Positions 1 through 64,000 of a stretch of 64,000 bases of DNA are shown piece by piece. The stretch lies in the IMG/VR virus record IMGVR_UViG_3300014501_000015, positions 5,710 through 69,709 of that record. One strand, 5' to 3'. Origin of the DNA: a virus. How positions within the stretch are numbered: the stretch's first letter is position 1; every line of letters starts with the position of its first letter. A model generated the notes under the pieces. The model worked only from the letters and a program-made list of their open reading frames with translations. It was not told where the DNA came from and did not search any database. A program made the translations under genes and the position numbers.

Positions 1-15
1 CTATGGGCATCGGCC

Positions 16-660
16 ATGCGCCGGCCGTCCGATCTCGGCTACTCCGATGAGGGGTACGAACTACCGACCCTGAGCATCGTGCCTGAGATTGTCATGGCGT
101 CGATCGAAGCTGACGGGCAACTGTTCGCCACCGAGTTAGGTGGGGTCGGCGGTCGGGCCCGGGTGCGCCGGCAGACGATGGACGCTCGGATTCTGCGGAC
201 TCTCGAACTGGTGGACCACACGGATCAATGGATCGTGTGGTGCGGGCTCAACGATGAGGCCGACGCCGTAGCTCGGCAGATCGACGGATCGGTCAACGTT
301 CAGGGCAACTGGACCCCCGAGGCGAAGGCCGACGCGCTCGAAGCGTTCCAAGACGGGGACATTCGGGTCCTTATTACAAAATGCTCAATTGCGGGATTCG
401 GGATGAATTTCCAGAACTGCCACCAGATGGCGTTCCTAGGGCTATCCGACAGTTACGAGTCCTACTACCAGGCAATCCGACGGTGCTGGCGGTTCGGCCA
501 GGAGCACCCTGTTACAGCTCACGTCATCGTCAGTGAGATCGAACAGCAGATCGTCGCCAACGTCAAGGCGAAGGAACTACAAGCCTCCGTGCTCACCGAG
601 GCGCTGGTCAATCACATTGCTACTGAGAGGAACATATGCCCGACGACTTCGATTATGTGA
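16..660 (+). CDS. SF2 (SNF2-like) helicase, C-terminal part; gene probably starts before the window
   Basis: Helicase_C-type motifs 'AFQDGDIRVLITKCSIAGFGMNFQ' and 'YYQAIRRCWRFGQ'. Confidence 0.85.
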   Translation: MRRPSDLGYSDEGYELPTLSIVPEIVMASIEADGQLFATELGGVGGRARVRRQTMDARILRTLELVDHTDQWIVWCGLNDEADAVARQIDGSVNVQGNWTPEAKADALEAFQDGDIRVLITKCSIAGFGMNFQNCHQMAFLGLSDSYESYYQAIRRCWRFGQEHPVTAHVIVSEIEQQIVANVKAKELQASVLTEALVNHIATERNICPTTSIM

Positions 661-1556
661 CCGGCGATGAGTCGGGCGAAGGTTGGAATCTCATGCTCGG
701 CGACTCCTGCGAGCGGCTGGCCGAGATTGAGGACGAGTCGATCGACCTGTCCATCTACTCGCCGCCATTCGCCAGCCTGTACGTCTACAGCCCAAGCGAC
801 CGCGACCTCGGTAACAACTCCACCCGCGACGGATTCATCGAGCACTACGGGTTCATCCTTCGGGAGATGTATCGGGTGACCAAGCCGGGCCGTCTGTCTT
901 GCGTTCACGTCCAACAGATCACCACCACCAAGGTGCAGCACGGGATGATGAGCCTGACCGACTTCCGGGGCCAGGTAATCCAAGCCCACCAGGATGCCGG
1001 GTGGATATTCCACGGCGAGACCACCGTGGACAAGGACCCGCAGATGCAGGCGATCCGGACCAAGACGGCCAGCCTTCTATTCGTCCAGCTCTACCGGGAC
1101 TCCACCGTCTCGCGGCCAGCATTGACCGACTACGTGCTGATGTTCCGTAAGCCAGGGGAGAACGCCGTCCCGGTCGTACCCGATATCGACCAAAAGACGT
1201 GGATCCAGTGGGCGCACGGCGTCTGGTACGACATTCGGGAGACGGCCACGCTCAACACGGTCACGGCCAAAGAGGACGCGGACGAGCGCCACATCGTCCC
1301 ATTGCAACTCCCGCTGATTGAGCGGTGCGTTCGGTTGTGGTCGAACCCCGGCGAGTTGATCCTGTCCCCGTTCGCCGGCATCGGCTCCGAGGGGTACGTG
1401 TCCCTGCTCCACAACCGGCGGTTTGTCGGGTGCGAATTGAAGCCGTCCTATTGGTCGACGGCTGTGACGAACCTCAAGCGCGCCGAGGCCGAGATGGCAC
1501 TCCCCTCGCTATTCGATGAGGCCGCGGCATCGGTAGCATCATCGACGCCGACATGA
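636..1556 (+). CDS. DNA N4/N6-methyltransferase (beta class)
   Basis: Catalytic 'YSPPF' near the N-terminus; SAM-binding 'LSPFAGIGSEG...GCELK' near the C-terminus. Confidence 0.9.
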   Translation: MPDDFDYVTGDESGEGWNLMLGDSCERLAEIEDESIDLSIYSPPFASLYVYSPSDRDLGNNSTRDGFIEHYGFILREMYRVTKPGRLSCVHVQQITTTKVQHGMMSLTDFRGQVIQAHQDAGWIFHGETTVDKDPQMQAIRTKTASLLFVQLYRDSTVSRPALTDYVLMFRKPGENAVPVVPDIDQKTWIQWAHGVWYDIRETATLNTVTAKEDADERHIVPLQLPLIERCVRLWSNPGELILSPFAGIGSEGYVSLLHNRRFVGCELKPSYWSTAVTNLKRAEAEMALPSLFDEAAASVASSTPT

Positions 1557-2035
1557 TTGAACTCAACGTCGTCGGGACGCCATTCCCTCAGGGATCAAAG
1601 TCGGCATTCATCCGCGGCGGTCGAGCTATCGTCACCGAGGGAGCTAGCAAGACCGGGCGCGCCGGACACGCGGCATGGAGACAATCAGTTGCAACGGCCA
1701 CGCGGGACTACCTCGGCGAGCACCCGCGCCCGGCGATTGACGAACCCATCTTCGTGGCGATGCATTTCCGTTTCGCACTTACCTCCGATCGGTACAGATC
1801 GCGCCACCGTTCCCGCCCGGATTTGAGCAAGCTGATCCGCGCTACCGAAGACGCGATGGTCGACGGAGGACTCCTGAAGGATGACTCGTGCATCTTCGCG
1901 ATGTCGGCGTCGAAGGTCTACGCCCACGACGAACCTCCCGGCTGTCGAATTGGAATCGAGTTGTGTGGCGACGCCGAGGCTGCCGACCGGGAGATTCTCA
2001 AAGCTCAAGCCAAGCGCCGACGGGCGACGGGATAG
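1553..2035 (+). CDS. rusA: RusA-family Holliday junction resolvase
   Basis: 'GTPFPQGSK' and 'RPDLSKLIRATEDAM...LLKDDSCI' motifs. Confidence 0.85.
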   Translation: MIELNVVGTPFPQGSKSAFIRGGRAIVTEGASKTGRAGHAAWRQSVATATRDYLGEHPRPAIDEPIFVAMHFRFALTSDRYRSRHRSRPDLSKLIRATEDAMVDGGLLKDDSCIFAMSASKVYAHDEPPGCRIGIELCGDAEAADREILKAQAKRRRATG

Positions 2036-2107
2036 GGGACAGCAGGCTAAACGTCCATGGGGTAGGGTATTGACCTGTCCCCCGTATCATCTAGCAAGGA
2101 GCACTAC

Positions 2108-2539
2108 ATGAGCCCGGAAGTCACCGACGAAAACCCCCTCGGCCTGGAGTCGTATCAAGGGTGCCCGGTCACCAAGGTCGGAGTCACCATCGGCAATGCC
2201 GGCGGCGGACTCCATGAGCCACTGAAGGTAGACAAGGCGATGGTCGAAGCGGTCGCCAAAACGCAGATCGGCGACACCCGGTATTTCCTCATCCGCGCCG
2301 ACTGCAACGGGACGGGCTACAAACCCGTGAAGGGAGATGAGGATCAGGTTCGTTACATCCCCAGCTTCCACGCCACCGACACCACCATCATCGACGCGGC
2401 CTGGGCCGTCGATGCGATTAACGAACAGCGCGACAAGATCGCCAGGATGCAAGAGGACGCTGAGCGCGATGCCGGTGTCGGGCGCCTGGTTGACCTCGAC
2501 GGCCAGCCGACCTCCGAAGCCCTGGGGGAGACTGAGTGA
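2108..2539 (+). CDS. hypothetical protein
   Basis: AAGGAG RBS, GC-rich third positions, stop overlaps next start. Confidence 0.7.
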   Translation: MSPEVTDENPLGLESYQGCPVTKVGVTIGNAGGGLHEPLKVDKAMVEAVAKTQIGDTRYFLIRADCNGTGYKPVKGDEDQVRYIPSFHATDTTIIDAAWAVDAINEQRDKIARMQEDAERDAGVGRLVDLDGQPTSEALGETE

Positions 2540-2778
2540 AGGGAATAACCGCGTTGCCCCGAGAGAAAGACGACGTCCTCGCCGAGCTTGCGCACACGGC
2601 CCACGAGCTAGAGCACGAGGTCGCCACAACGAAGGTTCTTTATGAGCGCCGATCACTGCTGTACGAGGAAGCGCAACAGGCCGGCGCGACCTTGGCTGAG
2701 ATAGCGGAGATGGCGGGGGTCACGGTGTACGCTGTGAAGCTCTCGATGGGGCAGGCGCGGAAGCGGCGAATGGCGTGA
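2536..2778 (+). CDS. small HTH DNA-binding protein
   Basis: 'GATLAEIAEMAGVTVYAV' HTH-like; coupled on both sides. Confidence 0.65.
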   Translation: MKGITALPREKDDVLAELAHTAHELEHEVATTKVLYERRSLLYEEAQQAGATLAEIAEMAGVTVYAVKLSMGQARKRRMA

Positions 2779-3419
2779 CCGACGCGGCACCCGACGACGA
2801 CGCCGTAACCGTCGATGGGGGCGAGCGCACGCTGGTCTACATGGACCTCGGCGACCTCGTGAGTCGGTTCCACCCGTCCAATCCAAAGTTGCATTCACTC
2901 GAAGAGATTCGTCGGTCGATGTCGCGGTTTGGGTACACGGAATCCATCCTGCTCGATGAGCGCACCGGACTTCTGGCCGCGGGTCACGGGCGCGTCTCGG
3001 TCCTGTTCGCCGATGCCAAAGCTGGGGCCGAACCACCCGAGGGAATCACCGTCGTTCACGGCAACTGGCACGTTCCGGTGCAGCGCGGCTGGGCGTCGAA
3101 GGACGACGAAGAGGCGATGGCATATCTCGTGGCCTCAAACCGGTTGGTGGAGATTGGCGGGTGGGATGACGCGGGCCTGGCGTCGATGTTGCAGTCCATC
3201 TCCCAGACAGACCTCGGCCTCGCGGGGGTGGGCTACGACGACAGCCAACTGGCCGACTTGCTGGCGCATCTGAATGGTCCGTCTCTCGCCGACGATCAGA
3301 GCGGCGAACTCACGAGTAGTTGGAGTGTGATCGTCTCCTGTAAGGACGAGTTTCAACAGATCGATCTCATCCGCCGCATGGCCGAAGAGGGGTACGAATG
3401 CCGCGCTCTACTTGGGTGA
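2775..3419 (+). CDS. ParB/Srx-like N-terminal domain protein
   Basis: 'NPKLH...IRRSMSRFGY...LAAGHGR...YLVASNRLVEIGGWD'. Confidence 0.8.
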   Translation: MTDAAPDDDAVTVDGGERTLVYMDLGDLVSRFHPSNPKLHSLEEIRRSMSRFGYTESILLDERTGLLAAGHGRVSVLFADAKAGAEPPEGITVVHGNWHVPVQRGWASKDDEEAMAYLVASNRLVEIGGWDDAGLASMLQSISQTDLGLAGVGYDDSQLADLLAHLNGPSLADDQSGELTSSWSVIVSCKDEFQQIDLIRRMAEEGYECRALLG

Positions 3420-4504
3420 GATCGACGGTCATCGACCGGACTCCCCGGGTCATCCAGCTCGAAGGTTTATTCGACGTCCCGCCAGCCGAGCGGGCCGAGC
3501 TGTCCTGGGACGTCGATCTCCCTCTCGATGAGAAGCCGTGGAAAATCGGGCTGGTCGTCGGCCCGTCGGGGTCGGGCAAGTCGACGCTACTCACCGAGAT
3601 GTTCGGCAAGCCCGTGAACCCCACGTGGCCGACGGACAAGGCGGTGGTGGACGGGTTCCCCGCAGCGATGAGCGTGAAGGACGTAACCGGCGCGCTGTCG
3701 GCGGTCGGGTTCAGTTCCCCTCCCTCGTGGATGCGCCCGTATGCCACGCTCTCAAACGGCGAACAGTTCCGAGCCGACCTCGCCCGTGTGCTGGCCCAGA
3801 CTCCCAACCTGGCGATCGTGGACGAGTTCACATCGGTCGTAGATCGAACAGTGGCGAAGATCGCGTCCGCGGCGGTGGCGAAGCACATTCGCCGATCGGA
3901 GAAGCAATTGGTGGTCGCGTCGTGCCACTACGACATCATCGACTGGCTGACGCCGGATTGGGTCTACGACACTGGAGCTGCGTCGTTTCGATGGGAGTGT
4001 CTTCAACGACCCTCAATCGAACTTGAGATCTATCGCACGACCACCGCAGCGTGGGGGCAGTTCCATCGTTATCACTATCTGAGCGCCGACATTCACAAAG
4101 GCGCGGCGTGTTTCGTGGCCCTGGTGGAGGGACGGCCGGCGGCGTTCGTCGCAGCCCTGCACTTCCCGCACCCGCGTACTAAGAATCTCACGAAGGGGCA
4201 TCGAACGGTCTGCCTGCCCGACTTCCAGGGGGTGGGGATCGGCAACGCTACGTCTGAGTTCGTCGCCTCGATCTATCTGACGAGCGGGCAGCGATATCGG
4301 TCGGTCACCAGTTCGCCAGCGATGATCCGTCACCGCGCCCGTTCTTCGCTGTGGTCCATGAGTCGCAAGCCATCGATGGTTAGCTCTGCCAGCCGGACGA
4401 CCGGCAGAGTCGGCATAGTCGGCTCTTCATCTCGTCTGACTGCCAGCTTTGAATACGTAGGCCCCAAAGCCTCAGAGGCTCAGGCGACGGCGCTTCTGGA
4501 CTGA
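3398..4504 (+). CDS. ABC-type ATPase fused to a GNAT/Mom-like acetyltransferase
   Basis: Walker A GPSGSGKST, signature LSNGE, Walker B IVDEF; C-terminal 'HYL...RTVCLPDFQGVGIG' acetyl-CoA motif. Confidence 0.85.
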   Translation: MPRSTWVRSTVIDRTPRVIQLEGLFDVPPAERAELSWDVDLPLDEKPWKIGLVVGPSGSGKSTLLTEMFGKPVNPTWPTDKAVVDGFPAAMSVKDVTGALSAVGFSSPPSWMRPYATLSNGEQFRADLARVLAQTPNLAIVDEFTSVVDRTVAKIASAAVAKHIRRSEKQLVVASCHYDIIDWLTPDWVYDTGAASFRWECLQRPSIELEIYRTTTAAWGQFHRYHYLSADIHKGAACFVALVEGRPAAFVAALHFPHPRTKNLTKGHRTVCLPDFQGVGIGNATSEFVASIYLTSGQRYRSVTSSPAMIRHRARSSLWSMSRKPSMVSSASRTTGRVGIVGSSSRLTASFEYVGPKASEAQATALLD

Positions 4505-4899
4505 CGAGTGCGGCGGACCCACGCCCATTCGGTCTCAGACAGGCTCCAGAAGCCCTGAGACCCTTTGGCAGGACGTGGGCGGCAGGGACGTGGGTCGGAG
4601 AGGATCCAATGCCACTGGCCGGGGATGGCCCACTCACTGTCCGAATCTTGAACGCAGTCGACGACCCGGACGGTGCCGATGATCGCTCCAGTGGGTCCGT
4701 CGGTCGGGTGGGGAGCCTCGGAGTCGATTTGTGACCCGGCATGGATGACAAGAACGCCCCGGTAGTTGGTCGACCAGGTTCTGTTCTCAACGTTCTTCTC
4801 GCCATCCACTACGAGAGATGCCCAAGGTTGGCGAATCGTAAGTGCTTTCAGAAGTCCATCGTATCCATATCCGAGATCGAAATTCTGCTGGTCTCCCAT
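4480..4899 (-). CDS. ASCH domain protein (true start may be downstream of 4899)
   Basis: 'KALTIRQPWASLVVDGEKNVENRTW...RGVLVIHAG...KGSQGFW'. Confidence 0.85.
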   Translation of the reverse strand: MGDQQNFDLGYGYDGLLKALTIRQPWASLVVDGEKNVENRTWSTNYRGVLVIHAGSQIDSEAPHPTDGPTGAIIGTVRVVDCVQDSDSEWAIPGQWHWILSDPRPCRPRPAKGSQGFWSLSETEWAWVRRTRQSRSAVA

Positions 4900-5396
4900 G
4901 TCGCCTCCTCTCGGGTCTCATCCTCGTTTGCGCTGACCTCAGCTAGATACCAGACGCACGATGGCTGTGGTGAGAACAATTCTGTCAACTGATAGATCGG
5001 GTGCGGGAACAAGTCGTCGATGTCCCCACCGAGACTGGCCGAACCCGGCACGTACCCGCCGCCGGACTTGCGAATCTGCATGGAGCGGGCGGCGTCGATG
5101 ATCCGGGTGCAGCGAAGCCACTCGGCCATTGCCTCATCGACGGGGAGATGGAACCGGTCAGCGATGAGATCGGGGCCGTCGGCTGTGTCGCTCATCCACC
5201 CCTTACGGAGTCGATTCCGCTCGGGTCGGGTGAGATGCCAGTACCAGTCCCACTCACCCCCGATGAGAGCTGCTGGCGGGCGAATACGGTAGGCGTCGTG
5301 TGCTTCGAGAATGCCGGACGCCTCGTCGACGCTCCGCATGATGTCGGCGAGGATCTCCCGACGAACTGATTTCACGATCTCAAAGGTGGCGGTCAT
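4848..5396 (-). CDS. hypothetical protein
   Basis: Part of a coupled leftward operon. Confidence 0.6.
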   Translation of the reverse strand: MTATFEIVKSVRREILADIMRSVDEASGILEAHDAYRIRPPAALIGGEWDWYWHLTRPERNRLRKGWMSDTADGPDLIADRFHLPVDEAMAEWLRCTRIIDAARSMQIRKSGGGYVPGSASLGGDIDDLFPHPIYQLTELFSPQPSCVWYLAEVSANEDETREEATWETSRISISDMDTMDF

Positions 5397-5605
5397 GATG
5401 TCGACTCGTGGCAGTCACAGTCACACCGGCCGCTACAGCCACAATGCGATTCATCTTCGGGTATGGGCTGATGAACAACCGGCCCGCACTTCTCGCAATC
5501 GAACGCCGGCGCGAGGTCAAGCGTCGACTCGACCCACATCGTCTGCCCGTCATAGCCGAACAGGGCGCCTTTGTCGTGAGTGTTCGAGGTTCTCATGCTG
5601 ACCAC
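5393..5605 (-). CDS. small Cys-rich hypothetical protein
   Basis: CxxC plus Cys/His-rich tail; overlaps neighbours. Confidence 0.5.
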   Translation of the reverse strand: MVSMRTSNTHDKGALFGYDGQTMWVESTLDLAPAFDCEKCGPVVHQPIPEDESHCGCSGRCDCDCHESTS

Positions 5606-5955
5606 CTCGCGACCCGTGAGTGCGACGTTTCAACGTGACAGGTCGGCTTGCGATCTGTCGGGTACGTTGCGGTCCCCTCCCGGTAGCTGGCGGTCAGAGT
5701 CTCCACGATCCCGACGCGGTGGCCGCGCTGGCCGTAGCCTTTGATCGTATAGACGACCCCGTCCGACCGATCGACCAGGAAGCGCCCGGAGCGATGCACG
5801 TAGGGCGGGTGATCGCCCTCGTCTGTCTCGTCAATGGCGATGTACTTGCGACGATCCTCCGCGATGATCTGGTATCGCCACCCGGTGAGATTGCGATTCT
5901 CCTGATAGGCGGAGCAGAGTTCGCGGATGACTGGGCTGTCGGCGGACAACGTCAT
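5593..5955 (-). CDS. hypothetical phage protein
   Basis: 'RKYIAID...SGRFLVDRSDGVVYTIKGY'; start overlaps upstream stop. Confidence 0.65.
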   Translation of the reverse strand: MTLSADSPVIRELCSAYQENRNLTGWRYQIIAEDRRKYIAIDETDEGDHPPYVHRSGRFLVDRSDGVVYTIKGYGQRGHRVGIVETLTASYREGTATYPTDRKPTCHVETSHSRVARWSA

Positions 5956-6461
5956 GACTGCACCGCCTGACGCTGCAATCCCTCAAGCCGCTTGCGGGTG
6001 TTGCTGATGACTCCCGAGAGGTTCGTGCCGACGTAGGCACGGTGGGGCATCGCCTGGTCACGCTGGTAGGGGGTCAGCAGCTTGAGTTCGGCCCGGTGAG
6101 TCTTGCGAAAGGCGGCATTCTCGAACTTGACTTGCTCACGCTCGGCTTCCAAGCGGGCCAGCTTCTCGGTCAGTCGCTCAATGGCGTCGGGGTCGTCCGA
6201 GTAGATGGATCTCGCGGCGGCAGCTTCGATGCTGTCGGCCCGATCGCTCATCTCCCGGGCCTTGGCCAGACTCTCGAAGGCCCGGTCATCCTGGGCGATC
6301 ACCCGAGCTCGCAACGGGATATGTCCGGGTTGCGTGTTGAAAGCGGTGTCTCCTCGGTAGATCTCGTGCGCTGCAAGTACCGCAGATGCGGACACTTCAC
6401 GCTTGCCGGCCCATTCTCTGAGTCGATCCGCTTTCGCTTCTCGACGGTCACGGTAGGTCAT
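5952..6461 (-). CDS. DUF3560-like protein
   Basis: 'RREAKADRLREWA...PGH...SIYSDDPDAIERL'; AAGGAG RBS. Confidence 0.7.
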   Translation of the reverse strand: MTYRDRREAKADRLREWAGKREVSASAVLAAHEIYRGDTAFNTQPGHIPLRARVIAQDDRAFESLAKAREMSDRADSIEAAAARSIYSDDPDAIERLTEKLARLEAEREQVKFENAAFRKTHRAELKLLTPYQRDQAMPHRAYVGTNLSGVISNTRKRLEGLQRQAVQS

Positions 6462-6499
6462 GTCATGTTCTCCTTGTTTGGTGCTTCCTTCTACTAATA

Positions 6500-6527
6500 A
6501 GTATAGCCCTATGTCCCTCTAGGTCAA
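6500..6527 (-). promoter_or_regulatory. leftward sigma70-type promoter
   Basis: TTGACC-N16-TATACT on the minus strand. Confidence 0.65.
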
Positions 6528-6606
6528 GGCTCCTACCAGGGATAATGCCCCGGTATTGAACTAGGGCTAGCCAAAGGCTAACTATCGCGAACTCTCGGTT
6601 TGACCC

Positions 6607-6635
6607 TTGACGGGACAGATAGGGTGCTATACCAT
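6607..6635 (+). promoter_or_regulatory. rightward sigma70-type promoter
   Basis: TTGACG-N17-TACCAT, then AAGGAG RBS and ATG 6669. Confidence 0.7.
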
Positions 6636-6724
6636 GGACCTTGTAGACATCCAGCAAGGAGAACCCACATGACCTACATACTTAAGACCGAGCGGGCCGA
6701 ACTGCGCGCTGCGCTGGTGCAGGC

Positions 6725-7081
6725 ATGAACACCCGAAGCGAAACCATCACCATCCGCACCTACGAGAACTTCCGAATTCGCTGGGATCGCGGCTCGACCT
6801 GGAGCGGCTACGACACCGCCGAGCAGGCGCAGCACGTCATCGACTATGCGACCTCTGATGGCCACGTCGAACGCCACGAATGGGACGCGGTCATCCGGCC
6901 CGAGCATCTCCACCTCTACCAGCCCGGCATCGCTGAGCGGACCTACACCCACTGCCTCGACTGCGGGACGAACGGAGATCACTACTGCCCGTCGAGTGTC
7001 TGCCGCCCGACCTGCGATGACCTTGATGTGTGCCTGCTGCCCGAAGATCCCGACCATGAATGCCCGCTGGTGGCGTCGTGA
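6725..7081 (+). CDS. hypothetical Cys-rich protein
   Basis: ATGA-coupled to a 19-codon ORF at 6669-6728; CxxC motifs. Confidence 0.6.
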   Translation: MNTRSETITIRTYENFRIRWDRGSTWSGYDTAEQAQHVIDYATSDGHVERHEWDAVIRPEHLHLYQPGIAERTYTHCLDCGTNGDHYCPSSVCRPTCDDLDVCLLPEDPDHECPLVAS

Positions 7082-7185
7082 TGGACGACTACTGCGACTA
7101 CTGCGAGCAGGAGGGCCATACCTTCCGGTCGTGCCCGAAGCGCGACGACAATCCTGACTATGGCGATGAAGGGGAGTACGAATGA
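7081..7185 (+). CDS. 34-aa CCHC zinc-knuckle microprotein
   Basis: MDDYCDYCEQEGHTFRSCPK..., CX2CX4HX4C; overlaps both neighbours. Confidence 0.55.
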   Translation: MDDYCDYCEQEGHTFRSCPKRDDNPDYGDEGEYE

Positions 7186-7358
7186 ATCCCGAGGTCACCG
7201 GGGAGCCGGAATCGATGACTTCGGTCCCGACCCACGTGCTGACCGAGCTGGTCGCCGCGCTGGATAAGGCACTCACCATCGACTTCAATGCTGACGCCCT
7301 CGCAGGTGCCTGGCGTGCGGTCGGTCGGTTGGAATTCTGGATCGAAGCCCAGCCATGA
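7182..7358 (+). CDS. 58-aa hypothetical protein
   Basis: GGGGAG RBS, ATGA overlap; translated by hand. Confidence 0.5.
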   Translation: MNPEVTGEPESMTSVPTHVLTELVAALDKALTIDFNADALAGAWRAVGRLEFWIEAQP

Positions 7359-7392
7359 ACGGGCTATCGAACCTGCCTCCGGGGTGCTCAGG

Positions 7393-7725
7393 ATGACCGA
7401 GCCGATCACCGACGAAGAACTGCACGGGTATCGAGACCGCATTGACGCACAGATGGAGTTCTACGGCCACCTGCGGGGTCAGGACGAAGTGAACGCTCGG
7501 TTCATTGCTCGCATCGACAGCAGAGAGTCGGTACTGCGTGAGATTCGGAAGGCAGGCCACCACTGGTGCCGGTGGGGTCATGGGCCGGAACATGACCTGG
7601 ATACACGCCGAGGAGATGGATTGTGCTCCTGCGGGAAGGTTCAACGGGACGCCGCCATCGACCGAGTGTTGGGAGAGCCAGAGTACAGCGACAAATATCC
7701 GTTTCGGCAGGAGGATGTTCAGTGA
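7393..7725 (+). CDS. hypothetical protein
   Basis: MTEPITDEE start inside ORF 7288-7725; coupled. Confidence 0.55.
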   Translation: MTEPITDEELHGYRDRIDAQMEFYGHLRGQDEVNARFIARIDSRESVLREIRKAGHHWCRWGHGPEHDLDTRRGDGLCSCGKVQRDAAIDRVLGEPEYSDKYPFRQEDVQ

Positions 7726-7922
7726 GTGACCAACCGACCCCGACGTGCGCTCCCCGCCCGTGGAGTCTGCCGATGCCCGGTAGTCAGTTCGGTGACCGTG
7801 CCCGTTGCGTCTGCGGGCGGGAGTACGTCGTCCGTCACGGAGACGGGATGTTGACCCCGCCGCGCCCCTATTGGAAGCCCCGTCGTCGTCTACACATTCG
7901 GAGGTATCGCAGCCATGAGTGA
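7722..7922 (+). CDS. small hypothetical protein (MSDQPTP...)
   Basis: GGAGG RBS, GTGA overlap. Confidence 0.5.
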   Translation: MSDQPTPTCAPRPWSLPMPGSQFGDRARCVCGREYVVRHGDGMLTPPRPYWKPRRRLHIRRYRSHE

Positions 7923-8085
7923 CCAACCGACCCCGAGCCCGGCTTGTGCAACTTGCGGGAACCTCCACCGATACGACTGGTGTCCCTGCCGACCAGAGAA
8001 CTACCGGGGTGTCCCAGTAGTGACCGACCCCGAAGTTCCGCCAGGGGACATCTACCTAACCGATCAATCCCCGGAGGCGTCGTGA
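7915..8085 (+). CDS. 56-aa hypothetical protein (MSDQPTP...)
   Basis: GGAGG RBS; CxxC; shares 21 nt of its start with the gene at 7722. Confidence 0.5.
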   Translation: MSDQPTPSPACATCGNLHRYDWCPCRPENYRGVPVVTDPEVPPGDIYLTDQSPEAS

Positions 8086-8122
8086 TCCAGTCCACCGACG
8101 CAGGCCGTAAAGCGGCAAAGTC

Positions 8123-8479
8123 GTGACTCAACCTGAATCACTAGACCTACAACAGCTAAGAGAGGTCGCGGAGACAGCCACGCTCGGTCCTTGGTTCACC
8201 GAGACTGATGGCATCTACGACTCCTGGCGGTCCTACATGATCACGCCTACGGGTGACTCTGAGGCAGATCGCCACGACGCCGCCTTCATCGCCGCCGCTA
8301 ATCCTGAAACCATCCTGGCGCTGGTGGAGGTATGCCAAGCGGCGCAGGAAGTGGGTGATTCCAACTTCCGCAAGTTGTTGGAGTTGTTGGGTCGTGAGGG
8401 GCACGATGAGGCTGCGCTCCGAGTGTTGAACTTTCGCAAAGCCCTCGCCAAGCTCGACAACCTGGGAGGGACCGAATGA
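8123..8479 (+). CDS. Ead/Ea22-like protein
   Basis: 'LREVAETATLGPW...DAAFIAAANPETILALV'. Confidence 0.65.
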   Translation: MTQPESLDLQQLREVAETATLGPWFTETDGIYDSWRSYMITPTGDSEADRHDAAFIAAANPETILALVEVCQAAQEVGDSNFRKLLELLGREGHDEAALRVLNFRKALAKLDNLGGTE

Positions 8480-8895
8480 AGTTCTGCCCTGACCACTGGG
8501 ATCGACTGCGCAAGGCCATCGCCCTACGGAAGCTCGACTCGCTGATCGCTGAGGATGGCCAGAAAGCCCTGAGCAACCTCTTGTCGGAGATGAACGAGGG
8601 ATCGAGCTTTGACAACTTCGATCCGCTCATGGGCGCTCACAACGCCATCTGGTCCCAAGCCATGTCGATCATTAAAGACCGGTACACGCAGAACCCGCTG
8701 ATGCTGATGGCCGACGATGCCGAGCATCCAGAGTGGGCGTGCCCCATCTGTGCCCTCAACTGGTGCCACGACGAGCACACCAGGCTCTGCACCCAGGAAG
8801 GGTGCGACTGGCCGAAGTCCTACGACTGGACCGACGAGATGGTGACCGGTGCCGCCGACCACATGCTCGCCACTTGGAAGGAAATGCAGTTATGA
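8476..8895 (+). CDS. hypothetical protein
   Basis: GGAGG RBS, ATGA coupling, typical codon bias. Confidence 0.7.
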   Translation: MKFCPDHWDRLRKAIALRKLDSLIAEDGQKALSNLLSEMNEGSSFDNFDPLMGAHNAIWSQAMSIIKDRYTQNPLMLMADDAEHPEWACPICALNWCHDEHTRLCTQEGCDWPKSYDWTDEMVTGAADHMLATWKEMQL

Positions 8896-9275
8896 CCACC
8901 CCCATCTCCCCCGAAGACCAGACAGAGGGGGAAGTGACAACGACCATGCTGTGCGAATGCGGTCACCCCGCGCATGACCATGATGAGAAGGGCACACTCT
9001 GCCTATCCTGCGACAAATGCGGCGGGTTCACTGATTACGAACCGGACTGGATCGGCAGGTTGCAGGTTCTGGCCGGGGAAGCGAGATTCAGAACAGCGAA
9101 CGGGGGTCCGGTTGGCGAGGAGTTTTCCGACACCTTCTCTCCTTCAACGGTGGCCGCAATGCTGAACGTGGTGAGGGCGGCCGACACCTTCGACTACGAC
9201 GAATGGGGGATCATCGGGGATGACCAACTGTCGGCGACCGTCGGCGCACTTGAGAATCTGGTATGTGATGAGTAG
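8892..9275 (+). CDS. hypothetical protein with Zn-finger-like motif
   Basis: 'CECGH...H...CLSCDKC'; ATGA coupling. Confidence 0.55.
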   Translation: MTTPISPEDQTEGEVTTTMLCECGHPAHDHDEKGTLCLSCDKCGGFTDYEPDWIGRLQVLAGEARFRTANGGPVGEEFSDTFSPSTVAAMLNVVRAADTFDYDEWGIIGDDQLSATVGALENLVCDE

Positions 9276-10008
9276 GCCCCGACTCCTCGATCTGTTCTGC
9301 GGTGCTGGTGGGGCGGCGATGGGCTATCACCGCGCCGGGTTCGAGGTGGTGGGGGTGGACATCGAGCCGCAGCCGAACTACCCGTTCGAGTTCCACCAGT
9401 GCGACGCCATCTCCACGCTAAACAGGCTGGACCTGTTCGCTGCGGTGACTGATTCTGGCGAGCCCTTCGATGCCATCCACGCCAGCCCGCCGTGCCAGGG
9501 CTACTCCCGTATGCGGCATCTTCCGTGGTTGAAAGACCGGGAATACCCGATGCTAATTGAGCCGGTACGAGAACTCCTGCTCGCTACGGGGCTGCCCTAC
9601 GTCATCGAGAACGTCATGGACTCCCCACTGATCGAGCCGTTCATGCTCTGCGGGCTGGACTTTGGGCTCCGCATGTACCGGCACCGTCTGTTCGAGGCCA
9701 ACTTCATGGTGATGGTTCATCCCCACCAGCGCCACACTGTGACCATCGGGTCGGGTCGGATGCTGGGATCTCGCTACTCGAAGGGGTCCGCTGGCGTCAC
9801 CGGCATTCTCCCTGACCCTGCGGGCCACACGGCGGGAGCGAGCACGAACGCCGCCAAGGCGGTCATGGGCGTCGAGTGGATGACCCGCGACGAGATGACC
9901 CAGGCCATCCCCCCCGCCTACACCGAGTTCATAGGCTCTCAGTTGTTGCAGTATTTGTCGGTCGCTGCCCTCGCTGCTCCCCCTGACCCGGAGGAGCCGA
10001 GCGAATGA
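9268..10008 (+). CDS. compact DNA cytosine-5 methyltransferase
   Basis: 'LDLFCGAGG' (I), 'ASPPCQ' (IV), 'VIENV' (VI), 'RHRLFE' (VIII), 'QAIPPAY' (X). Confidence 0.85.
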   Translation: MSRPRLLDLFCGAGGAAMGYHRAGFEVVGVDIEPQPNYPFEFHQCDAISTLNRLDLFAAVTDSGEPFDAIHASPPCQGYSRMRHLPWLKDREYPMLIEPVRELLLATGLPYVIENVMDSPLIEPFMLCGLDFGLRMYRHRLFEANFMVMVHPHQRHTVTIGSGRMLGSRYSKGSAGVTGILPDPAGHTAGASTNAAKAVMGVEWMTRDEMTQAIPPAYTEFIGSQLLQYLSVAALAAPPDPEEPSE

Positions 10009-10045
10009 GCATCTACCCGCCTGGCCGATACCGAAGGAGCGACGA

Positions 10046-10387
10046 ATGAGTGAAGGTGCCCCCCCCGACCCCGATGTCCCGGTCCTCCGACTCCGCATAG
10101 CGGAGCTAGAAGCACAGGTAGAGCGGCTGCGAAACGACCATTTCTTCTCGCTTGAGGCGTCCGAGATTCGGGCGGCTGAGTTGGAGAATGCGCTGGTCGA
10201 AATCGACACCTACCTCGCCAACGATCCAGACGTATGGCGAATCGTCAGTGTGTGCAAGGCGGGGGAAGTTCTCTGCGACGTACTCGGTCCCGAGACAATC
10301 GCTGCAATCAATGCGGGGGTGGAAGCGAACCTCTGCGCCAAGTGTTCAGACGCCCTGGCCGATACCGAAGGAGCGACGAATGAGTAG
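10046..10387 (+). CDS. hypothetical coiled-coil protein
   Basis: Starts in repeat copy 1 and ends just after copy 2. Confidence 0.6.
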   Translation: MSEGAPPDPDVPVLRLRIAELEAQVERLRNDHFFSLEASEIRAAELENALVEIDTYLANDPDVWRIVSVCKAGEVLCDVLGPETIAAINAGVEANLCAKCSDALADTEGATNE

Positions 10388-10631
10388 GTGGTGGCAGACA
10401 GAGCACTTCACTCTCGATGACGGGGCGATTGTCGATGTGAGGTGGTGGGATCGAGTCACCACCCACCGACGTATCTCGCCCATCGTCCTCTGGTGGTACT
10501 ACAACGTGCTCCGATATCCCAAGCCGCCACCGTTTGCCAAAGATCGGATCGCCCAGCACTTTGGGTTCGTTGACGGCATCCCGGCGTGCAAGGGGCCGAT
10601 CTGTGAGGCCCACGAATGGAAGGTGCCATGA
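10380..10631 (+). CDS. hypothetical protein
   Basis: ATG within repeat copy 2. Confidence 0.55.
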   Translation: MSRWWQTEHFTLDDGAIVDVRWWDRVTTHRRISPIVLWWYYNVLRYPKPPPFAKDRIAQHFGFVDGIPACKGPICEAHEWKVP

Positions 10632-10891
10632 CCACCCCCATCTCCCCCGAAGACCTGGAGGCAACTGTGCCCGAACACGAAACAGACGTAACGGTAGGCC
10701 GGTTCATGGTGTTTGACATCGGCTGTCTGGAATGCGGTGAGCCATCGGACATCGTTGGGTTCTTCACCACCACAGATGAGGCGGTTCTTCGGGCCACAGA
10801 CGCCGAAAAGGAACAAAAGGAAGACTGGCACGGCCAACACGCTTTCGTCATCTTCGACCTCTCGGACGGGAGCAGGGTGGATTATGACTGA
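10628..10891 (+). CDS. hypothetical protein (MTTPISPED...)
   Basis: 'VFDIGCLECGEPS'; first 28 nt identical to the gene at 8892. Confidence 0.6.
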   Translation: MTTPISPEDLEATVPEHETDVTVGRFMVFDIGCLECGEPSDIVGFFTTTDEAVLRATDAEKEQKEDWHGQHAFVIFDLSDGSRVDYD

Positions 10892-10924
10892 TTCAATCAA
10901 GCGCAACGTGATCCCGGTGAAGTC

Positions 10925-11371
10925 GTGAGCCTTCATCTCGTGCCCGTTGATTTCCCCACCGCGAGCGGGTTCGTGGCGGAATGGCACCGCCACCATCGCC
11001 CTCCCGTGGGTCACAAGTTCTCCCTCGGCGTGGCTGACGAGGAAGGCGTGCTCCGAGGCGTAGCGATGGTCGGTCGTCCAGTAGCTCGGCACTACGCCGA
11101 TGGGCTGACGCTGGAAGTCAACCGCACGGCGACGGATGGCACGCCAAATGCCAACTCAATGCTCTACGGAGCCGCCTGGCGGGCAACAAAGGCGCTCGGC
11201 TACTCGCGGCTCATCACATACACCCAGGCGGGAGAATCCGGTTCATCCTTACGGGCAGCTGGCTGGATCGTGCTGGCCGAACTCCAAGCCCGGAGAGGGT
11301 GGGACACGCCGAGCCGCCGACGTGACGCACATGGGGTCGATGCGATCCCCCGCACGCTGTGGGAGGCGTAG
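10925..11371 (+). CDS. XF1762-like, Mom-related acetyltransferase-fold protein
   Basis: 'HRHHRPPVGHKFSLG...GRPVAR...LEVNR...NANSMLYGAAWRA...LITYTQ..ESGSSLRAAGW'. Confidence 0.75.
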   Translation: MSLHLVPVDFPTASGFVAEWHRHHRPPVGHKFSLGVADEEGVLRGVAMVGRPVARHYADGLTLEVNRTATDGTPNANSMLYGAAWRATKALGYSRLITYTQAGESGSSLRAAGWIVLAELQARRGWDTPSRRRDAHGVDAIPRTLWEA

Positions 11372-11437
11372 TGAGCGATGACGGGATGGATAAGTGTGCC
11401 GACTGCGGCCACCTGGCCGATACCGAAGGAGCGACGA

Positions 11438-12220
11438 ATGAGTAAGCCACTGGTTACCATGACCGTTCACACGATTGACGAGGCCCTATCCAAGTTCGAC
11501 CTGGTATCCGGTGTGGGGTCCGAGGCAGACGGTAAGGCGTGCGCCATGACCCTGCTGGCGTGGATGGCAGGCAAGCCGTGGACCGATCGCCCCGACTGCG
11601 CCCACCCGATCATCGCCGACGGCGTGATCCGGGCCAACGATGCCCCCGACACCACGCCCACCATGCGCGAGGAACTGGTCCGAGCGGGACAGACCGGCAT
11701 CCTCGACACTTGGTGGATACCCGGTGTGGTCATCGCCTGGGCACTGTCGGGCGAGCGGGGCAAGGAGCCACCGAGCCAGTACGAGCGGGCGCTAACGGCG
11801 GTCAAGCGGCTTGGAGAGTGGAAAGTGGACAAGCCGCGTCCCGACCTCCGGGGTGCCAACCTCGGGAGTGCCAACCTCGGGAGTGCCGACCTCGGGAGTG
11901 CCGACCTCGGGAGTGCCAACCTCCGGGGTGCCGACCTCCGGAGTGCCAACCTCCGGAGTGCCAACCTCGCGGGTGCCAACCTCGCGGGTGCCAACCTCGG
12001 GGGTGCCAACCTCCGGGGTGCCAACCTCCGGGGTGCCAACCTCGGGGGTGCCGACCTCGGGGGTGCCGACCTCGGGAGTGCCGACCTCGGGAGTGCCAAC
12101 CTCGCGGGTGCCGACCTCCGGAGTGCCAACCTCCTGGGTGCCTACGCGAACAGCTATACGATCTTCCCCGAAGGCGCACCCTGGACGGTCCCCGAGTCGG
12201 GCCTGGTGGTGCCGAAGTGA
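11438..12220 (+). CDS. pentapeptide repeat protein
   Basis: About 20 A(N/D)Lxx repeats; N-terminal 'CAM...WTDRPDC' domain. Confidence 0.9.
   Translation: MSKPLVTMTVHTIDEALSKFDLVSGVGSEADGKACAMTLLAWMAGKPWTDRPDCAHPIIADGVIRANDAPDTTPTMREELVRAGQTGILDTWWIPGVVIAWALSGERGKEPPSQYERALTAVKRLGEWKVDKPRPDLRGANLGSANLGSADLGSADLGSANLRGADLRSANLRSANLAGANLAGANLGGANLRGANLRGANLGGADLGGADLGSADLGSANLAGADLRSANLLGAYANSYTIFPEGAPWTVPESGLVVPK
11843..12140 (+). repeat. 15-bp coding tandem repeat (pentapeptide units)
   Basis: GCC(A/G)ACCTCnnn(G/A)GT units. Confidence 0.9.
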
Positions 12221-13104
12221 CCCCCATGCTCGACATCCAGCGCCGCTGGTCCGAGACCTTCCGCATCCGACTGGGCGAGAAGAAGGTCAACGCCAAGGGC
12301 AAGGAGTACCCGTCGTCGCTCGACAATCAGATCAGAGTCACCAGCCAGTCGCCCGATGTGATCGACGCCATCGTGAAGGTCTACGGCGGCACCACGTCGG
12401 ACTGGGGCGACCAGCGCCAGGCGTACCTCCCGACCGACCATCTGAGGATCATGGTCCTGCCCGGCGAGGCGTGCGTCGGATGGTGGGAACAGTGGCGGAA
12501 GAAGGACGGCGGGATGCCGGTCTGCACCAAGAGGTGCGACGGTGAGCACGACACCCTGACCGGCGAGGCGTGTTCCTGCCCCTCGATCACCCAGCGACTG
12601 GCGAGCAAGGACACCTACTGCCAGCCGACCACCCGCCTTTGGGTCATGCTCCCCGACGTGGAGGTCATCGGCACGGGTCGCCTGGAGACTCATGGCATCA
12701 TCGCCGCCGAGACTCTGCCCCAGTCGGTCGATGTGCTCAAGCACGCCCTCAAGCGGGGAGAGATGGTGCCCGCCATTCTCCGCATCGTGCGGGTCGAGTC
12801 ATCCGGCAAATCGTTTGTCGTGCCGAAGATCGAGGTAACCGGACTGTCGCTCGATCAAGTTCTGGCCGGGGAGGTCGTATGGCGTTCCCCACGTGCGCTC
12901 TCCCCGGTCGGCCTTCCGTCCCTGCCTAGCCCGTCTCCATCGGGAGAAGGGGGGCCTGCTACGTCGGAAGTCTCACGAACCGCCCAAGGCTCCCCGGCAG
13001 GGCCGGACCCCAGAGCCTCAGAACCCGTTGTGAGCGCCCAACCACCACGCGAACCCGTAGAACGCTCCAAATCGGCCCCCAGCGGGCTCTCAAAGAGAAC
13101 CTGA
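12217..13104 (+). CDS. Gp3-like (RDF-like) recombination protein
   Basis: 'LDIQRR...RIRLG...YPSSLD...RVTS...KRCDG...C.PTTRLWVMLPD...RLETHG..AAETLP'. Confidence 0.65.
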   Translation: MTPMLDIQRRWSETFRIRLGEKKVNAKGKEYPSSLDNQIRVTSQSPDVIDAIVKVYGGTTSDWGDQRQAYLPTDHLRIMVLPGEACVGWWEQWRKKDGGMPVCTKRCDGEHDTLTGEACSCPSITQRLASKDTYCQPTTRLWVMLPDVEVIGTGRLETHGIIAAETLPQSVDVLKHALKRGEMVPAILRIVRVESSGKSFVVPKIEVTGLSLDQVLAGEVVWRSPRALSPVGLPSLPSPSPSGEGGPATSEVSRTAQGSPAGPDPRASEPVVSAQPPREPVERSKSAPSGLSKRT

Positions 13105-13197
13105 GCCGAACCGGACGACTCGATGAGAGTTTCACGTGGCGCAAGTTATCCACAGGATCAAGCGAGCGATCCGTATACGCGGGTACGATGACAGATC

Positions 13198-13494
13198 ATG
13201 GCAACCGTTCGCTTCTCCCAGCCCGCCGGTAGGCATGAGACGTTCGTCCGGAATCTCCCGGTTGGTTTTCGAGGGGCCAACGTGGTGGATGACGTCGGCG
13301 CCATCGTGGGTACCGTGACCAGCGCCTATATCGACGCCGACGGGAAGAATATCGAGGTCACGGCCGAGATCGAAGATGAGTTCTTCGGCGCCCTCGACCA
13401 CGTAATGGTAAGCGCAGCACTCACCGAGGACGCACGCCCACCACTGACCTTCAGCCCCTTCGACCTAGAGGATGGTGCCGATGCCGACGACTGA
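13198..13494 (+). CDS. hypothetical protein
   Basis: TACGAT upstream of ATG; codon bias. Confidence 0.55.
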   Translation: MATVRFSQPAGRHETFVRNLPVGFRGANVVDDVGAIVGTVTSAYIDADGKNIEVTAEIEDEFFGALDHVMVSAALTEDARPPLTFSPFDLEDGADADD

Positions 13495-13657
13495 GCGAGA
13501 GACACACGACCCGATTGTCAAAGGCCGAGGCGATGACAGCTACGCCATCTGCGATGTCTGTGTCCGCAAGACGTTCCGGTGCGTGCCCCTAGTGACCGGC
13601 TCCCGTAAGCACGTCAACCGGGTAGTGCGGGAGCACCGGGATAGGGGCCTGTCATGA
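13472..13657 (+). CDS. small Zn-finger-like protein
   Basis: CxxC...H...H; coupled to the next gene. Confidence 0.45.
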   Translation: MVPMPTTERETHDPIVKGRGDDSYAICDVCVRKTFRCVPLVTGSRKHVNRVVREHRDRGLS

Positions 13658-14226
13658 CGGTCACCGAAGGTGTTGGTAGAGCGAGTGTTGATCATTTGCC
13701 CATCCGGACCAGGGCCGCAGCCAAAGCGCAGCAGCACGCCGAACGTAAATTGCTCTGCGTCGAATTGCGACGGAGCGGTAACACCTTTGACCAGATCGGC
13801 GCCCGAATTGGGATCAGCCAACAGCACGCCACCCGGCTCTACAAAGCCGCCCTGCTCGACACCTACCGAAGGCCGGCCGAAGAGGAGCGTGAACTGGAAC
13901 TTTCGAGGGTCGACGGGCTGCTGAGACGCTGGTGGCCGGACCTGCTCCAAGCCGACACCGCAATCGCCGAACGGGCGTCCAACCAAATCCGCTGGATCCT
14001 CCACTACCGCGCCGAGCTGCTCGGGCTCAAAATCAACAAAGTCGACCTAACCGTGACCCAGGGCGGCGTGACAATCCCGGCGGACAATGACGTATGGCAG
14101 CAGCTCCAAGCCATGCGAGCGCAGCACTTAGCGGGCGAATCACCAGGTCAGGCGGTTATCGATGTGGAAGCGTTGCCGGCGAGCCCGAACGGGCATGCAC
14201 CAGAAACGAACGGCAAAACGCCATGA
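13654..14226 (+). CDS. HTH protein, probable terminase small subunit
   Basis: 'LRRSGNTFDQIGARIGIS', 'ELELSRVD.L', 'RAELLGL'; upstream of the large subunit. Confidence 0.6.
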   Translation: MTVTEGVGRASVDHLPIRTRAAAKAQQHAERKLLCVELRRSGNTFDQIGARIGISQQHATRLYKAALLDTYRRPAEEERELELSRVDGLLRRWWPDLLQADTAIAERASNQIRWILHYRAELLGLKINKVDLTVTQGGVTIPADNDVWQQLQAMRAQHLAGESPGQAVIDVEALPASPNGHAPETNGKTP

Positions 14227-14471
14227 GGGTGCTATCGGTCAGGCTCGACGACGTCACCTATGCCCAAGCGGAACGAGCACGTCTGGACGCCGGTCTGACT
14301 CGCACCGTCTGGCTCCGTAGCGCCGTAGAAGACGCCGTGACGGCATCGTCGCAGCCCAGGCCACCCGATGAAATGGCCACTCGATTCTGTACCCACCCGA
14401 GCGCCAAGCGACTCGATGACGGGCTCTGCGTAGCCTGCGGGTCAGCCGTCGGCGTGGTTGAGACCGTCTGA
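14223..14471 (+). CDS. ribbon-helix-helix protein with Cys motif
   Basis: 'MRVLSVRLDD...GLTRTVWLRSAV'; C-terminal CTHP...CVAC. Confidence 0.6.
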   Translation: MRVLSVRLDDVTYAQAERARLDAGLTRTVWLRSAVEDAVTASSQPRPPDEMATRFCTHPSAKRLDDGLCVACGSAVGVVETV

Positions 14472-14512
14472 AAGGTATTACCGGTATTACCAACCGCGCT
14501 AGGATGAGGGCC

Positions 14513-14881
14513 ATGCCGATCGTCACTCTGAAAGCAACCCCGGAGTTCATCGTTCGGGTCGACCAAGCCGCCGATGCCGCGGGCGAGTCCCGGTCTGAGT
14601 ACCTGCGATCCGCCGCCGAGATCCGGATGAACCCGCCAGTGATCGGCGCCGACCCTCAGCCCGTATTCAACGCCCGAGCCGAAGCTCGCTCGCGGCCACC
14701 CAAGTCGTCGAGGCAGGGGGTGGACACTCATAACGAAAGCTCGCCACGACCAGCGCGTTCGGTCAGAGCCTCTTCTCGGGGTGCAACGCGGCCCTCTGTC
14801 TCGACGAAAGCGAAGTGTCCTCATCCGCCGGCCCGAATCCAAAAGGGCCAGTGCCAAGCCTGCTCGGAGTACGTGGGGTGA
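14513..14881 (+). CDS. CopG-like ribbon-helix-helix protein with Cys motif
   Basis: 'IVTLKATPEF..RVDQAA...GESRSEYLR'; C-terminal CPHP...CQAC. Confidence 0.65.
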   Translation: MPIVTLKATPEFIVRVDQAADAAGESRSEYLRSAAEIRMNPPVIGADPQPVFNARAEARSRPPKSSRQGVDTHNESSPRPARSVRASSRGATRPSVSTKAKCPHPPARIQKGQCQACSEYVG

Positions 14882-14985
14882 GCCTCTTCTGGCTAATCCC
14901 CGTTCTTCTCGGCGCCTTCTCACTCGGCTTCACCGTCACTCTTTCGATTCTCCGGTACGCCGATCGCCGGCAGATACGGTCGTGA
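14878..14985 (+). CDS. small membrane protein
   Basis: MSLFWLIPVLLGAFSLGFTVTLSILRY...; GTGA-coupled on both sides. Confidence 0.5.
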   Translation: MSLFWLIPVLLGAFSLGFTVTLSILRYADRRQIRS

Positions 14986-15119
14986 CCCCTGACCGACCAC
15001 CGACTCTCTCCGAGGCAATGGATGAGTGTCGGCAAGCCTTCCGGGACTTCTGGCACCTGTGGCAAGAGAAGGTAACGCGGCCCATCTTCGACATCGTTGT
15101 GCGGCGGCGGGTGCGGTGA
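14982..15119 (+). CDS. small hypothetical protein
   Basis: GTGA-coupled to the terminase start. Confidence 0.45.
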   Translation: MTPDRPPTLSEAMDECRQAFRDFWHLWQEKVTRPIFDIVVRRRVR

Positions 15120-17833
15120 CCGCCACCCTCGGCTTCGACCCGTCCTCGCTCCTCGGCCTAGAGCGTCCCGAATTCGACAGGGCATGGAAGAAGCTCTCAC
15201 CGAAGGTGCGCGCGGCCTGGTGGCTGTGGTTCGAGGAGGAGCACTCCACGCCCTGGCGCGCCACCCCTTCGACGATGAGTTGCCACCTGGCGCCGGGGCT
15301 TTGGAAGCCCTACAAGTATTGGATGCTGCTCGGCCAGAAATTCAGGGACGCGGTAACTGGGGTATCACCTCGTCAGCTCTGGGCTGTGCCCCCACGTCTT
15401 GGTAAGAGCAGCCTGGCGAGTCGTTGGGGTCCGGCATGGAGCCTCGACCGAGATCCGACCCAGAAGATCATCCTCGTGTCCTACGGCGATGACCTGGCCG
15501 ACGAGAACGCCCGGTCTGTGCGGGACATCCTGGTCGAGCATTCATCCGTTCTCCGAGCCCAACTCCGGCCCGACGTGAAGCGGCGCGACAGGTTCATGAC
15601 CGAGCAGGGCGGCGGCATTGTCGGGGCGGGTATCGGGTCAGCGCTGACAGGATTCGGAGCCACGGGAGTTTGCCTGGATGACCCCTTCAAAAGCTGGGTA
15701 GAGGCTCATAGCGAGGCACAACGAGATCGTGTCGACTTCGCCTATAGGGCGGTGGTGCGAACCAGGCTGGAGGACGACAACCCCTGGCAAATTCTGCCAG
15801 CCACGAGATGGCATGAAGATGATTTGACCGGACGCCTGCTCGACCGGATGCAGGACGGCACAGGCGAAGAATGGGAGTTGGTCCGCATCCCCGCCATAGC
15901 TGAGCGGTACGACCCCGAGAGCATTGACCCGTGGACCCGCATGCGCGATCCACTAGGGCGCGCCGAGGGCGAGGTCATCGAACCGGAGAAGTTCTCAATC
16001 GAGTTCGAGCGCGAGCGTGCCCGCAGCCTCGGGTCTTTCCTCTCCGCCGCACTCCTCCAGCAACGGCCGGCGCCCGCCGAGGGGGGGGAGTTCAAGAGGT
16101 CATGGTGGCAGATCGAATCGACGATGCCCGAGAAATACCAGCAGATGCTCTCATCGTGGGACATGAAACTGAAGGAACGGGACTCGGGAGACTTCACCGT
16201 CGGTCAGGTGTGGGGTCGTATCGGGAAGGACTGCTGGTTGGTCGATCAGTTCCGGGGCCGATGGACCCAAGCAACTACTGCCTGTGCGATGGCACTGGTC
16301 ACCGTTCGCCACCCGGAGTGCCGACGTCACCTGGTCGAATCCGCCGGGTATGGGCCAGAGGTGATGCAAGCCCTGCGCACCGCCTCACCGGGTTACGTGG
16401 TCAGCGATGACATCGCCGCTCAACTCGGGATGACCACGGACGAACGGGACGCGGTGAGTCGCATTCGTAGCCGAGGATTGGCAGGTCTCATCCCCGTCAC
16501 GCCCAAGGGATCCAAGGTCGTGCGAGCGCGCGCCATCATTCCTTACGTGGAAGCCGGCGACGTTCATTTGCCCTCCCGTGCTCCATGGCTCCCCGAGTTC
16601 CTCGAAGAGTTGTCTGCGTTCCCACAGGGCAATCACGACGACATGTGCCTTCCCGCTGGGACTCAGATCGTTATGCCAGACGGCCCGGTGTCTATCGAAG
16701 CGGTAACTCCCGGTGATCAAGTGCTTGGCGCTTCCGGTTGGGTGACTGTCGAAGATGCGGGGCAGACGGGGATATCGCCGGTACTCGATCAGTTTGGTTT
16801 GCGTGCTACGGCCAAGCATCCGTTCGCTACGGATCGGGGGTGGATTCCTTTCCGTGAGTTACGCCACGATGATATGCTGTGGACGTGCGATGTAAGTACC
16901 CAGGATGTGACCGAGAAGCGGTGGCGAAGGGTTTATGCCATCGATGCTGGAAGCGTCGTGCGACTGGTGCCACGCCACGAAACACCCCACGCCAGTGCCG
17001 GGTGTTTGGTTGCAGCAGGGGCGGGAAGATCACCCGCGGGTATTGCCAACTTCACTATTCCCGGTTCCGTCGTCATGGCGACCCCCTCATTGTCAAAGCC
17101 ACTGAGCGCGGGAGTGTCCGAGTCGAGTCTGTCGAGTTCGGTGGCATCACGTACCGGCGCTATCCCGACTCTGCCCAGGTGGCCCACCGCCGGTACTACA
17201 AGCCTGGCGGTCAATGGATCAAGCAAGGGGTCCAGGCGCTTCACCAAGAGGTATGGAAAGCGAGCAACGGGCCGATCCCCAAGGGCTGGCACGTCCATCA
17301 TCGGAACGAAGATTTCAGCGACAATCGGCCAGAGAATCTGGAATGTCTTCCACGGGGTAAGCACGAGGACAAGCATTCTGCTCAGCGTTCTGCGACCGGA
17401 CGATCTCCGAAGCATCTCGCCCTCCTTGCGCGCATCAGGCCGCTCACCGTGGCGTGGCACCAGTCGCCCGAAGGCAGAGAATGGCACCGGGAACATGCCC
17501 AGATTGTTGGAGCGGCTATCCGCGAGCGGACCACTCATTGCCCACAGAATCACGAATACACCGAGGAGAACACACGGTGGAGTAAGACTGGCGGTCGCCA
17601 ATGCAAGGAATGCCACCGTATACGAGAGCGTGAGTCATACCACCGACGCAAGCGAGCCCGTATTCAACCTGAGAACAAGTGATGGCACATACTTCGCTGA
17701 TGGAGTACTCGTCCACAACTGCGACACGTTGAGCCAGGCCCTCGCGAAGATCCACAACTTGGGGGTCCACAAAACCCGCACCTTTGGCGAAGAGATGCGA
17801 GCCACCACAACCGGCAGTCGGATGGCAGGATGA
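15116..17833 (+). CDS. terL: terminase large subunit, intein-containing (905-aa precursor, ~547 aa spliced)
   Basis: Walker A 'PPRLGKS', Walker B 'LDDP', 'TRWHEDDL', nuclease 'SWD...DFTVG', 'FPQGNHDDM|CDTLSQAL'. Confidence 0.92.
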   Translation: MTATLGFDPSSLLGLERPEFDRAWKKLSPKVRAAWWLWFEEEHSTPWRATPSTMSCHLAPGLWKPYKYWMLLGQKFRDAVTGVSPRQLWAVPPRLGKSSLASRWGPAWSLDRDPTQKIILVSYGDDLADENARSVRDILVEHSSVLRAQLRPDVKRRDRFMTEQGGGIVGAGIGSALTGFGATGVCLDDPFKSWVEAHSEAQRDRVDFAYRAVVRTRLEDDNPWQILPATRWHEDDLTGRLLDRMQDGTGEEWELVRIPAIAERYDPESIDPWTRMRDPLGRAEGEVIEPEKFSIEFERERARSLGSFLSAALLQQRPAPAEGGEFKRSWWQIESTMPEKYQQMLSSWDMKLKERDSGDFTVGQVWGRIGKDCWLVDQFRGRWTQATTACAMALVTVRHPECRRHLVESAGYGPEVMQALRTASPGYVVSDDIAAQLGMTTDERDAVSRIRSRGLAGLIPVTPKGSKVVRARAIIPYVEAGDVHLPSRAPWLPEFLEELSAFPQGNHDDMCLPAGTQIVMPDGPVSIEAVTPGDQVLGASGWVTVEDAGQTGISPVLDQFGLRATAKHPFATDRGWIPFRELRHDDMLWTCDVSTQDVTEKRWRRVYAIDAGSVVRLVPRHETPHASAGCLVAAGAGRSPAGIANFTIPGSVVMATPSLSKPLSAGVSESSLSSSVASRTGAIPTLPRWPTAGTTSLAVNGSSKGSRRFTKRYGKRATGRSPRAGTSIIGTKISATIGQRIWNVFHGVSTRTSILLSVLRPDDLRSISPSLRASGRSPWRGTSRPKAENGTGNMPRLLERLSASGPLIAHRITNTPRRTHGGVRLAVANARNATVYESVSHTTDASEPVFNLRTSDGTYFADGVLVHNCDTLSQALAKIHNLGVHKTRTFGEEMRATTTGSRMAG
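16646..17719 (+). mobile_element. intein (358 aa) in the TerL nuclease motif
   Basis: Block A 'CLPAGTQI', block B 'ATAKHPF', blocks F/G 'PVFNL...YFADGVLVHN', Cys at +1. Confidence 0.92.
16879..17682 (+). CDS. HNH homing endonuclease nested in the -1 frame inside the intein (start GTG 16879 or 16885)
   Basis: Two Cys-rich Zn motifs; 'LHQEVW..NGPIPKGWHVHHRNEDFSDNRPENLECL...H...H'; C-terminal 'HCPQNHEY..ENT...RQCKEC'. Confidence 0.88.
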   Translation: MDVRCKYPGCDREAVAKGLCHRCWKRRATGATPRNTPRQCRVFGCSRGGKITRGYCQLHYSRFRRHGDPLIVKATERGSVRVESVEFGGITYRRYPDSAQVAHRRYYKPGGQWIKQGVQALHQEVWKASNGPIPKGWHVHHRNEDFSDNRPENLECLPRGKHEDKHSAQRSATGRSPKHLALLARIRPLTVAWHQSPEGREWHREHAQIVGAAIRERTTHCPQNHEYTEENTRWSKTGGRQCKECHRIRERESYHRRKRARIQPENK

Positions 17834-18051
17834 CCGAAAAATGGCGACCGTTTTGGCACGAGGAGGACAACCGACTCGTGGCGTTCAAACCTGGCAGACG
17901 GTTTGACCAAACGATGATAGGAGGCTGGCGAGGGCATCCTCAATCGGAGAGGGCCATAGCTCGGGCCATCAGGAAGTGCCAGAAGTGGTGTGACGGCCAG
18001 AACGCCACCGACGATCGGATCAAGCAGGAGCTGAGCAATGCCCGGAAGTGA
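17830..18051 (+). CDS. hypothetical protein
   Basis: ATGA-coupled to terL. Confidence 0.55.
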   Translation: MTEKWRPFWHEEDNRLVAFKPGRRFDQTMIGGWRGHPQSERAIARAIRKCQKWCDGQNATDDRIKQELSNARK

Positions 18052-18556
18052 CCGCTCCCCGCAAGTTCGAGATGGACCTGCTGGGAGACCACGCATCGAG
18101 ACCCGCTCGTGGTCAACCCGGTATCGGGGACCACTGGCGATCCACGCCGCCAAGCGCCCGGCCAAGTTTGCTGACATGAAGGCACTCGTGGGAGACCAGC
18201 CCGAGGCGTGGGACGCCTGGTACACCGCCGGGCTGGTGGCACCGGACGGGAGCACCGATGAGATGCCCTACGGCGCCATCGTGGCCACCTGCACGCTGAC
18301 CGACGTGATCCCGATGGTAGATGAGATCCCGCCCCAAGATGAGTGGCGAGAGCCATGGGGCTGCATGACCATTGAGCCGTGGCCGATCGAGTTCTGGTGG
18401 CCGGGATTCGGGTCAGCCGAGGGCAAGTACCGGGGCGACCAGCGCCCCTACGGCGACTTCGCTCCCGGCCGCTTCGCCTGGCTGCTCGACAACATCGAAC
18501 GGATCGAACCGAGGCCGACCCCGGGCCGACAGGGATTGTGGGAGGTGAGCGACTGA
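18038..18556 (+). CDS. ASCH-like protein with atypical N-terminus
   Basis: 'IETRSWSTRYRGPLAIHAAKR...GAIVA...GDFAPGRFAWLL...GRQGLW'. Confidence 0.7.
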   Translation: MPGSDRSPQVRDGPAGRPRIETRSWSTRYRGPLAIHAAKRPAKFADMKALVGDQPEAWDAWYTAGLVAPDGSTDEMPYGAIVATCTLTDVIPMVDEIPPQDEWREPWGCMTIEPWPIEFWWPGFGSAEGKYRGDQRPYGDFAPGRFAWLLDNIERIEPRPTPGRQGLWEVSD

Positions 18557-18708
18557 CCCGACACCCCGGACACGACAATCCCGCGGCATAGCTCAAGGCG
18601 TAAAGCCCAGGGCGGGCCACCCTTCCCGGTGGCCGCACCGGAGCCGTAAATGCGATCACGGGAGTCCACCGACAGACAAGCGCAAGCCAACTGAAGGAGA
18701 CACCCGAG

Positions 18709-19329
18709 ATGTACCGCAGAATCGCCACTACCGCTGCATTCCTATTGACCGCGACCGCCCTCACGATTGGAACCACTACATGGCAGACGACGTCACAATC
18801 ACCATCCCAGGCAACCTCGCTGACAAGATCATCGGCACTGACTTCCTGGACAAAACCTACCTTCGGGAGACCGTGGCTAATCTCATCATCGAGGCCCGAC
18901 GCGACACTCTCCCCGGCGCCGAAGCCAGCCCTGCCACCCCCGCCAACGACCACGACGACCACGACCCCATCACCGGCGTCCGCATCAGTGACCAACTCGC
19001 CTGCGGCAACTGCACCACCGGCTTCACCAACCCCATCTGCCCCTATCACGGCATCGGCGCCACCGCCTTCGACGGCACCGACCCCCGCTCCGGCCGTGGT
19101 GCAGGGAGGCGACTATGACCACCGATGGGACCTGGTGGCTGCGTGTGAGGAGGGCGGATGGATCGGGTACGCCAGTCCCGAGTACCCCGACAGCCTCGGG
19201 ATCAACTCGACCAACTGGTACGCCAACGGCGGCGGTTCCGATCTTTCGCCAGCGGCGCAGGTGGCCGTGGCCCAGCGGATCGAGGGGACTTCCTACGTCC
19301 CTGACCAAAACGGATGTGCCTCCTGGTAG
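18709..19329 (+). CDS. secreted Rpf-like lytic transglycosylase
   Basis: Signal peptide, S/T/P linker, 'WDLVAACEEGG...LGI...W...GG...SPAAQVAVAQRI'; GAAGGAG RBS. Confidence 0.75.
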   Translation: MYRRIATTAAFLLTATALTIGTTTWQTTSQSPSQATSLTRSSALTSWTKPTFGRPWLISSSRPDATLSPAPKPALPPPPTTTTTTTPSPASASVTNSPAATAPPASPTPSAPITASAPPPSTAPTPAPAVVQGGDYDHRWDLVAACEEGGWIGYASPEYPDSLGINSTNWYANGGGSDLSPAAQVAVAQRIEGTSYVPDQNGCASW

Positions 19330-19338
19330 GGAGCAGCC

Positions 19339-19619
19339 GTGAGCGACCAACCGGCAACACTGACGATCACGGTTGCCATTCCTGCCGACGATGACCACCT
19401 GCTCGACTACGGCGAATGGCTCCTAGAGGACGCCATCGACTAGCACTCTGGCAGCAGGCAACCGCCGAGAATCCCAACTCCAATCACAAGCGAGCCCTGC
19501 GATATCAGGAGCTGCTCCGGTCCTGGGTCCACTGCCCCCACTGCGATGGCTGGAAGAGATCACCCCACCACTGCACGCGAGGCCGGATAACGGTGGTGGT
19601 TCGGTCCTCCATGGCATGA
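19339..19619 (+). pseudogene. apparently frameshifted small gene
   Basis: MSDQPATLT... stops at 19443; protein-like sequence continues in the frame of ORF 19416-19619. Confidence 0.4.
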
Positions 19620-19954
19620 TGGAGCGCATGACCGACGAAATCTGGGAGGGCGACGACGAGGGCGACGACGAGGGCGACGTTCTCCCGGTCCTCGGCCCAG
19701 ACGCCTCAGAGCCGCCCCTCAGTGCCGCCAGGAGCCGTTCTAGGGCCAGAAGGCGCCCATTCCCTCGGGGAGGCATCCCAACGTCCCTGGCGGCTGAGGC
19801 TCGCCGGCAAGTACTCGCGGAGGCCACCGGCAAGGACTTCGCCGAACCCGATGAGTGGCGCGAGGATCTCGCCGTGGGCAACCGGGGCCGGGCATCGTCC
19901 GACATTCAGCGGGGCGGGGACCATAACTCAGCATCCGGCTTCGGATTGGCATAG
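19616..19954 (+). CDS. hypothetical protein
   Basis: ATGA coupling; 12-bp tandem repeat encoding GDDE. Confidence 0.5.
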   Translation: MMERMTDEIWEGDDEGDDEGDVLPVLGPDASEPPLSAARSRSRARRRPFPRGGIPTSLAAEARRQVLAEATGKDFAEPDEWREDLAVGNRGRASSDIQRGGDHNSASGFGLA

Positions 19955-20053
19955 GCTGCTGTCCACGGGAGATGGTCCGATCCGTGAGGACGGACTCGGC
20001 ACCGCTTGTGGTCGATACAGCATCTCCCCCAATCGCCAACCAGAGGAGCCACC

Positions 20054-20398
20054 GTGGCTGAGCAACCCTATGAGACCGTGAGAATGAACGTCGAAGAGGT
20101 TGCTGCACCCCTCGACCCCTCATCGCTACAGGGCGAGTTTGCGCGTCTCGGCGAGAATCTGGAAGGCCTGGACGACGCCGTCGAGCGTCTCAACCAGCGC
20201 ATCACCTCCGTCCTGCACGACGACGATACCGCTCGGATCGAAGAGAAGCCCGACGACTCCGGCCCACAGGTGACGTTGCGGGTTCGGTGGGTCGCCGACC
20301 GTATCGCGCGGACGAGCTCCAGTCCATCGCCGACCGAGTGGATCTGTAGCGCGTATACGTGGTGGCGCATGTCAGCGTTGAAGGCAGATCCCAGTTAG
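20054..20398 (+). CDS. hypothetical coiled-coil protein
   Basis: GAGGAG RBS before GTG 20054. Confidence 0.5.
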   Translation: MAEQPYETVRMNVEEVAAPLDPSSLQGEFARLGENLEGLDDAVERLNQRITSVLHDDDTARIEEKPDDSGPQVTLRVRWVADRIARTSSSPSPTEWICSAYTWWRMSALKADPS

Positions 20399-20429
20399 CG
20401 CGGTGACCGGCAGGTAGCATCCCTGGTCA

Positions 20430-20540
20430 ATGGCCAAAGTCTCTAAGCCGAAGAAGCCAAAAACCTACAAAGCGAAACGGCCGAAGAAGATGACCGGCGT
20501 TAAGAAGGTCAAGCCCAGGACCGTCGTTCTCGGGCAGTGA
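20430..20540 (+). CDS. 36-aa Lys-rich peptide
   Basis: MAKVSKPKKPKTYKAKRPKK...; GTGA-coupled to the next gene. Confidence 0.55.
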   Translation: MAKVSKPKKPKTYKAKRPKKMTGVKKVKPRTVVLGQ

Positions 20541-20845
20541 CCACCTTCCCTCACTCATTCTGGTGGTTCGTCGTTGACGCCCTGGCCGTCGCGCGGCTCT
20601 CCCGTCTCATCGCGTACGACACCATTACCCGTTCGTTGCGCCTGTGGGCCGCGGGTGCGCGACCGAGCGGGAACCCGCAACGTCCACGGCTGGCGGCTTG
20701 GCTGTCATGCCCTTGGTGTCTATCGCCCTATCTAGCCGCTGGCGTTCTCGCCGCTACCGCGTATATCGCCGGCGTCTGGCAATGGGTCGCCGCCGGGCTC
20801 GCGTTCTCCGAAGTGGCCGGGTTCCTCGCGGAGTATGACGGCTGA
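20537..20845 (+). CDS. DUF1360-like membrane protein
   Basis: 'LAVARLSRLIAYDTIT...LSCPWCLS'. Confidence 0.75.
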   Translation: MTTFPHSFWWFVVDALAVARLSRLIAYDTITRSLRLWAAGARPSGNPQRPRLAAWLSCPWCLSPYLAAGVLAATAYIAGVWQWVAAGLAFSEVAGFLAEYDG

Positions 20846-22905
20846 TGGCCCGCCGACACGCGCCCGTCCTTGAGCCTCCCCCTGCTGACATCCCGATCGA
20901 GCTGGCCGCGGTGCCGCGGGTGAACCGGGACAAGCAGACGTTGTGGACCCGACGCCGACAGATACGCGAGCGCGGCTTGTCCGCTCGGTCGAAAGAACTC
21001 TCGCGAATCAACGAGGGGCTAGTCGCTGCGGCGATGGTGATGGACCCAAACTCGTACAACGCGCCGTCGCCCAACGCGATAACGAGGACTTGGCAGCACG
21101 CGGCATTCGGCTACCGGGCCAGCGTGGGAGAACTCAACGCCGCGACGATGTACGTCGGTAACGCTCTCTCTCAATGCAGTCTGACCGTAGGCAAGCGCAA
21201 CCCTGATGGCTCGGTTGAGCAGGGCTACGACGGCGAAGAGCCGGTTGACGGGCTGGAGACGGCCGTGGCTGAGGAAGCCAGCGATCTCATCTCGGTCATT
21301 CGGTCGAAGCGCGGCGGGCAGAGCGAGTTACTCCGGTCATCGGGCGAAAAGCTATTCGTGGCCGGTGAGTTGTACTACGTCCCCGAGGACACCCCACAAG
21401 GAATCCAGTTCGATATCCTCTCTACCCAGGAGCTTCTCCGCGACGGCAACACCTGGACGAAGTACCTCGGCCCTGGCTATGGCGCCGTCCCCTTGCCACC
21501 CGGTGTTAACCCGGTACGGGTGTGGCGATCCGATGGGCAGTGGTCGATGCTGGCGACATCCTCAGTGCGCTCGTGCCTTGAGTTGCTCGAAGAGCTGGTC
21601 GTGCTCACCCGACTTGTTCGGTCATCAGCTATCAGCCGCATGGCACTTGCAGGTGTACTTGCCATCCCCGACGAACTCGACACTCCTGATGATGAGGAAG
21701 GCCCGGACGGTCAGCAATCCGAGGCTATGAACCCTCTCGCGGTCGACATGATTAACACCGGGGCCAAGGCCATTGACGACCCAGCCAACGCCAGCGCGTG
21801 GATGCCGTTCATCATCCAAGGGCCAGCGGAGTACCTCCAGCACATCAAGCATATCCCCTTCGAGGCGGCGAGCCAGGAGCAGGTCATCCAACGGACGGAG
21901 GCGTTGCAACGGTTGGCACAGGGACTTGATATGCCCGTCGAGGTAATTCTTGGCCATATGAGCACGACCTTCACCAACGCCCAACAAATAAGCATCGATA
22001 CGTTCCGAATTCACTTGGAACCCACCCTGCAACTCATCTGCGACGCGCTCACCGTGGCCTACCTCTGGCCGGCGATGGCGAAGAACCGTGGGATCGACCC
22101 CGAACACCTCGCGGCCGGCGAGCCGTACCCCGACGACATCCTCAGCGTGGCGGTGACCTACGACGCCCACCATCTCGTCTCCCAGCCCGACCGCAGCAAG
22201 GACATGCTGGAGCTCTACGTTCACGACACCACGCAATCCTCAGTCAAGATCGCCGAGATACGCGACACGCTCGGACTCGACCCGAACGAAGTCGTAGACC
22301 CGCTGGAGATCGCCGCCCGGGTCGACGCCATCCGGCTCACCAAGATCCGAGAGACCATCGTCGCTCCGGCTTCGGACGCCGCAGTTGGTGTGTCGCAGAT
22401 CGATGACGCGGTCGTCCCGGGCGAGTCGGGAGGTTCACAGATCATCGAGAAGAAAGTCGGCACCGCGGGAATCACGGCCTCAGCCAGCATCGCCGGACAT
22501 TCGGAGCCCGAAGCCGTGCTGGCATGGAAGGTGCAAGCGGCATGTGATCTCACCGTGGCGCGGGCTGTCGAGCGCCTCGGCGCCAAGCTTCGTACCAAGT
22601 TCAAGCAACCCGAGCGCGAGAAGTGGGCAGCCATCTCCAACGCCGACCTCGCCTCCCACCTGGGCATCGACGAGACCACCCGATTCCTCGGCGGCGATAC
22701 GGACGAAGCGGTCAGAGCCGAAGTCTCCACGCTGGTCACCCACGTATCCGAATGGGCCTCTGCGGCCGGGCACACTCACCCGAGCGACGTCGCGGCCGCG
22801 GTCGGTGTGCTGGCAGTCGATACCGTGCAGCTCCACATCACCATCGGCGCGCCTATGACGGTTGACCACGGCGTCGTCTGCGGGATGCTCGATGGCGCCA
22901 CGTAG
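20845..22905 (+). CDS. portal protein
   Basis: Position and size; 'WQ..AFGY...VGEL', 'LFVAGELYY', 'RVWR', 'RLAQGLDMPVEVILG'. Confidence 0.8.
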   Translation: MARRHAPVLEPPPADIPIELAAVPRVNRDKQTLWTRRRQIRERGLSARSKELSRINEGLVAAAMVMDPNSYNAPSPNAITRTWQHAAFGYRASVGELNAATMYVGNALSQCSLTVGKRNPDGSVEQGYDGEEPVDGLETAVAEEASDLISVIRSKRGGQSELLRSSGEKLFVAGELYYVPEDTPQGIQFDILSTQELLRDGNTWTKYLGPGYGAVPLPPGVNPVRVWRSDGQWSMLATSSVRSCLELLEELVVLTRLVRSSAISRMALAGVLAIPDELDTPDDEEGPDGQQSEAMNPLAVDMINTGAKAIDDPANASAWMPFIIQGPAEYLQHIKHIPFEAASQEQVIQRTEALQRLAQGLDMPVEVILGHMSTTFTNAQQISIDTFRIHLEPTLQLICDALTVAYLWPAMAKNRGIDPEHLAAGEPYPDDILSVAVTYDAHHLVSQPDRSKDMLELYVHDTTQSSVKIAEIRDTLGLDPNEVVDPLEIAARVDAIRLTKIRETIVAPASDAAVGVSQIDDAVVPGESGGSQIIEKKVGTAGITASASIAGHSEPEAVLAWKVQAACDLTVARAVERLGAKLRTKFKQPEREKWAAISNADLASHLGIDETTRFLGGDTDEAVRAEVSTLVTHVSEWASAAGHTHPSDVAAAVGVLAVDTVQLHITIGAPMTVDHGVVCGMLDGAT

Positions 22906-23752
22906 GCTCATCCCCAAATCCACGGTCGAAGACTGGGAGGTCCGCCTCCACGACGCGGCCAGCGCGGCAGTCGCCGAGATGCACGCCCATGTCAAGTCCA
23001 CCCTGGCCGCGCACGGGATCCAACTCTCAGCCCTGACCGCCGCGGGTGAAGGGGTGAAGGCATGGAGTGCGGCCGTCTGGGCTGCGGCTATCGCCAAGCA
23101 CGTCACCCCCGTTGCCAATCAAATCGCCACCGAGGCTCAGAGCGCGGCACAGGATGCGGTCCCCGCGGATGCTACGTGGGGGATGCCGTCGAGCGCGCCG
23201 GCCATCTCCGCGACACTCGTGGCATCGGTAGTGGCCGCGGGTACCTATCTCGGGTCGCGACTAAACGCCAATATCAGTTCCGCGACAGATCCGGCACAGG
23301 CTGCCGATGACGTCTTTGCCACCGCGGGCGACATCATCGGTGGGCAGCTCGGGGCCTCGGCAGAAATGGTAAGCAACTGGGCGACTCAGGACGTCTCCAG
23401 CTATCTGCAATCGGCCATGGGTAATACCTACGATGCGGCAACAAAGGTTTGGGGGACAGCCGGAGACGACCACGTAAGACCAGATCACCAGGATGCCGAG
23501 GGCCAAGAGGTTCCCATTAACGCCACGTTCTCCGTCGGTGGCGAGGACCTTTTGTATCCAGGCGATCCTGACGGTAGCGATGAACAGACGGCCGGATGCC
23601 GTTGTTTTACAACCACTACAGGAATTGAACCGGGGCAAGCGATCTACGGAACGCCAGAGGACCAGGACGCCTCACAGGGGCTCGAAACTATCCTCAATCG
23701 CGCCGGCCGACAGACCTCATTGCCGACTAGTCCCCGCGACTACCCGAACTGA
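22892..23752 (+). CDS. phage minor head protein (Mu gpF-like)
   Basis: 'KVW....DDHVRPDH..AEGQEVP....FSVGG..L.YPGDP......GCRC'. Confidence 0.8.
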   Translation: MAPRRLIPKSTVEDWEVRLHDAASAAVAEMHAHVKSTLAAHGIQLSALTAAGEGVKAWSAAVWAAAIAKHVTPVANQIATEAQSAAQDAVPADATWGMPSSAPAISATLVASVVAAGTYLGSRLNANISSATDPAQAADDVFATAGDIIGGQLGASAEMVSNWATQDVSSYLQSAMGNTYDAATKVWGTAGDDHVRPDHQDAEGQEVPINATFSVGGEDLLYPGDPDGSDEQTAGCRCFTTTTGIEPGQAIYGTPEDQDASQGLETILNRAGRQTSLPTSPRDYPN

Positions 23753-24111
23753 TGAGCGTCTCCGTCGGTGAACTGGCGGCAGCTACCACCCTGGCGGTGT
23801 TCGGCGGTGGCGGGTTGAAGTGGTTCTACGACCGATGGCGCCGGGACATGCTCAGGGCAGAAGACCGGCCGATCAAAGAGATCGCCACTACCACTCAGGC
23901 AGCCGACGCTATCGCCAAGGCGGCAGCATCGTTGGTTGAGATGCTTCAGAACCAGTTGGTAACCACTGCTGGTCAACTGGCTGAAGTGTTGAAGCAGTTG
24001 ACCATTGCGAATGAGGCATTAGCAGTAATCAAAGAAGCAGAGGCTGAATGCCAAAGACGACTCGATGTTGTTGAGTCTGAACTTGCTGCATTGAAAGAGA
24101 GCCATGGCTGA
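23752..24111 (+). CDS. membrane-anchored coiled-coil protein
   Basis: N-terminal hydrophobic segment plus heptads. Confidence 0.6.
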   Translation: MSVSVGELAAATTLAVFGGGGLKWFYDRWRRDMLRAEDRPIKEIATTTQAADAIAKAAASLVEMLQNQLVTTAGQLAEVLKQLTIANEALAVIKEAEAECQRRLDVVESELAALKESHG

Positions 24112-24541
24112 TTCCCGAATCCCCGACCGTCGAGCTTCTGACAAAGCTGTCGAGACTATTCAGACGCTGAATGCTGAACTTCTGCCTAGTATTGACAAGA
24201 TCAATAAGCAGTTGGAGCAAGTCCAAAAACTGGTCCGCCATCGTATCTATCTCGGGGTGGGCTTGCTGGTGGTGCTGGTAATAGTGCTTTGGTGGGTCAA
24301 GGGTACGGCTGACACTGCCAATCGGATTGCCAGTAAAGCCGAGACTAATCAGCAAGTGGCTTACCAAGCCTGTCTGGGGACCAACGTGGAGAGAGCCAAT
24401 AACACGATCTTGTGGACGGCAGCCATCGACTCATTCGTGACGCCAACCAACGATTCACAGACGGAAGCCGCCATTGCCAAAATCCGCCAACTGGTAGTCG
24501 TAACCGATGCGCCCCGCGACTGTGCCAAGTTGGCTCACTGA
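24104..24541 (+). CDS. membrane protein
   Basis: One TM segment, two Cys. Confidence 0.6.
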   Translation: MADSRIPDRRASDKAVETIQTLNAELLPSIDKINKQLEQVQKLVRHRIYLGVGLLVVLVIVLWWVKGTADTANRIASKAETNQQVAYQACLGTNVERANNTILWTAAIDSFVTPTNDSQTEAAIAKIRQLVVVTDAPRDCAKLAH

Positions 24542-24552
24542 GAGGAGAACCC

Positions 24553-24624
24553 GTGCTCCGTCTAATTGGCGCCGTCGTAGTCGTCCTCGTTGTCGTGTGG
24601 CTGTTCGTCGCCCTCGTCCACTAG
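24553..24624 (+). CDS. tiny hydrophobic peptide
   Basis: GAGGAG RBS; MLRLIGAVVVVLVVVWLFVALVH. Confidence 0.45.
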   Translation: MLRLIGAVVVVLVVVWLFVALVH

Positions 24625-25060
24625 GGTGGGCTCGCGCTTTGGGCTGAGGGCTGGACTTGGCGCACCTGGGCGTTCCTTCCGACAGGGGACGCTCCCCGTA
24701 CCCTCAGCCCACCTATCACTCTCTGTGTCGCCCGTAGAGGCCCGCAAACGACAGAGGCACCCACGTAGCCGCTCGTTTCGCTCGGTTGCACCGCTCACAG
24801 GCCACCACCAGATTCGACATCTCGTCGTACCCGCCGACAGAGACCGGCGTCACATGGTCGACGGCGGCTCGTACCTTGAGCCTGCTGGACAACCTTGGTA
24901 CCGTCCGCTCGGGTGACCGTTACCTTGCTCGCTCTTGGCATCATCTAGACCACTCTACTACCTAACTCAGCACTCGCATATCGAATGTATACCGATATAG
25001 AGACACTTTCGTCCCATCATCCGTCAACCCGTCTACGCGGTGTGGTTGACTAAGACGCAA

Positions 25061-25096
25061 CGAGCGCAGCTCGGCGATTGACCTCAGCGCAGCTGA
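25061..25096 (+). promoter_or_regulatory. twin GCA-triloop hairpin element, copy 1
   Basis: CGAGC-GCA-GCTCG GCGATTGACC TCAGC-GCA-GCTGA upstream of the GGAGG RBS. Confidence 0.7.
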
Positions 25097-25127
25097 CGGA
25101 CCTGTTGTCTAGTCTCGGAGGTTCGCT

Positions 25128-27029
25128 GTGCCCGCTCCCGCCGCTTACGGCCCATTCAAACGCCATTCCGGTCCCACCGGCGTTCCCGGCGATCACTTCC
25201 TGCCCGCCACCCGCCGGCACATGGCCGTCGACCACCGAGGTCGCATCACTGCGATGGTGGCTGACGGCGAGCCCGAGACCCCGCCTTCCGGTTCTGCTCC
25301 CTCAGGTGAGGAGCCAAATCAGGAAGTCCTGGCCACCGCCAATCACGACCCGATGACCGGCACGCACTCGCACTCGCATTCTGCCTATCAAGAGCAGGGT
25401 GGGGACCTGATGCACCAACATGAGCATTCGCATAATGGCGACTCGGCTCATGGGCATATCCACCCCGCGGCAGCCGAACCGGACCCACCGCTGACCGCCG
25501 AGGAGGCGGAGGTTCTGTCGAGCCTCACCGCCGAGGAAGCACTCGCTCTGATGAGGGCGGCGGCAGACGGTTCCCTGACCTCTCCCGACCTTGCAGCCCT
25601 CACCTCGGACAGCGGGGCAGACATCCCCCAAATCGTCACCAACCCCGGCGGCGCCTGGCACGCGTATACGCACGTAGAGGGGATTCGCACGGACGATGGT
25701 CGAGAGATTTGCATGGGAGCCACACAGTTCCCCGACCTGCCTGTCTCCCTGCGATTCCTCAAAAAGGACGAAGGCGGGCACTACGGCGCCGAGACTTGTG
25801 GCCGCATCGACACGATGGAAATGGTGGTCGAGGGCGGCGTCACCGCCTGCTTGGCGACCGGCGTGTTCGGTACCGACGAGATGGGGCAACTCGCCCAGCT
25901 ATCAGTCGAAGAGCAGACTCAGCGATTCATCTCCATTGACCCGCGTGATATCGTTGGCGAATACATCGAGGTCCAAATCTCCACTTCGTCCAGCATCTTC
26001 GACGACTGTGACGACTCGGACTACGACGGTTGGTTCCGCATGACGAGCTTCGTCGTCGGCGCGGCCACCATCGTGCCCATCCCGGCGTTGCAGCAGGCGG
26101 TCATCACCATGGCCGACCAGCCGTTGCCGATGGCTCCCCTTGCCACTGAGCGGGCACAGAACAACATCGTCGTGGTTGCTTCCGGCGCCCCGATGGCGTG
26201 GCCGGACAACCCGCCGGCTGAATGGTTCTCGACACCGCCTCCCACCGTTGGCGATGCTCGCCTTGTGCGCCAGCCCGATGGCAAGTACGCCGTGCCATTC
26301 ACAGTGACGGACGAAGGCCGGGTCTACGGGCACGCTTGCTACTGGGGCCAAGAACACACCGGGTTGCCGGGCCAGAAGGTGAAGCCGCCCAGGTCAGCGA
26401 CTTATGCCCACTACATGACCGGCGAACGGGTAGTCACTGTCGGTGAGAAAGAGGACGGCTCTCTCGACCTCGACCGGATCGCGGTCGGCAAGGTCACGAT
26501 GGGCTGCGGACACCCCGGCGTCAATGGCGTCAACGCGGCGGCGGCCAAGGCCCACTACGACGGGGGCTACGGCGTTGTCCAGGTGTTCGACGTGCGAGCC
26601 ATCGAGGACGACTTCGGCGTCTGGCTGTGCGGCGCGGTATGCCCGGCGCACTCCGACGACAACCCTGGTGGCCCGACCGCGGCTCAGATCCAGCAGGCGA
26701 TGTCGCTCGACCTCTCCCCCGACTGGCGCAAGGTCGCCGGCAAGCTGCACATGATCGCGGTGCTGTCGGTGCCCGTCGGTGGGTTCCCGATTGCTCGTGA
26801 GTCCCTGGTGGCCTCCGGCCTATCCGGCTTGAGCGAAGAGGACGCGGCTGCGGTGGCACGGGCAGGCTTCGACGGTGACGAGATGGTGGCCATTGTGGCT
26901 GCCGGCCGGGTACATCGCACCCCCCTCGCCAAGCGGATCGCCAGTTTGGAAGCGGTAGTGGACGAGTTGGCTGCCGATCACACGGCTCGCAAGCGTGAGG
27001 CTGCTCGGGCCACCCTCGCTGCCCTGTAG
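25128..27029 (+). CDS. putative capsid maturation protease/scaffold-type head protein
   Basis: 'VEGIRTDDGR', 'GRID', 'ATIVPIPA', 'PPAEWF', 'GRVYGH', 'EDDFGVWL.G', 'LSPDWR', 'SVPVGGFPI'; position in head module. Confidence 0.65.
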   Translation: MPAPAAYGPFKRHSGPTGVPGDHFLPATRRHMAVDHRGRITAMVADGEPETPPSGSAPSGEEPNQEVLATANHDPMTGTHSHSHSAYQEQGGDLMHQHEHSHNGDSAHGHIHPAAAEPDPPLTAEEAEVLSSLTAEEALALMRAAADGSLTSPDLAALTSDSGADIPQIVTNPGGAWHAYTHVEGIRTDDGREICMGATQFPDLPVSLRFLKKDEGGHYGAETCGRIDTMEMVVEGGVTACLATGVFGTDEMGQLAQLSVEEQTQRFISIDPRDIVGEYIEVQISTSSSIFDDCDDSDYDGWFRMTSFVVGAATIVPIPALQQAVITMADQPLPMAPLATERAQNNIVVVASGAPMAWPDNPPAEWFSTPPPTVGDARLVRQPDGKYAVPFTVTDEGRVYGHACYWGQEHTGLPGQKVKPPRSATYAHYMTGERVVTVGEKEDGSLDLDRIAVGKVTMGCGHPGVNGVNAAAAKAHYDGGYGVVQVFDVRAIEDDFGVWLCGAVCPAHSDDNPGGPTAAQIQQAMSLDLSPDWRKVAGKLHMIAVLSVPVGGFPIARESLVASGLSGLSEEDAAAVARAGFDGDEMVAIVAAGRVHRTPLAKRIASLEAVVDELAADHTARKREAARATLAAL

Positions 27030-27031
27030 CC

Positions 27032-27325
27032 GTGGACGACACCCTTGAGCAGGTGCTGATGGATGATGTCTCGCCGGAGATCCTCGTCAACGGCAAGCCG
27101 CTCGACCGCTCGCCCAAGCCGTGCGGGCATCGGACGTTTGGTGTCGACAGTCTCAGCGCGCTCATCAATGACGCCGAAGGCAATCTGGTGAGCCGAGAGG
27201 TTCGCATCCGCGTGCGGTGTATGGAGTGCGGCGTTCCCTGTGTCGTGAACCTCGACGCCCGTCGTCCGAGGAACGGCGAGCAGCACGGCGTCGTGTTCAC
27301 GATCACACCCATGGAGGATGAGTGA
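27032..27325 (+). CDS. hypothetical protein
   Basis: Coupled; CxxC. Confidence 0.5.
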   Translation: MDDTLEQVLMDDVSPEILVNGKPLDRSPKPCGHRTFGVDSLSALINDAEGNLVSREVRIRVRCMECGVPCVVNLDARRPRNGEQHGVVFTITPMEDE

Positions 27326-27687
27326 CCGCCGGCTGTGCTGACCTGGTTGTCGATGCCGGGGCGGGGTTCTCGACCCCGTTCATCTACTGCGAGCCAGGCT
27401 CGGCACCGGGAGTAGCTGGCCCGCCCATCGACGTCACCGGCTGGCATGCCGCCCTCGCGGTTCGGTCGTCCTACGGCGACGGCATTTCGGTCATGCTCGA
27501 TGACGAGTCAATGGGCGGTATCACCGTCGGGACCACAGACGGATCGTTCATCATCTCCATGACCGCCGAGCAGACGTCATTGCTCCCGAACCGCGGCGTC
27601 TACGACTTGCTGGTGACCCCGACAGTCGGTGAGCCAATCCGCTTAGTGCAAGGCAGTATTACCGCGACCCCGGCGGTGACGCCGTGA
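27322..27687 (+). CDS. Ig-like virion accessory protein
   Basis: 'PIDVTGW...GVYDLLVT...RLVQGSIT..PAVT'. Confidence 0.6.
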   Translation: MTAGCADLVVDAGAGFSTPFIYCEPGSAPGVAGPPIDVTGWHAALAVRSSYGDGISVMLDDESMGGITVGTTDGSFIISMTAEQTSLLPNRGVYDLLVTPTVGEPIRLVQGSITATPAVTP

Positions 27688-28049
27688 GTGACACCATGGT
27701 CGTTGTCCGCGATGTCAACAACTTCGTGGTGATCTCCGCGCCGCCTGCTCCCAAGGTGGTTCTGGCTCCTGGCGAACAGGGACCGCCGGGTGGTCCCGGT
27801 GGACTCGGACCTCAAGGGCCAGCTGGCCCCGACGGGCCTCCCGGCCCCGCGGGCGGCGCGGGCTTTGTGTTCAGCCAGATAACGCCCTCGACCGTCTGGA
27901 CGATCAACCACGACCTCGGGCGATACCCCGCCGTGACGCTGGTGGACAGCGCCGGGGACGCCATGATGACCGATTACGACTACGTCGACGCCAACACCAT
28001 CATCGTTACATTCAGCGCGGCTACCGCGGGCACCGCGTACCTTGCCTGA
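27684..28049 (+). CDS. short collagen-repeat virion protein
   Basis: GXY run then 'WTINHDLGRYPAVTLVD...NTIIVTF'. Confidence 0.65.
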   Translation: MSDTMVVVRDVNNFVVISAPPAPKVVLAPGEQGPPGGPGGLGPQGPAGPDGPPGPAGGAGFVFSQITPSTVWTINHDLGRYPAVTLVDSAGDAMMTDYDYVDANTIIVTFSAATAGTAYLA

Positions 28050-28064
28050 CCAAAGGAGATTCAC

Positions 28065-29627
28065 ATGAAGTTCGGCACCTTTATCGACCTACAGCAGAAC
28101 GCATTTAACAATGCACAGATCCAGAACCTCAGCAGCGCGCCGGTGTCGCCGGTCACTGGGCAGGTGTACTTCGACACGACCCTGCACGAGTTCGGTTGCT
28201 GGACGGGCAGCGCATGGAGTTACTCGATTGCCGGGCCGCAGGGCGCCCAAGGAGCCACCGGGGCGACTGGCACCCAAGGTGCCACCGGCTCAACTGGACC
28301 GCAAGGTTCTCAAGGCGCTACGGGAGCCGCTGGGCCGCAAGGTTCACAGGGCGCCACTGGCGCAACTGGGGCGCAAGGGGCAACCGGGGCAGCTGGGCCT
28401 CAAGGCACGCAGGGGCCGGCTGGCTCGACGGGCGCTCAGGGCGCCACGGGGTCAACGGGGTCACAGGGGTCGCAAGGGGCTACGGGTTCGGCTGGCACCC
28501 AAGGCACCCAAGGTGCCACTGGCGCCACGGGGTCACAGGGGGCAACTGGTTCGACAGGGCCGCAAGGCAGCCAGGGAGCGACCGGAGCACAGGCGGGCAT
28601 GACCCTCTCGGCGGCGGACACGTCGGTTGTCGTGAACAACACAGTTCCTACCGCGCCGACCATTCGTACCAACACCCTCGACGTGATCGCTACCCAGGAG
28701 CCGCCGGTCGCCGCGTGGGGCAATGCCGGGTTCAAGATCACCAACGGAGCCACGCCGACCGCATCGACCGACTTCGCCATCAAGAGCTACGTGGATGCTG
28801 TGGCGCAAGGGTTGAGCGTCAAGCCGTCAGCACAGGAGGCGACGACCGGCGCCGAGACATTCACCATCGTCGCCGGGTCGGTGACGGTGATTGCTGGGAC
28901 CGTCGTTGATGGCATCAGCCCCGCGGTCAACGACCGCATCGCCATCCTGCATGCTCCCGCGGCGACGGGCGCCGGCGCAGGTATTGGCACGGCACCCACC
29001 AGCGAACCAGCCAATGGCATCTACGTCGTCACCGCCAACGTCACCAACCTCACTGTCAGTCGCGCTACCGATATGAACACCGGGACGCAGGTGCCGGGTG
29101 CGTTCGTGTTCGTGGAAGAGGGAACGGAGAACGCCAGCGCTGGGTATGTCGTGGTCGGGGTCGGCCCCTTCACGATCGGCACCACCGCTATCCAGTGGAC
29201 GCAGTTCAGCGGAGCCGGAGAGATCCTGGCCGGGACCGGGATCACAAAGGTCGGCAACACTCTGAGCTTGACCAACCCGGTCACCGTGGCACTCGGCGGC
29301 ACCGGCCAGGCGACGGCCGCCAACGCCAGAGGCACGAGCGGGATCGGCGCGGCCACCGCGCCCACGAGCGGGTCGGGAGGCGTGGTCAGCGCGGTGGCCG
29401 AGGGCATTCCGACAAAGGTGATGGCGGTCATCGGGGACGGGGCAACTACTTCGTTCGTCATCACCCACAACCTGAACACTCGGGATGTGGTAGTGATGAT
29501 CTATGCGGCGGCGACTCCATGGGCGGAGATCATCACCGACGTGTCGATGACCTCGGTCAACACGATCACGGTGACCTTTGCGACGGCACCCAGCGCGTCG
29601 CAGTTCAATGTGGTAATCATCGGCTGA
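28065..29627 (+). CDS. collagen-repeat fibre protein
   Basis: Long GXY run; 'NGIYVV', 'WTQFSGAG', C-terminal '[10 protein letters not shown]...[10 protein letters not shown]'. Confidence 0.8.
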
Positions 29628-32569
29628 TGAAGTTCCTGGGCGCCACGCTCGACCTCGGAGGAGTCCGAGCACAAGACAGCGCCGATCCGGTCAACCCGAC
29701 GGACCTGGCGACGAAGGAGTACGCCGACGCTACCGGTGCAACGGGCAGTCAAGGTTCAACGGGGGCTCAGGGCGCTACAGGGGCTCAGGGATCGCAGGGC
29801 GCTACTGGGGTAGGAACCCAGGGGTTCCAAGGGGCCACGGGGTCAACGGGTACCCAAGGCAGCCAAGGCGCTATAGGCAGTACCGGATCTCAGGGAAGTC
29901 AAGGCGCCACCGGGGTAGGGGCGCAAGGCAGCCAAGGCGCGCAGGGAACCTCGGGTGCCGGGTCACAGTCGTCGGTCCCCATTGCCGGGGCCAAAGTAGT
30001 GGGGCTCGGTCATTCGCTGATGTCGGGTTACGGATCGGTTCCTTCCACTCATGGGTTTATGTCCCAGGTGGCCGGGATGATGCGTTCTCGGTTGTGGAAC
30101 CAATCAGTAGCCGGGGCCACCCTTGCTGGATGCTTTGCACCATCCAGCATCATCGGCGGCTATGGGGGCATTCCGCAGATTCTCCAGCAGTATCTTCCCC
30201 CGAATCAACCGATTAACTGGCGCGGTGCCTATTCAGCTACGGCGTATTACAACCAGGACGACGGGGTGACCGAAGCCGTTGCCATGACTACCAACTGCAC
30301 TTGGACTACGACCAATGGCAATATAACCACTACGGGGAGTTTCACCACATCGAACATCGTGGCGGGGATGATGGTGGCGGGAGCAGGCATCCCGCCGGAG
30401 ACTTACGTCCTGTCGGTGACTTCGGCTACTGCTCTGGTGCTCAGCAACACTCCAACCGCTGGTGGTGCTGCTGCCACATTGACTTTCACCGGATGGTATC
30501 GGGCATTTCAGACAACTCACGCTGTTGCTCCTGCCGGGGTGGGCAACTTGGTCAATTGGAACTTGGTCCCGGCTGGGCATCCTTCCTATTTTGGTGGGCC
30601 GTACAACTCGCAGAGTGTGCTGCCGGTGATGATGTTCGGCAACAACGACATCAAACAGTCGGCCATGCGAAATCCGCAACCGTTCTTGTCAGCTTTGCAA
30701 GCAGCGTTCGCTCGTATCTCTGCGGCTTACGTATGGGGGAACAATTCACCGTTGGTGACATTGGCTGGGGGCACCTTCACGGCGTTAACCTATGCCACGC
30801 TGACCATTCCATTCGGGTCGGGGACTCAGTTGGTCCTGGTGCCGAACACGGCGGGAGCCACGATGTCGGCCATGACGCCGCCCGACTGGCCCGGTGGTTA
30901 CGTGGATTTCGGGTTCTGCCTGTCCTATGCGGCGTCAAGTTCTACCCCTGCAACCGGGACGTTAGATTTCACCGTGGACGGATCAGCGGTGAACTGCATC
31001 TGCTCGGGGATGGCGAATGGCTCAGCCGTGAACTTCGCCTCGCCCCTCCGTCAGGCGTATGCCTCCTGTGCCCTGGCTACCGCTCTCACCAGTGGCGTGT
31101 CCTCCGGTTCCACCTTGACGATACAAGGGTCAGACTTTGCGATTGGCAGCGGGTCGAGTGTTGTGGTCGGCGGGGTGAACGGTGGGCCGAGTATGACGTT
31201 CGTGACCACAGCATCGGCAGTTGCGGGAGCCACGTCGCTGGCTGTCACGGCGCAGACACCGACCAGCACCTTCCCGGTCGGCACGCCGGTTTACGATTCG
31301 ACTTACGCTGACGCCGGGTGGTTGAGTGCCAATGATGTGGTGGTGCGGGTTCCGGTGCCCGCCGGAAGCCACTACGTCACCGCTACGGTGCCTACCAGCC
31401 CTTCGATTGCCAACCTCTACTTCGACTACATCAGTTTGGAAGCCAAGACTCAGCCCATCGGGCTGATGTTCGGATTGTGGAAGGTCATCAACTTGCTCGG
31501 CATGGGCGGGTCGCTGCCGACCTTCCAAGACATTGACGTATGGAACGCCGACATACAAACTGTTATCGGAGCCGGTAACGAGTGGCCGCATGTGTTTGTT
31601 GACATCTCCAATGTGTTCCTCAACACGTCGCCGCTTTCGACAGCCCTGACTCTCGGGCAGACCGGCATCACGTCGCTCAGTCTCAGTAGTGGTCTGGTAG
31701 TTAATATTGCTGCTGGCGATACCGTCCAGATCGGGTCGGGGGCGACGTTTCAACGGGTGATTGCCTCGGCGTCTGCGGCTATCGGTGCCACCACGGTTAA
31801 CGTCAACTCGTTCACGTCCACCTATGCCCAACCCACCGGGACACCGATCTTCGACTTCACCGTCGCCTGCCAGTATTTCTACCAGGACGGAATCCACCCG
31901 AACCCGACCGGTCATGCGCTCATCTCCAGTGTGGTATGGCAGAACCTTTTGAGTTCTCTTCCTAATACCATCCCCCAATTGGCTGTCATGTCCGAGGAAG
32001 CGGGTAGGCCGACTGCTCTTGTAAATCTGGCAACGGGGACCGATCTAGTGATCGGTTCAGCTACGACGGCGGGTGCGTGGGCGTCGGTGGCAGGACTATA
32101 TGCCACCGTCCCCGCCGAACCGGGCGACATATTGGAGATCAGCGTAAACGGGTTGTACGACGCACTAGCGGCGGTCGGCTCGCTGGACATCGTGACCTTT
32201 AATCTCCCGGCCTATATCGCTGGAAACAGTGCGGGGGTGGCGTCGGTCATCAACTACCTGAGCGGTGCAGCGGGGGTGGGTGGGCCTCTCACCGGCATTG
32301 GTCTTGGGTACGCCGCTGTAGGAGCACAGGCAACCGATGGTCTGTCGGCGTTGTATTCGCCCGGCGCATCGACCACCATTCCCGAGGCGATCACCGGGAC
32401 ATTCCACTATCCGGTGCAGCCAGCCGACATCATTGACGGCAGCGTAGCGATTGGGATGGTTGGTCGATCCTCTACCACCAGTGTTCGGCACATCAAGAAC
32501 GCCGCTGGGTATCAGTTCATTATGTCGGTCGTGAACGTCGGGCCATTGTCTTATGCTTCGGAGGCGTAG
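29627..32569 (+). CDS. collagen + SGNH/GDSL hydrolase fibre protein
   Basis: GXY run; SGNH blocks 'LGHSLMSG', 'NQSVAG', 'FGNND', '[10 protein letters not shown]'. Confidence 0.75.
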
Positions 32570-32578
32570 GGTGGAGCA

Positions 32579-33391
32579 ATGAGCTTCTCCAACCCACCGA
32601 TCATCGAGGGCGATCCACCCTCGGACGGGGACGCCCCAATCTTCGATGCAGCAACGGGCACCTGGCGCGCAGGCGCGGGAGGGGGAGGCGGAGGCGGCAA
32701 CCCGTTCGACAAGGTGCAGCTACTCCGCCAGGACGTGGCGATCCCCGACTACCCCGACGGCCCGGCGGACAGCATGACGCTGGCCTTCCTCGGTCCCGGG
32801 TTCGGCGAGTACCTACTGGCGGGCCTGGTACACGACGACACCGGCACCGTCACCGGCATTGTGGACCTGGCAAGTTCGACCGATGGCATCACCTGGACCA
32901 TCGGCGGCATCCCGCCAGCGATCACGTTCGCCGTGACGATGGGCACGTCTCAGTACCTGGCGTTCCCGGTGGAGATCCGAGCCGTGTCGAGCGCACCGCT
33001 CGGAGGCCCAGCGAGCGGCACCGTCGTAATGCCACCCGAAGTGCTGCCGGTGGCATCGAACGTGATGGTGTGCGAGGCCGACCAGGTGGCGGTGACCGCG
33101 CCCACCGCACCGCTGACGGCGAACTACACGGTGACGGCCACACTTTCGGTGTCGAACGCCGACGGCACCGAGCAGTTGATCCTCACCGCCACCGCCGAGT
33201 TCCTGGCGGGCACCCAGCCCGCACCCGGCAACATCGACTGGTCTACCGCCACCGTCGTGTCGCAGACCGGGACCGACCTCTCCTGGGCGCCGGGGAGCTC
33301 GGAATACACCGGAGTCACCACCGCCGTTGTTACCAGCGCGGCGGGCGGCGGAGTGTGGACCGCCAGCCTGATCGGCCAGGTGACGCAGTGA
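32579..33391 (+). CDS. putative virion protein
   Basis: N-terminal 'NPPIIEG..PSDG...W' anchor plus Gly linker; Thr/Ala-rich. Confidence 0.55.
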   Translation: MSFSNPPIIEGDPPSDGDAPIFDAATGTWRAGAGGGGGGGNPFDKVQLLRQDVAIPDYPDGPADSMTLAFLGPGFGEYLLAGLVHDDTGTVTGIVDLASSTDGITWTIGGIPPAITFAVTMGTSQYLAFPVEIRAVSSAPLGGPASGTVVMPPEVLPVASNVMVCEADQVAVTAPTAPLTANYTVTATLSVSNADGTEQLILTATAEFLAGTQPAPGNIDWSTATVVSQTGTDLSWAPGSSEYTGVTTAVVTSAAGGGVWTASLIGQVTQ

Positions 33392-33416
33392 CCTCCGGCG
33401 TGGCTGAGAACTGGGC

Positions 33417-34712
33417 ATGACCACTATTTCTGTTTTCAGTCCGAGCCACAACCCCCGCTTCCTCGACCAATGCTGGGCCTCGCTCAAGGGGCAGACCATC
33501 CAGAGTTTTGAATGGATCGTGGTGCTCAACCAAGGGGCGCGCTGGGCGTGTGACGACCCGCGGGTCAAGGTGGTCATCGCTGACGAGATACGGGGTGTGG
33601 GAGCGGCCAAGCATCACGCCTGTGCTCTCGCCACCGGCACAGTGCTCGTAGAATTGGACCACGACGACCTGCTGACCTGCGATGCGCTCGGCATCATTGT
33701 TGCTGCCTTCGACGCCCTTCCCGAAGTCGGGTTCGTCTATAGCGATGGGGCGCAGATCACTGAGGACGGCGACGAGGACACGACCACCTGGGACACCAAC
33801 AACGGGTGGGAGTACCACCCCGAAGTTGTAGAAGTCTCGGATGGTGACGAGCGGTTCGACACCGATCCGCACAAGAAGGCCGTCCTTGCCGTCGACGCCT
33901 TGGAGCCGACGCCGCACAACCTGAGTTTCGTGTGGTGGGCGCCGAACCATGTCCGAGCTTTTCGCCGGTCGGCTTACGAGAAGGCTGGGGGCTACGACAT
34001 CACCCGCGACTTTCTCGACGATCAAGACCTCATGTGCCGCATGTACCAGGTTACCGAGTTCTTCCACATTACCCAGGCCCTTTATCTGCAACGCGTTCAC
34101 CCTGGCAACACCCAGGCCCAAGCCGCCATCAACGCCGCCATCCAAACCGGGACGGTCGAACTCCACGACCAATACATCGAACCAATGACGCTGGCGTGGG
34201 CCAAGCGCAAGAAGTTGAAGGCTCTCGATCTTGGTGGTGCGCACTCCAGCCCTCCGGGGTATCTCTCGGTCGATCTGGTAGAACCGGCGGATTACGTCGG
34301 TGACGTATTCGACGTGCTTGGTAAGATGGAGGACTCGTCGGCCGGAGTTGTGCGAGCCCAGGACTTTATCGAGCACATCCCCACCGTTGACACCGTGCGC
34401 CTAATCAATGAAATCTGGCGGGTGCTAGCGCCCGACGGTATGTTGCTTTCGATGACCCCCTCAGTGGATGGGAGGGGCGCGTTCCAAGATCCCACTCATC
34501 TGTCCTACTGGTCAGACAACAACTGGTGGTACTTCACTGATGTCGCCTATCAGCGGTTCGTGCCGGCAATCACGGCAAGGTTCCAGACGAGCCGGTGCAT
34601 CACGTATTTTCCCGACGAATTTCACAAAATTCACGACATCCCCTACGTGCGGTTCGACGGTATCTGTCTCAAGCCCGGCGGCGTTCGCAATGGGGGTTAT
34701 CTTCGGTGGTGA
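33417..34712 (+). CDS. GT2 glycosyltransferase fused to a SAM methyltransferase-like domain
   Basis: 'ISVFSPSH', 'ELDHDD' (DxD), 'DDQDL'; C-terminal 'LDLGG...DFIEH...EIWRVL.PDG...QDPTH'. Confidence 0.85.
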   Translation: MTTISVFSPSHNPRFLDQCWASLKGQTIQSFEWIVVLNQGARWACDDPRVKVVIADEIRGVGAAKHHACALATGTVLVELDHDDLLTCDALGIIVAAFDALPEVGFVYSDGAQITEDGDEDTTTWDTNNGWEYHPEVVEVSDGDERFDTDPHKKAVLAVDALEPTPHNLSFVWWAPNHVRAFRRSAYEKAGGYDITRDFLDDQDLMCRMYQVTEFFHITQALYLQRVHPGNTQAQAAINAAIQTGTVELHDQYIEPMTLAWAKRKKLKALDLGGAHSSPPGYLSVDLVEPADYVGDVFDVLGKMEDSSAGVVRAQDFIEHIPTVDTVRLINEIWRVLAPDGMLLSMTPSVDGRGAFQDPTHLSYWSDNNWWYFTDVAYQRFVPAITARFQTSRCITYFPDEFHKIHDIPYVRFDGICLKPGGVRNGGYLRW

Positions 34713-34713
34713 A

Positions 34714-35385
34714 TTGACCTCATCCTCTCCCATCTGCATTTACAGCTGTGTCACGGGCCAGTACCACGCTGGCCTCCAGCCTCACCCGATCATCCCCGAC
34801 GTCGAATGGATCTGTTTCAGCGACACACTCACGAACCACCCCGATTGGGAGATCCGGCACATCGACGTACCTGTCGGCGTAAGCCCGCGCCGGGCGGCGA
34901 AGGGTCCGAAGATGCTCCCTCATGTGTTCGTCCCTGAGTTTCGTCGGAGCATTTGGATAGATGGCACCGTCCGCGTGGACTCGCCCGCTTTCGCTGCTGA
35001 GGCAATGGCATGGACGCATGGCAGCGGGATCGCCATGTTCCGCCACCCGCAGCGCCACGACATCTTCTCTGAGGCGGTGGTTTCGCTCACAATGGCCAAG
35101 TACCAGGACGAGCCCATCGTCGACCAGGCCAACTGGTACCGGGATCGCGGCATCCCGCACGATTCAGGACTATGGGCAGCGGGGATCATCGCTCGTGATG
35201 ACGAATCGGACCTGGTCAGGGCACTGGGAGAGGCATGGCTGGCGGAGATAGATCGCTGGTCGGTGCAGGACCAATTGGCATTGCCCTGGGTGCTTTGGAA
35301 GATGGGCGTCGAGCCCGGAGCGTTCCCCGCGAGTCTGTACGAAAACAGATGGCTGAGCGTGATGGGTCATAACCAGGATCGGTGA
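34714..35385 (+). CDS. DUF616 (TOD1/MUCI70-like) glycosyltransferase; start uncertain
   Basis: 'IYSCVTG.Y', 'KMLPH', 'SIWIDG', 'HPQR..IFSE', 'QDQLALP'. Confidence 0.75.
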   Translation: MTSSSPICIYSCVTGQYHAGLQPHPIIPDVEWICFSDTLTNHPDWEIRHIDVPVGVSPRRAAKGPKMLPHVFVPEFRRSIWIDGTVRVDSPAFAAEAMAWTHGSGIAMFRHPQRHDIFSEAVVSLTMAKYQDEPIVDQANWYRDRGIPHDSGLWAAGIIARDDESDLVRALGEAWLAEIDRWSVQDQLALPWVLWKMGVEPGAFPASLYENRWLSVMGHNQDR

Positions 35386-35429
35386 CATCCGTTACTTTCG
35401 ACCTAAGACGTGGTTTACTTACCCCCAAT

Positions 35430-35465
35430 CGAGTGCAACTCGGCGATTTGCCTCTGCGCAGCAGA
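35430..35465 (+). promoter_or_regulatory. twin GCA-triloop hairpin element, copy 2
   Basis: CGAGT-GCA-ACTCG GCGATTTGCC TCTGC-GCA-GCAGA upstream of the capsid GGAGG RBS. Confidence 0.7.
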
Positions 35466-35505
35466 TGGATAGCTAATCAATCCAACGCTGCACGGAGGCC
35501 ACGTC

Positions 35506-37737
35506 ATGAACAAGATCAGCCGGTTTGCAAGTTTCGATTCCGATGGCGACCTCGTCGCCCTGGTCGCCGAAGGACTCCCCGAGTACCCGGCTGACAACGA
35601 TCTCTCCACCCTGACCGACGAGCAGATCGGCGAACTTCACGCCGCCCTCGTCGAGTCCATCCCCACCCTGAGTGAGGACCCCGAGTTCGACCCCGCGGAT
35701 GCCACGGTCCTCGCCGAACGGATCACCGCATTGCGTGACGAGGCCGCTCGCCGGCTGGCCATTGAGCCACCGCCCGCCGCCGACCCGCCCGAGCCTGACC
35801 CCTCCGCCGATGAGCGGGTCGCCGCTCTGGCTGCGCTGGAAGCGTTGAACGCCCCCGTCGATCCGCCCGCTGAAGCCACCGTCACGGGCCTCAGCATCGC
35901 CCCGGCGCCGAGCCTCAGTGCCGAGGACATCGGGGCAGCTGTCACCGCGGGCATCACCGCTGCCGCACCGGCCATCGCCGAGGCAGCACGAGCAGGCCAG
36001 CCCGCCATCGCTCGTCAGCGTCCGACCGCTCGTGACCTCGCCGGGTATCGCCCGGCAGGCATGGAGCCATCCCCCGAGGCACACGCCCCGCGGCCCCGCC
36101 GTGGCCATCTGGTCAGCGCCGGTGACGTGCCGGGTCGCTCGATGGGTTCCGAATTGGAGACCATGGACGACATCGTGGCTGCGTTCCAGGCCCGCCACCG
36201 CACCATCGGCCGCACGTCCTCAGGCGTGGAGGAAGAGCGAGTCGTTGTCGCGACACTGTCGATGGCCGACACCGACATCCCCGAGAGTCGTGACCTCCGA
36301 GGGTTGAATCTCGTCGCCGACCGCGGGGAGATCAAGCGCAAGATCCGCGCGGTAGTCGGACTCGACGCCATCGGCATCGACCCGTGGACCCGCGAAGCCA
36401 AGCCCATCGGCAGGGGCGGCATCGCCATCGCCGACCCCGATGGGTTGGAGGCGTCCGGTGGACTCGCCGCTCCGGTCGAGCCGTACTACCCACAGCTCCA
36501 CGTGGGCCAGGCAGCGATGCCGACCTTCGATGCGATCCCCGGCTTCGTCGCCGAGCGTGGAGGTATCCGTCTGGTGTCCCCGGCGTCGCTCGCTTCCCTG
36601 GCTGCTGCCACGGTGCTCGGCGCGTTCGCTGACGGTGTCACCAACACCGACACCAGCTTCGTGTCGGCCACGGCAGCCTTCACCGGGGATGATGTCGGCC
36701 AGCCCATCGTCGGAGCGGGCATCCCTCCGGGTGACCGAATCGCCTCGGTCACCAACGGGACCACAGTGGTCTTGGAAGTGGCGACCACGGCGACGACGAC
36801 AGGAGTCGCCTTCCGCCTCCCGAGCCGGAACCCGTCCAACCTCGGCCCCGCCGTGGGACTCGTCACTGCCGCGCAAGACGCCGCCGGCCCGCCGAACACC
36901 GTCAAGTTCACCTTCGACGTGCCTCTCGGGACCCAGGTCGAGTTCGACGTGTACTCGGTCTACACCAGCCTCCAGTTCGGCAACCTGACCGCCCGGACGT
37001 TCCCCGAGCAGGTGGAGTTGAACATCCTGCTGGCGAACGACCTCGCGGCCCGGATCTCGGAGCAGGCGGCGCTCGACACCATCACCAACTGGTCGACGCT
37101 GCTGACCGCGGCCAAGACCTTCGGCACCGCTCGTCAGTTGCTCGCCCAGCTTGAGCACCAGGCCGGATACCTGCGGAACAGCCTCCGTATGGACCCGGCG
37201 GCGGTGCTCCGTGTCGGCCTTCCGGCGTGGTCGGTCAACGCCATGCGCGGCGACTACATCTCCTCCTTCATCGGTGGTGGCGATAACTGGGGGCTGAGCG
37301 ACGAGGAGCTGACGGCATGGTTCGCCGATCGTCACCTGCTCCCGTTCTTCTATCAGGACGGGCCGAGCGACATCGCCCAGTTGTTCCCAATCGTCGGGTC
37401 CGGCGCGATCAACGTCGGCTCGCCGGGTGCGACACCGGTGGCGATTCCCGACTACCCCGGCACCGGGGCGACCACATCGTTCCGCACGCAGGTCGTGTCG
37501 TTCATGTGGCCGGAGGGAACGTGGTTGGGGTTGACGACCGGAGAGCTGAACTTGGGACTCGTCCGTGACAGCATCTTGAACAGCCAGAACCGTTTTCGCA
37601 ACTTCAGTGAGACGTGGCAGACCCCCGCGTTCGTCGGTTCGATCGGTTCGTCCCTGCGGACGGTTCATACGGTCGCCAGCGATGGCTCCTACGGCGCGGC
37701 TGCCTCAGTCGTGCTCGGTGTCGGCTCGGGTCTGTAG
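35506..37737 (+). CDS. major capsid protein with N-terminal scaffold-like region and inserted domain
   Basis: 'ASGG..AP.EPYY', 'RGGIRL', 'FGNLTARTFPE', 'LNLGLVRDS.LN..N.F..FSE'. Confidence 0.8.
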   Translation: MNKISRFASFDSDGDLVALVAEGLPEYPADNDLSTLTDEQIGELHAALVESIPTLSEDPEFDPADATVLAERITALRDEAARRLAIEPPPAADPPEPDPSADERVAALAALEALNAPVDPPAEATVTGLSIAPAPSLSAEDIGAAVTAGITAAAPAIAEAARAGQPAIARQRPTARDLAGYRPAGMEPSPEAHAPRPRRGHLVSAGDVPGRSMGSELETMDDIVAAFQARHRTIGRTSSGVEEERVVVATLSMADTDIPESRDLRGLNLVADRGEIKRKIRAVVGLDAIGIDPWTREAKPIGRGGIAIADPDGLEASGGLAAPVEPYYPQLHVGQAAMPTFDAIPGFVAERGGIRLVSPASLASLAAATVLGAFADGVTNTDTSFVSATAAFTGDDVGQPIVGAGIPPGDRIASVTNGTTVVLEVATTATTTGVAFRLPSRNPSNLGPAVGLVTAAQDAAGPPNTVKFTFDVPLGTQVEFDVYSVYTSLQFGNLTARTFPEQVELNILLANDLAARISEQAALDTITNWSTLLTAAKTFGTARQLLAQLEHQAGYLRNSLRMDPAAVLRVGLPAWSVNAMRGDYISSFIGGGDNWGLSDEELTAWFADRHLLPFFYQDGPSDIAQLFPIVGSGAINVGSPGATPVAIPDYPGTGATTSFRTQVVSFMWPEGTWLGLTTGELNLGLVRDSILNSQNRFRNFSETWQTPAFVGSIGSSLRTVHTVASDGSYGAAASVVLGVGSGL

Positions 37738-37777
37738 TCCTCGGTTCACGGGTTAGCGCAGAGAGAGGAGGACTGGG

Positions 37778-39169
37778 ATGGGATTTTCCGCATCGGCGGG
37801 CATAGATTTCACGCTTCCTGCCGCGCCCCCGCTCACCCAGCCTCCGCTTTCCCTGCTCGATCTCGCCATCCTGCTCATCGACATTCAGGGCCTCACCGAG
37901 AAGCTCCGTATCGTCAACGAGAAGGCTGCCAGCGCCGCTGAGAGGCTCGCTGACCTACCGAGTGGTGATGAGGAGCGGGACCAGGGTGGAGCGGCTGACA
38001 GCGTGGAGGACGCCGCACGCACCATCGCCCAGCTCGCCAGTGAGTACCAGCAGACCATCGTCGAGAATGAGCAGTGGGGGTCCGACCTCGCCAAGCGCCT
38101 CGCCGAGTTGTCCCGGTGGGAGCACGGATTCGTCTACCTCCCCGAGCTGAGCAACGCCGAAGGGCTGGAGACATTCGCCCCTGACTCGGGGCTGACCAAG
38201 AACATCGGGTCGAATCAAGCTCCAGGAGAGGCGCCGTTCTACTGGTATGACCCCTACGTCGTCGTGGCGCGTGATGACCGGTCCCTGTTCGGGTGGCCGA
38301 ACGAGGACTTCGCCAGTCGCGCACTCCGCGCTAATCGGGCGCTACTCGCCCACGAGTCCTGGCAGGTCGAGCAAGAGTTCTGGTCCGGCGCCCGCATCCC
38401 GACCAACTACCACCTGACGGCTTCTCCGTCTACGCCCGTGGTGTCGCCCCATCGCACTATCGACGCCTGGCCGAACCCGACCCCCGCGCCGGGCACGGTG
38501 CTCGGTACCGCCCTCGGTATTGCCGGGTCACTCTCCGCGCTCGACCAGGCCATCGCCGACTCCGAAGCCGGGACTGGGTCGATTCACGCGACACCGTTCT
38601 TGGTGCAGGAGTGGATGGGCCGGTTCAACTACCTGCGCGACTCGGACGGCAAGGTCTACACGGTCAACCACAACCTTCTCGTGCCCGGTTTCGGCTACGG
38701 CGGGACGGGACCGGACGCCGCGGGATTGACGCTGACCGACCTCATCATCTCGGACACCTCGACCACGGCGACCTCGGCGACCGGTGGGTTCGACTCGACG
38801 TACATCGGCAGGCAAGTTGAAGTCACGTCGGGCGGGACAGGCACGCTCAACAGCCCCACGTACATCGAGAGCGTCACCGACACCAATACCGTCGTCCTCT
38901 CGCAACTCCCGGCGACCTCGGGCACCGCGCACGTCACCGTCTCAGGTATGGGTGGTCGCGCTACCGGAGCGTCGACACAGTGGGCGTATGCCACCGAGCA
39001 GGTCTACACACTCCGCGGCGACGTGATGACCTACCCCTACGACCTTCGCGAGGGTTCGCCCCTGGTCACCGTGGACAACTCAGTCGATGTCCGGGCCGAG
39101 CGGTCGTGGGCCACCATCACCAATCGGCTGCTACGCGCCGCGGTTCTCGTGGATACGACAGTCGCATGA
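37778..39169 (+). CDS. virion structural protein (minor capsid/decoration-like)
   Basis: Follows the capsid gene; 'VEQEFW.G', 'IHATP', 'WAYAT', 'VRAER'. Confidence 0.6.
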   Translation: MGFSASAGIDFTLPAAPPLTQPPLSLLDLAILLIDIQGLTEKLRIVNEKAASAAERLADLPSGDEERDQGGAADSVEDAARTIAQLASEYQQTIVENEQWGSDLAKRLAELSRWEHGFVYLPELSNAEGLETFAPDSGLTKNIGSNQAPGEAPFYWYDPYVVVARDDRSLFGWPNEDFASRALRANRALLAHESWQVEQEFWSGARIPTNYHLTASPSTPVVSPHRTIDAWPNPTPAPGTVLGTALGIAGSLSALDQAIADSEAGTGSIHATPFLVQEWMGRFNYLRDSDGKVYTVNHNLLVPGFGYGGTGPDAAGLTLTDLIISDTSTTATSATGGFDSTYIGRQVEVTSGGTGTLNSPTYIESVTDTNTVVLSQLPATSGTAHVTVSGMGGRATGASTQWAYATEQVYTLRGDVMTYPYDLREGSPLVTVDNSVDVRAERSWATITNRLLRAAVLVDTTVA

Positions 39170-39199
39170 TCTATCGCATCACTACAGGAGGTTTGACCA

Positions 39200-40162
39200 A
39201 TGGCAGATAACGGCCCGATCGCGGTTCAAGGGTGTGCCTACAGGCTCACCGCGCTCAATGCCGACGGCTCGATCACCGCGGCCAACACCACCGGCATGAT
39301 CGCCGATGACAAGCCGTTGGTGAAGTTCGAAGCCAAGCCCGTCTACGAGAACGGCGTGGAGATCACGCCCATCTCGGCATGCGGCATCCCGATTGCCTCC
39401 TACAAGGACTACGACCGGTACAAGCGATGGGACATCACCCTCACGCTGGGTGATTGGGACCCCGAGCAGATGGAGCTCCTGTCCTCGGGCCAGGGCTCGC
39501 TCATCACCGCGTCGGGGACTTCGGGACGGGTGTTCGTCGACGGCGTGGTCGTGGAGAACTCCAACGTCCTGACCTCGGCCGCGGATGCCACCTTCCTCGC
39601 TTCCGATGTCGGGCGTTCAGTCGCGGGTACGGGCATCTCCGTATCCCCGGTCCCTTATATCTCCGAGTTCATCTCAACCACCGAAGTCCGGATGAGCCTC
39701 CCCGCTATCTCATCGGAGAGCGCTGAGTCCATCACCCTCGGCGCCCAGCCGGTCGGGACCATCGGGTACAACTTCCCGCGCCTGCTCTGCCCGGCCCAGC
39801 CCAACGGCATCAGCATCGAGATTTGGAGCAAGCTGATTGTGCGTTGCACCGGCTACCAGGGCACGACTCCCTACCCGTCGGCAGGCACGCCGTCGATCCC
39901 CGGTTCCGCCTATCTCCGCACCGGGATCTTCCGTTCCTACCTGTGGCAGGACGCGGTCGGCATCGAGAACAAGGAAGACCAGCAGGTGTGGCGCGGGTGG
40001 GCTATCGAGAACCCGAACTTCGGCACCGGTCCCGAGTTGGACTGGACGGAGACGGGTCTTATCGGTGGCACGCCGATCGATACCCAGTCGTGGGCCGCGC
40101 AGCTTTGCGATATTGCTTTGCCCGCTACACTCCAAAGCGGGTTTCAGACTACCCACGCCTAG
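39200..40162 (+). CDS. major tail (tube) protein
   Basis: 'RLTALNADGS', 'YENGVEI...ACG', 'NGISIEIWS', 'ENPNFGTGP..DW'. Confidence 0.7.
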   Translation: MADNGPIAVQGCAYRLTALNADGSITAANTTGMIADDKPLVKFEAKPVYENGVEITPISACGIPIASYKDYDRYKRWDITLTLGDWDPEQMELLSSGQGSLITASGTSGRVFVDGVVVENSNVLTSAADATFLASDVGRSVAGTGISVSPVPYISEFISTTEVRMSLPAISSESAESITLGAQPVGTIGYNFPRLLCPAQPNGISIEIWSKLIVRCTGYQGTTPYPSAGTPSIPGSAYLRTGIFRSYLWQDAVGIENKEDQQVWRGWAIENPNFGTGPELDWTETGLIGGTPIDTQSWAAQLCDIALPATLQSGFQTTHA

Positions 40163-40372
40163 TTTGACCTGGACTTCTATATCGCCGAATCGTTTCATAG
40201 GTATACTGAGAGGTATGAAGAAGCAGTGTCGCCAGTCCCGGGAATGGTCCGCTGCACACCCCGAGCGTCGCCGGGAAATCTGGCAGGCATCTCGTGAGCG
40301 CCAGCGTGCCCGCATGATCTACAACACCGAGTCCCCGAGCGTCTAGGCTCGCCCTAACCGAAAGAGGTCCCC

Positions 40373-40540
40373 ATGGCCGAATTTCCCAATCCCGCGATCA
40401 TCGAGGGTGCCGCCCCAAGCGATGGACAGGTCGCGGCATATCAGGCCTCGCTCAATCGTTGGATCGCTGTCACTCCTGCCGGCGCGCAAGGAGCTACGGG
40501 GGCTCAAGGTGCACAGGGACCGCAAGGCGCACAGGGCTAG
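40373..40540 (+). CDS. 55-aa mini-collagen protein
   Basis: AAAGAGG RBS; MAEFPNPAIIEGAAPSDGQ...W...(GXX)6G; below the ORF-track cutoff. Confidence 0.65.
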   Translation: MAEFPNPAIIEGAAPSDGQVAAYQASLNRWIAVTPAGAQGATGAQGAQGPQGAQG

Positions 40541-40563
40541 TCCGAGGTCTGTAGCCTTAGCCC

Positions 40564-41418
40564 ATGACCGTCGAGCCGCAGAGCCAGCACTTCCTCGCGG
40601 CTTGGTGCTCTGAGGAAGAGATACCGGCCGGGCGTCGGAAGAACCTCGACGATATCTCGGTCGCGTTTGCCATCAGCGTTGCGACCGATTTGCTGTACGT
40701 TCTTTCCGGGCGGCAGTTCAGGTCAGGGCGCTCATTGGTGAGGCCGACGCAAATCGATTCCGCCTACGGACAGCAGAGCTATCTCTACCCGTACTCAAGT
40801 ATGAGCGGCTACGGGAGCGCGTGGGGATTTTCGAGTGGCTGGGCATTCTCGGCCATGGGCATGGGGTGGTGGGCAGGAGGCCAGGATCTCAGCGAGTGTG
40901 TACTCCAGGGACCTGTTCAGGAGATCGAATGGGTGATCGTTGACGGCACCGTTCTCGACCCTTCCGATTACACCCTCTACGAAAAACGCCGGCTGGTCCG
41001 CAACGTCGACGCCACTGGTCAGACGACCGGTAGCTGGCCGTGGCTGCAACCGCTTACGCTGCCCTTGACCGAGCCGGGAACCTGGGGAATCTCATATCGC
41101 TGGGGTAAGGACCCACCGCCGGCCGGGAAGGCGGCAGCAATTGAGCTTGCGATCGAAGTCGCTCGATCCTTGTCCGGCGATGACAACGCCCGACTCCCGG
41201 CACGAGTTATCTCGGTAGCGACTCAGGGTGTCTCGACCGCCGTCGGGGACGCACTTTCGTTTGTGAAGGAATCGCTTTCGGGTATCCCCTTGGTCGATCT
41301 GTTTCTACAGGCACAGAACCCGGCGAAGCTCCGTCGTCGGACCGTGATGTTGGGGCCGAATTCGATACTCAAGCGTGAGATGGATAGCTGGCCCGCTGGC
41401 GTCCCCGGACCTCCATGA
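40564..41418 (+). CDS. head-to-tail adaptor
   Basis: 'ATDLLYVLSGRQF', 'ISYRWGKDPP..GK.AA.ELA', 'RLPARV.SV..QGVS', 'GIPLVDLFL...NP'. Confidence 0.7.
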   Translation: MTVEPQSQHFLAAWCSEEEIPAGRRKNLDDISVAFAISVATDLLYVLSGRQFRSGRSLVRPTQIDSAYGQQSYLYPYSSMSGYGSAWGFSSGWAFSAMGMGWWAGGQDLSECVLQGPVQEIEWVIVDGTVLDPSDYTLYEKRRLVRNVDATGQTTGSWPWLQPLTLPLTEPGTWGISYRWGKDPPPAGKAAAIELAIEVARSLSGDDNARLPARVISVATQGVSTAVGDALSFVKESLSGIPLVDLFLQAQNPAKLRRRTVMLGPNSILKREMDSWPAGVPGPP

Positions 41419-42011
41419 GGATCGTAGGGTTCCCTCTCCAGGCCACGTGGATCCCCGACCTCGATCGTCTAGGGGATGCCGGCGAAATCCTGCTCGACGT
41501 CGCGGGACAGGCTTTGGATTTCTTTCCCCTTGGAGCGGGCACCCGTGGTACCCCCTACGAGAGGCGGGTGCTCACCACCGGCCAGATAGTTCCTCTCGTC
41601 CCTGAGCAAGACGGGCAGCTCTCGGTCAGTCTCATGGAGGTGTTCCTCGGACGCGCGGGCGAGCAACGGTTCCAGCAGGACAAGGGGACGCTAGGGGCTT
41701 ACGCCCAACGCAACGTCCGGTTCCAGGCCCAGCTCGCTCGCACGTCCCCGACGATCACCGGAGGCATCTCTCCTCGCATGCAGGAGCCCGACGACCTCGA
41801 AGACTACGCGCGGACGTTATGGATGGACTCGTATGTGGTTTGGTCAGCGCTACTCGCGATGTCCCTCGGAGGCATCACCGATGCAACCACCGGCGAGCAG
41901 TTGAGCCCGGCGCCGATCTCGCAAGACAATATTCTTGTCGGGCCGATCACTTTCGACCCGCCTGCCGGCGGATTAGCCGTGGCGAAGATCGAAGTTTCAG
42001 TACAGATGTAG
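41415..42011 (+). CDS. putative tail terminator/neck protein
   Basis: Position; C-terminal 'PAGG.....V.V'. Confidence 0.5.
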   Translation: MRIVGFPLQATWIPDLDRLGDAGEILLDVAGQALDFFPLGAGTRGTPYERRVLTTGQIVPLVPEQDGQLSVSLMEVFLGRAGEQRFQQDKGTLGAYAQRNVRFQAQLARTSPTITGGISPRMQEPDDLEDYARTLWMDSYVVWSALLAMSLGGITDATTGEQLSPAPISQDNILVGPITFDPPAGGLAVAKIEVSVQM

Positions 42012-42028
42012 GGAGGAGGTGAAAGCGT

Positions 42029-42247
42029 ATGTGCAACATCACTGTGGGTCGGTATCCAAAGCCGACCGATGAGGAGCGAGCAGAGATTGAGGCAGCCAGT
42101 CCTGGCTGTCATTGGCCGGCTGACTGTTGGCAGGGATGGATCGAACCCGACGATTTGTCGTGGATTGCATTCATTGACGTCGATGGGAGACCGACATTCT
42201 TCCTCGATCGTGACCCGGCAACGGGAGCCGTGCTCGAAGCGGCATGA
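42029..42247 (+). CDS. hypothetical protein
   Basis: GGAGGTG RBS. Confidence 0.55.
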   Translation: MCNITVGRYPKPTDEERAEIEAASPGCHWPADCWQGWIEPDDLSWIAFIDVDGRPTFFLDRDPATGAVLEAA

Positions 42248-42314
42248 GTGGGCGCAGCCGGGGGATGACCGGCTCTGCGTTATCGCCGGATCTTTCCAAC
42301 GATAGGGAGACACA

Positions 42315-42512
42315 ATGACAGGCATGAACTCAATCGCACTAATCGTGCTCGCGGTCGCCGCGCTCTGCCGCCTGGTGGTGCTGGTGTGGCCCCCGCCCAA
42401 GCTCAAGATACGACGGGTGCTCACGGATCTCGCCTGGTTCCTGTTCGTGACCGGGTTCATTCTCTGGGCGCTCTTCGACTTCTGGATCGTGGCGCCCGTC
42501 GGCCACGGCTAG
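42315..42512 (+). CDS. small two-TM membrane protein
   Basis: Two hydrophobic segments; GGGAG RBS. Confidence 0.55.
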   Translation: MTGMNSIALIVLAVAALCRLVVLVWPPPKLKIRRVLTDLAWFLFVTGFILWALFDFWIVAPVGHG

Positions 42513-42820
42513 AAACGTTTGCGGTCCCTCTTGGTGGAGATCTTGGTCGCGGCCCAGAGATCTAGGCGAGGATCGCTTCTATGGACGAGATGGGCTGCGT
42601 CGTGGTGCTTCCGACACAGGGGGATGAGATCCATCAGACGCTCACGACCGAGGTTCTTGTAGGTGCGATGGTGAAGATCGAACTGCTTGTTTCCACAGAC
42701 TACGCAATGTTGCGGAAGCCGATTCTGGCGATATCGGGCCTTGACCGCCTTCCAAGCGTCTGAACGGATGTACTCCGCATAACCCCTACGATCCACCGTC
42801 CTGCGGCCAGGCACGCCCAT
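42509..42820 (-). CDS. small HNH endonuclease
   Basis: 'YIRSDAWK...CVVCG...LHHRTY.NLG.E...DLIPLC..HH..AH'. Confidence 0.8.
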   Translation of the reverse strand: MGVPGRRTVDRRGYAEYIRSDAWKAVKARYRQNRLPQHCVVCGNKQFDLHHRTYKNLGRERLMDLIPLCRKHHDAAHLVHRSDPRLDLWAATKISTKRDRKRF

Positions 42821-42824
42821 GTCG

Positions 42825-43343
42825 CTATGACCTCGGCAGCAATCCGAGCGAACGACATCGCATGACCCACTTAGCGGCTGCCGACCGGCTCACACCCCAA
42901 CCACGGGCAACGTCGAGCGTGGGGGAGTGCGATCCGTCTTCGACGGTTTTCAGGTAATACCCCGCTACTAGCCGGTAGTGGCCGTTGTCGTAGAGCAGAG
43001 GTCGTCCTTTCTTGTGGGGGCGTAAAGCCGCCGCGGCTTCCCTGACCACGTCAGAGTTCCCAGAGGCGCTCAGAACGGCTCTGAGCGTGTCCGTGAGGGC
43101 TTCTAGCCTTAGTCCTGCGAGGTCGGAGGACCGAAGGGGGAGTGCAGGCCATGGGAGTAGATCGTCAGTCGGATCGCCTGCCGGGCCGAGCGAGGTCCGA
43201 GCCGTACCCGGTTCTTCGGCCCAGCACTCCAATCCCACCAACACTGTCTCGCCAGCTCGCTCGTTGGTATGGAGACCGACCCACAGCGGGCCGATGTCAC
43301 GGTCAGGATGTCGAATCCACAGACTCCCTCGTGTATCGGGCAC
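42825..43343 (-). CDS. putative DNA-binding regulator with C-terminal HTH
   Basis: 'GRP...HY.LVA.YY...PT..VA..WGVSRSAAAKWV.RCR.LGLL'; TATACT 6 nt before GTG. Confidence 0.6.
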   Translation of the reverse strand: MPDTRGSLWIRHPDRDIGPLWVGLHTNERAGETVLVGLECWAEEPGTARTSLGPAGDPTDDLLPWPALPLRSSDLAGLRLEALTDTLRAVLSASGNSDVVREAAAALRPHKKGRPLLYDNGHYRLVAGYYLKTVEDGSHSPTLDVARGWGVSRSAAAKWVMRCRSLGLLPRS

Positions 43344-43434
43344 GTTTCAAGTATACCGCCGTTCCATAAGGGTGTCCCGAAATAGGGATACCGTCCGGCT
43401 ATCTCGGCCATTCGCCATCGCCCATACTTGCCTC

Positions 43435-43635
43435 ATGCCGCCACCACCCACCGGGCATCTTCGGGTCTACGTCTTCAACAGCGTCGGACCTTTGCGCGGC
43501 CACCGTTGGCAAGATGTCCCCGACACCCCGCGAGTCCGCGGTTGGATCGACGCCGGCCACCTGAGTCTGACCGGCCCGTTCTTCGATGAGCCTCCGGTCG
43601 ATCTCCCGGCCCGACGATGCTGTGGTGCGCGATGA
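43435..43635 (+). CDS. small hypothetical protein
   Basis: CATACT-N6-ATG; ATGA-coupled to the next gene. Confidence 0.45.
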   Translation: MPPPPTGHLRVYVFNSVGPLRGHRWQDVPDTPRVRGWIDAGHLSLTGPFFDEPPVDLPARRCCGAR

Positions 43636-44084
43636 CCACGGTCGATAGCAGTCGGTATATCGGGGTTCCCGCGCCAGTCATCGCCGCCGCGCTCGCTGAC
43701 CTCTCCCAGTGGCACGTCCTCGGGGAACGCATGCTGGCGATGGCGAAGAAGGAATGCCCGGTCGGCAAGAGCCAGGAACTCGGCGCCGGCTACGGCAAGG
43801 AGTCGGGCGGCGAGCATCTTCGGGATTCGCTCCAGGTTCGCTACGTCTTCTGCCCCGACCCGAGTATCCAGATCGGCTCGACGATGACTCGCGGCAGCGG
43901 CAACGTCTCCGCTCTCGGACTCATCGAGGACGGGACCGACGCGCACGTCATCACCGGTAGCCCGCTGGCGTTCACCTGGGGCGGCAAGCAAGTGTTCTTC
44001 ACGACCGTCCATCACCCCGGAACCAAGAAAAACGCGTTCGTTGAACGTGCGATGCGCACTGTGATTCTCGAAGCCGTCACATGA
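43632..44084 (+). CDS. HK97 gp10-like tail completion protein
   Basis: 'AKKECPV...LRDS...EDGT..H.I...LAF.....VF..TVHHPGTK.N.F..RA'. Confidence 0.75.
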   Translation: MTTVDSSRYIGVPAPVIAAALADLSQWHVLGERMLAMAKKECPVGKSQELGAGYGKESGGEHLRDSLQVRYVFCPDPSIQIGSTMTRGSGNVSALGLIEDGTDAHVITGSPLAFTWGGKQVFFTTVHHPGTKKNAFVERAMRTVILEAVT

Positions 44085-44464
44085 CCGATACAGAGGGAGC
44101 ACCTATGACCACTACCAAAGCCCCACCCGCGCCGAAGCCGGTACGCAAGAGTTACCAATCGGCGAAGGATGCCAAGCGCGATACCCCGATGATCGTGGAG
44201 ATCGACGGGACTGAGTTCGAGACACGGCCCGGGCGCGTGCCGGGCACGACGCTCATCGACTTTCAGGGGCTCATGGTCACCCAGGACCCCGAAGCGATGT
44301 GGCAATTCTTTCGGTCGTCATTCGCCACGCCGGAGGAGTATGAGGCGTTCCACGCGTTTCTCCAAGATCCGGTGCGCGAGGTCGATATCAATCTCCTGTT
44401 CGACATCATCAAGGACATGATCGAATTCGCCGACGGGCTCCCTACCGGGCAGTCCAACTCCTAG
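44081..44464 (+). CDS. tail assembly chaperone
   Basis: Before the tape measure gene; ends 'GLPTGQSNS'. Confidence 0.7.
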   Translation: MTDTEGAPMTTTKAPPAPKPVRKSYQSAKDAKRDTPMIVEIDGTEFETRPGRVPGTTLIDFQGLMVTQDPEAMWQFFRSSFATPEEYEAFHAFLQDPVREVDINLLFDIIKDMIEFADGLPTGQSNS

Positions 44465-44775
44465 CGGGTTGGGCTGCGACCAACTGGCATGTTCTGGACG
44501 CGCGTTGTTTCCCTACCGACCCACTCGATGTTCCCGCGCGCCGGTTGCTCAACCTCGCGCGTCAGATCATCGCCGAGGGCGTGGCATTCGATGAGGATGC
44601 TCGCACCGCGTTTCACGAAGCCATGTCCTGGCCGGAAGTTGTGGAGGCCGAGCAGATGACCGCGCAAGATCGCTCTGCGCGCCACGCCGCGCAACTCATC
44701 GGCAGTGAGAATGTCGACGCAATGGTGCTTCGGGCGTGGGAGGCCAGGCAGCGCGCTGAGGCAAACGAATCGTGA
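44440..44775 (+). CDS. tail assembly chaperone -1 frameshift extension
   Basis: -1 frame open from CCC-TAC at 44440 to TGA 44775; no good RBS of its own. Confidence 0.55.
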   Translation, partial: PYRAVQLLAGWAATNWHVLDARCFPTDPLDVPARRLLNLARQIIAEGVAFDEDARTAFHEAMSWPEVVEAEQMTAQDRSARHAAQLIGSENVDAMVLRAWEARQRAEANES

Positions 44776-44857
44776 TCATGATCTATACATCCGAGAAGAA
44801 CCGGTTGACCGAAGAGGAATACCGTAAGCGAATGTTGGGTGGTGGTTCCCACTGACC

Positions 44858-47800
44858 GTGATCGGGGAACTTTGGGTCGCAGTACGACCTGACACCTCCG
44901 GCTTCAGCTCTCAGTTAGAAGGTGAACTGGACTCCGTCACCAACAGCGGCGGCATCACCGGAGGATTGGTGAAGATGGGCGCGGTCGTTGCCGGCGCCGT
45001 CGTCGCGGTCGGGGTTGCATCGGTCGTTCTCGCCGAGAAGTTCCAATCGGCCACTGCGTCCATCGCCATCGCCGCGGGCATCCCTATCGCCGCGGCTCAG
45101 AAGATCGGCGCCGCGTTCCAAACCACCATCGGTACTACCGAGTTCAGCGCCATCACTCTCGCCAACGCCTACGCGGGAGTTGCCGGGCAACTCGGGGAGA
45201 TGCAGGGTAAGGCACTCACCGCCAGCCAGGCGCTCGCCTTTATGAAGACGACGTCCGATCTGGCCGAAGCTAGCGGCGAGAGTCTGGGGGCCGCGACCAC
45301 CACGCTCACGAACGTCATGCAGGCATTCCAGATCCCGGTGAAGGACGCAAGCTCAGCGTCGAATGAGTTGTTCAACACGTCCCGGCTGACCGGCGTAGGT
45401 CTTGATTCTCTGGGGAGCACCGTTGACAAGTTGAAGGCCAAGCTCGGCGTCGCCGCTCCGACGTTGGGCGACCTCGGCACCCTGCTCGTCGACCTCCAAA
45501 ACCACGGGGTCCAAGGGGCTCGCGGTCTGATGGTGGTGAACACCGCGATGACCACTCTTCTCAAGTCAGCTGACACCGTCGCCCCGGCGGTAGCTAAGAC
45601 GGTCGATGCGGCCACAACGAAAGCGACGGCCTCGTCGGCGGCTCTCGCCAAGGCACAGACGTCGCTGTCGCAGAAGCAGGCCGAACTCGCGGGTAAGACC
45701 TCGCTGACCGTCACCCAGCAGATATCCCTCACCAATGCTACGACGGCGGTTACTGACGCCACGCAGAAGAACACTGCGGCCCAGGCGGCGCTCACCGTGG
45801 CACAGAACGGGTTGTCCCCGACCCTCTCCGCCACCGTGGCCGGCGCGCAGCAACTCGGGCTGAATGTATTCGACGCCTCGGGCAAGTTCGTCGGCATGGG
45901 TAGCGTCATCGCTCAACTCCAACCCAAACTCGCCGGGCTAACTCAACAGCAGCAACTCCAAGCCCTCGCCACGGTGTTCGGTACGACTGCGAACAAGGCG
46001 CTACTCGCTACAGTCCTCGCCGGCCCCGCGGCTTACAACGCTGCGGCGGCGGCGGCGAATAAGACGGGCACAGCCCACGCGGCGGCGGCGAAGCAGGCTG
46101 CCACCCTCAAGGTCACCATCGAAACGATGAAGGCCACACTGTCCGACCTCGGGGTGAAGCTCGGCCAGGTGCTGCTCCCGACGATCACGAAACTGGCTAC
46201 TTTCCTCGCCAAACTGGCCAACGAGTTCCTGCACAACAAGACAGCGATGGAGGTCGTAGGTGCCATCATCGGCGGCGTTCTAGTCACCGCGCTCGGAGCC
46301 TTGGCTGTAGCGGTAGGCGGCGTCGTCCTTTCGGTGGCCCCATTCATCATCGCTATCGCCGCGATAGCCCTGGCCGCCATTGAGTTGAAGGAGCATTGGG
46401 CGGAAGTGTGGGGTGAGGTCAAACGGATCTTCGACGACGTGTCGCACTTCCTGACATCAGGGTTCGGCACCCTCGCCCTGTTAATCGTCGGCGGTCCTCT
46501 CATCGGGGGTCTCATCGTTCTCGCCCTCCACTGGCGGGAGGTATGGGACGGGATGCGGGACGTGTTCGATCCCTTGCGGGATGCGGTCGAGGATACTTGG
46601 AACGTCATCAGCGACATCTTCTCCACCGCGTTTGGAGTCATCGACGCCGTCGTCAAGTTCTTCTGGCCGGCTATCGTCGGCTACTTCCGGGCCTACTTCG
46701 ACATGATCAAGGGGATCACCACCGCGGCCTTCGACATCATCAAGGCGGTATTCAAGGTGGCGTTCGGCGCCATTACCGTTGTGGTGCGGACGGCGTTCGA
46801 TCTCATCAAGGCGGCGGTCAAGATTCCACTCGACGTCATCGTGGGGATTGTCAAGATATTCCTCGACCTCGTGACTGGCCATTGGAGCAAGGCGTGGCAC
46901 GACCTTCTCGGCATCTTCACCGGTATCGGTAAGACCATCGAGGGCGCGGTGCGTAACGTGTTCGCCAACATCGTCGGCTTCGTCCTTGGCTCGGTGAAGA
47001 CCCTTCTCGACGCGGGGCTCAAGGCGGGCATGTCCATCATCAACGGAATCGTCAATGGACTCATGGCCGCTTGGCACGGGGTCAACGCATTCTTCGGTGG
47101 GATACCCGGCAAGATCGGGGCCTTCTTCGTGGATGCCGCCAAGTGGCTACTCAATGCCGGCGAGCAGCTCATCATGGGACTCATCAAGGGAGCGGTCGAA
47201 GCGCCGTTGAAGGGGTTAGAGAAGATCGGCAAGTCCATCATCGGCAAGGTATCTGGCATCTTCCACGTCCTCTCCCCGTCGAAGGACACCGAGTTCATCG
47301 GCAAGGGGTTGGTAGACGGGATCACCCAGGGCATGAAAAATACGGCAGCCGATGTGAGTCAGTTCACCAAGGTATTCGACAAGATCATGCCGGCATTGAA
47401 ACAGCTAACGACTGACATGGCAACGATCTTGAAGAATGGGATGGGTCCGGCCGGACTGGCAGTTGCTGGCTTCGGTACAGCAGTAGTGCAAGGGATTGAC
47501 AAGGCGCTTACCCCAGCCCTGGCCGAGGTCAAGAAGTTCGGTGTGGAACTAACTAATGACATCGAGACGCCGTTGGTCAAGGCGGTCAAGGCAGTCGGGT
47601 CCTTCGGCATCTCATTTCTCAGTGGATTCAAGGCACTTGCTGATGCCCTGGCAATCGCTAAAGCATGGGGTCCACAAATCAAGGGTGCGCTGGGCAACGT
47701 CGAGATAAGTGTCAACGAATGTCTGCTCAAGCTGGAGGTTGACGCCCTAACCGCGGGCAAGGCGATCATGCTGGCCCTGGCCAAGGGAATGACCCAGGGA

Positions 47801-48283
47801 GCTAGCGCCATCAAAACGGCACTTAGTTCCGTGGCAGTGTCTCTTGCTGTTGTCTCATCGGCGGCAGACAAGAGCGGGACGGGACATGCCGAAGTGTCCG
47901 CGCTGAAGACGTTGGTCGACAACAACAAGCTCGGGTTCACTCAACTGACCACGGTGAGCCGACTGACGCAGATGCAGTTGTCATCGATCCTTGAGCGCGA
48001 GGTCGCTGGGATGACCAGTTTGATTGCCTTGACCCACGGGAGTTTCACCACGCTCACGAACGACATCACCCGCTGCCTTAGCGCGGAGGATGCCACGTTG
48101 GTGAGTATGTTGTCGGTGGATCGTTTGGCCTTGAACGAGAGTCGGCAGCAGACGGTATTGCTGAAACGCATTGCATTGGACTTGGAGAAACCGCAGACGG
48201 TGGTCGTGAAGCCGACGCCTGGTACTCCTTCAACCGCGACGCCTAAGGCGGGCGCATCCTCCCTAGCATCGGCCATCCTGTGA
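44858..48283 (+). CDS. tape measure protein
   Basis: 1141 aa, Ala-rich; 'LGLNVFDASGKF', periodic W/F repeats. Confidence 0.9.
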   Translation: MIGELWVAVRPDTSGFSSQLEGELDSVTNSGGITGGLVKMGAVVAGAVVAVGVASVVLAEKFQSATASIAIAAGIPIAAAQKIGAAFQTTIGTTEFSAITLANAYAGVAGQLGEMQGKALTASQALAFMKTTSDLAEASGESLGAATTTLTNVMQAFQIPVKDASSASNELFNTSRLTGVGLDSLGSTVDKLKAKLGVAAPTLGDLGTLLVDLQNHGVQGARGLMVVNTAMTTLLKSADTVAPAVAKTVDAATTKATASSAALAKAQTSLSQKQAELAGKTSLTVTQQISLTNATTAVTDATQKNTAAQAALTVAQNGLSPTLSATVAGAQQLGLNVFDASGKFVGMGSVIAQLQPKLAGLTQQQQLQALATVFGTTANKALLATVLAGPAAYNAAAAAANKTGTAHAAAAKQAATLKVTIETMKATLSDLGVKLGQVLLPTITKLATFLAKLANEFLHNKTAMEVVGAIIGGVLVTALGALAVAVGGVVLSVAPFIIAIAAIALAAIELKEHWAEVWGEVKRIFDDVSHFLTSGFGTLALLIVGGPLIGGLIVLALHWREVWDGMRDVFDPLRDAVEDTWNVISDIFSTAFGVIDAVVKFFWPAIVGYFRAYFDMIKGITTAAFDIIKAVFKVAFGAITVVVRTAFDLIKAAVKIPLDVIVGIVKIFLDLVTGHWSKAWHDLLGIFTGIGKTIEGAVRNVFANIVGFVLGSVKTLLDAGLKAGMSIINGIVNGLMAAWHGVNAFFGGIPGKIGAFFVDAAKWLLNAGEQLIMGLIKGAVEAPLKGLEKIGKSIIGKVSGIFHVLSPSKDTEFIGKGLVDGITQGMKNTAADVSQFTKVFDKIMPALKQLTTDMATILKNGMGPAGLAVAGFGTAVVQGIDKALTPALAEVKKFGVELTNDIETPLVKAVKAVGSFGISFLSGFKALADALAIAKAWGPQIKGALGNVEISVNECLLKLEVDALTAGKAIMLALAKGMTQGASAIKTALSSVAVSLAVVSSAADKSGTGHAEVSALKTLVDNNKLGFTQLTTVSRLTQMQLSSILEREVAGMTSLIALTHGSFTTLTNDITRCLSAEDATLVSMLSVDRLALNESRQQTVLLKRIALDLEKPQTVVVKPTPGTPSTATPKAGASSLASAIL

Positions 48284-48410
48284 TGAGATCAGTCGACGTG
48301 CGCCCAGGTCTTGCGAGCGAGAACACGCTGCACGGCGGACCACGTCACAGAGAAGTGGTCCGCTACGTCCCAACATTGTACATCGGTGTTGGGCCGCGTA
48401 CTGAAAGCAG

Positions 48411-49352
48411 GTGGTTCTAATCAACGCGTTCTCGATGCCGGATTACGTCATCACCGGCACGCCAAGTGGTGGCACCGAAGCCGAGGTGACTTTCAATAGC
48501 AATACCCCTGACATCTTCGGGTCTTACTATTTCCTTGACGGTGATGTAACCGGGCTCGACTCACCAGATATGCGTATGACAATGCTTACGAAAATCGGCA
48601 ACGACGTGGACGCCGAAGGCGAGATCCCCGCCGACCTCCACTATCGGGGACGGTCACTGCAATTCAGCCTGTTCGTGGAATGCACTTCGGAGGCAGAGCG
48701 CGAGAACTCCAAGCTCCTGCTCGCCCAGGTGGTCAACACATCAGCGGTTACCTTCGTGGTCAACGGAGATGTCCCTAAACAAATGAACTGCGTACGAGCC
48801 GGCAACACCAACACCGGCAAGCTCACGATGATCGACCAAGGGCGCACGACCAAGCAGTCAGTTACGCAGCCGTCGCCGGGTGTCGAGTGGGGCGTTCCTG
48901 CTGGCACCGACATCTTCCCGTTCCACGCCGATGTCGAGTTGTACGCCCAGGATTCATTCCTCTACGCCGTCACCGCTGTCGTCCTCCCGTTTGAGGACGG
49001 CACGATGGACTTCACCAACCCTGGCACCTACCCGAGCATGAACGCTCTCATCACGTTCCTCGGTACCGCGGGTGCTGGCCCCATTGAAATCAGCACACCC
49101 GAACGGACGATGACCCTTATCGTGCCCGCGGTTCCGGCTGGTGCTCCTGCTCTCGGGCCGATTCCGAACCTGCTCACCATCGACCTCTATGACAAGTTGA
49201 TCTACGACACGAGCCTCGGATCACTGTTCGGCAACAGCTACTACCTTCGAGATTTGAGAACGCCCTGGCTCCGAATCCCTACCGGACTAACTGCACTAAC
49301 GACCTCCCCGCCACAGCCCGGCTCGCTCACCTATCACCCATGCTGGCTCTAG
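48411..49352 (+). CDS. distal tail (Dit)-like protein
   Basis: After the tape measure; 'YRGRSL', 'ELYAQDSFLY', 'NPGTYP', 'WLRIPTG'. Confidence 0.65.
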   Translation: MVLINAFSMPDYVITGTPSGGTEAEVTFNSNTPDIFGSYYFLDGDVTGLDSPDMRMTMLTKIGNDVDAEGEIPADLHYRGRSLQFSLFVECTSEAERENSKLLLAQVVNTSAVTFVVNGDVPKQMNCVRAGNTNTGKLTMIDQGRTTKQSVTQPSPGVEWGVPAGTDIFPFHADVELYAQDSFLYAVTAVVLPFEDGTMDFTNPGTYPSMNALITFLGTAGAGPIEISTPERTMTLIVPAVPAGAPALGPIPNLLTIDLYDKLIYDTSLGSLFGNSYYLRDLRTPWLRIPTGLTALTTSPPQPGSLTYHPCWL

Positions 49353-49412
49353 CATGGCGAACCCCGGCCCGTGTCTGATCCGTAAACAGTTGATCTTCGA
49401 GGAAGGCGCACG

Positions 49413-50039
49413 ATGGGACTAATCGCAGCCACTCTTGAATCGCTCACCAAGACGATGACTCAGGACATCGCCTTCTCGGAGGCCGAGTTGTGGGTCAGCT
49501 TGCACAGCGCCGACCCGGCCGGCACCGGAGCGAACGAGGTCACGACTGGGACCGGAGCCAACGCTCGGCAGCAGCCCGCCTACACCGGCTCAGGGGGGAC
49601 CGACTCCAACGCGCTCGACACGGTATTCACCCTCGCCGCGGTCACCGTGACGTGGATCGGCTACTGGACGGCGCAGACCGGCGGCACGTTCCTCGGCGGG
49701 TTCCCGTTGGTGGGCGAAGGCTGCGTTCTCGCCACCGCGTCCGGCTCGACGTTGCTGACCTGCCCCACTCACGGGCGCTCGGTCAATGACCCCGTCCGGC
49801 TCTTCACCCTCCCCGGCTCGGCGGTCAGCGCCATCCCTGCGGGGTTCACCGCCGACACGCTCTACTACGTCGTCGCGGTTGCCAGCGCCAACGTTCTCGA
49901 ACTTGGTTCCACCATCGGTGGGTCACCCATCACGGCCAGTGGCCCCGGTGGATGTGGCATCTTCCTCGATGAAGGGGTCTACACGGAGACCGGAACTCTC
50001 ACGTTCCCGATGGGCCTCTTGGCTTACGCGACGAGCTAG
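49413..50039 (+). CDS. minor tail protein
   Basis: 'WVSLHSADP..TGANEV', 'GYWTA.TGGTFLG'. Confidence 0.65.
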   Translation: MGLIAATLESLTKTMTQDIAFSEAELWVSLHSADPAGTGANEVTTGTGANARQQPAYTGSGGTDSNALDTVFTLAAVTVTWIGYWTAQTGGTFLGGFPLVGEGCVLATASGSTLLTCPTHGRSVNDPVRLFTLPGSAVSAIPAGFTADTLYYVVAVASANVLELGSTIGGSPITASGPGGCGIFLDEGVYTETGTLTFPMGLLAYATS

Positions 50040-50042
50040 CTG

Positions 50043-52823
50043 ATGTTCGCCTACGTCAGCGACAGCACCACGGGCGATGTCTATGTGGTCGACCTCAGCA
50101 GCGATGAGATGGTCGCCATCATCCCCATCACCGGCGGGGACGCCTTTGGCACCGCTGCGACCCCCGACGGATCCAAGGTCTATGCCAGTTCATTGAGCGG
50201 AGGCACGGTGACCCCCATTGTCACCGCCACCAATATCGCGGGGACGCCCATCACCGGGTTCACCTACCCAGCCTTTATCGCCGCCAGCCCCGATGGCTCG
50301 ACCATGTGGGTGTCAGACTACCTAGCTGGGTCGGTCACGCCCATCGACGTTGCCACCGACATCGCCGGAAGTCCGGTCACCGTGGGCACCCAGCCGTCCG
50401 CGTTGGCCATTACCCCGGACGGGACGAAGTTGTATGTCTGTAACTCGGGCGACGGCACAGTGACCCCGGTTACCTTGCCTGCGACTCCCAGTTCACCCAT
50501 CACCGTCGGGTCCACACCATTCGGCATTGCCATTACCCCGGACGGGACGCAGGCATTGGTGTCCAATGGCGATGGCACCGTGACAGTCATCACTGTGACC
50601 GATGACACCGTGGCCGCCACCTGGACCGTGGGCGGCACCGGGCCAATCACCGCCATCGCCATCACTCCCGATGGGTCAACGGCGTATGTGGCCTACAGCG
50701 GAGGCAACGTCTACCCGGTCGATATCTCTACCGGCACTCCGGGCACCCCCATCGACGTCGCCACTCCGGGCTACGGCATCGCCATCGACCCGACCGGGAC
50801 CACGCTGTACGTCCCGAACGGCGGGAGTGGCATCACGCCAATCGACATCGCCACCAACACCGCCGGGACGCCAATTCCGGTGACGGGTTCTTCTTCGCTG
50901 GTAACCATCGCGCTGGCGGTGGCGGCTCCGGTGGCTCTGACCCGTTCACTGACGACGACGGTGGTGGCCGGTCCACCACCCCGGCTCGGTGCTCGTCTCA
51001 CACCGACTCGTCCGACTCTCGTCCCTGGCCCGTTCGGCAACCACGAGTACGAGGTCATCTGCTGCGACAAGTACGGTATCGCCACGTCGGTTATCCCTTC
51101 CGCGGTGGTAACGGAAATCGACTACGAACTCGACAGCATCGGCGCGGCGACTATCGACATCGACATCGAGGACGTTCACGCCCAGTTGTATCTGCCGATG
51201 TCGTCAATCCCCGGCGTGGTCGAGATCCAGATTTGGCGGGACCAGGCGCTCATCTGGTGGGGCTGGCCGACCGGGGCGACATGGGACGCAGTGCAGGTCC
51301 ATCTCTCTTGTCAGGGGTTGTTGTGGCCGTTGAGCCGCCGGGAGTTCGGACCCGGCTTCCGGCACTATCTCGTCAATCCACAGTTCGAGATGGGACTGGC
51401 CGACTGGGTCGCGGTGAACTGCCTCGCCTTCGTCGACCCGATTACCAGATACGTCGGTAAGCAGGCCGCTCGGTTGTTCAACGGCACGGTCGGCGCCGAC
51501 GCCTTCTTGGAGCAGGACTTCGTCGTGGACTGCACCGACATCCCCAGTGGGTTGGCCTTTTCCCTCTCCGCCTATTTCTACATCGACGCGAACTATCCCT
51601 CGACGGGAACCGCGCTCGGTGCCCGAGGCCTGTTTGTTGAAGACAGCAACGGCGTTACCTACGCCATCTCCATTGACACCGATACGCCGTACAACACCTG
51701 GACTCCGATCGCCATCACTAGCGCTAGTTCCGGTCCCGCCTTCGTAGCTGTCGGCGGTGAGGTGACCACCTACAATGTCCGCCTCTACTGCCCGGAGGGG
51801 TCGATCGTTTGGGACGCGGTCAACCTGAGCGTGTTCGAGAACGTGTCCAGTCCGCCGGCCTCTCCTCCTGCCACCGCTTGGGACGTGGCTGACATCATGG
51901 AAGCCGTTTTCGCCGCGGCACAGAGTAGTCAGTGGGGACAGAGTGACCTCAACTACTTCTTCTGGGCGGCGCCCACTGGTGTACTCCAGAACGTGGTCTA
52001 CGACGTGACGCAGAGTGAGGTCATTCTCGACGCTCTTAACGTGTTCCCTTCCACGGGTGTGTGCGATTTTGAGATGATCTGGGATGACACCGGACACTTC
52101 CGGGGCATGGTCGTCTCTACCCCATCTCAGGGTTCGGTCAAATACAACAACGTCCTCGACGTCTCCGTCAACACCACGACGACGCTGGCCGGCGCGGTAG
52201 ATGGAACGCAGGTCGGCACTAGACAGCGAGTGCTCGGACAGGGGTCCGGGCCTTCCCAGGACACCGGGTATGCAGAGTTTGCCAGCTATCTCGGCGGGCG
52301 CGTGGTCTACGACGCCGCTCTGGTTTCGGGGTCCGCCGTCATCGACAGTGCCACGATCAACTTCACCGCCGACGACGTGGGCGTCAACTGCTACTCGCTC
52401 AATGGTGGACTCCCTCCCAATACCTTTATCGTGTCAGTCACGAGTGCGACGGAAGCCGTGATGAGCAACACCGCTCTACTGACTCTCCCGGCGGAAACCT
52501 TCGGGGTTGGCGGTATCACCCTCGACACGTCGACCTCGGCGATTGCGGGTCAGGAGCTCGGGGTCCTCCAGCAATTCGCAGAAAGTCTCCTCATCCAACA
52601 GATGGCGTCGCAAGTCCTCCCGGCCCCGAAGGTACGGGCCGATGGGCCGAATGGGATGTTCGGGTTGGTGCAGGTGGGCGATGTCATCCCCGTTAGCGCT
52701 GACTACGGGTGGTTGCAGATCCCGCCGACCATGATGAGGATTGCCAAGCTCGCCCTCTACCCGCCGACCGAAGAGTTGGAGTTCACCCTGATGCCGCTCA
52801 ACACTTGGGTGACTCCGTCGTGA
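50043..52823 (+). CDS. tail tip protein with N-terminal YVTN/YncE beta-propeller
   Basis: About 7 'AITPDG..YV' repeats, then 'IWRD...WWG', 'VGDVIPV'. Confidence 0.75.
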   Translation: MFAYVSDSTTGDVYVVDLSSDEMVAIIPITGGDAFGTAATPDGSKVYASSLSGGTVTPIVTATNIAGTPITGFTYPAFIAASPDGSTMWVSDYLAGSVTPIDVATDIAGSPVTVGTQPSALAITPDGTKLYVCNSGDGTVTPVTLPATPSSPITVGSTPFGIAITPDGTQALVSNGDGTVTVITVTDDTVAATWTVGGTGPITAIAITPDGSTAYVAYSGGNVYPVDISTGTPGTPIDVATPGYGIAIDPTGTTLYVPNGGSGITPIDIATNTAGTPIPVTGSSSLVTIALAVAAPVALTRSLTTTVVAGPPPRLGARLTPTRPTLVPGPFGNHEYEVICCDKYGIATSVIPSAVVTEIDYELDSIGAATIDIDIEDVHAQLYLPMSSIPGVVEIQIWRDQALIWWGWPTGATWDAVQVHLSCQGLLWPLSRREFGPGFRHYLVNPQFEMGLADWVAVNCLAFVDPITRYVGKQAARLFNGTVGADAFLEQDFVVDCTDIPSGLAFSLSAYFYIDANYPSTGTALGARGLFVEDSNGVTYAISIDTDTPYNTWTPIAITSASSGPAFVAVGGEVTTYNVRLYCPEGSIVWDAVNLSVFENVSSPPASPPATAWDVADIMEAVFAAAQSSQWGQSDLNYFFWAAPTGVLQNVVYDVTQSEVILDALNVFPSTGVCDFEMIWDDTGHFRGMVVSTPSQGSVKYNNVLDVSVNTTTTLAGAVDGTQVGTRQRVLGQGSGPSQDTGYAEFASYLGGRVVYDAALVSGSAVIDSATINFTADDVGVNCYSLNGGLPPNTFIVSVTSATEAVMSNTALLTLPAETFGVGGITLDTSTSAIAGQELGVLQQFAESLLIQQMASQVLPAPKVRADGPNGMFGLVQVGDVIPVSADYGWLQIPPTMMRIAKLALYPPTEELEFTLMPLNTWVTPS

Positions 52824-53407
52824 CGTCGACCGGACCCGCGCCGCCGACAGGACCGCGCAATCTCCCGTCGATCAACCTGGCCGCGATCAAAGCCCGGCTC
52901 CAGAGCTTCGACAAGCGGATCAAGTATATCGAGAAGAACCGCACCCCGGCCCCGATCCCGATGGGCAAGGTTGCTGACGCCTCACAGATGCAAAGAGCGC
53001 AGGCCGGGCACGCCGCCGTCCTCAGCCCGATCAATGACGCGGTCACCGGCAGCTACCAGCCCAGCCCCGTACTCGCCACGTTGCTCTTCAACATGCCCGG
53101 CGCCCTCACCCTCGCGACCTCGGACCCGATGCATTCCCGGTATGTCGCCAATATCGTCGGGGTAGCGGCGGACCTCACCACGTTCGCATCAGACGTGACT
53201 TTTGAGGTGCTGGTCAACGGATCGTCGATCCAAACCGTGACTATGACGGGCGCAGCGACCGGCCTCGTTCCCATTACCGCGCACACACCGCTCAATCCCT
53301 ACACCGATTTGGTCACAGTACAAACCACCGATATCGGCACCGACAACCTTGGCCTGGTGGTGCATGTGGAGTTGGCTGTCGATCCTCAGAACCCGCCACC
53401 GGGTTAG
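52820..53407 (+). CDS. minor tail protein
   Basis: N-terminal coiled coil, beta-rich C-terminus. Confidence 0.6.
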   Translation: MTSTGPAPPTGPRNLPSINLAAIKARLQSFDKRIKYIEKNRTPAPIPMGKVADASQMQRAQAGHAAVLSPINDAVTGSYQPSPVLATLLFNMPGALTLATSDPMHSRYVANIVGVAADLTTFASDVTFEVLVNGSSIQTVTMTGAATGLVPITAHTPLNPYTDLVTVQTTDIGTDNLGLVVHVELAVDPQNPPPG

Positions 53408-54369
53408 TGCCGATCTACGCCGTCACTCCCATTGACATCGCCAGCGCCACCGCTGGCCCGCCGATCACTGGGTTTACTTATCCCCTCAACATTCGGATTA
53501 CCCCGGACGGAAGCCGTGCCTACATCTCCGACTCCCCTGGCGTCACGCCAATGGAGTTGCCTTCCCATGCCCTGGATTCCCCCGTGTCTCCTGTCTCTAC
53601 CCCAGTCAACGGCATCGCCATCGCACCAGATGGGAGCCGCGCCTATGTCGGGGGCAACGCTTACTATAACGAAGTCGATGTCGCCATCCCAGCTGACACG
53701 ACTAACTCGGTTCCTGGGTTCATACAGGCAGTCGGGCCCGTTGCTTTCACCCCGGACAGTTCCAAGGCTTACGTCTGTATCCCTAGCGCTGAGTCAGTGC
53801 AGCCCGTCGATGTCGCCACCCGGACGCCCGGAGCACAGATCATTCTCCCCGGTGCAGACCCGAACCCTATTGCCGTGGCTGTTGAGCCGACTGGGACCAC
53901 TGCCTATGTCCTCGACTACAACAGCGGGACGCTCGACCCCATTGACATCGCCACCGACACGCTCGGGACCGCGATCAACGTGGGCAGCTACCCCGTTTAC
54001 TTCGTCATCACGCCGGATGGGACGACCGCCTGGGTGATGAATGTGCCGCCAGGGTTTCTCACCACGTCACTGGTGCCCGTTGACCTCGGCACCACTACGG
54101 TCGGTACTCCGATCCCGTTCACTTTCGGGGAGCCGAGTAATAGCTGGGCCATCACCCCGGACGGCGCTCACCTCTACATCGGGGATCAGACGAATGGGAG
54201 AGTCGTGCCCTTCGACATTGCATCGAGCACTTACGGAACCCCAATCCTCGTTACTGGGTACCCCTTTGATGTCGCCATCACCCCGGACGGCGCCACCGCT
54301 TACGTGACCCGCACCGTCGTCCCGACGGCCACCGCCCCGCCGTGGGTGCTCGGGCACGTGGCGTGGTGA
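53407..54369 (+). CDS. YncE/YVTN beta-propeller protein
   Basis: Repeated 'ITPDG..AY(V/I)'. Confidence 0.8.
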   Translation: MPIYAVTPIDIASATAGPPITGFTYPLNIRITPDGSRAYISDSPGVTPMELPSHALDSPVSPVSTPVNGIAIAPDGSRAYVGGNAYYNEVDVAIPADTTNSVPGFIQAVGPVAFTPDSSKAYVCIPSAESVQPVDVATRTPGAQIILPGADPNPIAVAVEPTGTTAYVLDYNSGTLDPIDIATDTLGTAINVGSYPVYFVITPDGTTAWVMNVPPGFLTTSLVPVDLGTTTVGTPIPFTFGEPSNSWAITPDGAHLYIGDQTNGRVVPFDIASSTYGTPILVTGYPFDVAITPDGATAYVTRTVVPTATAPPWVLGHVAW

Positions 54370-54378
54370 GCTAGAGCC

Positions 54379-55602
54379 ATGCCCATCTATGGCGGCATCA
54401 CCCCCATCTCGATCCCCGGCGAGGTCGTGGCCAATCCGGTCGCGGTCACGTTGGCCTACACCTACGGCGCCATCGCCATCAGCCCGGACGGGACTACCGC
54501 CTACGTTGTGGCCTACGGGACGGGCGGCTCTTACGTGATCCCGGTCGCCCTTCCCAGTGGGGTTGCTGAGCCACCGATCTTCATTTCCGAGCCGGGCGGC
54601 GACATTGGAGACATTGCAATCTCCCCTGACGGGTCGACGCTTTATATAACAGCGCCTGGGGTCTATCCCGGCATCATCGTCGTGCTCCATCTCCTTCTGG
54701 ATGCGGTGTCCTCATTCACGGTAGCGGGTGCAACCTCGACCGAATCCATTGTTATCACTCCCGACGGGGGCACGGCCTACATAACGGACTCAGGAGGCGG
54801 GGCCATAATCGCCGTCGACCTTGCCACGACTATCGGAACGTCGCTGGCGGTGGACGGTCAGGCTCTCGTTATCAGCCCCGACGGATCCACGCTGTACGTG
54901 GCATCTGCCAACAACGTGGCGGTGGTGGACATCGCCACTGACACCGTGACGACCACCATTGATGTCTACGATGGCGGGGTTTACATCACCGCCATCGCCA
55001 TCACTCCCGACGGGAGCACGGCGTATGTGACTCCCAGCACCGGGGGAGGCGCAGAAGCCATAGACTTGGGTACCAACACCATCATTGGCCCGGTCGCAGG
55101 AGGGTTCCTCCCTGGCGGTGTCACGGGGTTGCTGTGTAACGACTCCACCCTGTTCGCTTCCACCTCTGGCGACGCCATCCTTCCCACTGCGGACATATCC
55201 ACGAACACTGTCGGGGCAACGGTTGATATGGGATCGGGTGCAGCCGTTGGACCGATGGCACTCTCTCTTGACGGGACCACGCTGTACGTCATCTGTCAGG
55301 CCAGAGTGTTCGTGTCCCCGCTCAGCCCCACCAACGGCCCGACGACGGGAGCTACTGCCGTCACCGTGAATGGGTCCGGGTTCTACCGTGTGAGCAGCGT
55401 CACGTTCGGGGCCGTCCCCGCGGCCTCCTTTACCATTGTCACGCCCGAGACTGAGATCCTCGCGGTGTCCCCGCCGGGGACCGGAGCCGTGGAAGTGGTC
55501 GTGGAAACGCCGTGGGGTCCGAGCGGCCCCGTGGGGACTAACTCCGACGAGTTCACCTACACCGCTCCTCCTGGAGCCTGGACTGTGGGAATGATCCCGT
55601 GA
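54379..55602 (+). CDS. beta-propeller + IPT/TIG domain protein
   Basis: 'ISPDG..YV' repeats; 'SPTNGPTTGATAVTVNGSGF..VSSVTFG...FTY'. Confidence 0.8.
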   Translation: MPIYGGITPISIPGEVVANPVAVTLAYTYGAIAISPDGTTAYVVAYGTGGSYVIPVALPSGVAEPPIFISEPGGDIGDIAISPDGSTLYITAPGVYPGIIVVLHLLLDAVSSFTVAGATSTESIVITPDGGTAYITDSGGGAIIAVDLATTIGTSLAVDGQALVISPDGSTLYVASANNVAVVDIATDTVTTTIDVYDGGVYITAIAITPDGSTAYVTPSTGGGAEAIDLGTNTIIGPVAGGFLPGGVTGLLCNDSTLFASTSGDAILPTADISTNTVGATVDMGSGAAVGPMALSLDGTTLYVICQARVFVSPLSPTNGPTTGATAVTVNGSGFYRVSSVTFGAVPAASFTIVTPETEILAVSPPGTGAVEVVVETPWGPSGPVGTNSDEFTYTAPPGAWTVGMIP

Positions 55603-55661
55603 ATCGCCTTCCGGCACGGCTAGCATCGCAGCCAACACTCCCACGAGAGAGGATTCCCCCC

Positions 55662-55946
55662 ATGGACGATGACATCGAAACAGCCGAGCCAGATGATGAG
55701 ACTCCGGTCGAGGAGACTCCCGACGCTCCCACTCCCGAGCCGGAGCTCGACCAGCCCGCAGGGAGCGACCAGCCCGCCCAACCGGGGCAGAGCGTTGACG
55801 ACGACGAGGCCGGCGTGCAACCTGAACCGACGCCTGTCGGGCACGGAATCGTGCAGGATAACGTGACTCAGGAAGGCGTGCAGACTACCAAGACGGCGGA
55901 CGGCACGGTCACCGGGGAGACAACCGCGGACGACCTTGCCTCCTAG
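55662..55946 (+). CDS. acidic low-complexity protein
   Basis: GAGAGG RBS before ATG 55662. Confidence 0.5.
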   Translation: MDDDIETAEPDDETPVEETPDAPTPEPELDQPAGSDQPAQPGQSVDDDEAGVQPEPTPVGHGIVQDNVTQEGVQTTKTADGTVTGETTADDLAS

Positions 55947-56256
55947 CCTGGTCACAGTCACCCACGCCTGGGAGTTGGCCGACGGCAGTACGCCCAATGG
56001 GTCCGTTCAATTCTCCCTGAACATCCAGTCGGAGGGCGCACAAGGAACGACGGTCGACACTGGCCCGATCATCGCCGAGTTGGTCAATGGCGCCATCTCT
56101 CAACCGCTGGTAGCCAATGTCGATGAAAACGCCGACCCCGATGGGAGTTGGTATTGGGTTGAGGAATCGGTCATCGGCTCGGTGCCGGTCGCCTATCCAG
56201 TGACGATCACGCCCGATGGCCCGACGGATCTTCACGCGCTCCGCGAGATTTCCTGA
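55936..56256 (+). CDS. hypothetical beta-rich protein
   Basis: 'DGSTPNGSVQF...L.AN.D....P.G.WY.VEE'. Confidence 0.55.
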   Translation: MPPSLVTVTHAWELADGSTPNGSVQFSLNIQSEGAQGTTVDTGPIIAELVNGAISQPLVANVDENADPDGSWYWVEESVIGSVPVAYPVTITPDGPTDLHALREIS

Positions 56257-56312
56257 TCGGACGGGCCAGGTCATCCACGATTGCTGAGAGTGTGCTATGT
56301 AGGCTACGGCGC

Positions 56313-57239
56313 ATGACCGACACCTCTACCCCGGCCCGCGTCCCAGGTTTACGAGGACGGCTGCCCGCGGTCTTCCCCCCCGAGTTGCAGACGATGGCTG
56401 CGTACCTGGTCACGCCACTCCCGACGCCGAAATACCCGATCGACGTTTCGGGCGGCGCCACATTTGCGATGGACGGTAACGGCCCAGATCCAACCTTGAC
56501 GGTCAACGGTGGCAACCCGTGCGGTGACTGTGGATTCGCCGGCATGAGTCACAAGCGCACCGCCGACGCGGCCTGCGGCCACGAAGCCTCGTTCGTACCC
56601 GACACTTCTGATGAGGTCGTGACTGAGTACCTGGCCTTTGACAACGGACAGGATCAGGGCGTGGTCGTGAGCGCCATGATGAACGCTTGGTTCTCGTCAG
56701 GGTTCTTCGGTCAGAAGATCGCCGGATACGTGCCGATCCGTGTGTCGGACATCGACGCGGCGCTCGGTGTATTCGGCGCCATCATCTGTGGCGTCAATCT
56801 CACTGACGATGCCGACCAACTGTTCAGCGAGGGCCTGCCGTGGACGGTAGCGAACGGCGAAGTCCCCGACCCGAACGAAGGGCATGTGATCGTCAAGGTT
56901 CGCTCAACCGTTGACGAGGACACATATGTCACCTGGGGCGCGCTTCAACCGGCCACGAAGGAATGGAGCGCAGCCTGCATCGAGGAAGCGTGGGGGGTAG
57001 TTGACTCGCAGATGGCAGCCAACGCGCAGATGAACTTGACCGCGCTGCTCAACGACATCCGTTCCATCGGTGGCGGACAAGTGCAAGCTCCGGCTCCGGT
57101 GTCGAATGGTGCTCCCCCGGCACCGGGGCCGGTCGTTGCGATTGAAGATGCAATCGAGCACGAGGCCGAGACGGTCATCCACGATGTCGAGCAGTTCGCC
57201 GAGGATGAGATCGCCAAGATCGAGCACAAGCTCCCGTGA
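56313..57239 (+). CDS. putative papain-fold cysteine peptidase
   Basis: 'GDCGFAG..H', 'DQG', 'GHVIV', 'TWG' in catalytic-type order. Confidence 0.55.
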   Translation: MTDTSTPARVPGLRGRLPAVFPPELQTMAAYLVTPLPTPKYPIDVSGGATFAMDGNGPDPTLTVNGGNPCGDCGFAGMSHKRTADAACGHEASFVPDTSDEVVTEYLAFDNGQDQGVVVSAMMNAWFSSGFFGQKIAGYVPIRVSDIDAALGVFGAIICGVNLTDDADQLFSEGLPWTVANGEVPDPNEGHVIVKVRSTVDEDTYVTWGALQPATKEWSAACIEEAWGVVDSQMAANAQMNLTALLNDIRSIGGGQVQAPAPVSNGAPPAPGPVVAIEDAIEHEAETVIHDVEQFAEDEIAKIEHKLP

Positions 57240-57535
57240 TGCCCGAGGCCGCTTGGCAGTTGGACGCGGCCTGTCGGCACATCGACCCTGACGCATTCTT
57301 TACGAACCGGGGCGAGCACCCGAGTCCAGTTGCCCTAGAAGCCTGCGCCCACTGCCCTGTCTCTGATCCTTGCTTGGATCACGCCCTTCGCCACGAAACC
57401 CACGGTCTGTGGGCCGGCACGTCCGAGCGAGAACGGCGACGGATGCGACGGGCACTTGGCATCCGAGTTCACAAGCCGAGGTCGTATCTCGGAACGGTGA
57501 CGGAGATTCGCAAGGAGCGGGCGCTGTGCTCGTAA
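57236..57535 (+). CDS. whiB: WhiB family transcription factor
   Basis: 'W...AAC...DPDAFF...C..CPV...CL..AL....GLWAGTSERERR'. Confidence 0.92.
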   Translation: MMPEAAWQLDAACRHIDPDAFFTNRGEHPSPVALEACAHCPVSDPCLDHALRHETHGLWAGTSERERRRMRRALGIRVHKPRSYLGTVTEIRKERALCS

Positions 57536-58524
57536 CTGCCCTGCCCGGATTCATCGTCGATTTAAGCTCGAACAACACTCACCCAATTGACTACGCCGCC
57601 GCCAAGGCAGCCGGTGTCATCGCCGCCATCATCAAGGCCACGGACGGGACGGGGTATACCAACCCCTACTTCGCCGAGGACGCTGCGGGCTTTGAGGCGG
57701 TCGGGGTCCCGGTCCTTGCCTACCACTTCGCCGAATTCACCGACGCTGCCGCCGAAGCCACCCACTTTGTCTCGGTCGCCGGCTCACGGGCCCGGGTGCT
57801 CGACAGCGAGACCAACACCGATGTCGCCTGGCAGAACGCCTTCCTGGCCGCGCTCAATCTCCCCGCCGACGAGGAGATGGACTACGGCTCGGCATCGACT
57901 CTCCCGCAGTCGGGCATCCGAGCCCTTCTGTGGCCGGCGAGCTACGGGAAGAACTACGGGTTCGGGGACTGTTGGCAGTTTACCGAAACTCAGTCAGTGA
58001 ACGGTATCCACGGCAACGTGGACGCCTCGGAATGGATCGGAAGCCAAGCTGACTTCGATGCCCTGTTCAATATCGCAGCACCGCCCGCGCCGCAGAAAGT
58101 AGGAACCGACATGGCCTTTGAAGACCCGACCGGCGGTATCGCCGTCGTCCGCCCAAACGGAGGGGTGTACAACTTCTTCGGTTCCCAGTACCACGGGTCG
58201 CTAGGGCAGATCAATCCAGCCCTGCCGCCCGGTGGCACTAACGCCGCGACGCCCGCCGCACCCATCGTGGGAGGTGCCTATACGAAGACGGGCGCCGGCT
58301 ACTGGCTGGTCGGGTCGGATGGCGGGATCTTCGCCTTCGGAGACGCTGGCTTTCACGGGTCGAGTCCCGGTAACCCGGCGTGGATCAAGCCCGTCGTGGG
58401 CATCGCCCGAGATGACCGATACCAGAACGGTTACATCATCGTGGCTGATGACGGTGCCTCGGAGCCGGAACTGTACGCGTGCAATGAGATCAACAATTAC
58501 GCGGCTGAACTGGTGGTCAGCTAG
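57526..58524 (+). CDS. GH25 lysozyme endolysin with C-terminal binding repeat
   Basis: 'VDLSSN', 'IKATDGTGYTNPYF', 'AYHF', 'LDSE', 'WQFT', 'VDAS'; 'GYWLVGSDGGIFAFGDAGFHGS'. Confidence 0.85.
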   Translation: MLVTALPGFIVDLSSNNTHPIDYAAAKAAGVIAAIIKATDGTGYTNPYFAEDAAGFEAVGVPVLAYHFAEFTDAAAEATHFVSVAGSRARVLDSETNTDVAWQNAFLAALNLPADEEMDYGSASTLPQSGIRALLWPASYGKNYGFGDCWQFTETQSVNGIHGNVDASEWIGSQADFDALFNIAAPPAPQKVGTDMAFEDPTGGIAVVRPNGGVYNFFGSQYHGSLGQINPALPPGGTNAATPAAPIVGGAYTKTGAGYWLVGSDGGIFAFGDAGFHGSSPGNPAWIKPVVGIARDDRYQNGYIIVADDGASEPELYACNEINNYAAELVVS

Positions 58525-58955
58525 TGCATTGGCTGTGGTCATTTTGGTATGGGTACATGTGGCCGTCGCTCAAGGGAAATGGCCCCGAGGCGGCGGCGCA
58601 AACTGTCGTCTATGGCGCCATCGCTATCATCTTCGTACCCGCGGTGCGCCGGTTCATCAAGCGTGAACTGGGCAAAATCCATGCCAAGATCGATCAGGCG
58701 CATCAAGCCTTGCAAGCGCACCATGACCAAGACGTCGCCGAGCGTGCCGAACTCAAGCGACATCTGGCGCACATCATCTCTAATACCCCCGGCATTCCTG
58801 ACCTGCCGCCTGTCGGAGAGCTGGATGCAATCCCGTTCACGTTCGGGAAGGCCCGACCGCCTGATCCACCGGCACCGGTCAAAGCTAAGAAGAAGTCCGC
58901 TGCCAAAAAGCTTGTACGACCGACCTCGAAGCCTCGGGTCAAGAAGAAGGCCTAG
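58524..58955 (+). CDS. membrane protein (lysis region)
   Basis: TM segment, coiled coil, Lys-rich tail. Confidence 0.55.
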   Translation: MHWLWSFWYGYMWPSLKGNGPEAAAQTVVYGAIAIIFVPAVRRFIKRELGKIHAKIDQAHQALQAHHDQDVAERAELKRHLAHIISNTPGIPDLPPVGELDAIPFTFGKARPPDPPAPVKAKKKSAAKKLVRPTSKPRVKKKA

Positions 58956-58980
58956 TCCACCCACCAACGAAGGAGCCACT

Positions 58981-59271
58981 ATGACCAAGCTCGGGACCAC
59001 ACCCAGCGCCGCGACCCTGCCTACCTGGACCGACGCGGCCAGCGTCACGTCCTATCTGACCTCATTCGCAACGGGCGCCGTCGCTCTCATCGTCGCTCTC
59101 CACCCCGGTTGGCGCGAGCCCGCGGTTGTGCAGTCGGTTATCCCTGCCGTCGGGCTGCTGATTGCCGGCGGTGCTCAGGTGTTCAACCTCGTCACCCACC
59201 GCTCCGCGCAGAAGGCTGCCATCGTCTCTCAGGGCGTTGTCGCTGCTGCTGTCGGCGCCAAGGCACCGTGA
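58981..59271 (+). CDS. holin-like membrane protein
   Basis: Two TM segments, GAAGGAG RBS, near the endolysin. Confidence 0.55.
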   Translation: MTKLGTTPSAATLPTWTDAASVTSYLTSFATGAVALIVALHPGWREPAVVQSVIPAVGLLIAGGAQVFNLVTHRSAQKAAIVSQGVVAAAVGAKAP

Positions 59272-59432
59272 CCGCACCACTTTGGCGCCCGTGCCCCCAC
59301 GGAGACACGGCGTGCCCCTGCCAGGACGTGATCGACGGTCGGCGTGACCCGTGCCACTACGAAGGACCCGACCCGATGCGCTGCCCGACCACTGGAATCA
59401 TCGGCTGCACGGAATGTGAGGGGGAAGAATGA
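59268..59432 (+). CDS. small Cys-rich protein
   Basis: 'CPH...CPCQD....DPCHY'; GTGA coupling. Confidence 0.5.
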   Translation: MTAPLWRPCPHGDTACPCQDVIDGRRDPCHYEGPDPMRCPTTGIIGCTECEGEE

Positions 59433-59463
59433 GCGCGCCGCTTGACAGGTTGGAGCGACCAGG

Positions 59464-59787
59464 GTGACCCTCGGGGTCCTTATTGCTCTATTGGCCGGGA
59501 CCGTAATCCCGGCACTCACCGCGGCGGTGACTCGTGAAACCGCCAGCGCGAGGATGAAGGCAGCGATAGCTGCGGTGTTCTCAGTCTCGGCCGGAGCGGT
59601 CGCCACCGTCGCTACCACCCCGCCGCGAGGGACCTCGCAATGGGAGCAGTTGGTCGGCACCATCCTGCTCGCTTGGGTAGCCAGTGCCAGTGCCTACAGT
59701 TTCGGGTGGAAGCCGACCGGTGCAGTGAAGGTCATCGTCCGGGCGACTGCCGGATTCGGCATTGGACCTCGGAGTGATACCGGATAA
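59464..59787 (+). CDS. holin-like membrane protein
   Basis: Three hydrophobic segments; 'GTVIPAL..VT...K', 'FGWKPTG'. Confidence 0.6.
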   Translation: MTLGVLIALLAGTVIPALTAAVTRETASARMKAAIAAVFSVSAGAVATVATTPPRGTSQWEQLVGTILLAWVASASAYSFGWKPTGAVKVIVRATAGFGIGPRSDTG

Positions 59788-60076
59788 TCCGGCCAGGGCA
59801 CCGGCCTCCGGTGGGGGACCGAGCGACGCGACGACTTCGCATTTGCTGTGAGTCAAGCGCCAGAAGCGCACCCACCACCCACCCGTTCTCGCGTATGCTG
59901 GCCTTCTCCTCGCCGCGCCGCTACGTGGCGAGTGGAAGCGGGCGTCATGTCCCTAGCTTCCCTTGTTGGACATTGGCCGGGGCCTCTTCTCGAATTGGGG
60001 TCCCGGCCAGTGTCTTTTCGGTCCCGCCCCTTCGCCGGATAGGATGCTATACTCCTGTCCCAACAAGGAGAACCAC

Positions 60077-60256
60077 ATGGCCGAACCATCCCGCCGACGA
60101 ATCTTCCTCTCGCCCTGGCCCTGGGCCGTGCTCGCCGTCCTCGGAGGCGCTGCCTTTCTTACGACCCACGCCTGGTACCGCTGGGTGGACCTGCTGCTCA
60201 TGATCGAGGGCGCCGTGTTCTTCGCTGTCTTCGCCAGTCGACGGTGGATGTCGTGA
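60077..60256 (+). CDS. small two-TM membrane protein
   Basis: TATACT box and AAGGAG RBS upstream. Confidence 0.55.
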   Translation: MAEPSRRRIFLSPWPWAVLAVLGGAAFLTTHAWYRWVDLLLMIEGAVFFAVFASRRWMS

Positions 60257-60666
60257 GCCGCCTATGGACCGGGCTCCTCTGGCTACCGGCGCCAACCGTT
60301 GACGGCCGCACGATTCGGCGAGGCGCTCTCCGCTTCGACGGACGAGCGCGGTTGATGGCGATGATCGGCCAGGAGGCGCTCACTGTAGGAGCCATCACCA
60401 ACGTGTGGCAGGTCCAAGGCGCCGGGATGGCAGTGGGATGGGCCGATGACTCAGTGGCACCCGGCGTATACCAGATCGGCATCGACGTCGCCGAAGCGGA
60501 AACGGAGATCACTGGATGGGAGAACTGGCGTCAGGGTTCGCCGGGGCCAGATGTGATTGAGATGACCATCAATAGCGGGCAACTGCGAGCCGTGACCATC
60601 TTGGCCCCCGGAGGGATACCCGCGTGGCCGGGAGCAGAGATCCGGGTCCACGAGGTCAAGATATGA
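60253..60666 (+). CDS. hypothetical protein resembling the N-terminal domain of the 25128 protein
   Basis: 'PTVDGRTI', 'VGAI', 'LRAVTI....PAW' echo 'RTDDGREI', 'GRID', 'ATIVPIPA'. Confidence 0.5.
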   Translation: MSRLWTGLLWLPAPTVDGRTIRRGALRFDGRARLMAMIGQEALTVGAITNVWQVQGAGMAVGWADDSVAPGVYQIGIDVAEAETEITGWENWRQGSPGPDVIEMTINSGQLRAVTILAPGGIPAWPGAEIRVHEVKI

Positions 60667-60827
60667 CTGACCACCTCGACCCCACCCCTGACGCCGTGGC
60701 GACCTTCGGCCAATGGTGTCGCGACAACGGCTTCGACCCCGTCAGCCGTACATATTCTCCCGACCCGACCGAGGCGCTCGACCCCGATATAAGCCCAGGT
60801 CAGGTGCCTGTCACACCTCGTCCGTAA
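60663..60827 (+). CDS. small hypothetical protein
   Basis: GAGG RBS, ATGA coupling. Confidence 0.45.
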   Translation: MTDHLDPTPDAVATFGQWCRDNGFDPVSRTYSPDPTEALDPDISPGQVPVTPRP

Positions 60828-60905
60828 TGTCTCATCTATACCAACCAAACAAGGAGAGAAGCACATGAACGTTGTGGCCGTGATCGAAGACGGAGAGGTG
60901 AAGTC

Positions 60906-61844
60906 ATGACCATCGAAGACACCATCGGAACCATCACCAAGCACGCTGACATCGTGCTCGACGACACCCTGACCACTCCCCGCGAGGTGTGGCTAGAGAA
61001 ACGCCGGGAGGGGATTGGCGGCTCTGATGCCGCAGCATCTCTCGGGCTGAATCCCTGGAAGTCCCCTTATGCCCTCTTCGAGGACAAAGCCCATGGAATC
61101 GCTAGTGATGAGGACAACGAGCGGATGGAGTGGGGCCGTCGCCTGGAGGCTCCAATCGTCCAGGCATACGGGGAGCGGACCTCCACCGAGGTCAGTCCTT
61201 ACCCGGTCATGCTTCGCTCCAAGGACTACCCGTGGATGCAGGTCAACCTGGATGCCGTCGGTACCGACCTCGCGGTCGAGGCCAAGAACGTCGGCCTACG
61301 GATGGCCGGCGAATGGAACGACGGCGCGGTGCCTGACCACTACATGCTCCAGGGAATGCACGAACTGGCGGTCACCGGATTGCCGATGGTCGTGTTCGCC
61401 GTTCTCATCGGAGGCCAGGAACTGCGGCTCATCGAAGTGGAGCGGAACGAGACTCTCATCGACGACGTGATCGAGCAGGAGAAGCGGTTTTGGGATCTAG
61501 TGGAATCTGACACCGCTCCCGGCATCGACGGCACCGCATCCACCGCCGAGGCGCTGAAGCTCCGCTATCCCCTTCCCGAGCCAGGGGCTGAAGTCGAGTT
61601 AATCCCCGAGGAGATCCTGCCTCTTATCGAAACCCGAGCCAGGCTCAAGATCGCGGAGAAGCAGGCGAAGGAGGATCTCGTCAGCATCGAGAATGGCATC
61701 AAGGCGATGTTGGGAAATGCCGAGATCGGCACAGTAAACGGCATCGCCGTCGTCAGTTGGAAACGAGTCGAGCGCGCGGGATACACCGTCGCGCCGACTG
61801 AGTACCGCACTATCCGAGTTCCATCCAACAAGAAGGGCAAGTAA
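60906..61844 (+). CDS. YqaJ-like (lambda exonuclease family) viral recombinase nuclease
   Basis: 'WLEKRREGIGGSDAAA.LGLNPWKS', 'WGRRLE', 'NLD', 'VEAK', 'VPDHY.LQ'. Confidence 0.9.
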   Translation: MTIEDTIGTITKHADIVLDDTLTTPREVWLEKRREGIGGSDAAASLGLNPWKSPYALFEDKAHGIASDEDNERMEWGRRLEAPIVQAYGERTSTEVSPYPVMLRSKDYPWMQVNLDAVGTDLAVEAKNVGLRMAGEWNDGAVPDHYMLQGMHELAVTGLPMVVFAVLIGGQELRLIEVERNETLIDDVIEQEKRFWDLVESDTAPGIDGTASTAEALKLRYPLPEPGAEVELIPEEILPLIETRARLKIAEKQAKEDLVSIENGIKAMLGNAEIGTVNGIAVVSWKRVERAGYTVAPTEYRTIRVPSNKKGK

Positions 61845-61848
61845 CCAC

Positions 61849-63165
61849 ATGACCACCACCACCCAAGGCACCACCACCGACCTCGCCCAGCGAGTTGCAG
61901 AGAAGGGAGCCGCGCCTCTCGCGGTCGGCAAGACCATCCAGCAGGAGATCCGCGAGTTGGAGCCACAGTTCAAAGCCGGGCTGGCCGGGATGATCGACCC
62001 GCAGCGGTTCATGCGAATCATATTTACCGAGCTACGCAACAAGCCGGACCTTCTGGAATGCACGCGGGAATCCGTCCTCGGAGCCGTCATGCAGAGCGCG
62101 CAGCTTGGTCTGGAATTCGGCCCGTTGCAGCACGCCTACCTTGTCCCGTTCCGCAATCACGGCACCCTGGAATGCCAGTTCATGATCGGATACCGGGGCT
62201 ACATAGATTTGGCCCGTCGAAGCGGTGAGGTCAAGGACATCGTGGCCGTCGAGGTCTACCAGAACGACGAGTTTGATTTCTACCGCGATGAGAACGGCGA
62301 CCATCTCATGCATCGCCCTCTGCTCGAAGGTGACCGAGGAGCGATCACCCATTACTACGGGCGGGTCATCTATACCAACGGTGGTAACCACGTCCACGCG
62401 ATGACGCTGGCCGACATCGACGAGCGCCGGCAACGGTCGGCTACCGCCAACTCCAGCCGCTCGCCGTGGAAAAGTGACCCGATTCCGATGAGCCGCAAGA
62501 CCGTGATTAGGGCTCTGGTGCCGTGGCTCCCGTTGACCACCGAGGTCGCCGAACGCATCGGATCGGACGAGGCCGTCGTTCGCTACCGCCCGCAGCAGAG
62601 TGAGGATCTCGGGATTGAGTTTCCCGACGCGGTTGCCTTGGAATCTCAGGTCAGACAGGGGGTCGGAGCCGTCAAGTCCGATGAGCGGGAGGACGCTGAG
62701 GAGCAGATGGAAGCACTGCTCACCGAAGCTGCCGACCGCAAGCAGGCCGAGCGGTGGCTCGTCGCGACCCACGGCTCGCTCCCCAATCTGGACGACGCAC
62801 ACCTGGCGGCGGCGATCGACGGGCTGAAGGTGTGGCTCGACGAACCCGCTGAGGGTGCCTCGGATGCCCCGACGGAGGAATCCCGCTCGACAGGGACTGT
62901 AACGCCCCCAGTGGACGCTGAGGCCCGCCCAGTGGAATCTGAGGCCAAAGACAAGGGCAAGGGCAAGCTCGACATCCTCGCCGCCGAGGCCGTGAGGCTG
63001 GTGACGGGGATGAAGGGTCCACAGGTCAAGTCGACCCTCGCCCAGTTCCGCACCGAGGACGACCCGCCCGTACCCATCGAGGTCGGTGGTCAGAAGTCTC
63101 TGCTCATCACCATCCTTGAGCGGGAACTGCGGGCGGAAAACCCCGCGGTTAGGGATTTATTTTGA
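61849..63165 (+). CDS. recT: RecT single-strand annealing protein with C-terminal extension
   Basis: 'L.ECT.ESVLGAVM.SAQLGLE', 'AYLVPF', 'QFMIGYRGYIDLARRSG', 'PW.SD..PMSRKTVIR'. Confidence 0.9.
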   Translation: MTTTTQGTTTDLAQRVAEKGAAPLAVGKTIQQEIRELEPQFKAGLAGMIDPQRFMRIIFTELRNKPDLLECTRESVLGAVMQSAQLGLEFGPLQHAYLVPFRNHGTLECQFMIGYRGYIDLARRSGEVKDIVAVEVYQNDEFDFYRDENGDHLMHRPLLEGDRGAITHYYGRVIYTNGGNHVHAMTLADIDERRQRSATANSSRSPWKSDPIPMSRKTVIRALVPWLPLTTEVAERIGSDEAVVRYRPQQSEDLGIEFPDAVALESQVRQGVGAVKSDEREDAEEQMEALLTEAADRKQAERWLVATHGSLPNLDDAHLAAAIDGLKVWLDEPAEGASDAPTEESRSTGTVTPPVDAEARPVESEAKDKGKGKLDILAAEAVRLVTGMKGPQVKSTLAQFRTEDDPPVPIEVGGQKSLLITILERELRAENPAVRDLF

Positions 63166-63881
63166 GCGCGGCCCGCTGGTACGAGCAGTCGATGTGCGGG
63201 TTCGATCTTGAATCCACTTCTGTCAATCCCTTCTCTGCCCGCCCCTGTTCTTATGGCCTCGTCCTAGTTGAACCCGGCCGGGTCAGGATCGATTCACGAA
63301 TCGTGAATCCCGATATGCCGATCCCGCCGGAGGCCACGGAGATCCACGGCATCACCGACAAGGAGGCTGGCGAAGGGATGCCGCTGGACGAAGCCATCGA
63401 GTATCTGGTGGCGAAGATCAAACGACTGACCCGCGAGGGAATCCCCATCGTCACGATGAACGGTTCCTATGATGCGACGATCATCGAGAGCCAGGCCAAG
63501 CGGCTCGGGTTGCCGACGCTCATGGACGACTTCTGGGACGGCCCGATGCTCGACCTGTTCGTGCTCGACCGTCACGTCGACAAGTGGAGGAAGGGCAAAC
63601 GCAAACTCGCCGACCTCTGCGAGCACTACGGAGTGAAGCCCGAGGAACTCCACGACGCCGCCAGCGACGCCCTCGGGTCTGTCCTCTGCGTCCAGGCCCT
63701 CGCGGCCAAGTACCCGAACATCGCCCGCTACGAACCCGCCGATCTCCATCGGCTCCAGGTCAAGTGGCGATGCGAGCAGCAGGAGAGCCTCAGCGAGTAT
63801 CTCGTCAGCAGTGGCGAGCCGGCGATATCTCCGGGGGAGATGAGCTGGCCGATTCAGACCCAGCCGGAGCCGGTCCAATGA
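63162..63881 (+). CDS. DEDDh 3'-5' exonuclease (DnaQ-like)
   Basis: 'FDLEST', 'HGITD', 'NGSYD', 'LHDAASDA'. Confidence 0.9.
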   Translation: MSAARWYEQSMCGFDLESTSVNPFSARPCSYGLVLVEPGRVRIDSRIVNPDMPIPPEATEIHGITDKEAGEGMPLDEAIEYLVAKIKRLTREGIPIVTMNGSYDATIIESQAKRLGLPTLMDDFWDGPMLDLFVLDRHVDKWRKGKRKLADLCEHYGVKPEELHDAASDALGSVLCVQALAAKYPNIARYEPADLHRLQVKWRCEQQESLSEYLVSSGEPAISPGEMSWPIQTQPEPVQ

Positions 63882-64000
63882 CCCGCCGCTTTCTGCCGGG
63901 TCCAGACCCTAGGTCTAGTGGTTACCACCGGACCCCTCCCCCGGAAGGCTTAGAAACGCCCACAGCGACCTCTCAAGCGAACCCACGCCCGTCCCTGGTG

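Follow-up and report, generated by a model that had tools for sequence, protein, structure and literature searches.

The window analyzed here is a stretch of 64,000 nucleotides from a viral genome (IMG/VR record IMGVR_UViG_3300014501_000015), and its terminase gene, terL, is best explained, with a probability of about 0.8, as the host of a composite selfish element in the HDD|C motif: a self-splicing class-1 intein together with a separately translated HNH_3 homing endonuclease encoded in the -1 frame. The intein would be translated within TerL and then splice out, restoring a terminase of about 547 aa, and the HNH_3 gene, of the free-standing, I-HmuI-like type and located in the -1 frame of the DNA that separates the splicing lobes, would have its product initiated independently at an internal start codon of the terL mRNA. 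In co-infected cells the HNH protein would presumably cleave or nick terL alleles that lack the intein, and repair would then copy the whole cassette of intein and HNH into the cut allele. The approximately 245 intein-frame codons that run across the HNH gene would act as a disordered linker, with no demands on it beyond staying free of stop codons and leaving splicing unhindered. What we infer from the evidence below is the splicing itself, the independent translation of the HNH in this phage and the cleavage target; the features are located in Table 1.

Table 1. Features of the terL locus, in positions of the window
Feature	Positions	Strand	Basis or description
TerL N-extein	15116..16645	+	ATPase domain and most of the RNase H-like nuclease domain; Pfam Terminase_6N/6C
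Class-1 intein, 358 aa, TerL frame	16646..17719	+	boundaries by comparison with the intein-less allele P0003
N-terminal splicing lobe, intein residues ~1-85	16646..16900	+	AF2, Foldseek, Hint_2 match at residues 1-31
Nested HNH_3 endonuclease gene, 267 aa + TGA, GTG start	16879..17682	+	offset 2, i.e., -1 frame relative to TerL
HNH N-terminal extension, residues 1-66	16879..17076	+	two Cys/His-rich zinc-finger-like repeats
Intein-frame filler, residues ~86-330 (~245 codons)	16901..17635	+	Ser/Arg/Thr/Ala-rich, no domain
HNH_3 catalytic core, residues 120-162	17236..17364	+	Pfam match coordinates; AF2 pLDDT >95
C-terminal splicing lobe, blocks F + G (...PVFNLRTSDGTYFADGVLVHN)	17636..17719	+	AF2 and conserved motif
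TerL C-extein CDTLSQALAKIHNLG..., 37 aa + stop	17720..17833	+	aligns to the C-terminus of P0003

The intein in the TerL nuclease motif

The TerL frame is open on the + strand from 15026 to 17833 (935 aa counted from the first GTG), the product called in the database (P0002, 905 aa) starts at 15116, and the ORF matches the Pfam families Terminase_6N, Terminase_6C and Hint_2. The intein-less TerL P0003, 83% identical, reads ...HDDI|CDCVSMALARM... where the window reads ...HDDM|[C...HN]|CDTLSQALAKI..., and this exact junction therefore sets the intein at 16646-17719, 358 aa, in the TerL nuclease motif HDD(I/M)|C. The N-extein, which ends in ...FPQGNHDDM, is 82% identical to P0003 over 509 aa, and the C-extein, junction included, is 51% identical to its C-terminus over 61 aa. 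All eight closest TerL proteins (P0003-P0010, 83-69% identity, 545-558 aa) are intein-less. A fractured gene or split intein was excluded, since the host gene is a single open frame and not two ORFs, and a canonical bifunctional intein was excluded by the HNH lying at offset 2 with no nuclease family in the intein frame.

The splicing residues are all present in the window: C1, block B T55..H58 (TAKH), H357-N358 and Cys+1; all of 55 relatives share C1 and H58, at least 90% of them keep T55 and N358, and the Intein_splicing family of Pfam matches 50 of the 55 host-frame inteins of the family. The N-terminal lobe was modeled by AF2 at pLDDT 92-97 over residues 1-80, all as beta strands, and Foldseek aligned it to the mini-inteins gp41-1, Mtu RecA and DnaB (E 1e-4, TM(target) 0.5-0.56). 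The C-terminal lobe reached pLDDT 84-98, with beta strands at 331-357 and values above 92 for residues 341-358. With the intein model as query, 13 solved chains were found at E ≤0.001, every one an intein or an intein-like Hint domain. Splicing residues, a modeled Hint fold and an in-frame insertion with intein-less alleles thus point, at the level of sequence and structural prediction, to a class-1 intein.

Between the lobes the intein frame reads a filler rich in S (13.5%), R (11.3%) and T (10.2%), with pLDDT mostly below 50, no secondary structure past residue 106 and an atypical GC content per codon position over the overlap (0.52/0.64/0.64). No nuclease family was recognized by Pfam in the intein frame, either in the window or in any of the 55 family inteins. 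The filler is a by-product reading of the HNH gene. The original prediction had described a canonical intein with a middle devoid of nuclease motifs and stops, removable by splicing that would take the 905-aa product to 547 aa; the junction against P0003 and the residues above support the first part, the middle has no Pfam nuclease family and 0 stops and is predicted to be disordered, it lies between confidently modeled Hint lobes and would be removed by splicing, and the arithmetic (905-358=547) is correct.

The nested HNH_3 gene and its translation

As had also been proposed, the endonuclease has an intact gene of its own outside the intein frame: its 267-aa product matches HNH_3 at E=3.6e-15 (55.8 bits against a cut-off of 24.8) and no other nuclease family. 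The same Pfam family was matched by 55 of 55 nested ORFs of the family, against just one for Pfam HNH (PF01844). The window protein keeps all 14 family-invariant residues, including H122, H140, H141, N149, N153 and H162, and it begins MDVRC..., a start that agrees with the called relatives P0122 and P0131 (M-DVRC / M-DVPC). GC per codon position in the HNH frame has a gene-like shape (0.64/0.52/0.64), with a GC3 of 0.64 that is lower than the 0.75-0.77 of the other genes. In the N-terminal extension, which is typical of the closest sub-family only, C40, C45, C56 and H59 are conserved in 9 closer homologues of 51-64% identity; it has a weak Zf_WRKY19 match (E 0.011) and low AF2 confidence (pLDDT 40-63).

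When the HNH model was compared by VIA-align, residues 66-170 were superposed on residues 1-106 of I-HmuI (1u3e) with Z 5.7 and rmsd 3.6 over 82 residues; this was the sole chain at Z ≥5 and the match is a modest one (Z <8), and Foldseek against the PDB returned no match at E ≤0.001 for the same model, with I-HmuI at E 0.78. I-HmuI is the HNH nicking homing endonuclease that a group I intron of Bacillus phage SPO1 encodes. The likeness, as modeled, would extend over an N-terminal beta domain and the HNH core, whereas identity is only 15% and the window protein adds the N-terminal zinc-finger repeats and a long helical hairpin.

The stop codon of the HNH gene (17680-17682) overlaps intein block F (...PVFNLRTSDG...), as anticipated, and the last 8-9 codons overlap the start of the C-terminal splicing lobe; the motif ..(V/I/L)QP.. 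at the HNH tail owes its conservation among relatives to block F, as a side effect. In all 76 loci with the nested layout, blocks F and G are recognizable by their motif after the HNH stop. An antisense ORF over the same DNA (16933-17616, 227 aa) had no PHROG match and was taken as a chance ORF of GC-rich DNA.

Concerning translation, a Shine-Dalgarno-like motif (GGAG/GAGG/AGGA, 5-18 nt before a start just ahead of the core) was found in 42 of 72 relatives against a background of 159/1795 (8.9%), a count that takes the best among several candidate starts and is somewhat inflated for that reason; in most relatives an ATG precedes the conserved core by 4-13 codons. In the window the gene starts with GTG and has no Shine-Dalgarno-like motif ahead of it, no special RNA structure was detected at this start (fold z-score 0.44), and a scan for sigma-70-type promoters gave no + strand promoter-like site in 16300-18000. 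Ribosomes translating TerL might instead slip into the -1 frame near the end of the N-terminal lobe and produce a fusion of N-extein, Hint-N and HNH, with no free HNH. A -1 relation that is constant in all 76 nested loci and the bare GTG of the window are what such slippage would lead one to expect, but a stop in the HNH frame closely precedes the start, by a few codons in most loci and by 2 in the window, and leaves hardly any room to shift, a slippery heptamer X_XXY_YYZ is found near the HNH start in just 7 of 76 loci and not in the window, and the starts and ribosome sites of the relatives speak against it, so that we consider a frameshift very unlikely. Translation of the HNH as a free protein is the best reading, because the relatives have starts and ribosome sites of their own and few have slippery heptamers; this had been the claim from the outset. 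The accompanying idea, that homing is decoupled from terminase expression, is overstated and could hold at translation only; the sigma-70-type scan gave no + strand promoter-like site.

Recurrence, selection and mobility

To this locus we added others, for 87 sources in all, including the window, GenBank phages and the best 80 of at least 525 IMG/VR stretches that encode an HNH relative. The nested layout was present at the same offset 2 in 76 of them, namely the window, four GenBank phages (TJE1, Highwayman, phiCDHM19, LS06-2018-MD07) and 71 of the 80 IMG/VR stretches, over a range of 31-64% GC; 12 of the 76 loci end upstream at a contig edge. No in-frame version of the HNH was found among the 87. 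The overlap in the window has 0 stops in the intein frame vs 7 in the third frame, and among 2000 synonymous-codon shuffles of the HNH ORF only 3.35% left the intein frame open. The intein frame was stop-free in 76 of 76 sources, with 3-44 stops in the third frame and a median share of open shuffles of 2.9%.

In 18 of 18 close pairs most substitutions were at the third position of HNH codons, corresponding to position 2 in the intein frame (totals 380/318/906 by HNH codon position, the pairs not being independent), and identity was higher in the HNH frame than in the intein frame; over 2186 distant pairs it was 41% vs 21%. Purifying selection therefore acts on the HNH frame and is relaxed on the intein frame, a result obtained for the family rather than for the window copy. 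Selection keeps stops out of the filler while its sequence drifts, so the proposal of about 800 nt selected in two frames is only partly true: stop avoidance and constraint on the HNH frame are both seen, but the filler sequence is not conserved, and only at its two ends is the overlap truly constrained in both frames. Frame-specific selection was read from the family because the window has no close relative. Its best relatives are a nested DNA locus at 52% and a called protein at 65% protein identity; a viral-contig search with the HNH protein gave one locus, matched over the last 52 residues only, a search with the N-extein gave one distant locus, and a metagenome search with P0003 gave L090 alone.

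The nested layout is real and not an assembly artefact, as confirmed by an independently built Logan contig from run X1, possibly the source sample of the window, which agrees with the window at every one of the 3201 bases of 15000-18200 and shows no gap. Runs X2, X3 and X5 contributed short contigs that equal the window wherever they overlap it. Two compensating indels around an in-frame HNH are thus hardly credible, despite the fact that the runs other than X1 cover parts of the stretch excluding 16817-16888, which holds the HNH start: besides the identical contigs, the same offset is found in 75 other sequences and the in-frame version in 0/87, which agrees with the original view that a sequencing indel could not explain the layout.

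Identical inteins (100%, 909-960 nt) are embedded in terL flanks of 82-92% identity in three pairs of loci (L021/L022, L030/L032, L041/L042), a pattern that points to active homing. Free-standing relatives of the HNH are located directly after terL (L005, L017, L027, L033, L061, PAE1), directly before the portal gene (L008, L012, L020; L017 also has portal downstream) and before terS (BP10). This placement in the packaging module would also suit a nested HNH that is a packaging helper acting with the terminase, kept in terL for co-expression and not a homing enzyme, an idea that a 2015 paper raised for the nested HNH of brucellaphages (PMC4422536). We regard such a role as unlikely, given that the closest TerL relatives lack the intein and hence the nested HNH, that identical cassettes occur in diverged terL genes, and that the domain type is HNH_3, preceded by a part that resembles the N-terminus of I-HmuI, PF01844 matching in just 1/55. 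One of the two functions could also be dead in this phage, leaving either a mini-intein with a decaying HNH relic or an active HNH with TerL made by another route. The low GC3 of the HNH frame relative to the other genes, the missing Shine-Dalgarno site and the lack of a close relative would fit decay; we hold it to be quite unlikely, as the 267-codon ORF is intact with its 14 invariant residues, the zinc-finger part and the start match those of relatives, all splicing residues are kept, and the phage genome is rated complete and contains a single terL-type match for the HNH.

Whether the out-of-frame layout of the HNH_3 family is the ancestral, stable and preferred state, and not a passing accident, is a question that we would answer positively at slightly less than even odds. 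The observations cited for this reading are the large size of the family, its spread over phages of widely differing GC content, and the best 80 of at least 525 stretches, where 71 are nested with the same offset and TerL motif and none is in frame. If it were true, overprinting would be an adaptive design that yields a free enzyme at an independent dosage and anchors the stop codon in block F, and gene callers, which seldom report nested ORFs, would have hidden one of the commonest types of terminase intein.

Relation to known systems

The expression 'non-canonical inteins' is reportedly to be found in Gorbalenya 1998, as cited in the preprint on a dnaX intein discussed below. The intein of the window belongs to the broad class of non-canonical inteins with a same-strand, out-of-frame endonuclease gene. 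It illustrates how a free-standing homing endonuclease gene and an intein can be fused as DNA yet remain separate proteins, and that this fused state is maintained by selection in phages of very different kinds. This supports an origin of inteins in which the splicing domain comes first and the endonuclease invades later. The nested HNH was unannotated in all four GenBank phages checked; annotation treats terL genes of this type as a single long terminase and overlooks the nuclease nested in them. The HNH enzymes of the family, which probably target a conserved terminase motif, also form a naturally occurring collection.

The nearest published case is the terL intein of brucellaphages Tb and Pr (Perisivirus; record JN939331 of 2012; Virol J 2015, PMC4422536), which wholly contains a complete same-strand HNH gene in another frame, as in the window. 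There too the TerL frame is open (0 stops vs 13 in the third frame) and the nested gene has its own GTG start, in that case with a Shine-Dalgarno sequence (aaaggagaag). The brucellaphage insertion differs in lying in the ATPase domain (...GNRAD|C) and not in the nuclease HDD motif, in having the HNH at offset 1 and not 2, and in the type of HNH, for which a profile comparison aligned just 36 catalytic-core columns (probability 85%).

The 'non-canonical' inteins of actinobacteriophages (Gosselin, Arsenault and Gogarten, 10.1101/2025.01.02.630785) carry an endonuclease VII-like gene in reading frame 3, and that survey, which covered PhagesDB actinophages only, proposes that they arose by a free-standing endonuclease gene invading an intein. 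It describes, as in the window, a same-strand endonuclease at offset 2 between the splicing lobes, an in-frame middle without recognizable structure and many cases in TerL, whereas the nested gene is Endonuclease_7 (IPR004211 / PF02945) and that of the window is HNH_3 only. The TerL of L090, from the clade of the window, has such a nested Endonuclease_7 (E=2e-18, offset 2) in an intein at a different TerL site, before TRWHEDDL, its HDD site being empty. The nested ORF of L090 scored a probability of 0.1% against the HNH profile in hhalign; with this value and a Pfam match to HNH_3 only, membership of the window HNH in the Endonuclease_7 group was rejected.

In cyanobacteria, a dnaX intein that harbors a LAGLIDADG endonuclease in another frame (Phillips et al., bioRxiv 10.64898/2026.09.14.751524) resembles the window's family in purifying selection on the overlapping endonuclease frame, relaxation of the intein frame and sporadic distribution, and a secondary invasion of a mini-intein is proposed there; it differs in its cellular host gene, LAGLIDADG nuclease and frame. 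The ShiLan-type 'hidden' HNH insertions in phage methylases (Arsenault et al. 2025, PMC11855218) likewise have an HNH in another frame of a stop-free read-through insertion, with a GTG start and no obvious ribosome site, but they lack a splicing domain and the insert stays in the protein for that reason, whereas the window has a complete intein predicted to remove it. In fractured genes, Dassa et al. 2009 (PMC2677866) place a separate endonuclease gene between two intein halves, as in the window, with the host gene broken into two ORFs where the window frame is continuous.

The novelty that the original prediction had left unverified is not upheld, out-of-frame endonuclease genes inside inteins, including an HNH in a TerL intein, being already in print. 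Searches of the main texts of papers outside subscription journals returned none that describes the HNH_3 family of the HDD site as nested. As the principle is already published, the window adds to the brucellaphage, actinophage and dnaX systems a further member and some breadth, and not a new concept.

Layout of the terL locus and its recurrence

The virus record behind the window measures 69.7 kb, carries inverted terminal repeats and has been rated complete. The TerL product of the window, P0002, was compared with its closest homologue P0003 (545 aa; 82% identity over 509 aa). The junction reads ...HDDM|C...HN|CDTLSQALAKI... in the window versus ...HDDI|CDCVSMALARM... in P0003 and, because P0003 lacks the intein and reads through HDDI|C, the intein corresponds exactly to the interval listed in the table. 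TerL minus the intein amounts to 547 aa (905-358). The nested ORF matches the Pfam family HNH_3 (E=3.6e-15; score 55.8 bits, cut-off 24.8), and its stop codon (17680-17682) falls inside intein block F (PVFNLRTSDG). The original prediction had described this locus from sequence as an intein in TerL with an out-of-frame HNH gene, and all its numbers were borne out by ORF search, Pfam and the P0003 alignment. Between 13 and 15 kb of the window, no gene could be assigned as the small terminase.

Features of the terL neighbourhood in the window
Feature	Coordinates	Strand	Details
'RNase E'-labelled protein (PHROG)	13654-14226	+	upstream of terL
terL open frame	15026-17833	+	single continuous ORF
TerL product in protein database (P0002)	starts 15116		905 aa
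Terminase_6N and Terminase_6C			in long ORF; 6C, residues 386-539; Pfam
Hint domain			in long ORF, from residue 540; Pfam
Intein	16646-17719	+	358 aa; bounds set by intein-less P0003
Nested HNH ORF	16879-17682	+	offset 2 (-1 frame relative to terL), 267 aa
Antisense ORF	16933-17616	-	227 aa
Protein of unknown function (phrog_3193)	18038-18556	+	
Portal protein	20845-22905	+	
Head-morphogenesis protein	22862-23752	+	

An antisense ORF also runs across the overlap; it has no PHROG match and is probably a chance ORF of GC-rich DNA (60% GC).

The layout was found again in an independent assembly. A contig built independently from sequencing run X1 (possibly the source sample) covers 15000-18200 with 0 differences and 0 gaps. 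Runs X2, X3 and X5, none of which belongs to the probable source study, gave short contigs of low depth that are 100% identical to parts of the same interval, one of them spanning the N-extein/intein junction (16531-16681); this phage or a near-identical one therefore also occurs elsewhere. Used as a tblastn query, the HNH protein gave matches inside terL of four phages from GenBank (Tetrasphaera phage TJE1, Acinetobacter phage Highwayman, Clostridium phage phiCDHM19 and Rhodobacteraceae phage LS06-2018-MD07), all with the HNH at offset 2 and a C...(H/S)N|(C/S) intein in terL, and in none of these four records is the nested gene annotated. An alignment of five HNH proteins was then used to scan IMG/VR, where at least 525 stretches encode a relative, and the best 80 of these were analysed. 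Among the 87 sources examined (the window and loci L001-L086), 76 have a long host ORF that encloses the HNH at offset 2 (the window, the four phages and 71 of the best 80 IMG/VR stretches), and 12 of these 76 lose their upstream part at a contig end; in 0 of the 87 does the HNH lie in the intein frame. The 11 sources without nesting are L005, L006, L008, L012 (at a contig edge), L017, L020, L027-L029, L033 and L061. Block F/G (VYNLTV..ANG.LVHN) follows the HNH stop in 76/76, the intein-extein junction pattern is matched in 75 (the exception, L039, reads LNC) and Cys1 was found right behind a TerL motif (HDDx, NDH and similar) in 72, the misses being three truncated loci and the misaligned TJE1, in which Cys1 is visible by eye. 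The identity of the X1 contig and the constant offset support the earlier argument that a sequencing indel cannot explain the layout.

In Pfam searches, all 55 nested ORFs carry HNH_3, and 50 of the 55 host-frame inteins carry Intein_splicing, with a nuclease family in 0/55. In an AlphaFold2 model built on a 55-row alignment, the Hint lobes of the intein (residues 1-80 and 341-358) have pLDDT >92 and resemble solved mini-inteins in structure comparison, and the middle, mostly at pLDDT <50, has no secondary structure. The HNH model is confident over residues 70-215; its best structural match, and the sole chain reaching Z of at least 5, is the homing endonuclease I-HmuI, with a modest score (Z 5.7, rmsd 3.6, 82 residues).

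Selection on the two frames

Across the HNH ORF, the TerL frame contains 0 stops in all 76 nested sources, whose GC content spans 31-64%, and the third frame contains 3-44 per source (7 in the window). When the window HNH ORF was shuffled among synonymous codons, the TerL frame stayed open in 3.35% of 2000 shuffles, and over the whole family this share has a median of 2.9% and a maximum of 74%; the host frame is therefore protected against stops.

In 18 close pairs (70-99.5% nucleotide identity; pairs not independent), differences at HNH codon positions 1, 2 and 3 number 380, 318 and 906. Position 3 has the most differences in 18/18 pairs; it corresponds to TerL-frame position 2, at which each change alters the residue. 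Identity is likewise higher in the HNH frame than in the TerL frame in all 18 pairs, and averages 41% and 21%, respectively, over 2186 distant pairs. In the window, GC per codon position is gene-like in the HNH frame (0.64/0.52/0.64; ordinary genes, 0.65/0.50/0.75) and not gene-like in the TerL frame (0.52/0.64/0.64). Judged from these substitution patterns, the TerL-frame sequence over the HNH gene is unprotected, only stops being avoided.

Only at its two ends is the overlap under genuine double constraint. At one end, the N-terminus of the HNH shares DNA with the final part of the intein N-lobe; at the other, the last 8-9 HNH codons share DNA with block F. Because of the latter overlap the HNH tail has a conserved ..(V/I/L)QP.. 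(..RIQPENK in the window, ..VQPDD and similar in relatives); it is kept solely in this way, and forms a small, truly double-constrained stretch (17655-17682). Regarding the claim that the overlap is selected in two frames, what stands is that the TerL frame is kept stop-free; its sequence drifts, and selection in the family acts on the HNH frame. Once corrected to one frame selected and the other kept open, the proposed mechanism, in which a free endonuclease would be made and the intein would remove the overprinted filler, is largely right.

Translation, proposed origin and probable mobility of the HNH gene

In relatives, an HNH-frame stop lies shortly upstream and an ATG is found 4-13 codons ahead of the conserved core. 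GGAG, GAGG or AGGA precedes such a start by 5-18 nt in 42 of 72 loci, a somewhat generous count since it uses the best of several candidate starts, against a background of 159/1795 (8.9%) start-like triplets within ORFs. A slippery heptamer is nearby in only 7/76 loci. The best reading is that the HNH is made by independent initiation. The window copy departs from its relatives: the start is a GTG at 16879 (MDVRC...), two codons past a TGA, in agreement with the called relatives P0122 and P0131, and it lacks a Shine-Dalgarno motif, a plus-strand promoter-like site and any notable RNA fold. The window protein has 66 extra N-terminal residues with two Cys/His repeats, which are kept in the nine closest called proteins (51-64% identity).

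Free-standing HNH relatives lie directly after terL in L005, L017, L027, L033, L061 and phage PAE1 (L092), directly before the portal gene in L008, L012 and L020 (the portal is also downstream in L017) and before terS in phage BP10 (L091); L006, where the relative follows a helicase gene, is the exception. The relatives adjoining terL or portal occupy the gap between these two genes, next to the 3' end of terL, which is the insertion site of the intein in other phages. Both Highwayman, with a nested HNH, and BP10, with a free-standing HNH and an intein-less terL, are Acinetobacter phages. The location of the free-standing relatives in the packaging module, next to terL, portal or terS, could speak for a packaging role of the HNH, which we regard as very improbable. 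The same location fits an origin by invasion, in which a free-standing endonuclease gene targeting the terL 3' end would have entered a mini-intein located there.

The intein is absent from the eight closest listed TerL proteins (83-69% identity, 545-558 aa). Among 119 other listed TerL homologues, four longer than 800 aa (831-985 aa; P0038, P0045, P0080 and P0104) carry other inteins, with no HNH_3 among their precomputed domains; inspection of the sequences placed those of P0038 and P0045 at other TerL sites, and P0080 and P0104 have LAGLIDADG-type domains in precomputed Pfam entries. It seems that TerL is an intein hot spot in this clade. In the pairs L021/L022, L030/L032 and L041/L042, the inteins are 100% identical (909-960 nt) and the upstream 900 nt of terL only 82-92% identical, several further pairs showing the same trend. 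Identical inteins in diverged terL genes are the signature expected of homing, which we predict here, and these three pairs look like recent transfers.

Comparison with known systems

In Brucella phage Tb (GenBank JN939331), terL is annotated 'intein present' and has an HNH gene inside. That intein, however, lies in the TerL ATPase domain and not at the nuclease HDD motif, its HNH, at offset 1, has a GTG and a Shine-Dalgarno site of its own, and only a 36-column catalytic core is common to the window HNH family. Gosselin, Arsenault and Gogarten (bioRxiv 10.1101/2025.01.02.630785) describe actinophage inteins, many of them in TerL, in which an endonuclease VII-like gene occupies 'reading frame 3', and propose invasion by free-standing endonuclease genes. 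The metagenomic locus L090 is of this type: its TerL (728-3343), which belongs to the window's own clade (best segment 51% identical to P0003), has a nested Endonuclease_7 ORF (1630-2166; E=2e-18) at offset 2. The L090 intein lies in the ATPase domain before TRWHEDDL, the HDD site is empty, and the nested ORF and the HNH_3 family are unrelated (hhalign probability 0.1%). A preprint on a dnaX intein (bioRxiv 10.64898/2026.09.14.751524) reports a LAGLIDADG gene with the same frame-specific selection and credits the idea to Gorbalenya 1998, and the ShiLan 'hidden HNH' (PMC11855218) is an out-of-frame HNH without any intein.

The architecture, for which the original prediction knew of no description but left novelty unverified, had thus already been published, and the window locus belongs to the known non-canonical inteins with a nested out-of-frame endonuclease gene. 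Full-text literature searches found no description of this HNH_3/HDD-site family. It is set apart from the known systems by HNH_3, by insertion at the TerL nuclease HDD site, by its constant -1 offset and by a spread that is absent from the searched literature.

Follow-up and report, generated by a model that had tools for sequence, protein, structure and literature searches.

Twin GCA-loop hairpins ahead of two phage head genes look like an uncatalogued control element for head-protein production

A twin-hairpin element stands in the leaders of two head genes of an uncultured phage and, judged from sequence comparison, it is not private to this genome but is a capsid-leader element of a phage clade. 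The analysis covered a window of 64,000 nucleotides (positions 5,710 to 69,709 of IMG/VR record IMGVR_UViG_3300014501_000015) and the corresponding loci of relatives, and showed that the same two-hairpin layout is common to the capsid-gene leaders of eight uncultured relatives, whose capsid protein is 50-73% identical. An earlier note on this DNA had proposed a structured cis-element leading two head genes, and the covarying capsid leaders of the relatives support that proposal beyond the two copies. The element may be a signal controlling the production of head proteins that has so far gone uncatalogued. The control of very high, co-ordinated capsid protein output is poorly known in tailed phages beyond a few models, and a covariation-supported, clade-wide capsid-leader element re-used before a second head gene would be a concrete, mutable handle on it. 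RNA family libraries would gain a motif that they do not yet catalogue, and late promoters and leaders of actinophage-like metagenomic viruses could be better annotated. The hosts, however, are uncultured, function is only predicted, and conserved leader hairpins in front of structural genes are to be expected, all of which limit the weight of the finding.

Structure and genomic setting of the element

Both 36-nt elements are present on the + strand at the positions first described, 25061-25096 (site 1) and 35430-35465 (site 2). Each copy reads as a 5-bp stem with a GCA loop, a 10-nt linker and a second 5-bp stem with a GCA loop. The hairpin scan of the window sequence placed hairpin 1 of site 1 at 25061-25073, followed by the linker (25074-25083) and hairpin 2 (25084-25096); at site 2, hairpin 1 (35430-35442) has a closing T-A pair and is followed by the linker (35443-35452) and hairpin 2 (35453-35465). 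The final CC of the site 1 linker (25082-25083) can pair with GG at 25098-25099 across a 1-nt bulge at 25097, extending hairpin 2 to 25099, and at site 2 a bulged T (35466) precedes the extension GG (35467-35468), which takes hairpin 2 to 35468. With this 2-bp extension the element is ~43 nt long.

The two copies are identical at 30 of 36 positions, in contrast to their flanks, which cannot be aligned with each other. Four of the six differences are in stems, two are in the linker and none is in a loop, and the four stem changes form two compensated pairs, so that every stem difference is compensatory, as originally claimed. When six random substitutions were simulated, 10/10 Watson-Crick pairs together with at least two compensated pairs were obtained in 0.036% of trials; a pair-shuffle control on the window copies, which has no power with two sequences only, gave 125/500. 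The + strand of the window holds five perfect 5-bp GCA-loop hairpins, four of them in the two elements, and a 19-nt degenerate pattern (hairpin 1 plus the start of the linker) matched twice against 0.06 expected (0/100 shuffles reached 2). A covariance model built from both copies, as the earlier note had advised, scored them at 56.9 and 56.6 bits, with the next window match at 11.3 bits (E 0.64). A second model, R2, built from the aligned capsid-gene leaders, likewise found two copies, at 25061-25102 (42.8 bits) and 35430-35471 (38.7 bits), and its third-ranked window match reached only 14.3 bits.

The downstream genes are head genes, as had been supposed: one encodes a 633-aa capsid maturation protease-like protein (25128-27029, + strand; PHROG 859 and 18402), the N-terminus of which aligns with relatives, and the other a 743-aa major capsid protein (35506-37737, + strand; PHROGs). 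The end of the element lies 31 nt from the start of the maturation gene and 40 nt from that of the major capsid gene. The CGGAGG reported downstream of both copies is the Shine-Dalgarno sequence of each gene, at 25116-25121 before a GTG start at 25128 (together 25116-25130, + strand) and at 35493-35498 before an ATG start at 35506 (35493-35508, + strand). The motif CTAAGACG, also reported upstream of both copies, is indeed present, but its spacing differs (3 vs 19 nt). It occurs three times in all against 0.95 expected, a number reached by 11/100 shuffles, and since the third copy (45594) lies within the tape-measure gene and the count is near chance, CTAAGACG was rejected as a part of the element.

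Each element is preceded by a motif that would be a promoter. At site 1 the promoter-like region (25023-25051, + strand) comprises a -35-like hexamer (25023-25028), a 13-nt gap and GTGGTTGACT (25042-25051), an extended -10-like form; at site 2 the 10-nt motif is GTGGTTTACT (35410-35419, + strand). The 69.7-kb genome has only two occurrences of the common form GTGGTTKACT, one 9 nt and the other 10 nt upstream of an element, and a related two-part motif gave three matches in 269 kb of the relatives' loci, all in maturation- or capsid-gene leaders. In relatives the promoter-like motif and the element are not at a constant distance, with ~10 nt between them in L080 and L085 and ~52 nt in L098. A scan for canonical sigma-70 promoters found none at either site. 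With its start 9-10 nt past the -10-like motif, the element would begin at about +2 to +4 of the transcript.

Just upstream of the site 1 intergenic region lies an HNH endonuclease fragment on the opposite strand (24716-24892, - strand; PHROG HNH families, best E 3.6e-10), an arrangement that would account for the maturation gene having a promoter and leader of its own. This region is rearranged, with the HNH fragment and low-GC3 ORFs, and the genome carries 123-bp inverted terminal repeats. No phage RNA polymerase, sigma factor or candidate RNA-binding protein was recognised among about 85 ORFs scanned; the longest ORF is at most 1141 aa, and the largest ORFs encode the tape measure, fibre, terminase and a beta-propeller protein. 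Among the contigs of four runs that were compared, the only one that bears on the hairpins is near-identical over 35417-35670, with one difference.

Conservation and covariation in relatives

Related phages had been named as the place where conservation and covariation should be sought, and their capsid leaders have the same layout with compensatory changes. The leader alignment comprised nine leaders, both window copies and those of seven relatives, in fixed leader windows. Duplicates were left out of the leader analyses (L081 and L083, equal to L082; L088, equal to L085; L090, equal to L086; L096, equal to L080; L092, equal to L091), as were loci without a leader (L003, L084, L093, L095, L097, L100); L091, with an uncertain start, stood outside the nine-leader counts and was searched with model R2. 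MAFFT and RNAalifold recovered hairpin 2 unguided, with seven pairs, four of them changed on both sides. Across the nine leaders 93.7% of its 63 cells were paired, compared with 83.8% after shuffling (0/500) and 25-52% in slid controls. In the twin-element alignment (A4), which has 12 pairs, 90.7% of 108 cells were paired versus 74.1% when shuffled (0/500), nine pairs were changed on both sides (1/500 shuffles) and slid controls were 24-47% paired; hairpin 1 was anchored by eye in this alignment, so that its counts lean towards the structure. Exceptions are L087, which is without hairpin 1, L082, in which hairpin 1 is 3 bp plus a mismatch, and L086, in which hairpin 2 is misaligned. The two pairs between the CC at the linker end and the GG after hairpin 2 are kept in 8/9 and 7/9 leaders. 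Overall, the stems vary and need only pair, while the loops, the linker and the hairpin 2 core are kept in sequence.

Model R2 also found a held-out copy, L098:144-186 (26.7 bits, E 0.0023 over 199 kb), 40 nt upstream of the capsid gene start of that contig, and gave no match in two other held-out leaders, that of L091 and that of L099, which is more distant. In four records of relatives, of which three are complete and one is 61% complete, there is one significant copy apiece, in the capsid leader; the relatives carry the element before the capsid gene only and none before the maturation gene, whereas this phage has both. The distance from element to start codon, 31-40 nt here, extends to about 90 nt in relatives. 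A relaxed twin-hairpin descriptor (stems of at least 4 bp, linker 6-16) matched 4/9 leaders against 14% of background windows, an enrichment that is not significant without the window genome. Closer relatives are represented by proteins P0002-P0008 (68-84% identical), with leaders outside these analyses.

The loops were grouped in a class, R-Y-A, which was defined after inspection of the data. Hairpins of at least 4 bp with an R-Y-A triloop number eight in the 1,322 nt of the nine capsid leaders and 51 in the other 199,391 nt, and 0/2000 dinucleotide shuffles reached eight; without the window genome there were six against 0.34 expected (0/2000 shuffles), and a family-wise single-loop test on the relatives alone gave P 0.0006. 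Such hairpins are no general intergenic trait, with 14 in 33,397 nt of non-coding and 49 in 184,461 nt of coding sequence (P 0.068), a split based on crude gene calls. The relatives' loops are mostly A-Y-A. Read on the + strand, 11/18 aligned loop columns of A4 are R-Y-A, compared with 0/18 as the reverse complement; wobble pairs are uninformative on strand (3 G-T-type vs 2 A-C-type cells). Three lineages (the window, L082 and L098) have the same loop in both hairpins, hinting at a phage-specific matching of loop and putative regulator.

Comparison with Rfam, where a match would have removed novelty, gave none at gathering scores (Rfam 15, whole window), and at E <=10 the two leaders returned nothing but noise, to microRNA, snoRNA and pseudoknot families, with scores of 12-17.5 bits where the cut-offs are 34-80 bits. 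An exact-motif pattern matched 36 stretches in IMG/VR, 0/36 with both stems paired, and a loop-and-linker pattern matched one IMG/VR stretch and 68 in GTDB genomes, 0/69 paired, the best with 6/10 pairs. Megablast of both regions against phage GenBank records gave no match, and tblastn with the capsid protein found distant phages only (<=36% identity). Model R2 matched 0/4 capsid leaders of four distant phage records (three cultured, and DSL-LC01), and no capsid relative was found in GTDB genomes. In the limited set of literature searched, nothing relevant on a capsid-leader hairpin motif was found.

Proposed mode of action and alternative explanations

We put at about even the chance that the element is a cis-acting leader RNA near a promoter, recognised by an as yet unnamed factor or protecting the mRNA. 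On this reading, the twin hairpin would be this phage's version of a conserved, strand-specific capsid-leader element of an uncultured clade, copied together with the 10-nt promoter-like motif to the front of the capsid-maturation gene, which the oppositely oriented HNH fragment would have cut off from upstream transcription. Host RNA polymerase would start a few bases past the promoter-like motif, which would place both hairpins at, or close to, the 5′ terminus of the mRNAs for the head genes, where they would serve in cis for recognition and protection. That the loops, linker and hairpin 2 core retain their sequence suggests a partner acting in trans, either a protein of phage or host or RNA polymerase itself. 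This partner would increase or co-ordinate production of those head proteins that are needed in the largest amounts; in addition, a stem-loop at the 5′ end would guard the mRNA against 5′-end-dependent decay. Some points argue against direct ribosome-site control: the element overlaps neither Shine-Dalgarno sequence nor start codon, its spacing is fixed to the upstream promoter-like motif (9-10 nt) and not to the start codon (31 vs 40 nt), and the relatives' maturation gene is without the element. The variation of the stems beside retained loops and linker, together with the strand asymmetry of the loops, makes a symmetric double-stranded operator unlikely.

Folding energies of the 36-mers are unexceptional (z +0.36 to -0.65 over RNA and DNA parameters). 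With RNA parameters z is +0.22 to -0.65 and the minimum-energy fold of copy 1 alone is not the twin hairpin; in 93-102-nt RNA models of leader plus gene start, pair probabilities of both hairpins are near 0 because long-range pairings win. When DNA parameters are used, the lowest-energy structure is the twin hairpin for each + strand copy and for the site 1 complement, but not for the site 2 complement. These folds bear on a DNA hairpin, in which the + strand or an extruded cruciform would form mini-hairpins in single-stranded or supercoiled DNA and serve as a late promoter- or operator-like or a priming signal, as in phage N4; we consider this unlikely. All but one of the four hairpins combine a GC-rich core of 7 nt with a G-N-A loop closed by C-G, a type that forms very stable DNA mini-hairpins; the inverted terminal repeats may mean single-stranded replication intermediates, and the element adjoins a promoter-like motif. 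The energies, however, are no better with DNA parameters than expected (z -0.27 to -0.55), the mostly A-Y-A loops of the relatives are without the G-A pair of the stable DNA loop type, and the sense orientation before late structural genes in every genome is like that of an mRNA leader. N4 early promoters, as outlined in the account cited, are hairpins of 5-7 bp that have a loop of 3 nt and a heptamer rich in GC; some of their bases are conserved, and the non-conserved stem bases need only pair (PMC4496689). The element shares the short hairpin, 3-nt loop and GC-rich core (PMC4496689). In that same account, however, the N4 promoters are single template-strand hairpins before early genes and are served by a giant virion RNA polymerase, whereas no virion or other phage RNA polymerase domain was recognised in the ORFs scanned here.

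Two alternatives turn on the linker. If RNase E cut there, the upstream RNA would end in hairpin 1 as a 3′ cap, the head mRNA would begin with hairpin 2 as a 5′ cap, and their stabilities would be uncoupled; we regard this as distinctly unlikely. Mycobacterial RNase E is described as cleaving single-stranded RNA at RN|CNU, on the 5′ side of the C (PMC10641625). The element is intergenic and ahead of highly expressed genes, the 3′ end of the site 1 linker holds a motif of this type, and both linkers end in CC then U, drawn unpaired between two stems; but the site 2 linker fits only in part, with no purine at -2, and the linker may not be single-stranded, because its terminal CC pairs with GG after hairpin 2 in relatives (8/9 and 7/9 leaders). 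The motif is also short and common, leaves the conserved loops unexplained and comes from a mycobacterial enzyme, which may not be that of this phage's host. That local pairing would equally compete with the long-range helix of a translational switch, a very unlikely arrangement in which the linker and the 5′ arm of hairpin 2, being complementary to the Shine-Dalgarno sequence, would alternate between the twin hairpin (site free) and the helix (site hidden). In its favour is site 2, where the leader (35427-35508) folds with z -3.47 (1/200 shuffles as good), keeping hairpin 1 and pairing 12/13 positions of the linker end and hairpin 2 arm with the Shine-Dalgarno region, and where the duplex of element and ribosome site is stronger than 98.9% of genomic 36-mers. 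CCTC is found in both linkers, and the base before it co-varies between the copies with the base after the Shine-Dalgarno sequence (A with T, G with C). At site 1, however, the duplex is unremarkable (P 0.12) and the leader folds with z +0.10; in addition, CCTC, read by eye, is there in some relatives only, near chance, and the spacing to the start codon varies, up to about 90 nt in relatives. A neutral duplication or recombination scar, in which the window copies would have no function of their own, would account for there being only two copies in the genome, for the unexceptional thermodynamics and for the rearranged setting of site 1 with its HNH fragment and low-GC3 ORFs. We hold it to be highly improbable, since the flanks have diverged past alignment while the element is 30/36 identical with all stem changes compensated, and layout and covariation are kept in relatives at 50-73% capsid identity.

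Comparison with known regulatory hairpins

ANTAR targets are described, in the account cited, as actinobacterial dual stem-loops with a linker of 2-25 nt, in leaders near ribosome sites (PMC8164766). The element resembles them in its two stems and 10-nt linker; unlike ANTAR targets, which there have hexanucleotide loops with A1 and G4, all four loops here are 3-nt GCA, and opening stem pairs gives 5- or 7-nt loops, never 6. The SAS of Cluster K mycobacteriophages is given as a 13-bp motif at the ribosome site, 3-8 bp before starts, in 11-19 copies, with ESAS as 17-bp inverted repeats (PMC3203893). On that description they too are repeated, oriented motifs before a subset of actinophage genes, some with inverted repeats; this genome has two SAS matches with two mismatches versus 2.23 expected, neither at the sites.

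The put RNAs of HK022 stand at the start of long operons and exert their effect in cis on the nascent transcript; putL and putR, as characterised in the source, are two related copies per genome, each of two stem-loops and downstream of a promoter (PMC9378689). The element likewise has two stem-loops and two copies, each downstream of a promoter-like motif. In that description put is larger (about 70 nt), its stems are long and bulged and it includes a triplex, whereas the element has 36-43 nt and 5-7-bp stems, and relatives have one copy, not two. T-tailed terminator-like sites downstream were no more frequent than in shuffled sequence (6 where 7.8 were expected, and 10 where 10.8 were). It is possible, though rather doubtful, that a dedicated regulator, either a protein specific to the phage or RNA polymerase acting as with put, recognises the element as RNA and would thereby activate expression of the head and late structural operon or render it processive; the element would then belong to a widespread convergent class of triloop hairpin capsid leaders.

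A lambda-type nut site has a boxB hairpin with a GNRA-like pentaloop, a boxA and the N protein; here, unlike in lambda, the loops are 3 nt and no N-like protein was identified among the ORFs scanned. Stabilising stem-loops at the 5′ end of abundant mRNAs are found in the E. coli ompA and papA leaders and in T4 gene 32. Those need no conserved loop or linker, whereas here the loops, linker and hairpin 2 core are kept; as in those leaders, the element consists of short cis hairpins, and its position just past a promoter-like motif fits.

Twin hairpins in the leaders of two head genes

Both elements lie where the earlier note had placed them, on the + strand at 25061-25096 (site 1) and 35430-35465 (site 2), and each has the layout described there: two 5-bp stems, both capped by a GCA loop and joined by a 10-nt linker. 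Perfect hairpins of this type (5 bp, GCA loop) number five on the + strand of the window, and the two elements account for four of them. The fifth (28025-28037) is a single hairpin without the linker motif, located 28 nt upstream of the start of a collagen-like fibre gene (28065), where it shares sequence with the final codons of the ORF before. Between the two elements 30/36 positions are identical; of the six differences four fall in stems, two in the linker and none in a loop, and those in stems make up two compensated pairs, bearing out the claim that every stem difference is compensatory. Simulating six random substitutions left all ten pairs Watson-Crick, two or more of them compensated, in 0.036% of trials; a pair-shuffle control gave 125/500, although this control has no power when there are just two sequences. 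A covariance model built from the two copies, a check proposed with the original observation, found no further site in the window (the copies themselves scored 56.9 and 56.6 bits, the next match 11.3 bits). Folding energies of the 36-mers were ordinary with RNA or DNA parameters (z +0.36 to -0.65). The genes that follow are, as had been proposed, those of a capsid maturation protease-like protein (633 aa, 25128-27029) after site 1 and of the major capsid protein (743 aa, 35506-37737) after site 2, and the CGGAGG downstream of each element is the Shine-Dalgarno sequence of the respective gene.

Conservation of the element in capsid leaders of relatives

No DNA similar to either region was found among GenBank phages, and searches of IMG/VR and 185,579 species genomes using two patterns of the exact motif returned paired stems in 0/36 and 0/69 matches. 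Capsid-protein searches gave 65 homologues, 29 of which were aligned, bringing in 7 viral and 14 metagenome loci. Leaders of the two window sites and of seven non-redundant relatives (capsid identity 50-73%) were then aligned with MAFFT in fixed windows. Unguided, RNAalifold predicted hairpin 2, the downstream hairpin: five pairs around a triloop, lengthened by 2 bp between the last CC of the linker and GG beyond a 1-nt bulge. In this alignment 93.7% of the 63 hairpin-2 cells were paired (0/500 shuffles as high; slid controls 25-52%), and both sides changed in 4/7 pairs (2/500 shuffles). A nine-sequence alignment of the twin element was anchored at hairpin 1 by our own choice, which favours the hairpin-1 helix; across its 12-pair twin structure 90.7% of 108 cells were paired compared with 74.1% in shuffles (0/500), with slid controls at 24-47% and both-side changes in 9 pairs (1/500 shuffles). 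Hairpin 1 is absent in one relative (L087) and weak in another (L082), and the leader surrounding the element cannot be aligned.

The covariance model derived from the nine-sequence alignment scored the window sites at 42.8 and 38.7 bits (next match 14.3 bits) and recovered all eight training loci among the relatives. Among held-out leaders it matched a copy in relative L098 (144-186; 26.7 bits, E 0.0023), 40 nt upstream of the capsid start, with no match in L091 or the distant L099. Three complete relative records (78, 85 and 80 kb) and a fourth that is 61% complete (42 kb) each held one significant copy, always in the capsid leader, and no copy was found in four distant phage records, three of them cultured. 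The original claim of a structured element was thereby upheld, in that the stems vary yet stay paired while the loops, linker and hairpin-2 core are kept. Judged from sequence, such a pattern would be expected if a folded single strand is what is recognised; a symmetric double-stranded operator does not fit it and is unlikely.

To examine the loops, hairpins of 4 or more Watson-Crick pairs capped by an R-Y-A triloop were counted, a class defined after the data had been seen. The nine capsid leaders (1,322 nt) hold eight of them and the other 199,391 nt hold 51; eight was reached by 0/2000 dinucleotide shuffles of the leaders; excluding the window genome, there were 6 relative to 0.34 expected (0/2000 shuffles). 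Because the class was post hoc, a family-wise test was run on the relatives alone, with the count of the commonest loop (ACA, 4) as its statistic, giving P 0.0006. Compared across non-coding DNA, R-Y-A hairpins were no general trait of it. Of the loop columns in the alignment, 11/18 are R-Y-A on the + strand and 0/18 as the reverse complement, an asymmetry that points to the element acting as single-stranded + strand; wobble cells (3 vs 2) are of no help on strand. Both hairpins carry the same loop at the two window sites (GCA/GCA), in L082 (9874-9925, ATA/ATA) and in the L098 copy (GTG/GTG), and the two loops are unlike each other in the six remaining leaders.

Promoter-like sequence and reading of the element

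The earlier note had also drawn attention to CTAAGACG upstream of both copies. It is present at both sites; however, its distance to the hairpins differs and its count is near chance, and for these reasons it was dropped as part of the element. A 10-nt sequence, GTGGTTKACT, has only two occurrences in the whole genome, ending 9 and 10 nt upstream of the elements. Relatives have a conserved two-part motif akin to it, made up of a GTGAC-type hexamer (GTGACA) preceded by TGC and, 17-19 nt on, a TG-extended TTNANT; the A normally found at position 2 of a -10 hexamer is missing. A search of 269 kb of relatives' loci on both strands gave three occurrences, every time in a head-gene leader: that of the maturation gene at L004:2465-2494, and those of the capsid gene at L085:9848-9877 and L087:1807-1836. 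The 10-nt and two-part motifs are putative promoters.

The element is a real, conserved and uncatalogued two-hairpin leader element; its kind is ordinary and the family is new. Comparison with Rfam, suggested at the outset, yielded no matching family, and the literature searches turned up no account of a comparable capsid-leader motif. ANTAR targets are defined by a loop that the element lacks (PMC8164766), HK022 put has a different size and shape (PMC9378689), and Cluster K phages carry a SAS motif that is absent here (PMC3203893).

There is roughly an even chance that the element functions as leader RNA near a promoter, rather than as a ribosome-site operator, a reading suggested by its sense orientation, its specificity to capsid leaders, and its spacing: the distance to the promoter-like motif is fixed in both window copies, L080 and L085, whereas that to the start codon varies. 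Counting against leader RNA, long-range pairings outcompete both hairpins in whole-leader models, and the twin fold is favoured more clearly by DNA than by RNA parameters. The latter preference keeps alive an N4-like DNA hairpin as an unlikely reading, although no phage RNA polymerase, which N4 promoters require (PMC4496689), was found among the scanned ORFs. If the element is leader RNA, it is somewhat likelier to bind a factor, with a role in translation, stability or antitermination, than to be a simple stabiliser of the 5′ end. The linker could hold an RNase E site, since at site 1 it fits the mycobacterial motif RN|CNU (PMC10641625). A switch, in which the leader carries the complement of the Shine-Dalgarno sequence, is likewise possible. 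As RNA, the capsid leader (35427-35508, z -3.47) folds into hairpin 1 and a 12-of-13 helix between the linker/hairpin-2 arm and the Shine-Dalgarno region. This fold and the duplex (P 0.011) favour a switch at site 2, but site 1 is unremarkable, its maturation-gene leader having nothing like the long helix, and the conserved local CC-GG pairing competes with the switch.

Genomic setting of the head genes

The virus record, of which the window spans bases 5710-69709, is 69,709 bp, rated complete in IMG/VR, with a G+C content of 62.6% and perfect 123-bp inverted terminal repeats (G000:C1:1-123 and the last 123 bases, the right end being within the window). Portal, collagen-like fibre and two glycosyltransferase genes lie near both head genes, and terminase, head-tail adaptor and tape measure genes further along. 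Upstream of site 1, among the head genes and opposite in direction to every neighbour, a 58-aa ORF (24716-24892, - strand; best PHROG E 3.6e-10, HNH motif region) is probably a remnant or very short HNH endonuclease. Further upstream, 23752-24541 holds a pair of small ORFs, of 119 and 145 aa, without a family match; their GC3 is 0.59-0.60, compared with about 0.75-0.85 in neighbouring genes, and ~590 nt of largely non-coding DNA follow them. Judged by eye, their sequence has a hydrophobic stretch and is helix-prone, with a heptad-like pattern. These ORFs are missing between the MuF-like and maturation genes of relatives, where the second lies directly 3′ of the first and its leaders are short and without the element. 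Given this difference, it is plausible that in this phage the maturation gene needed its own promoter and leader.

Elsewhere, the scanned ORFs include a DnaB-like helicase, a SNF2 helicase, RecT, a YqaJ exonuclease and RusA; a DNA polymerase was not found among them. Just upstream of the terminase region, a 190-aa protein (13654-14226) has a match to a PHROG that bears the label 'Rnase E' (E 2.4e-16) and a weak one, below cut-off, to Sigma70 region 4; instead of a nuclease, the protein may be a small terminase or bind DNA. The early region encodes a pentapeptide-repeat protein (11378-12220; Pfam PF00805, E 2e-24).
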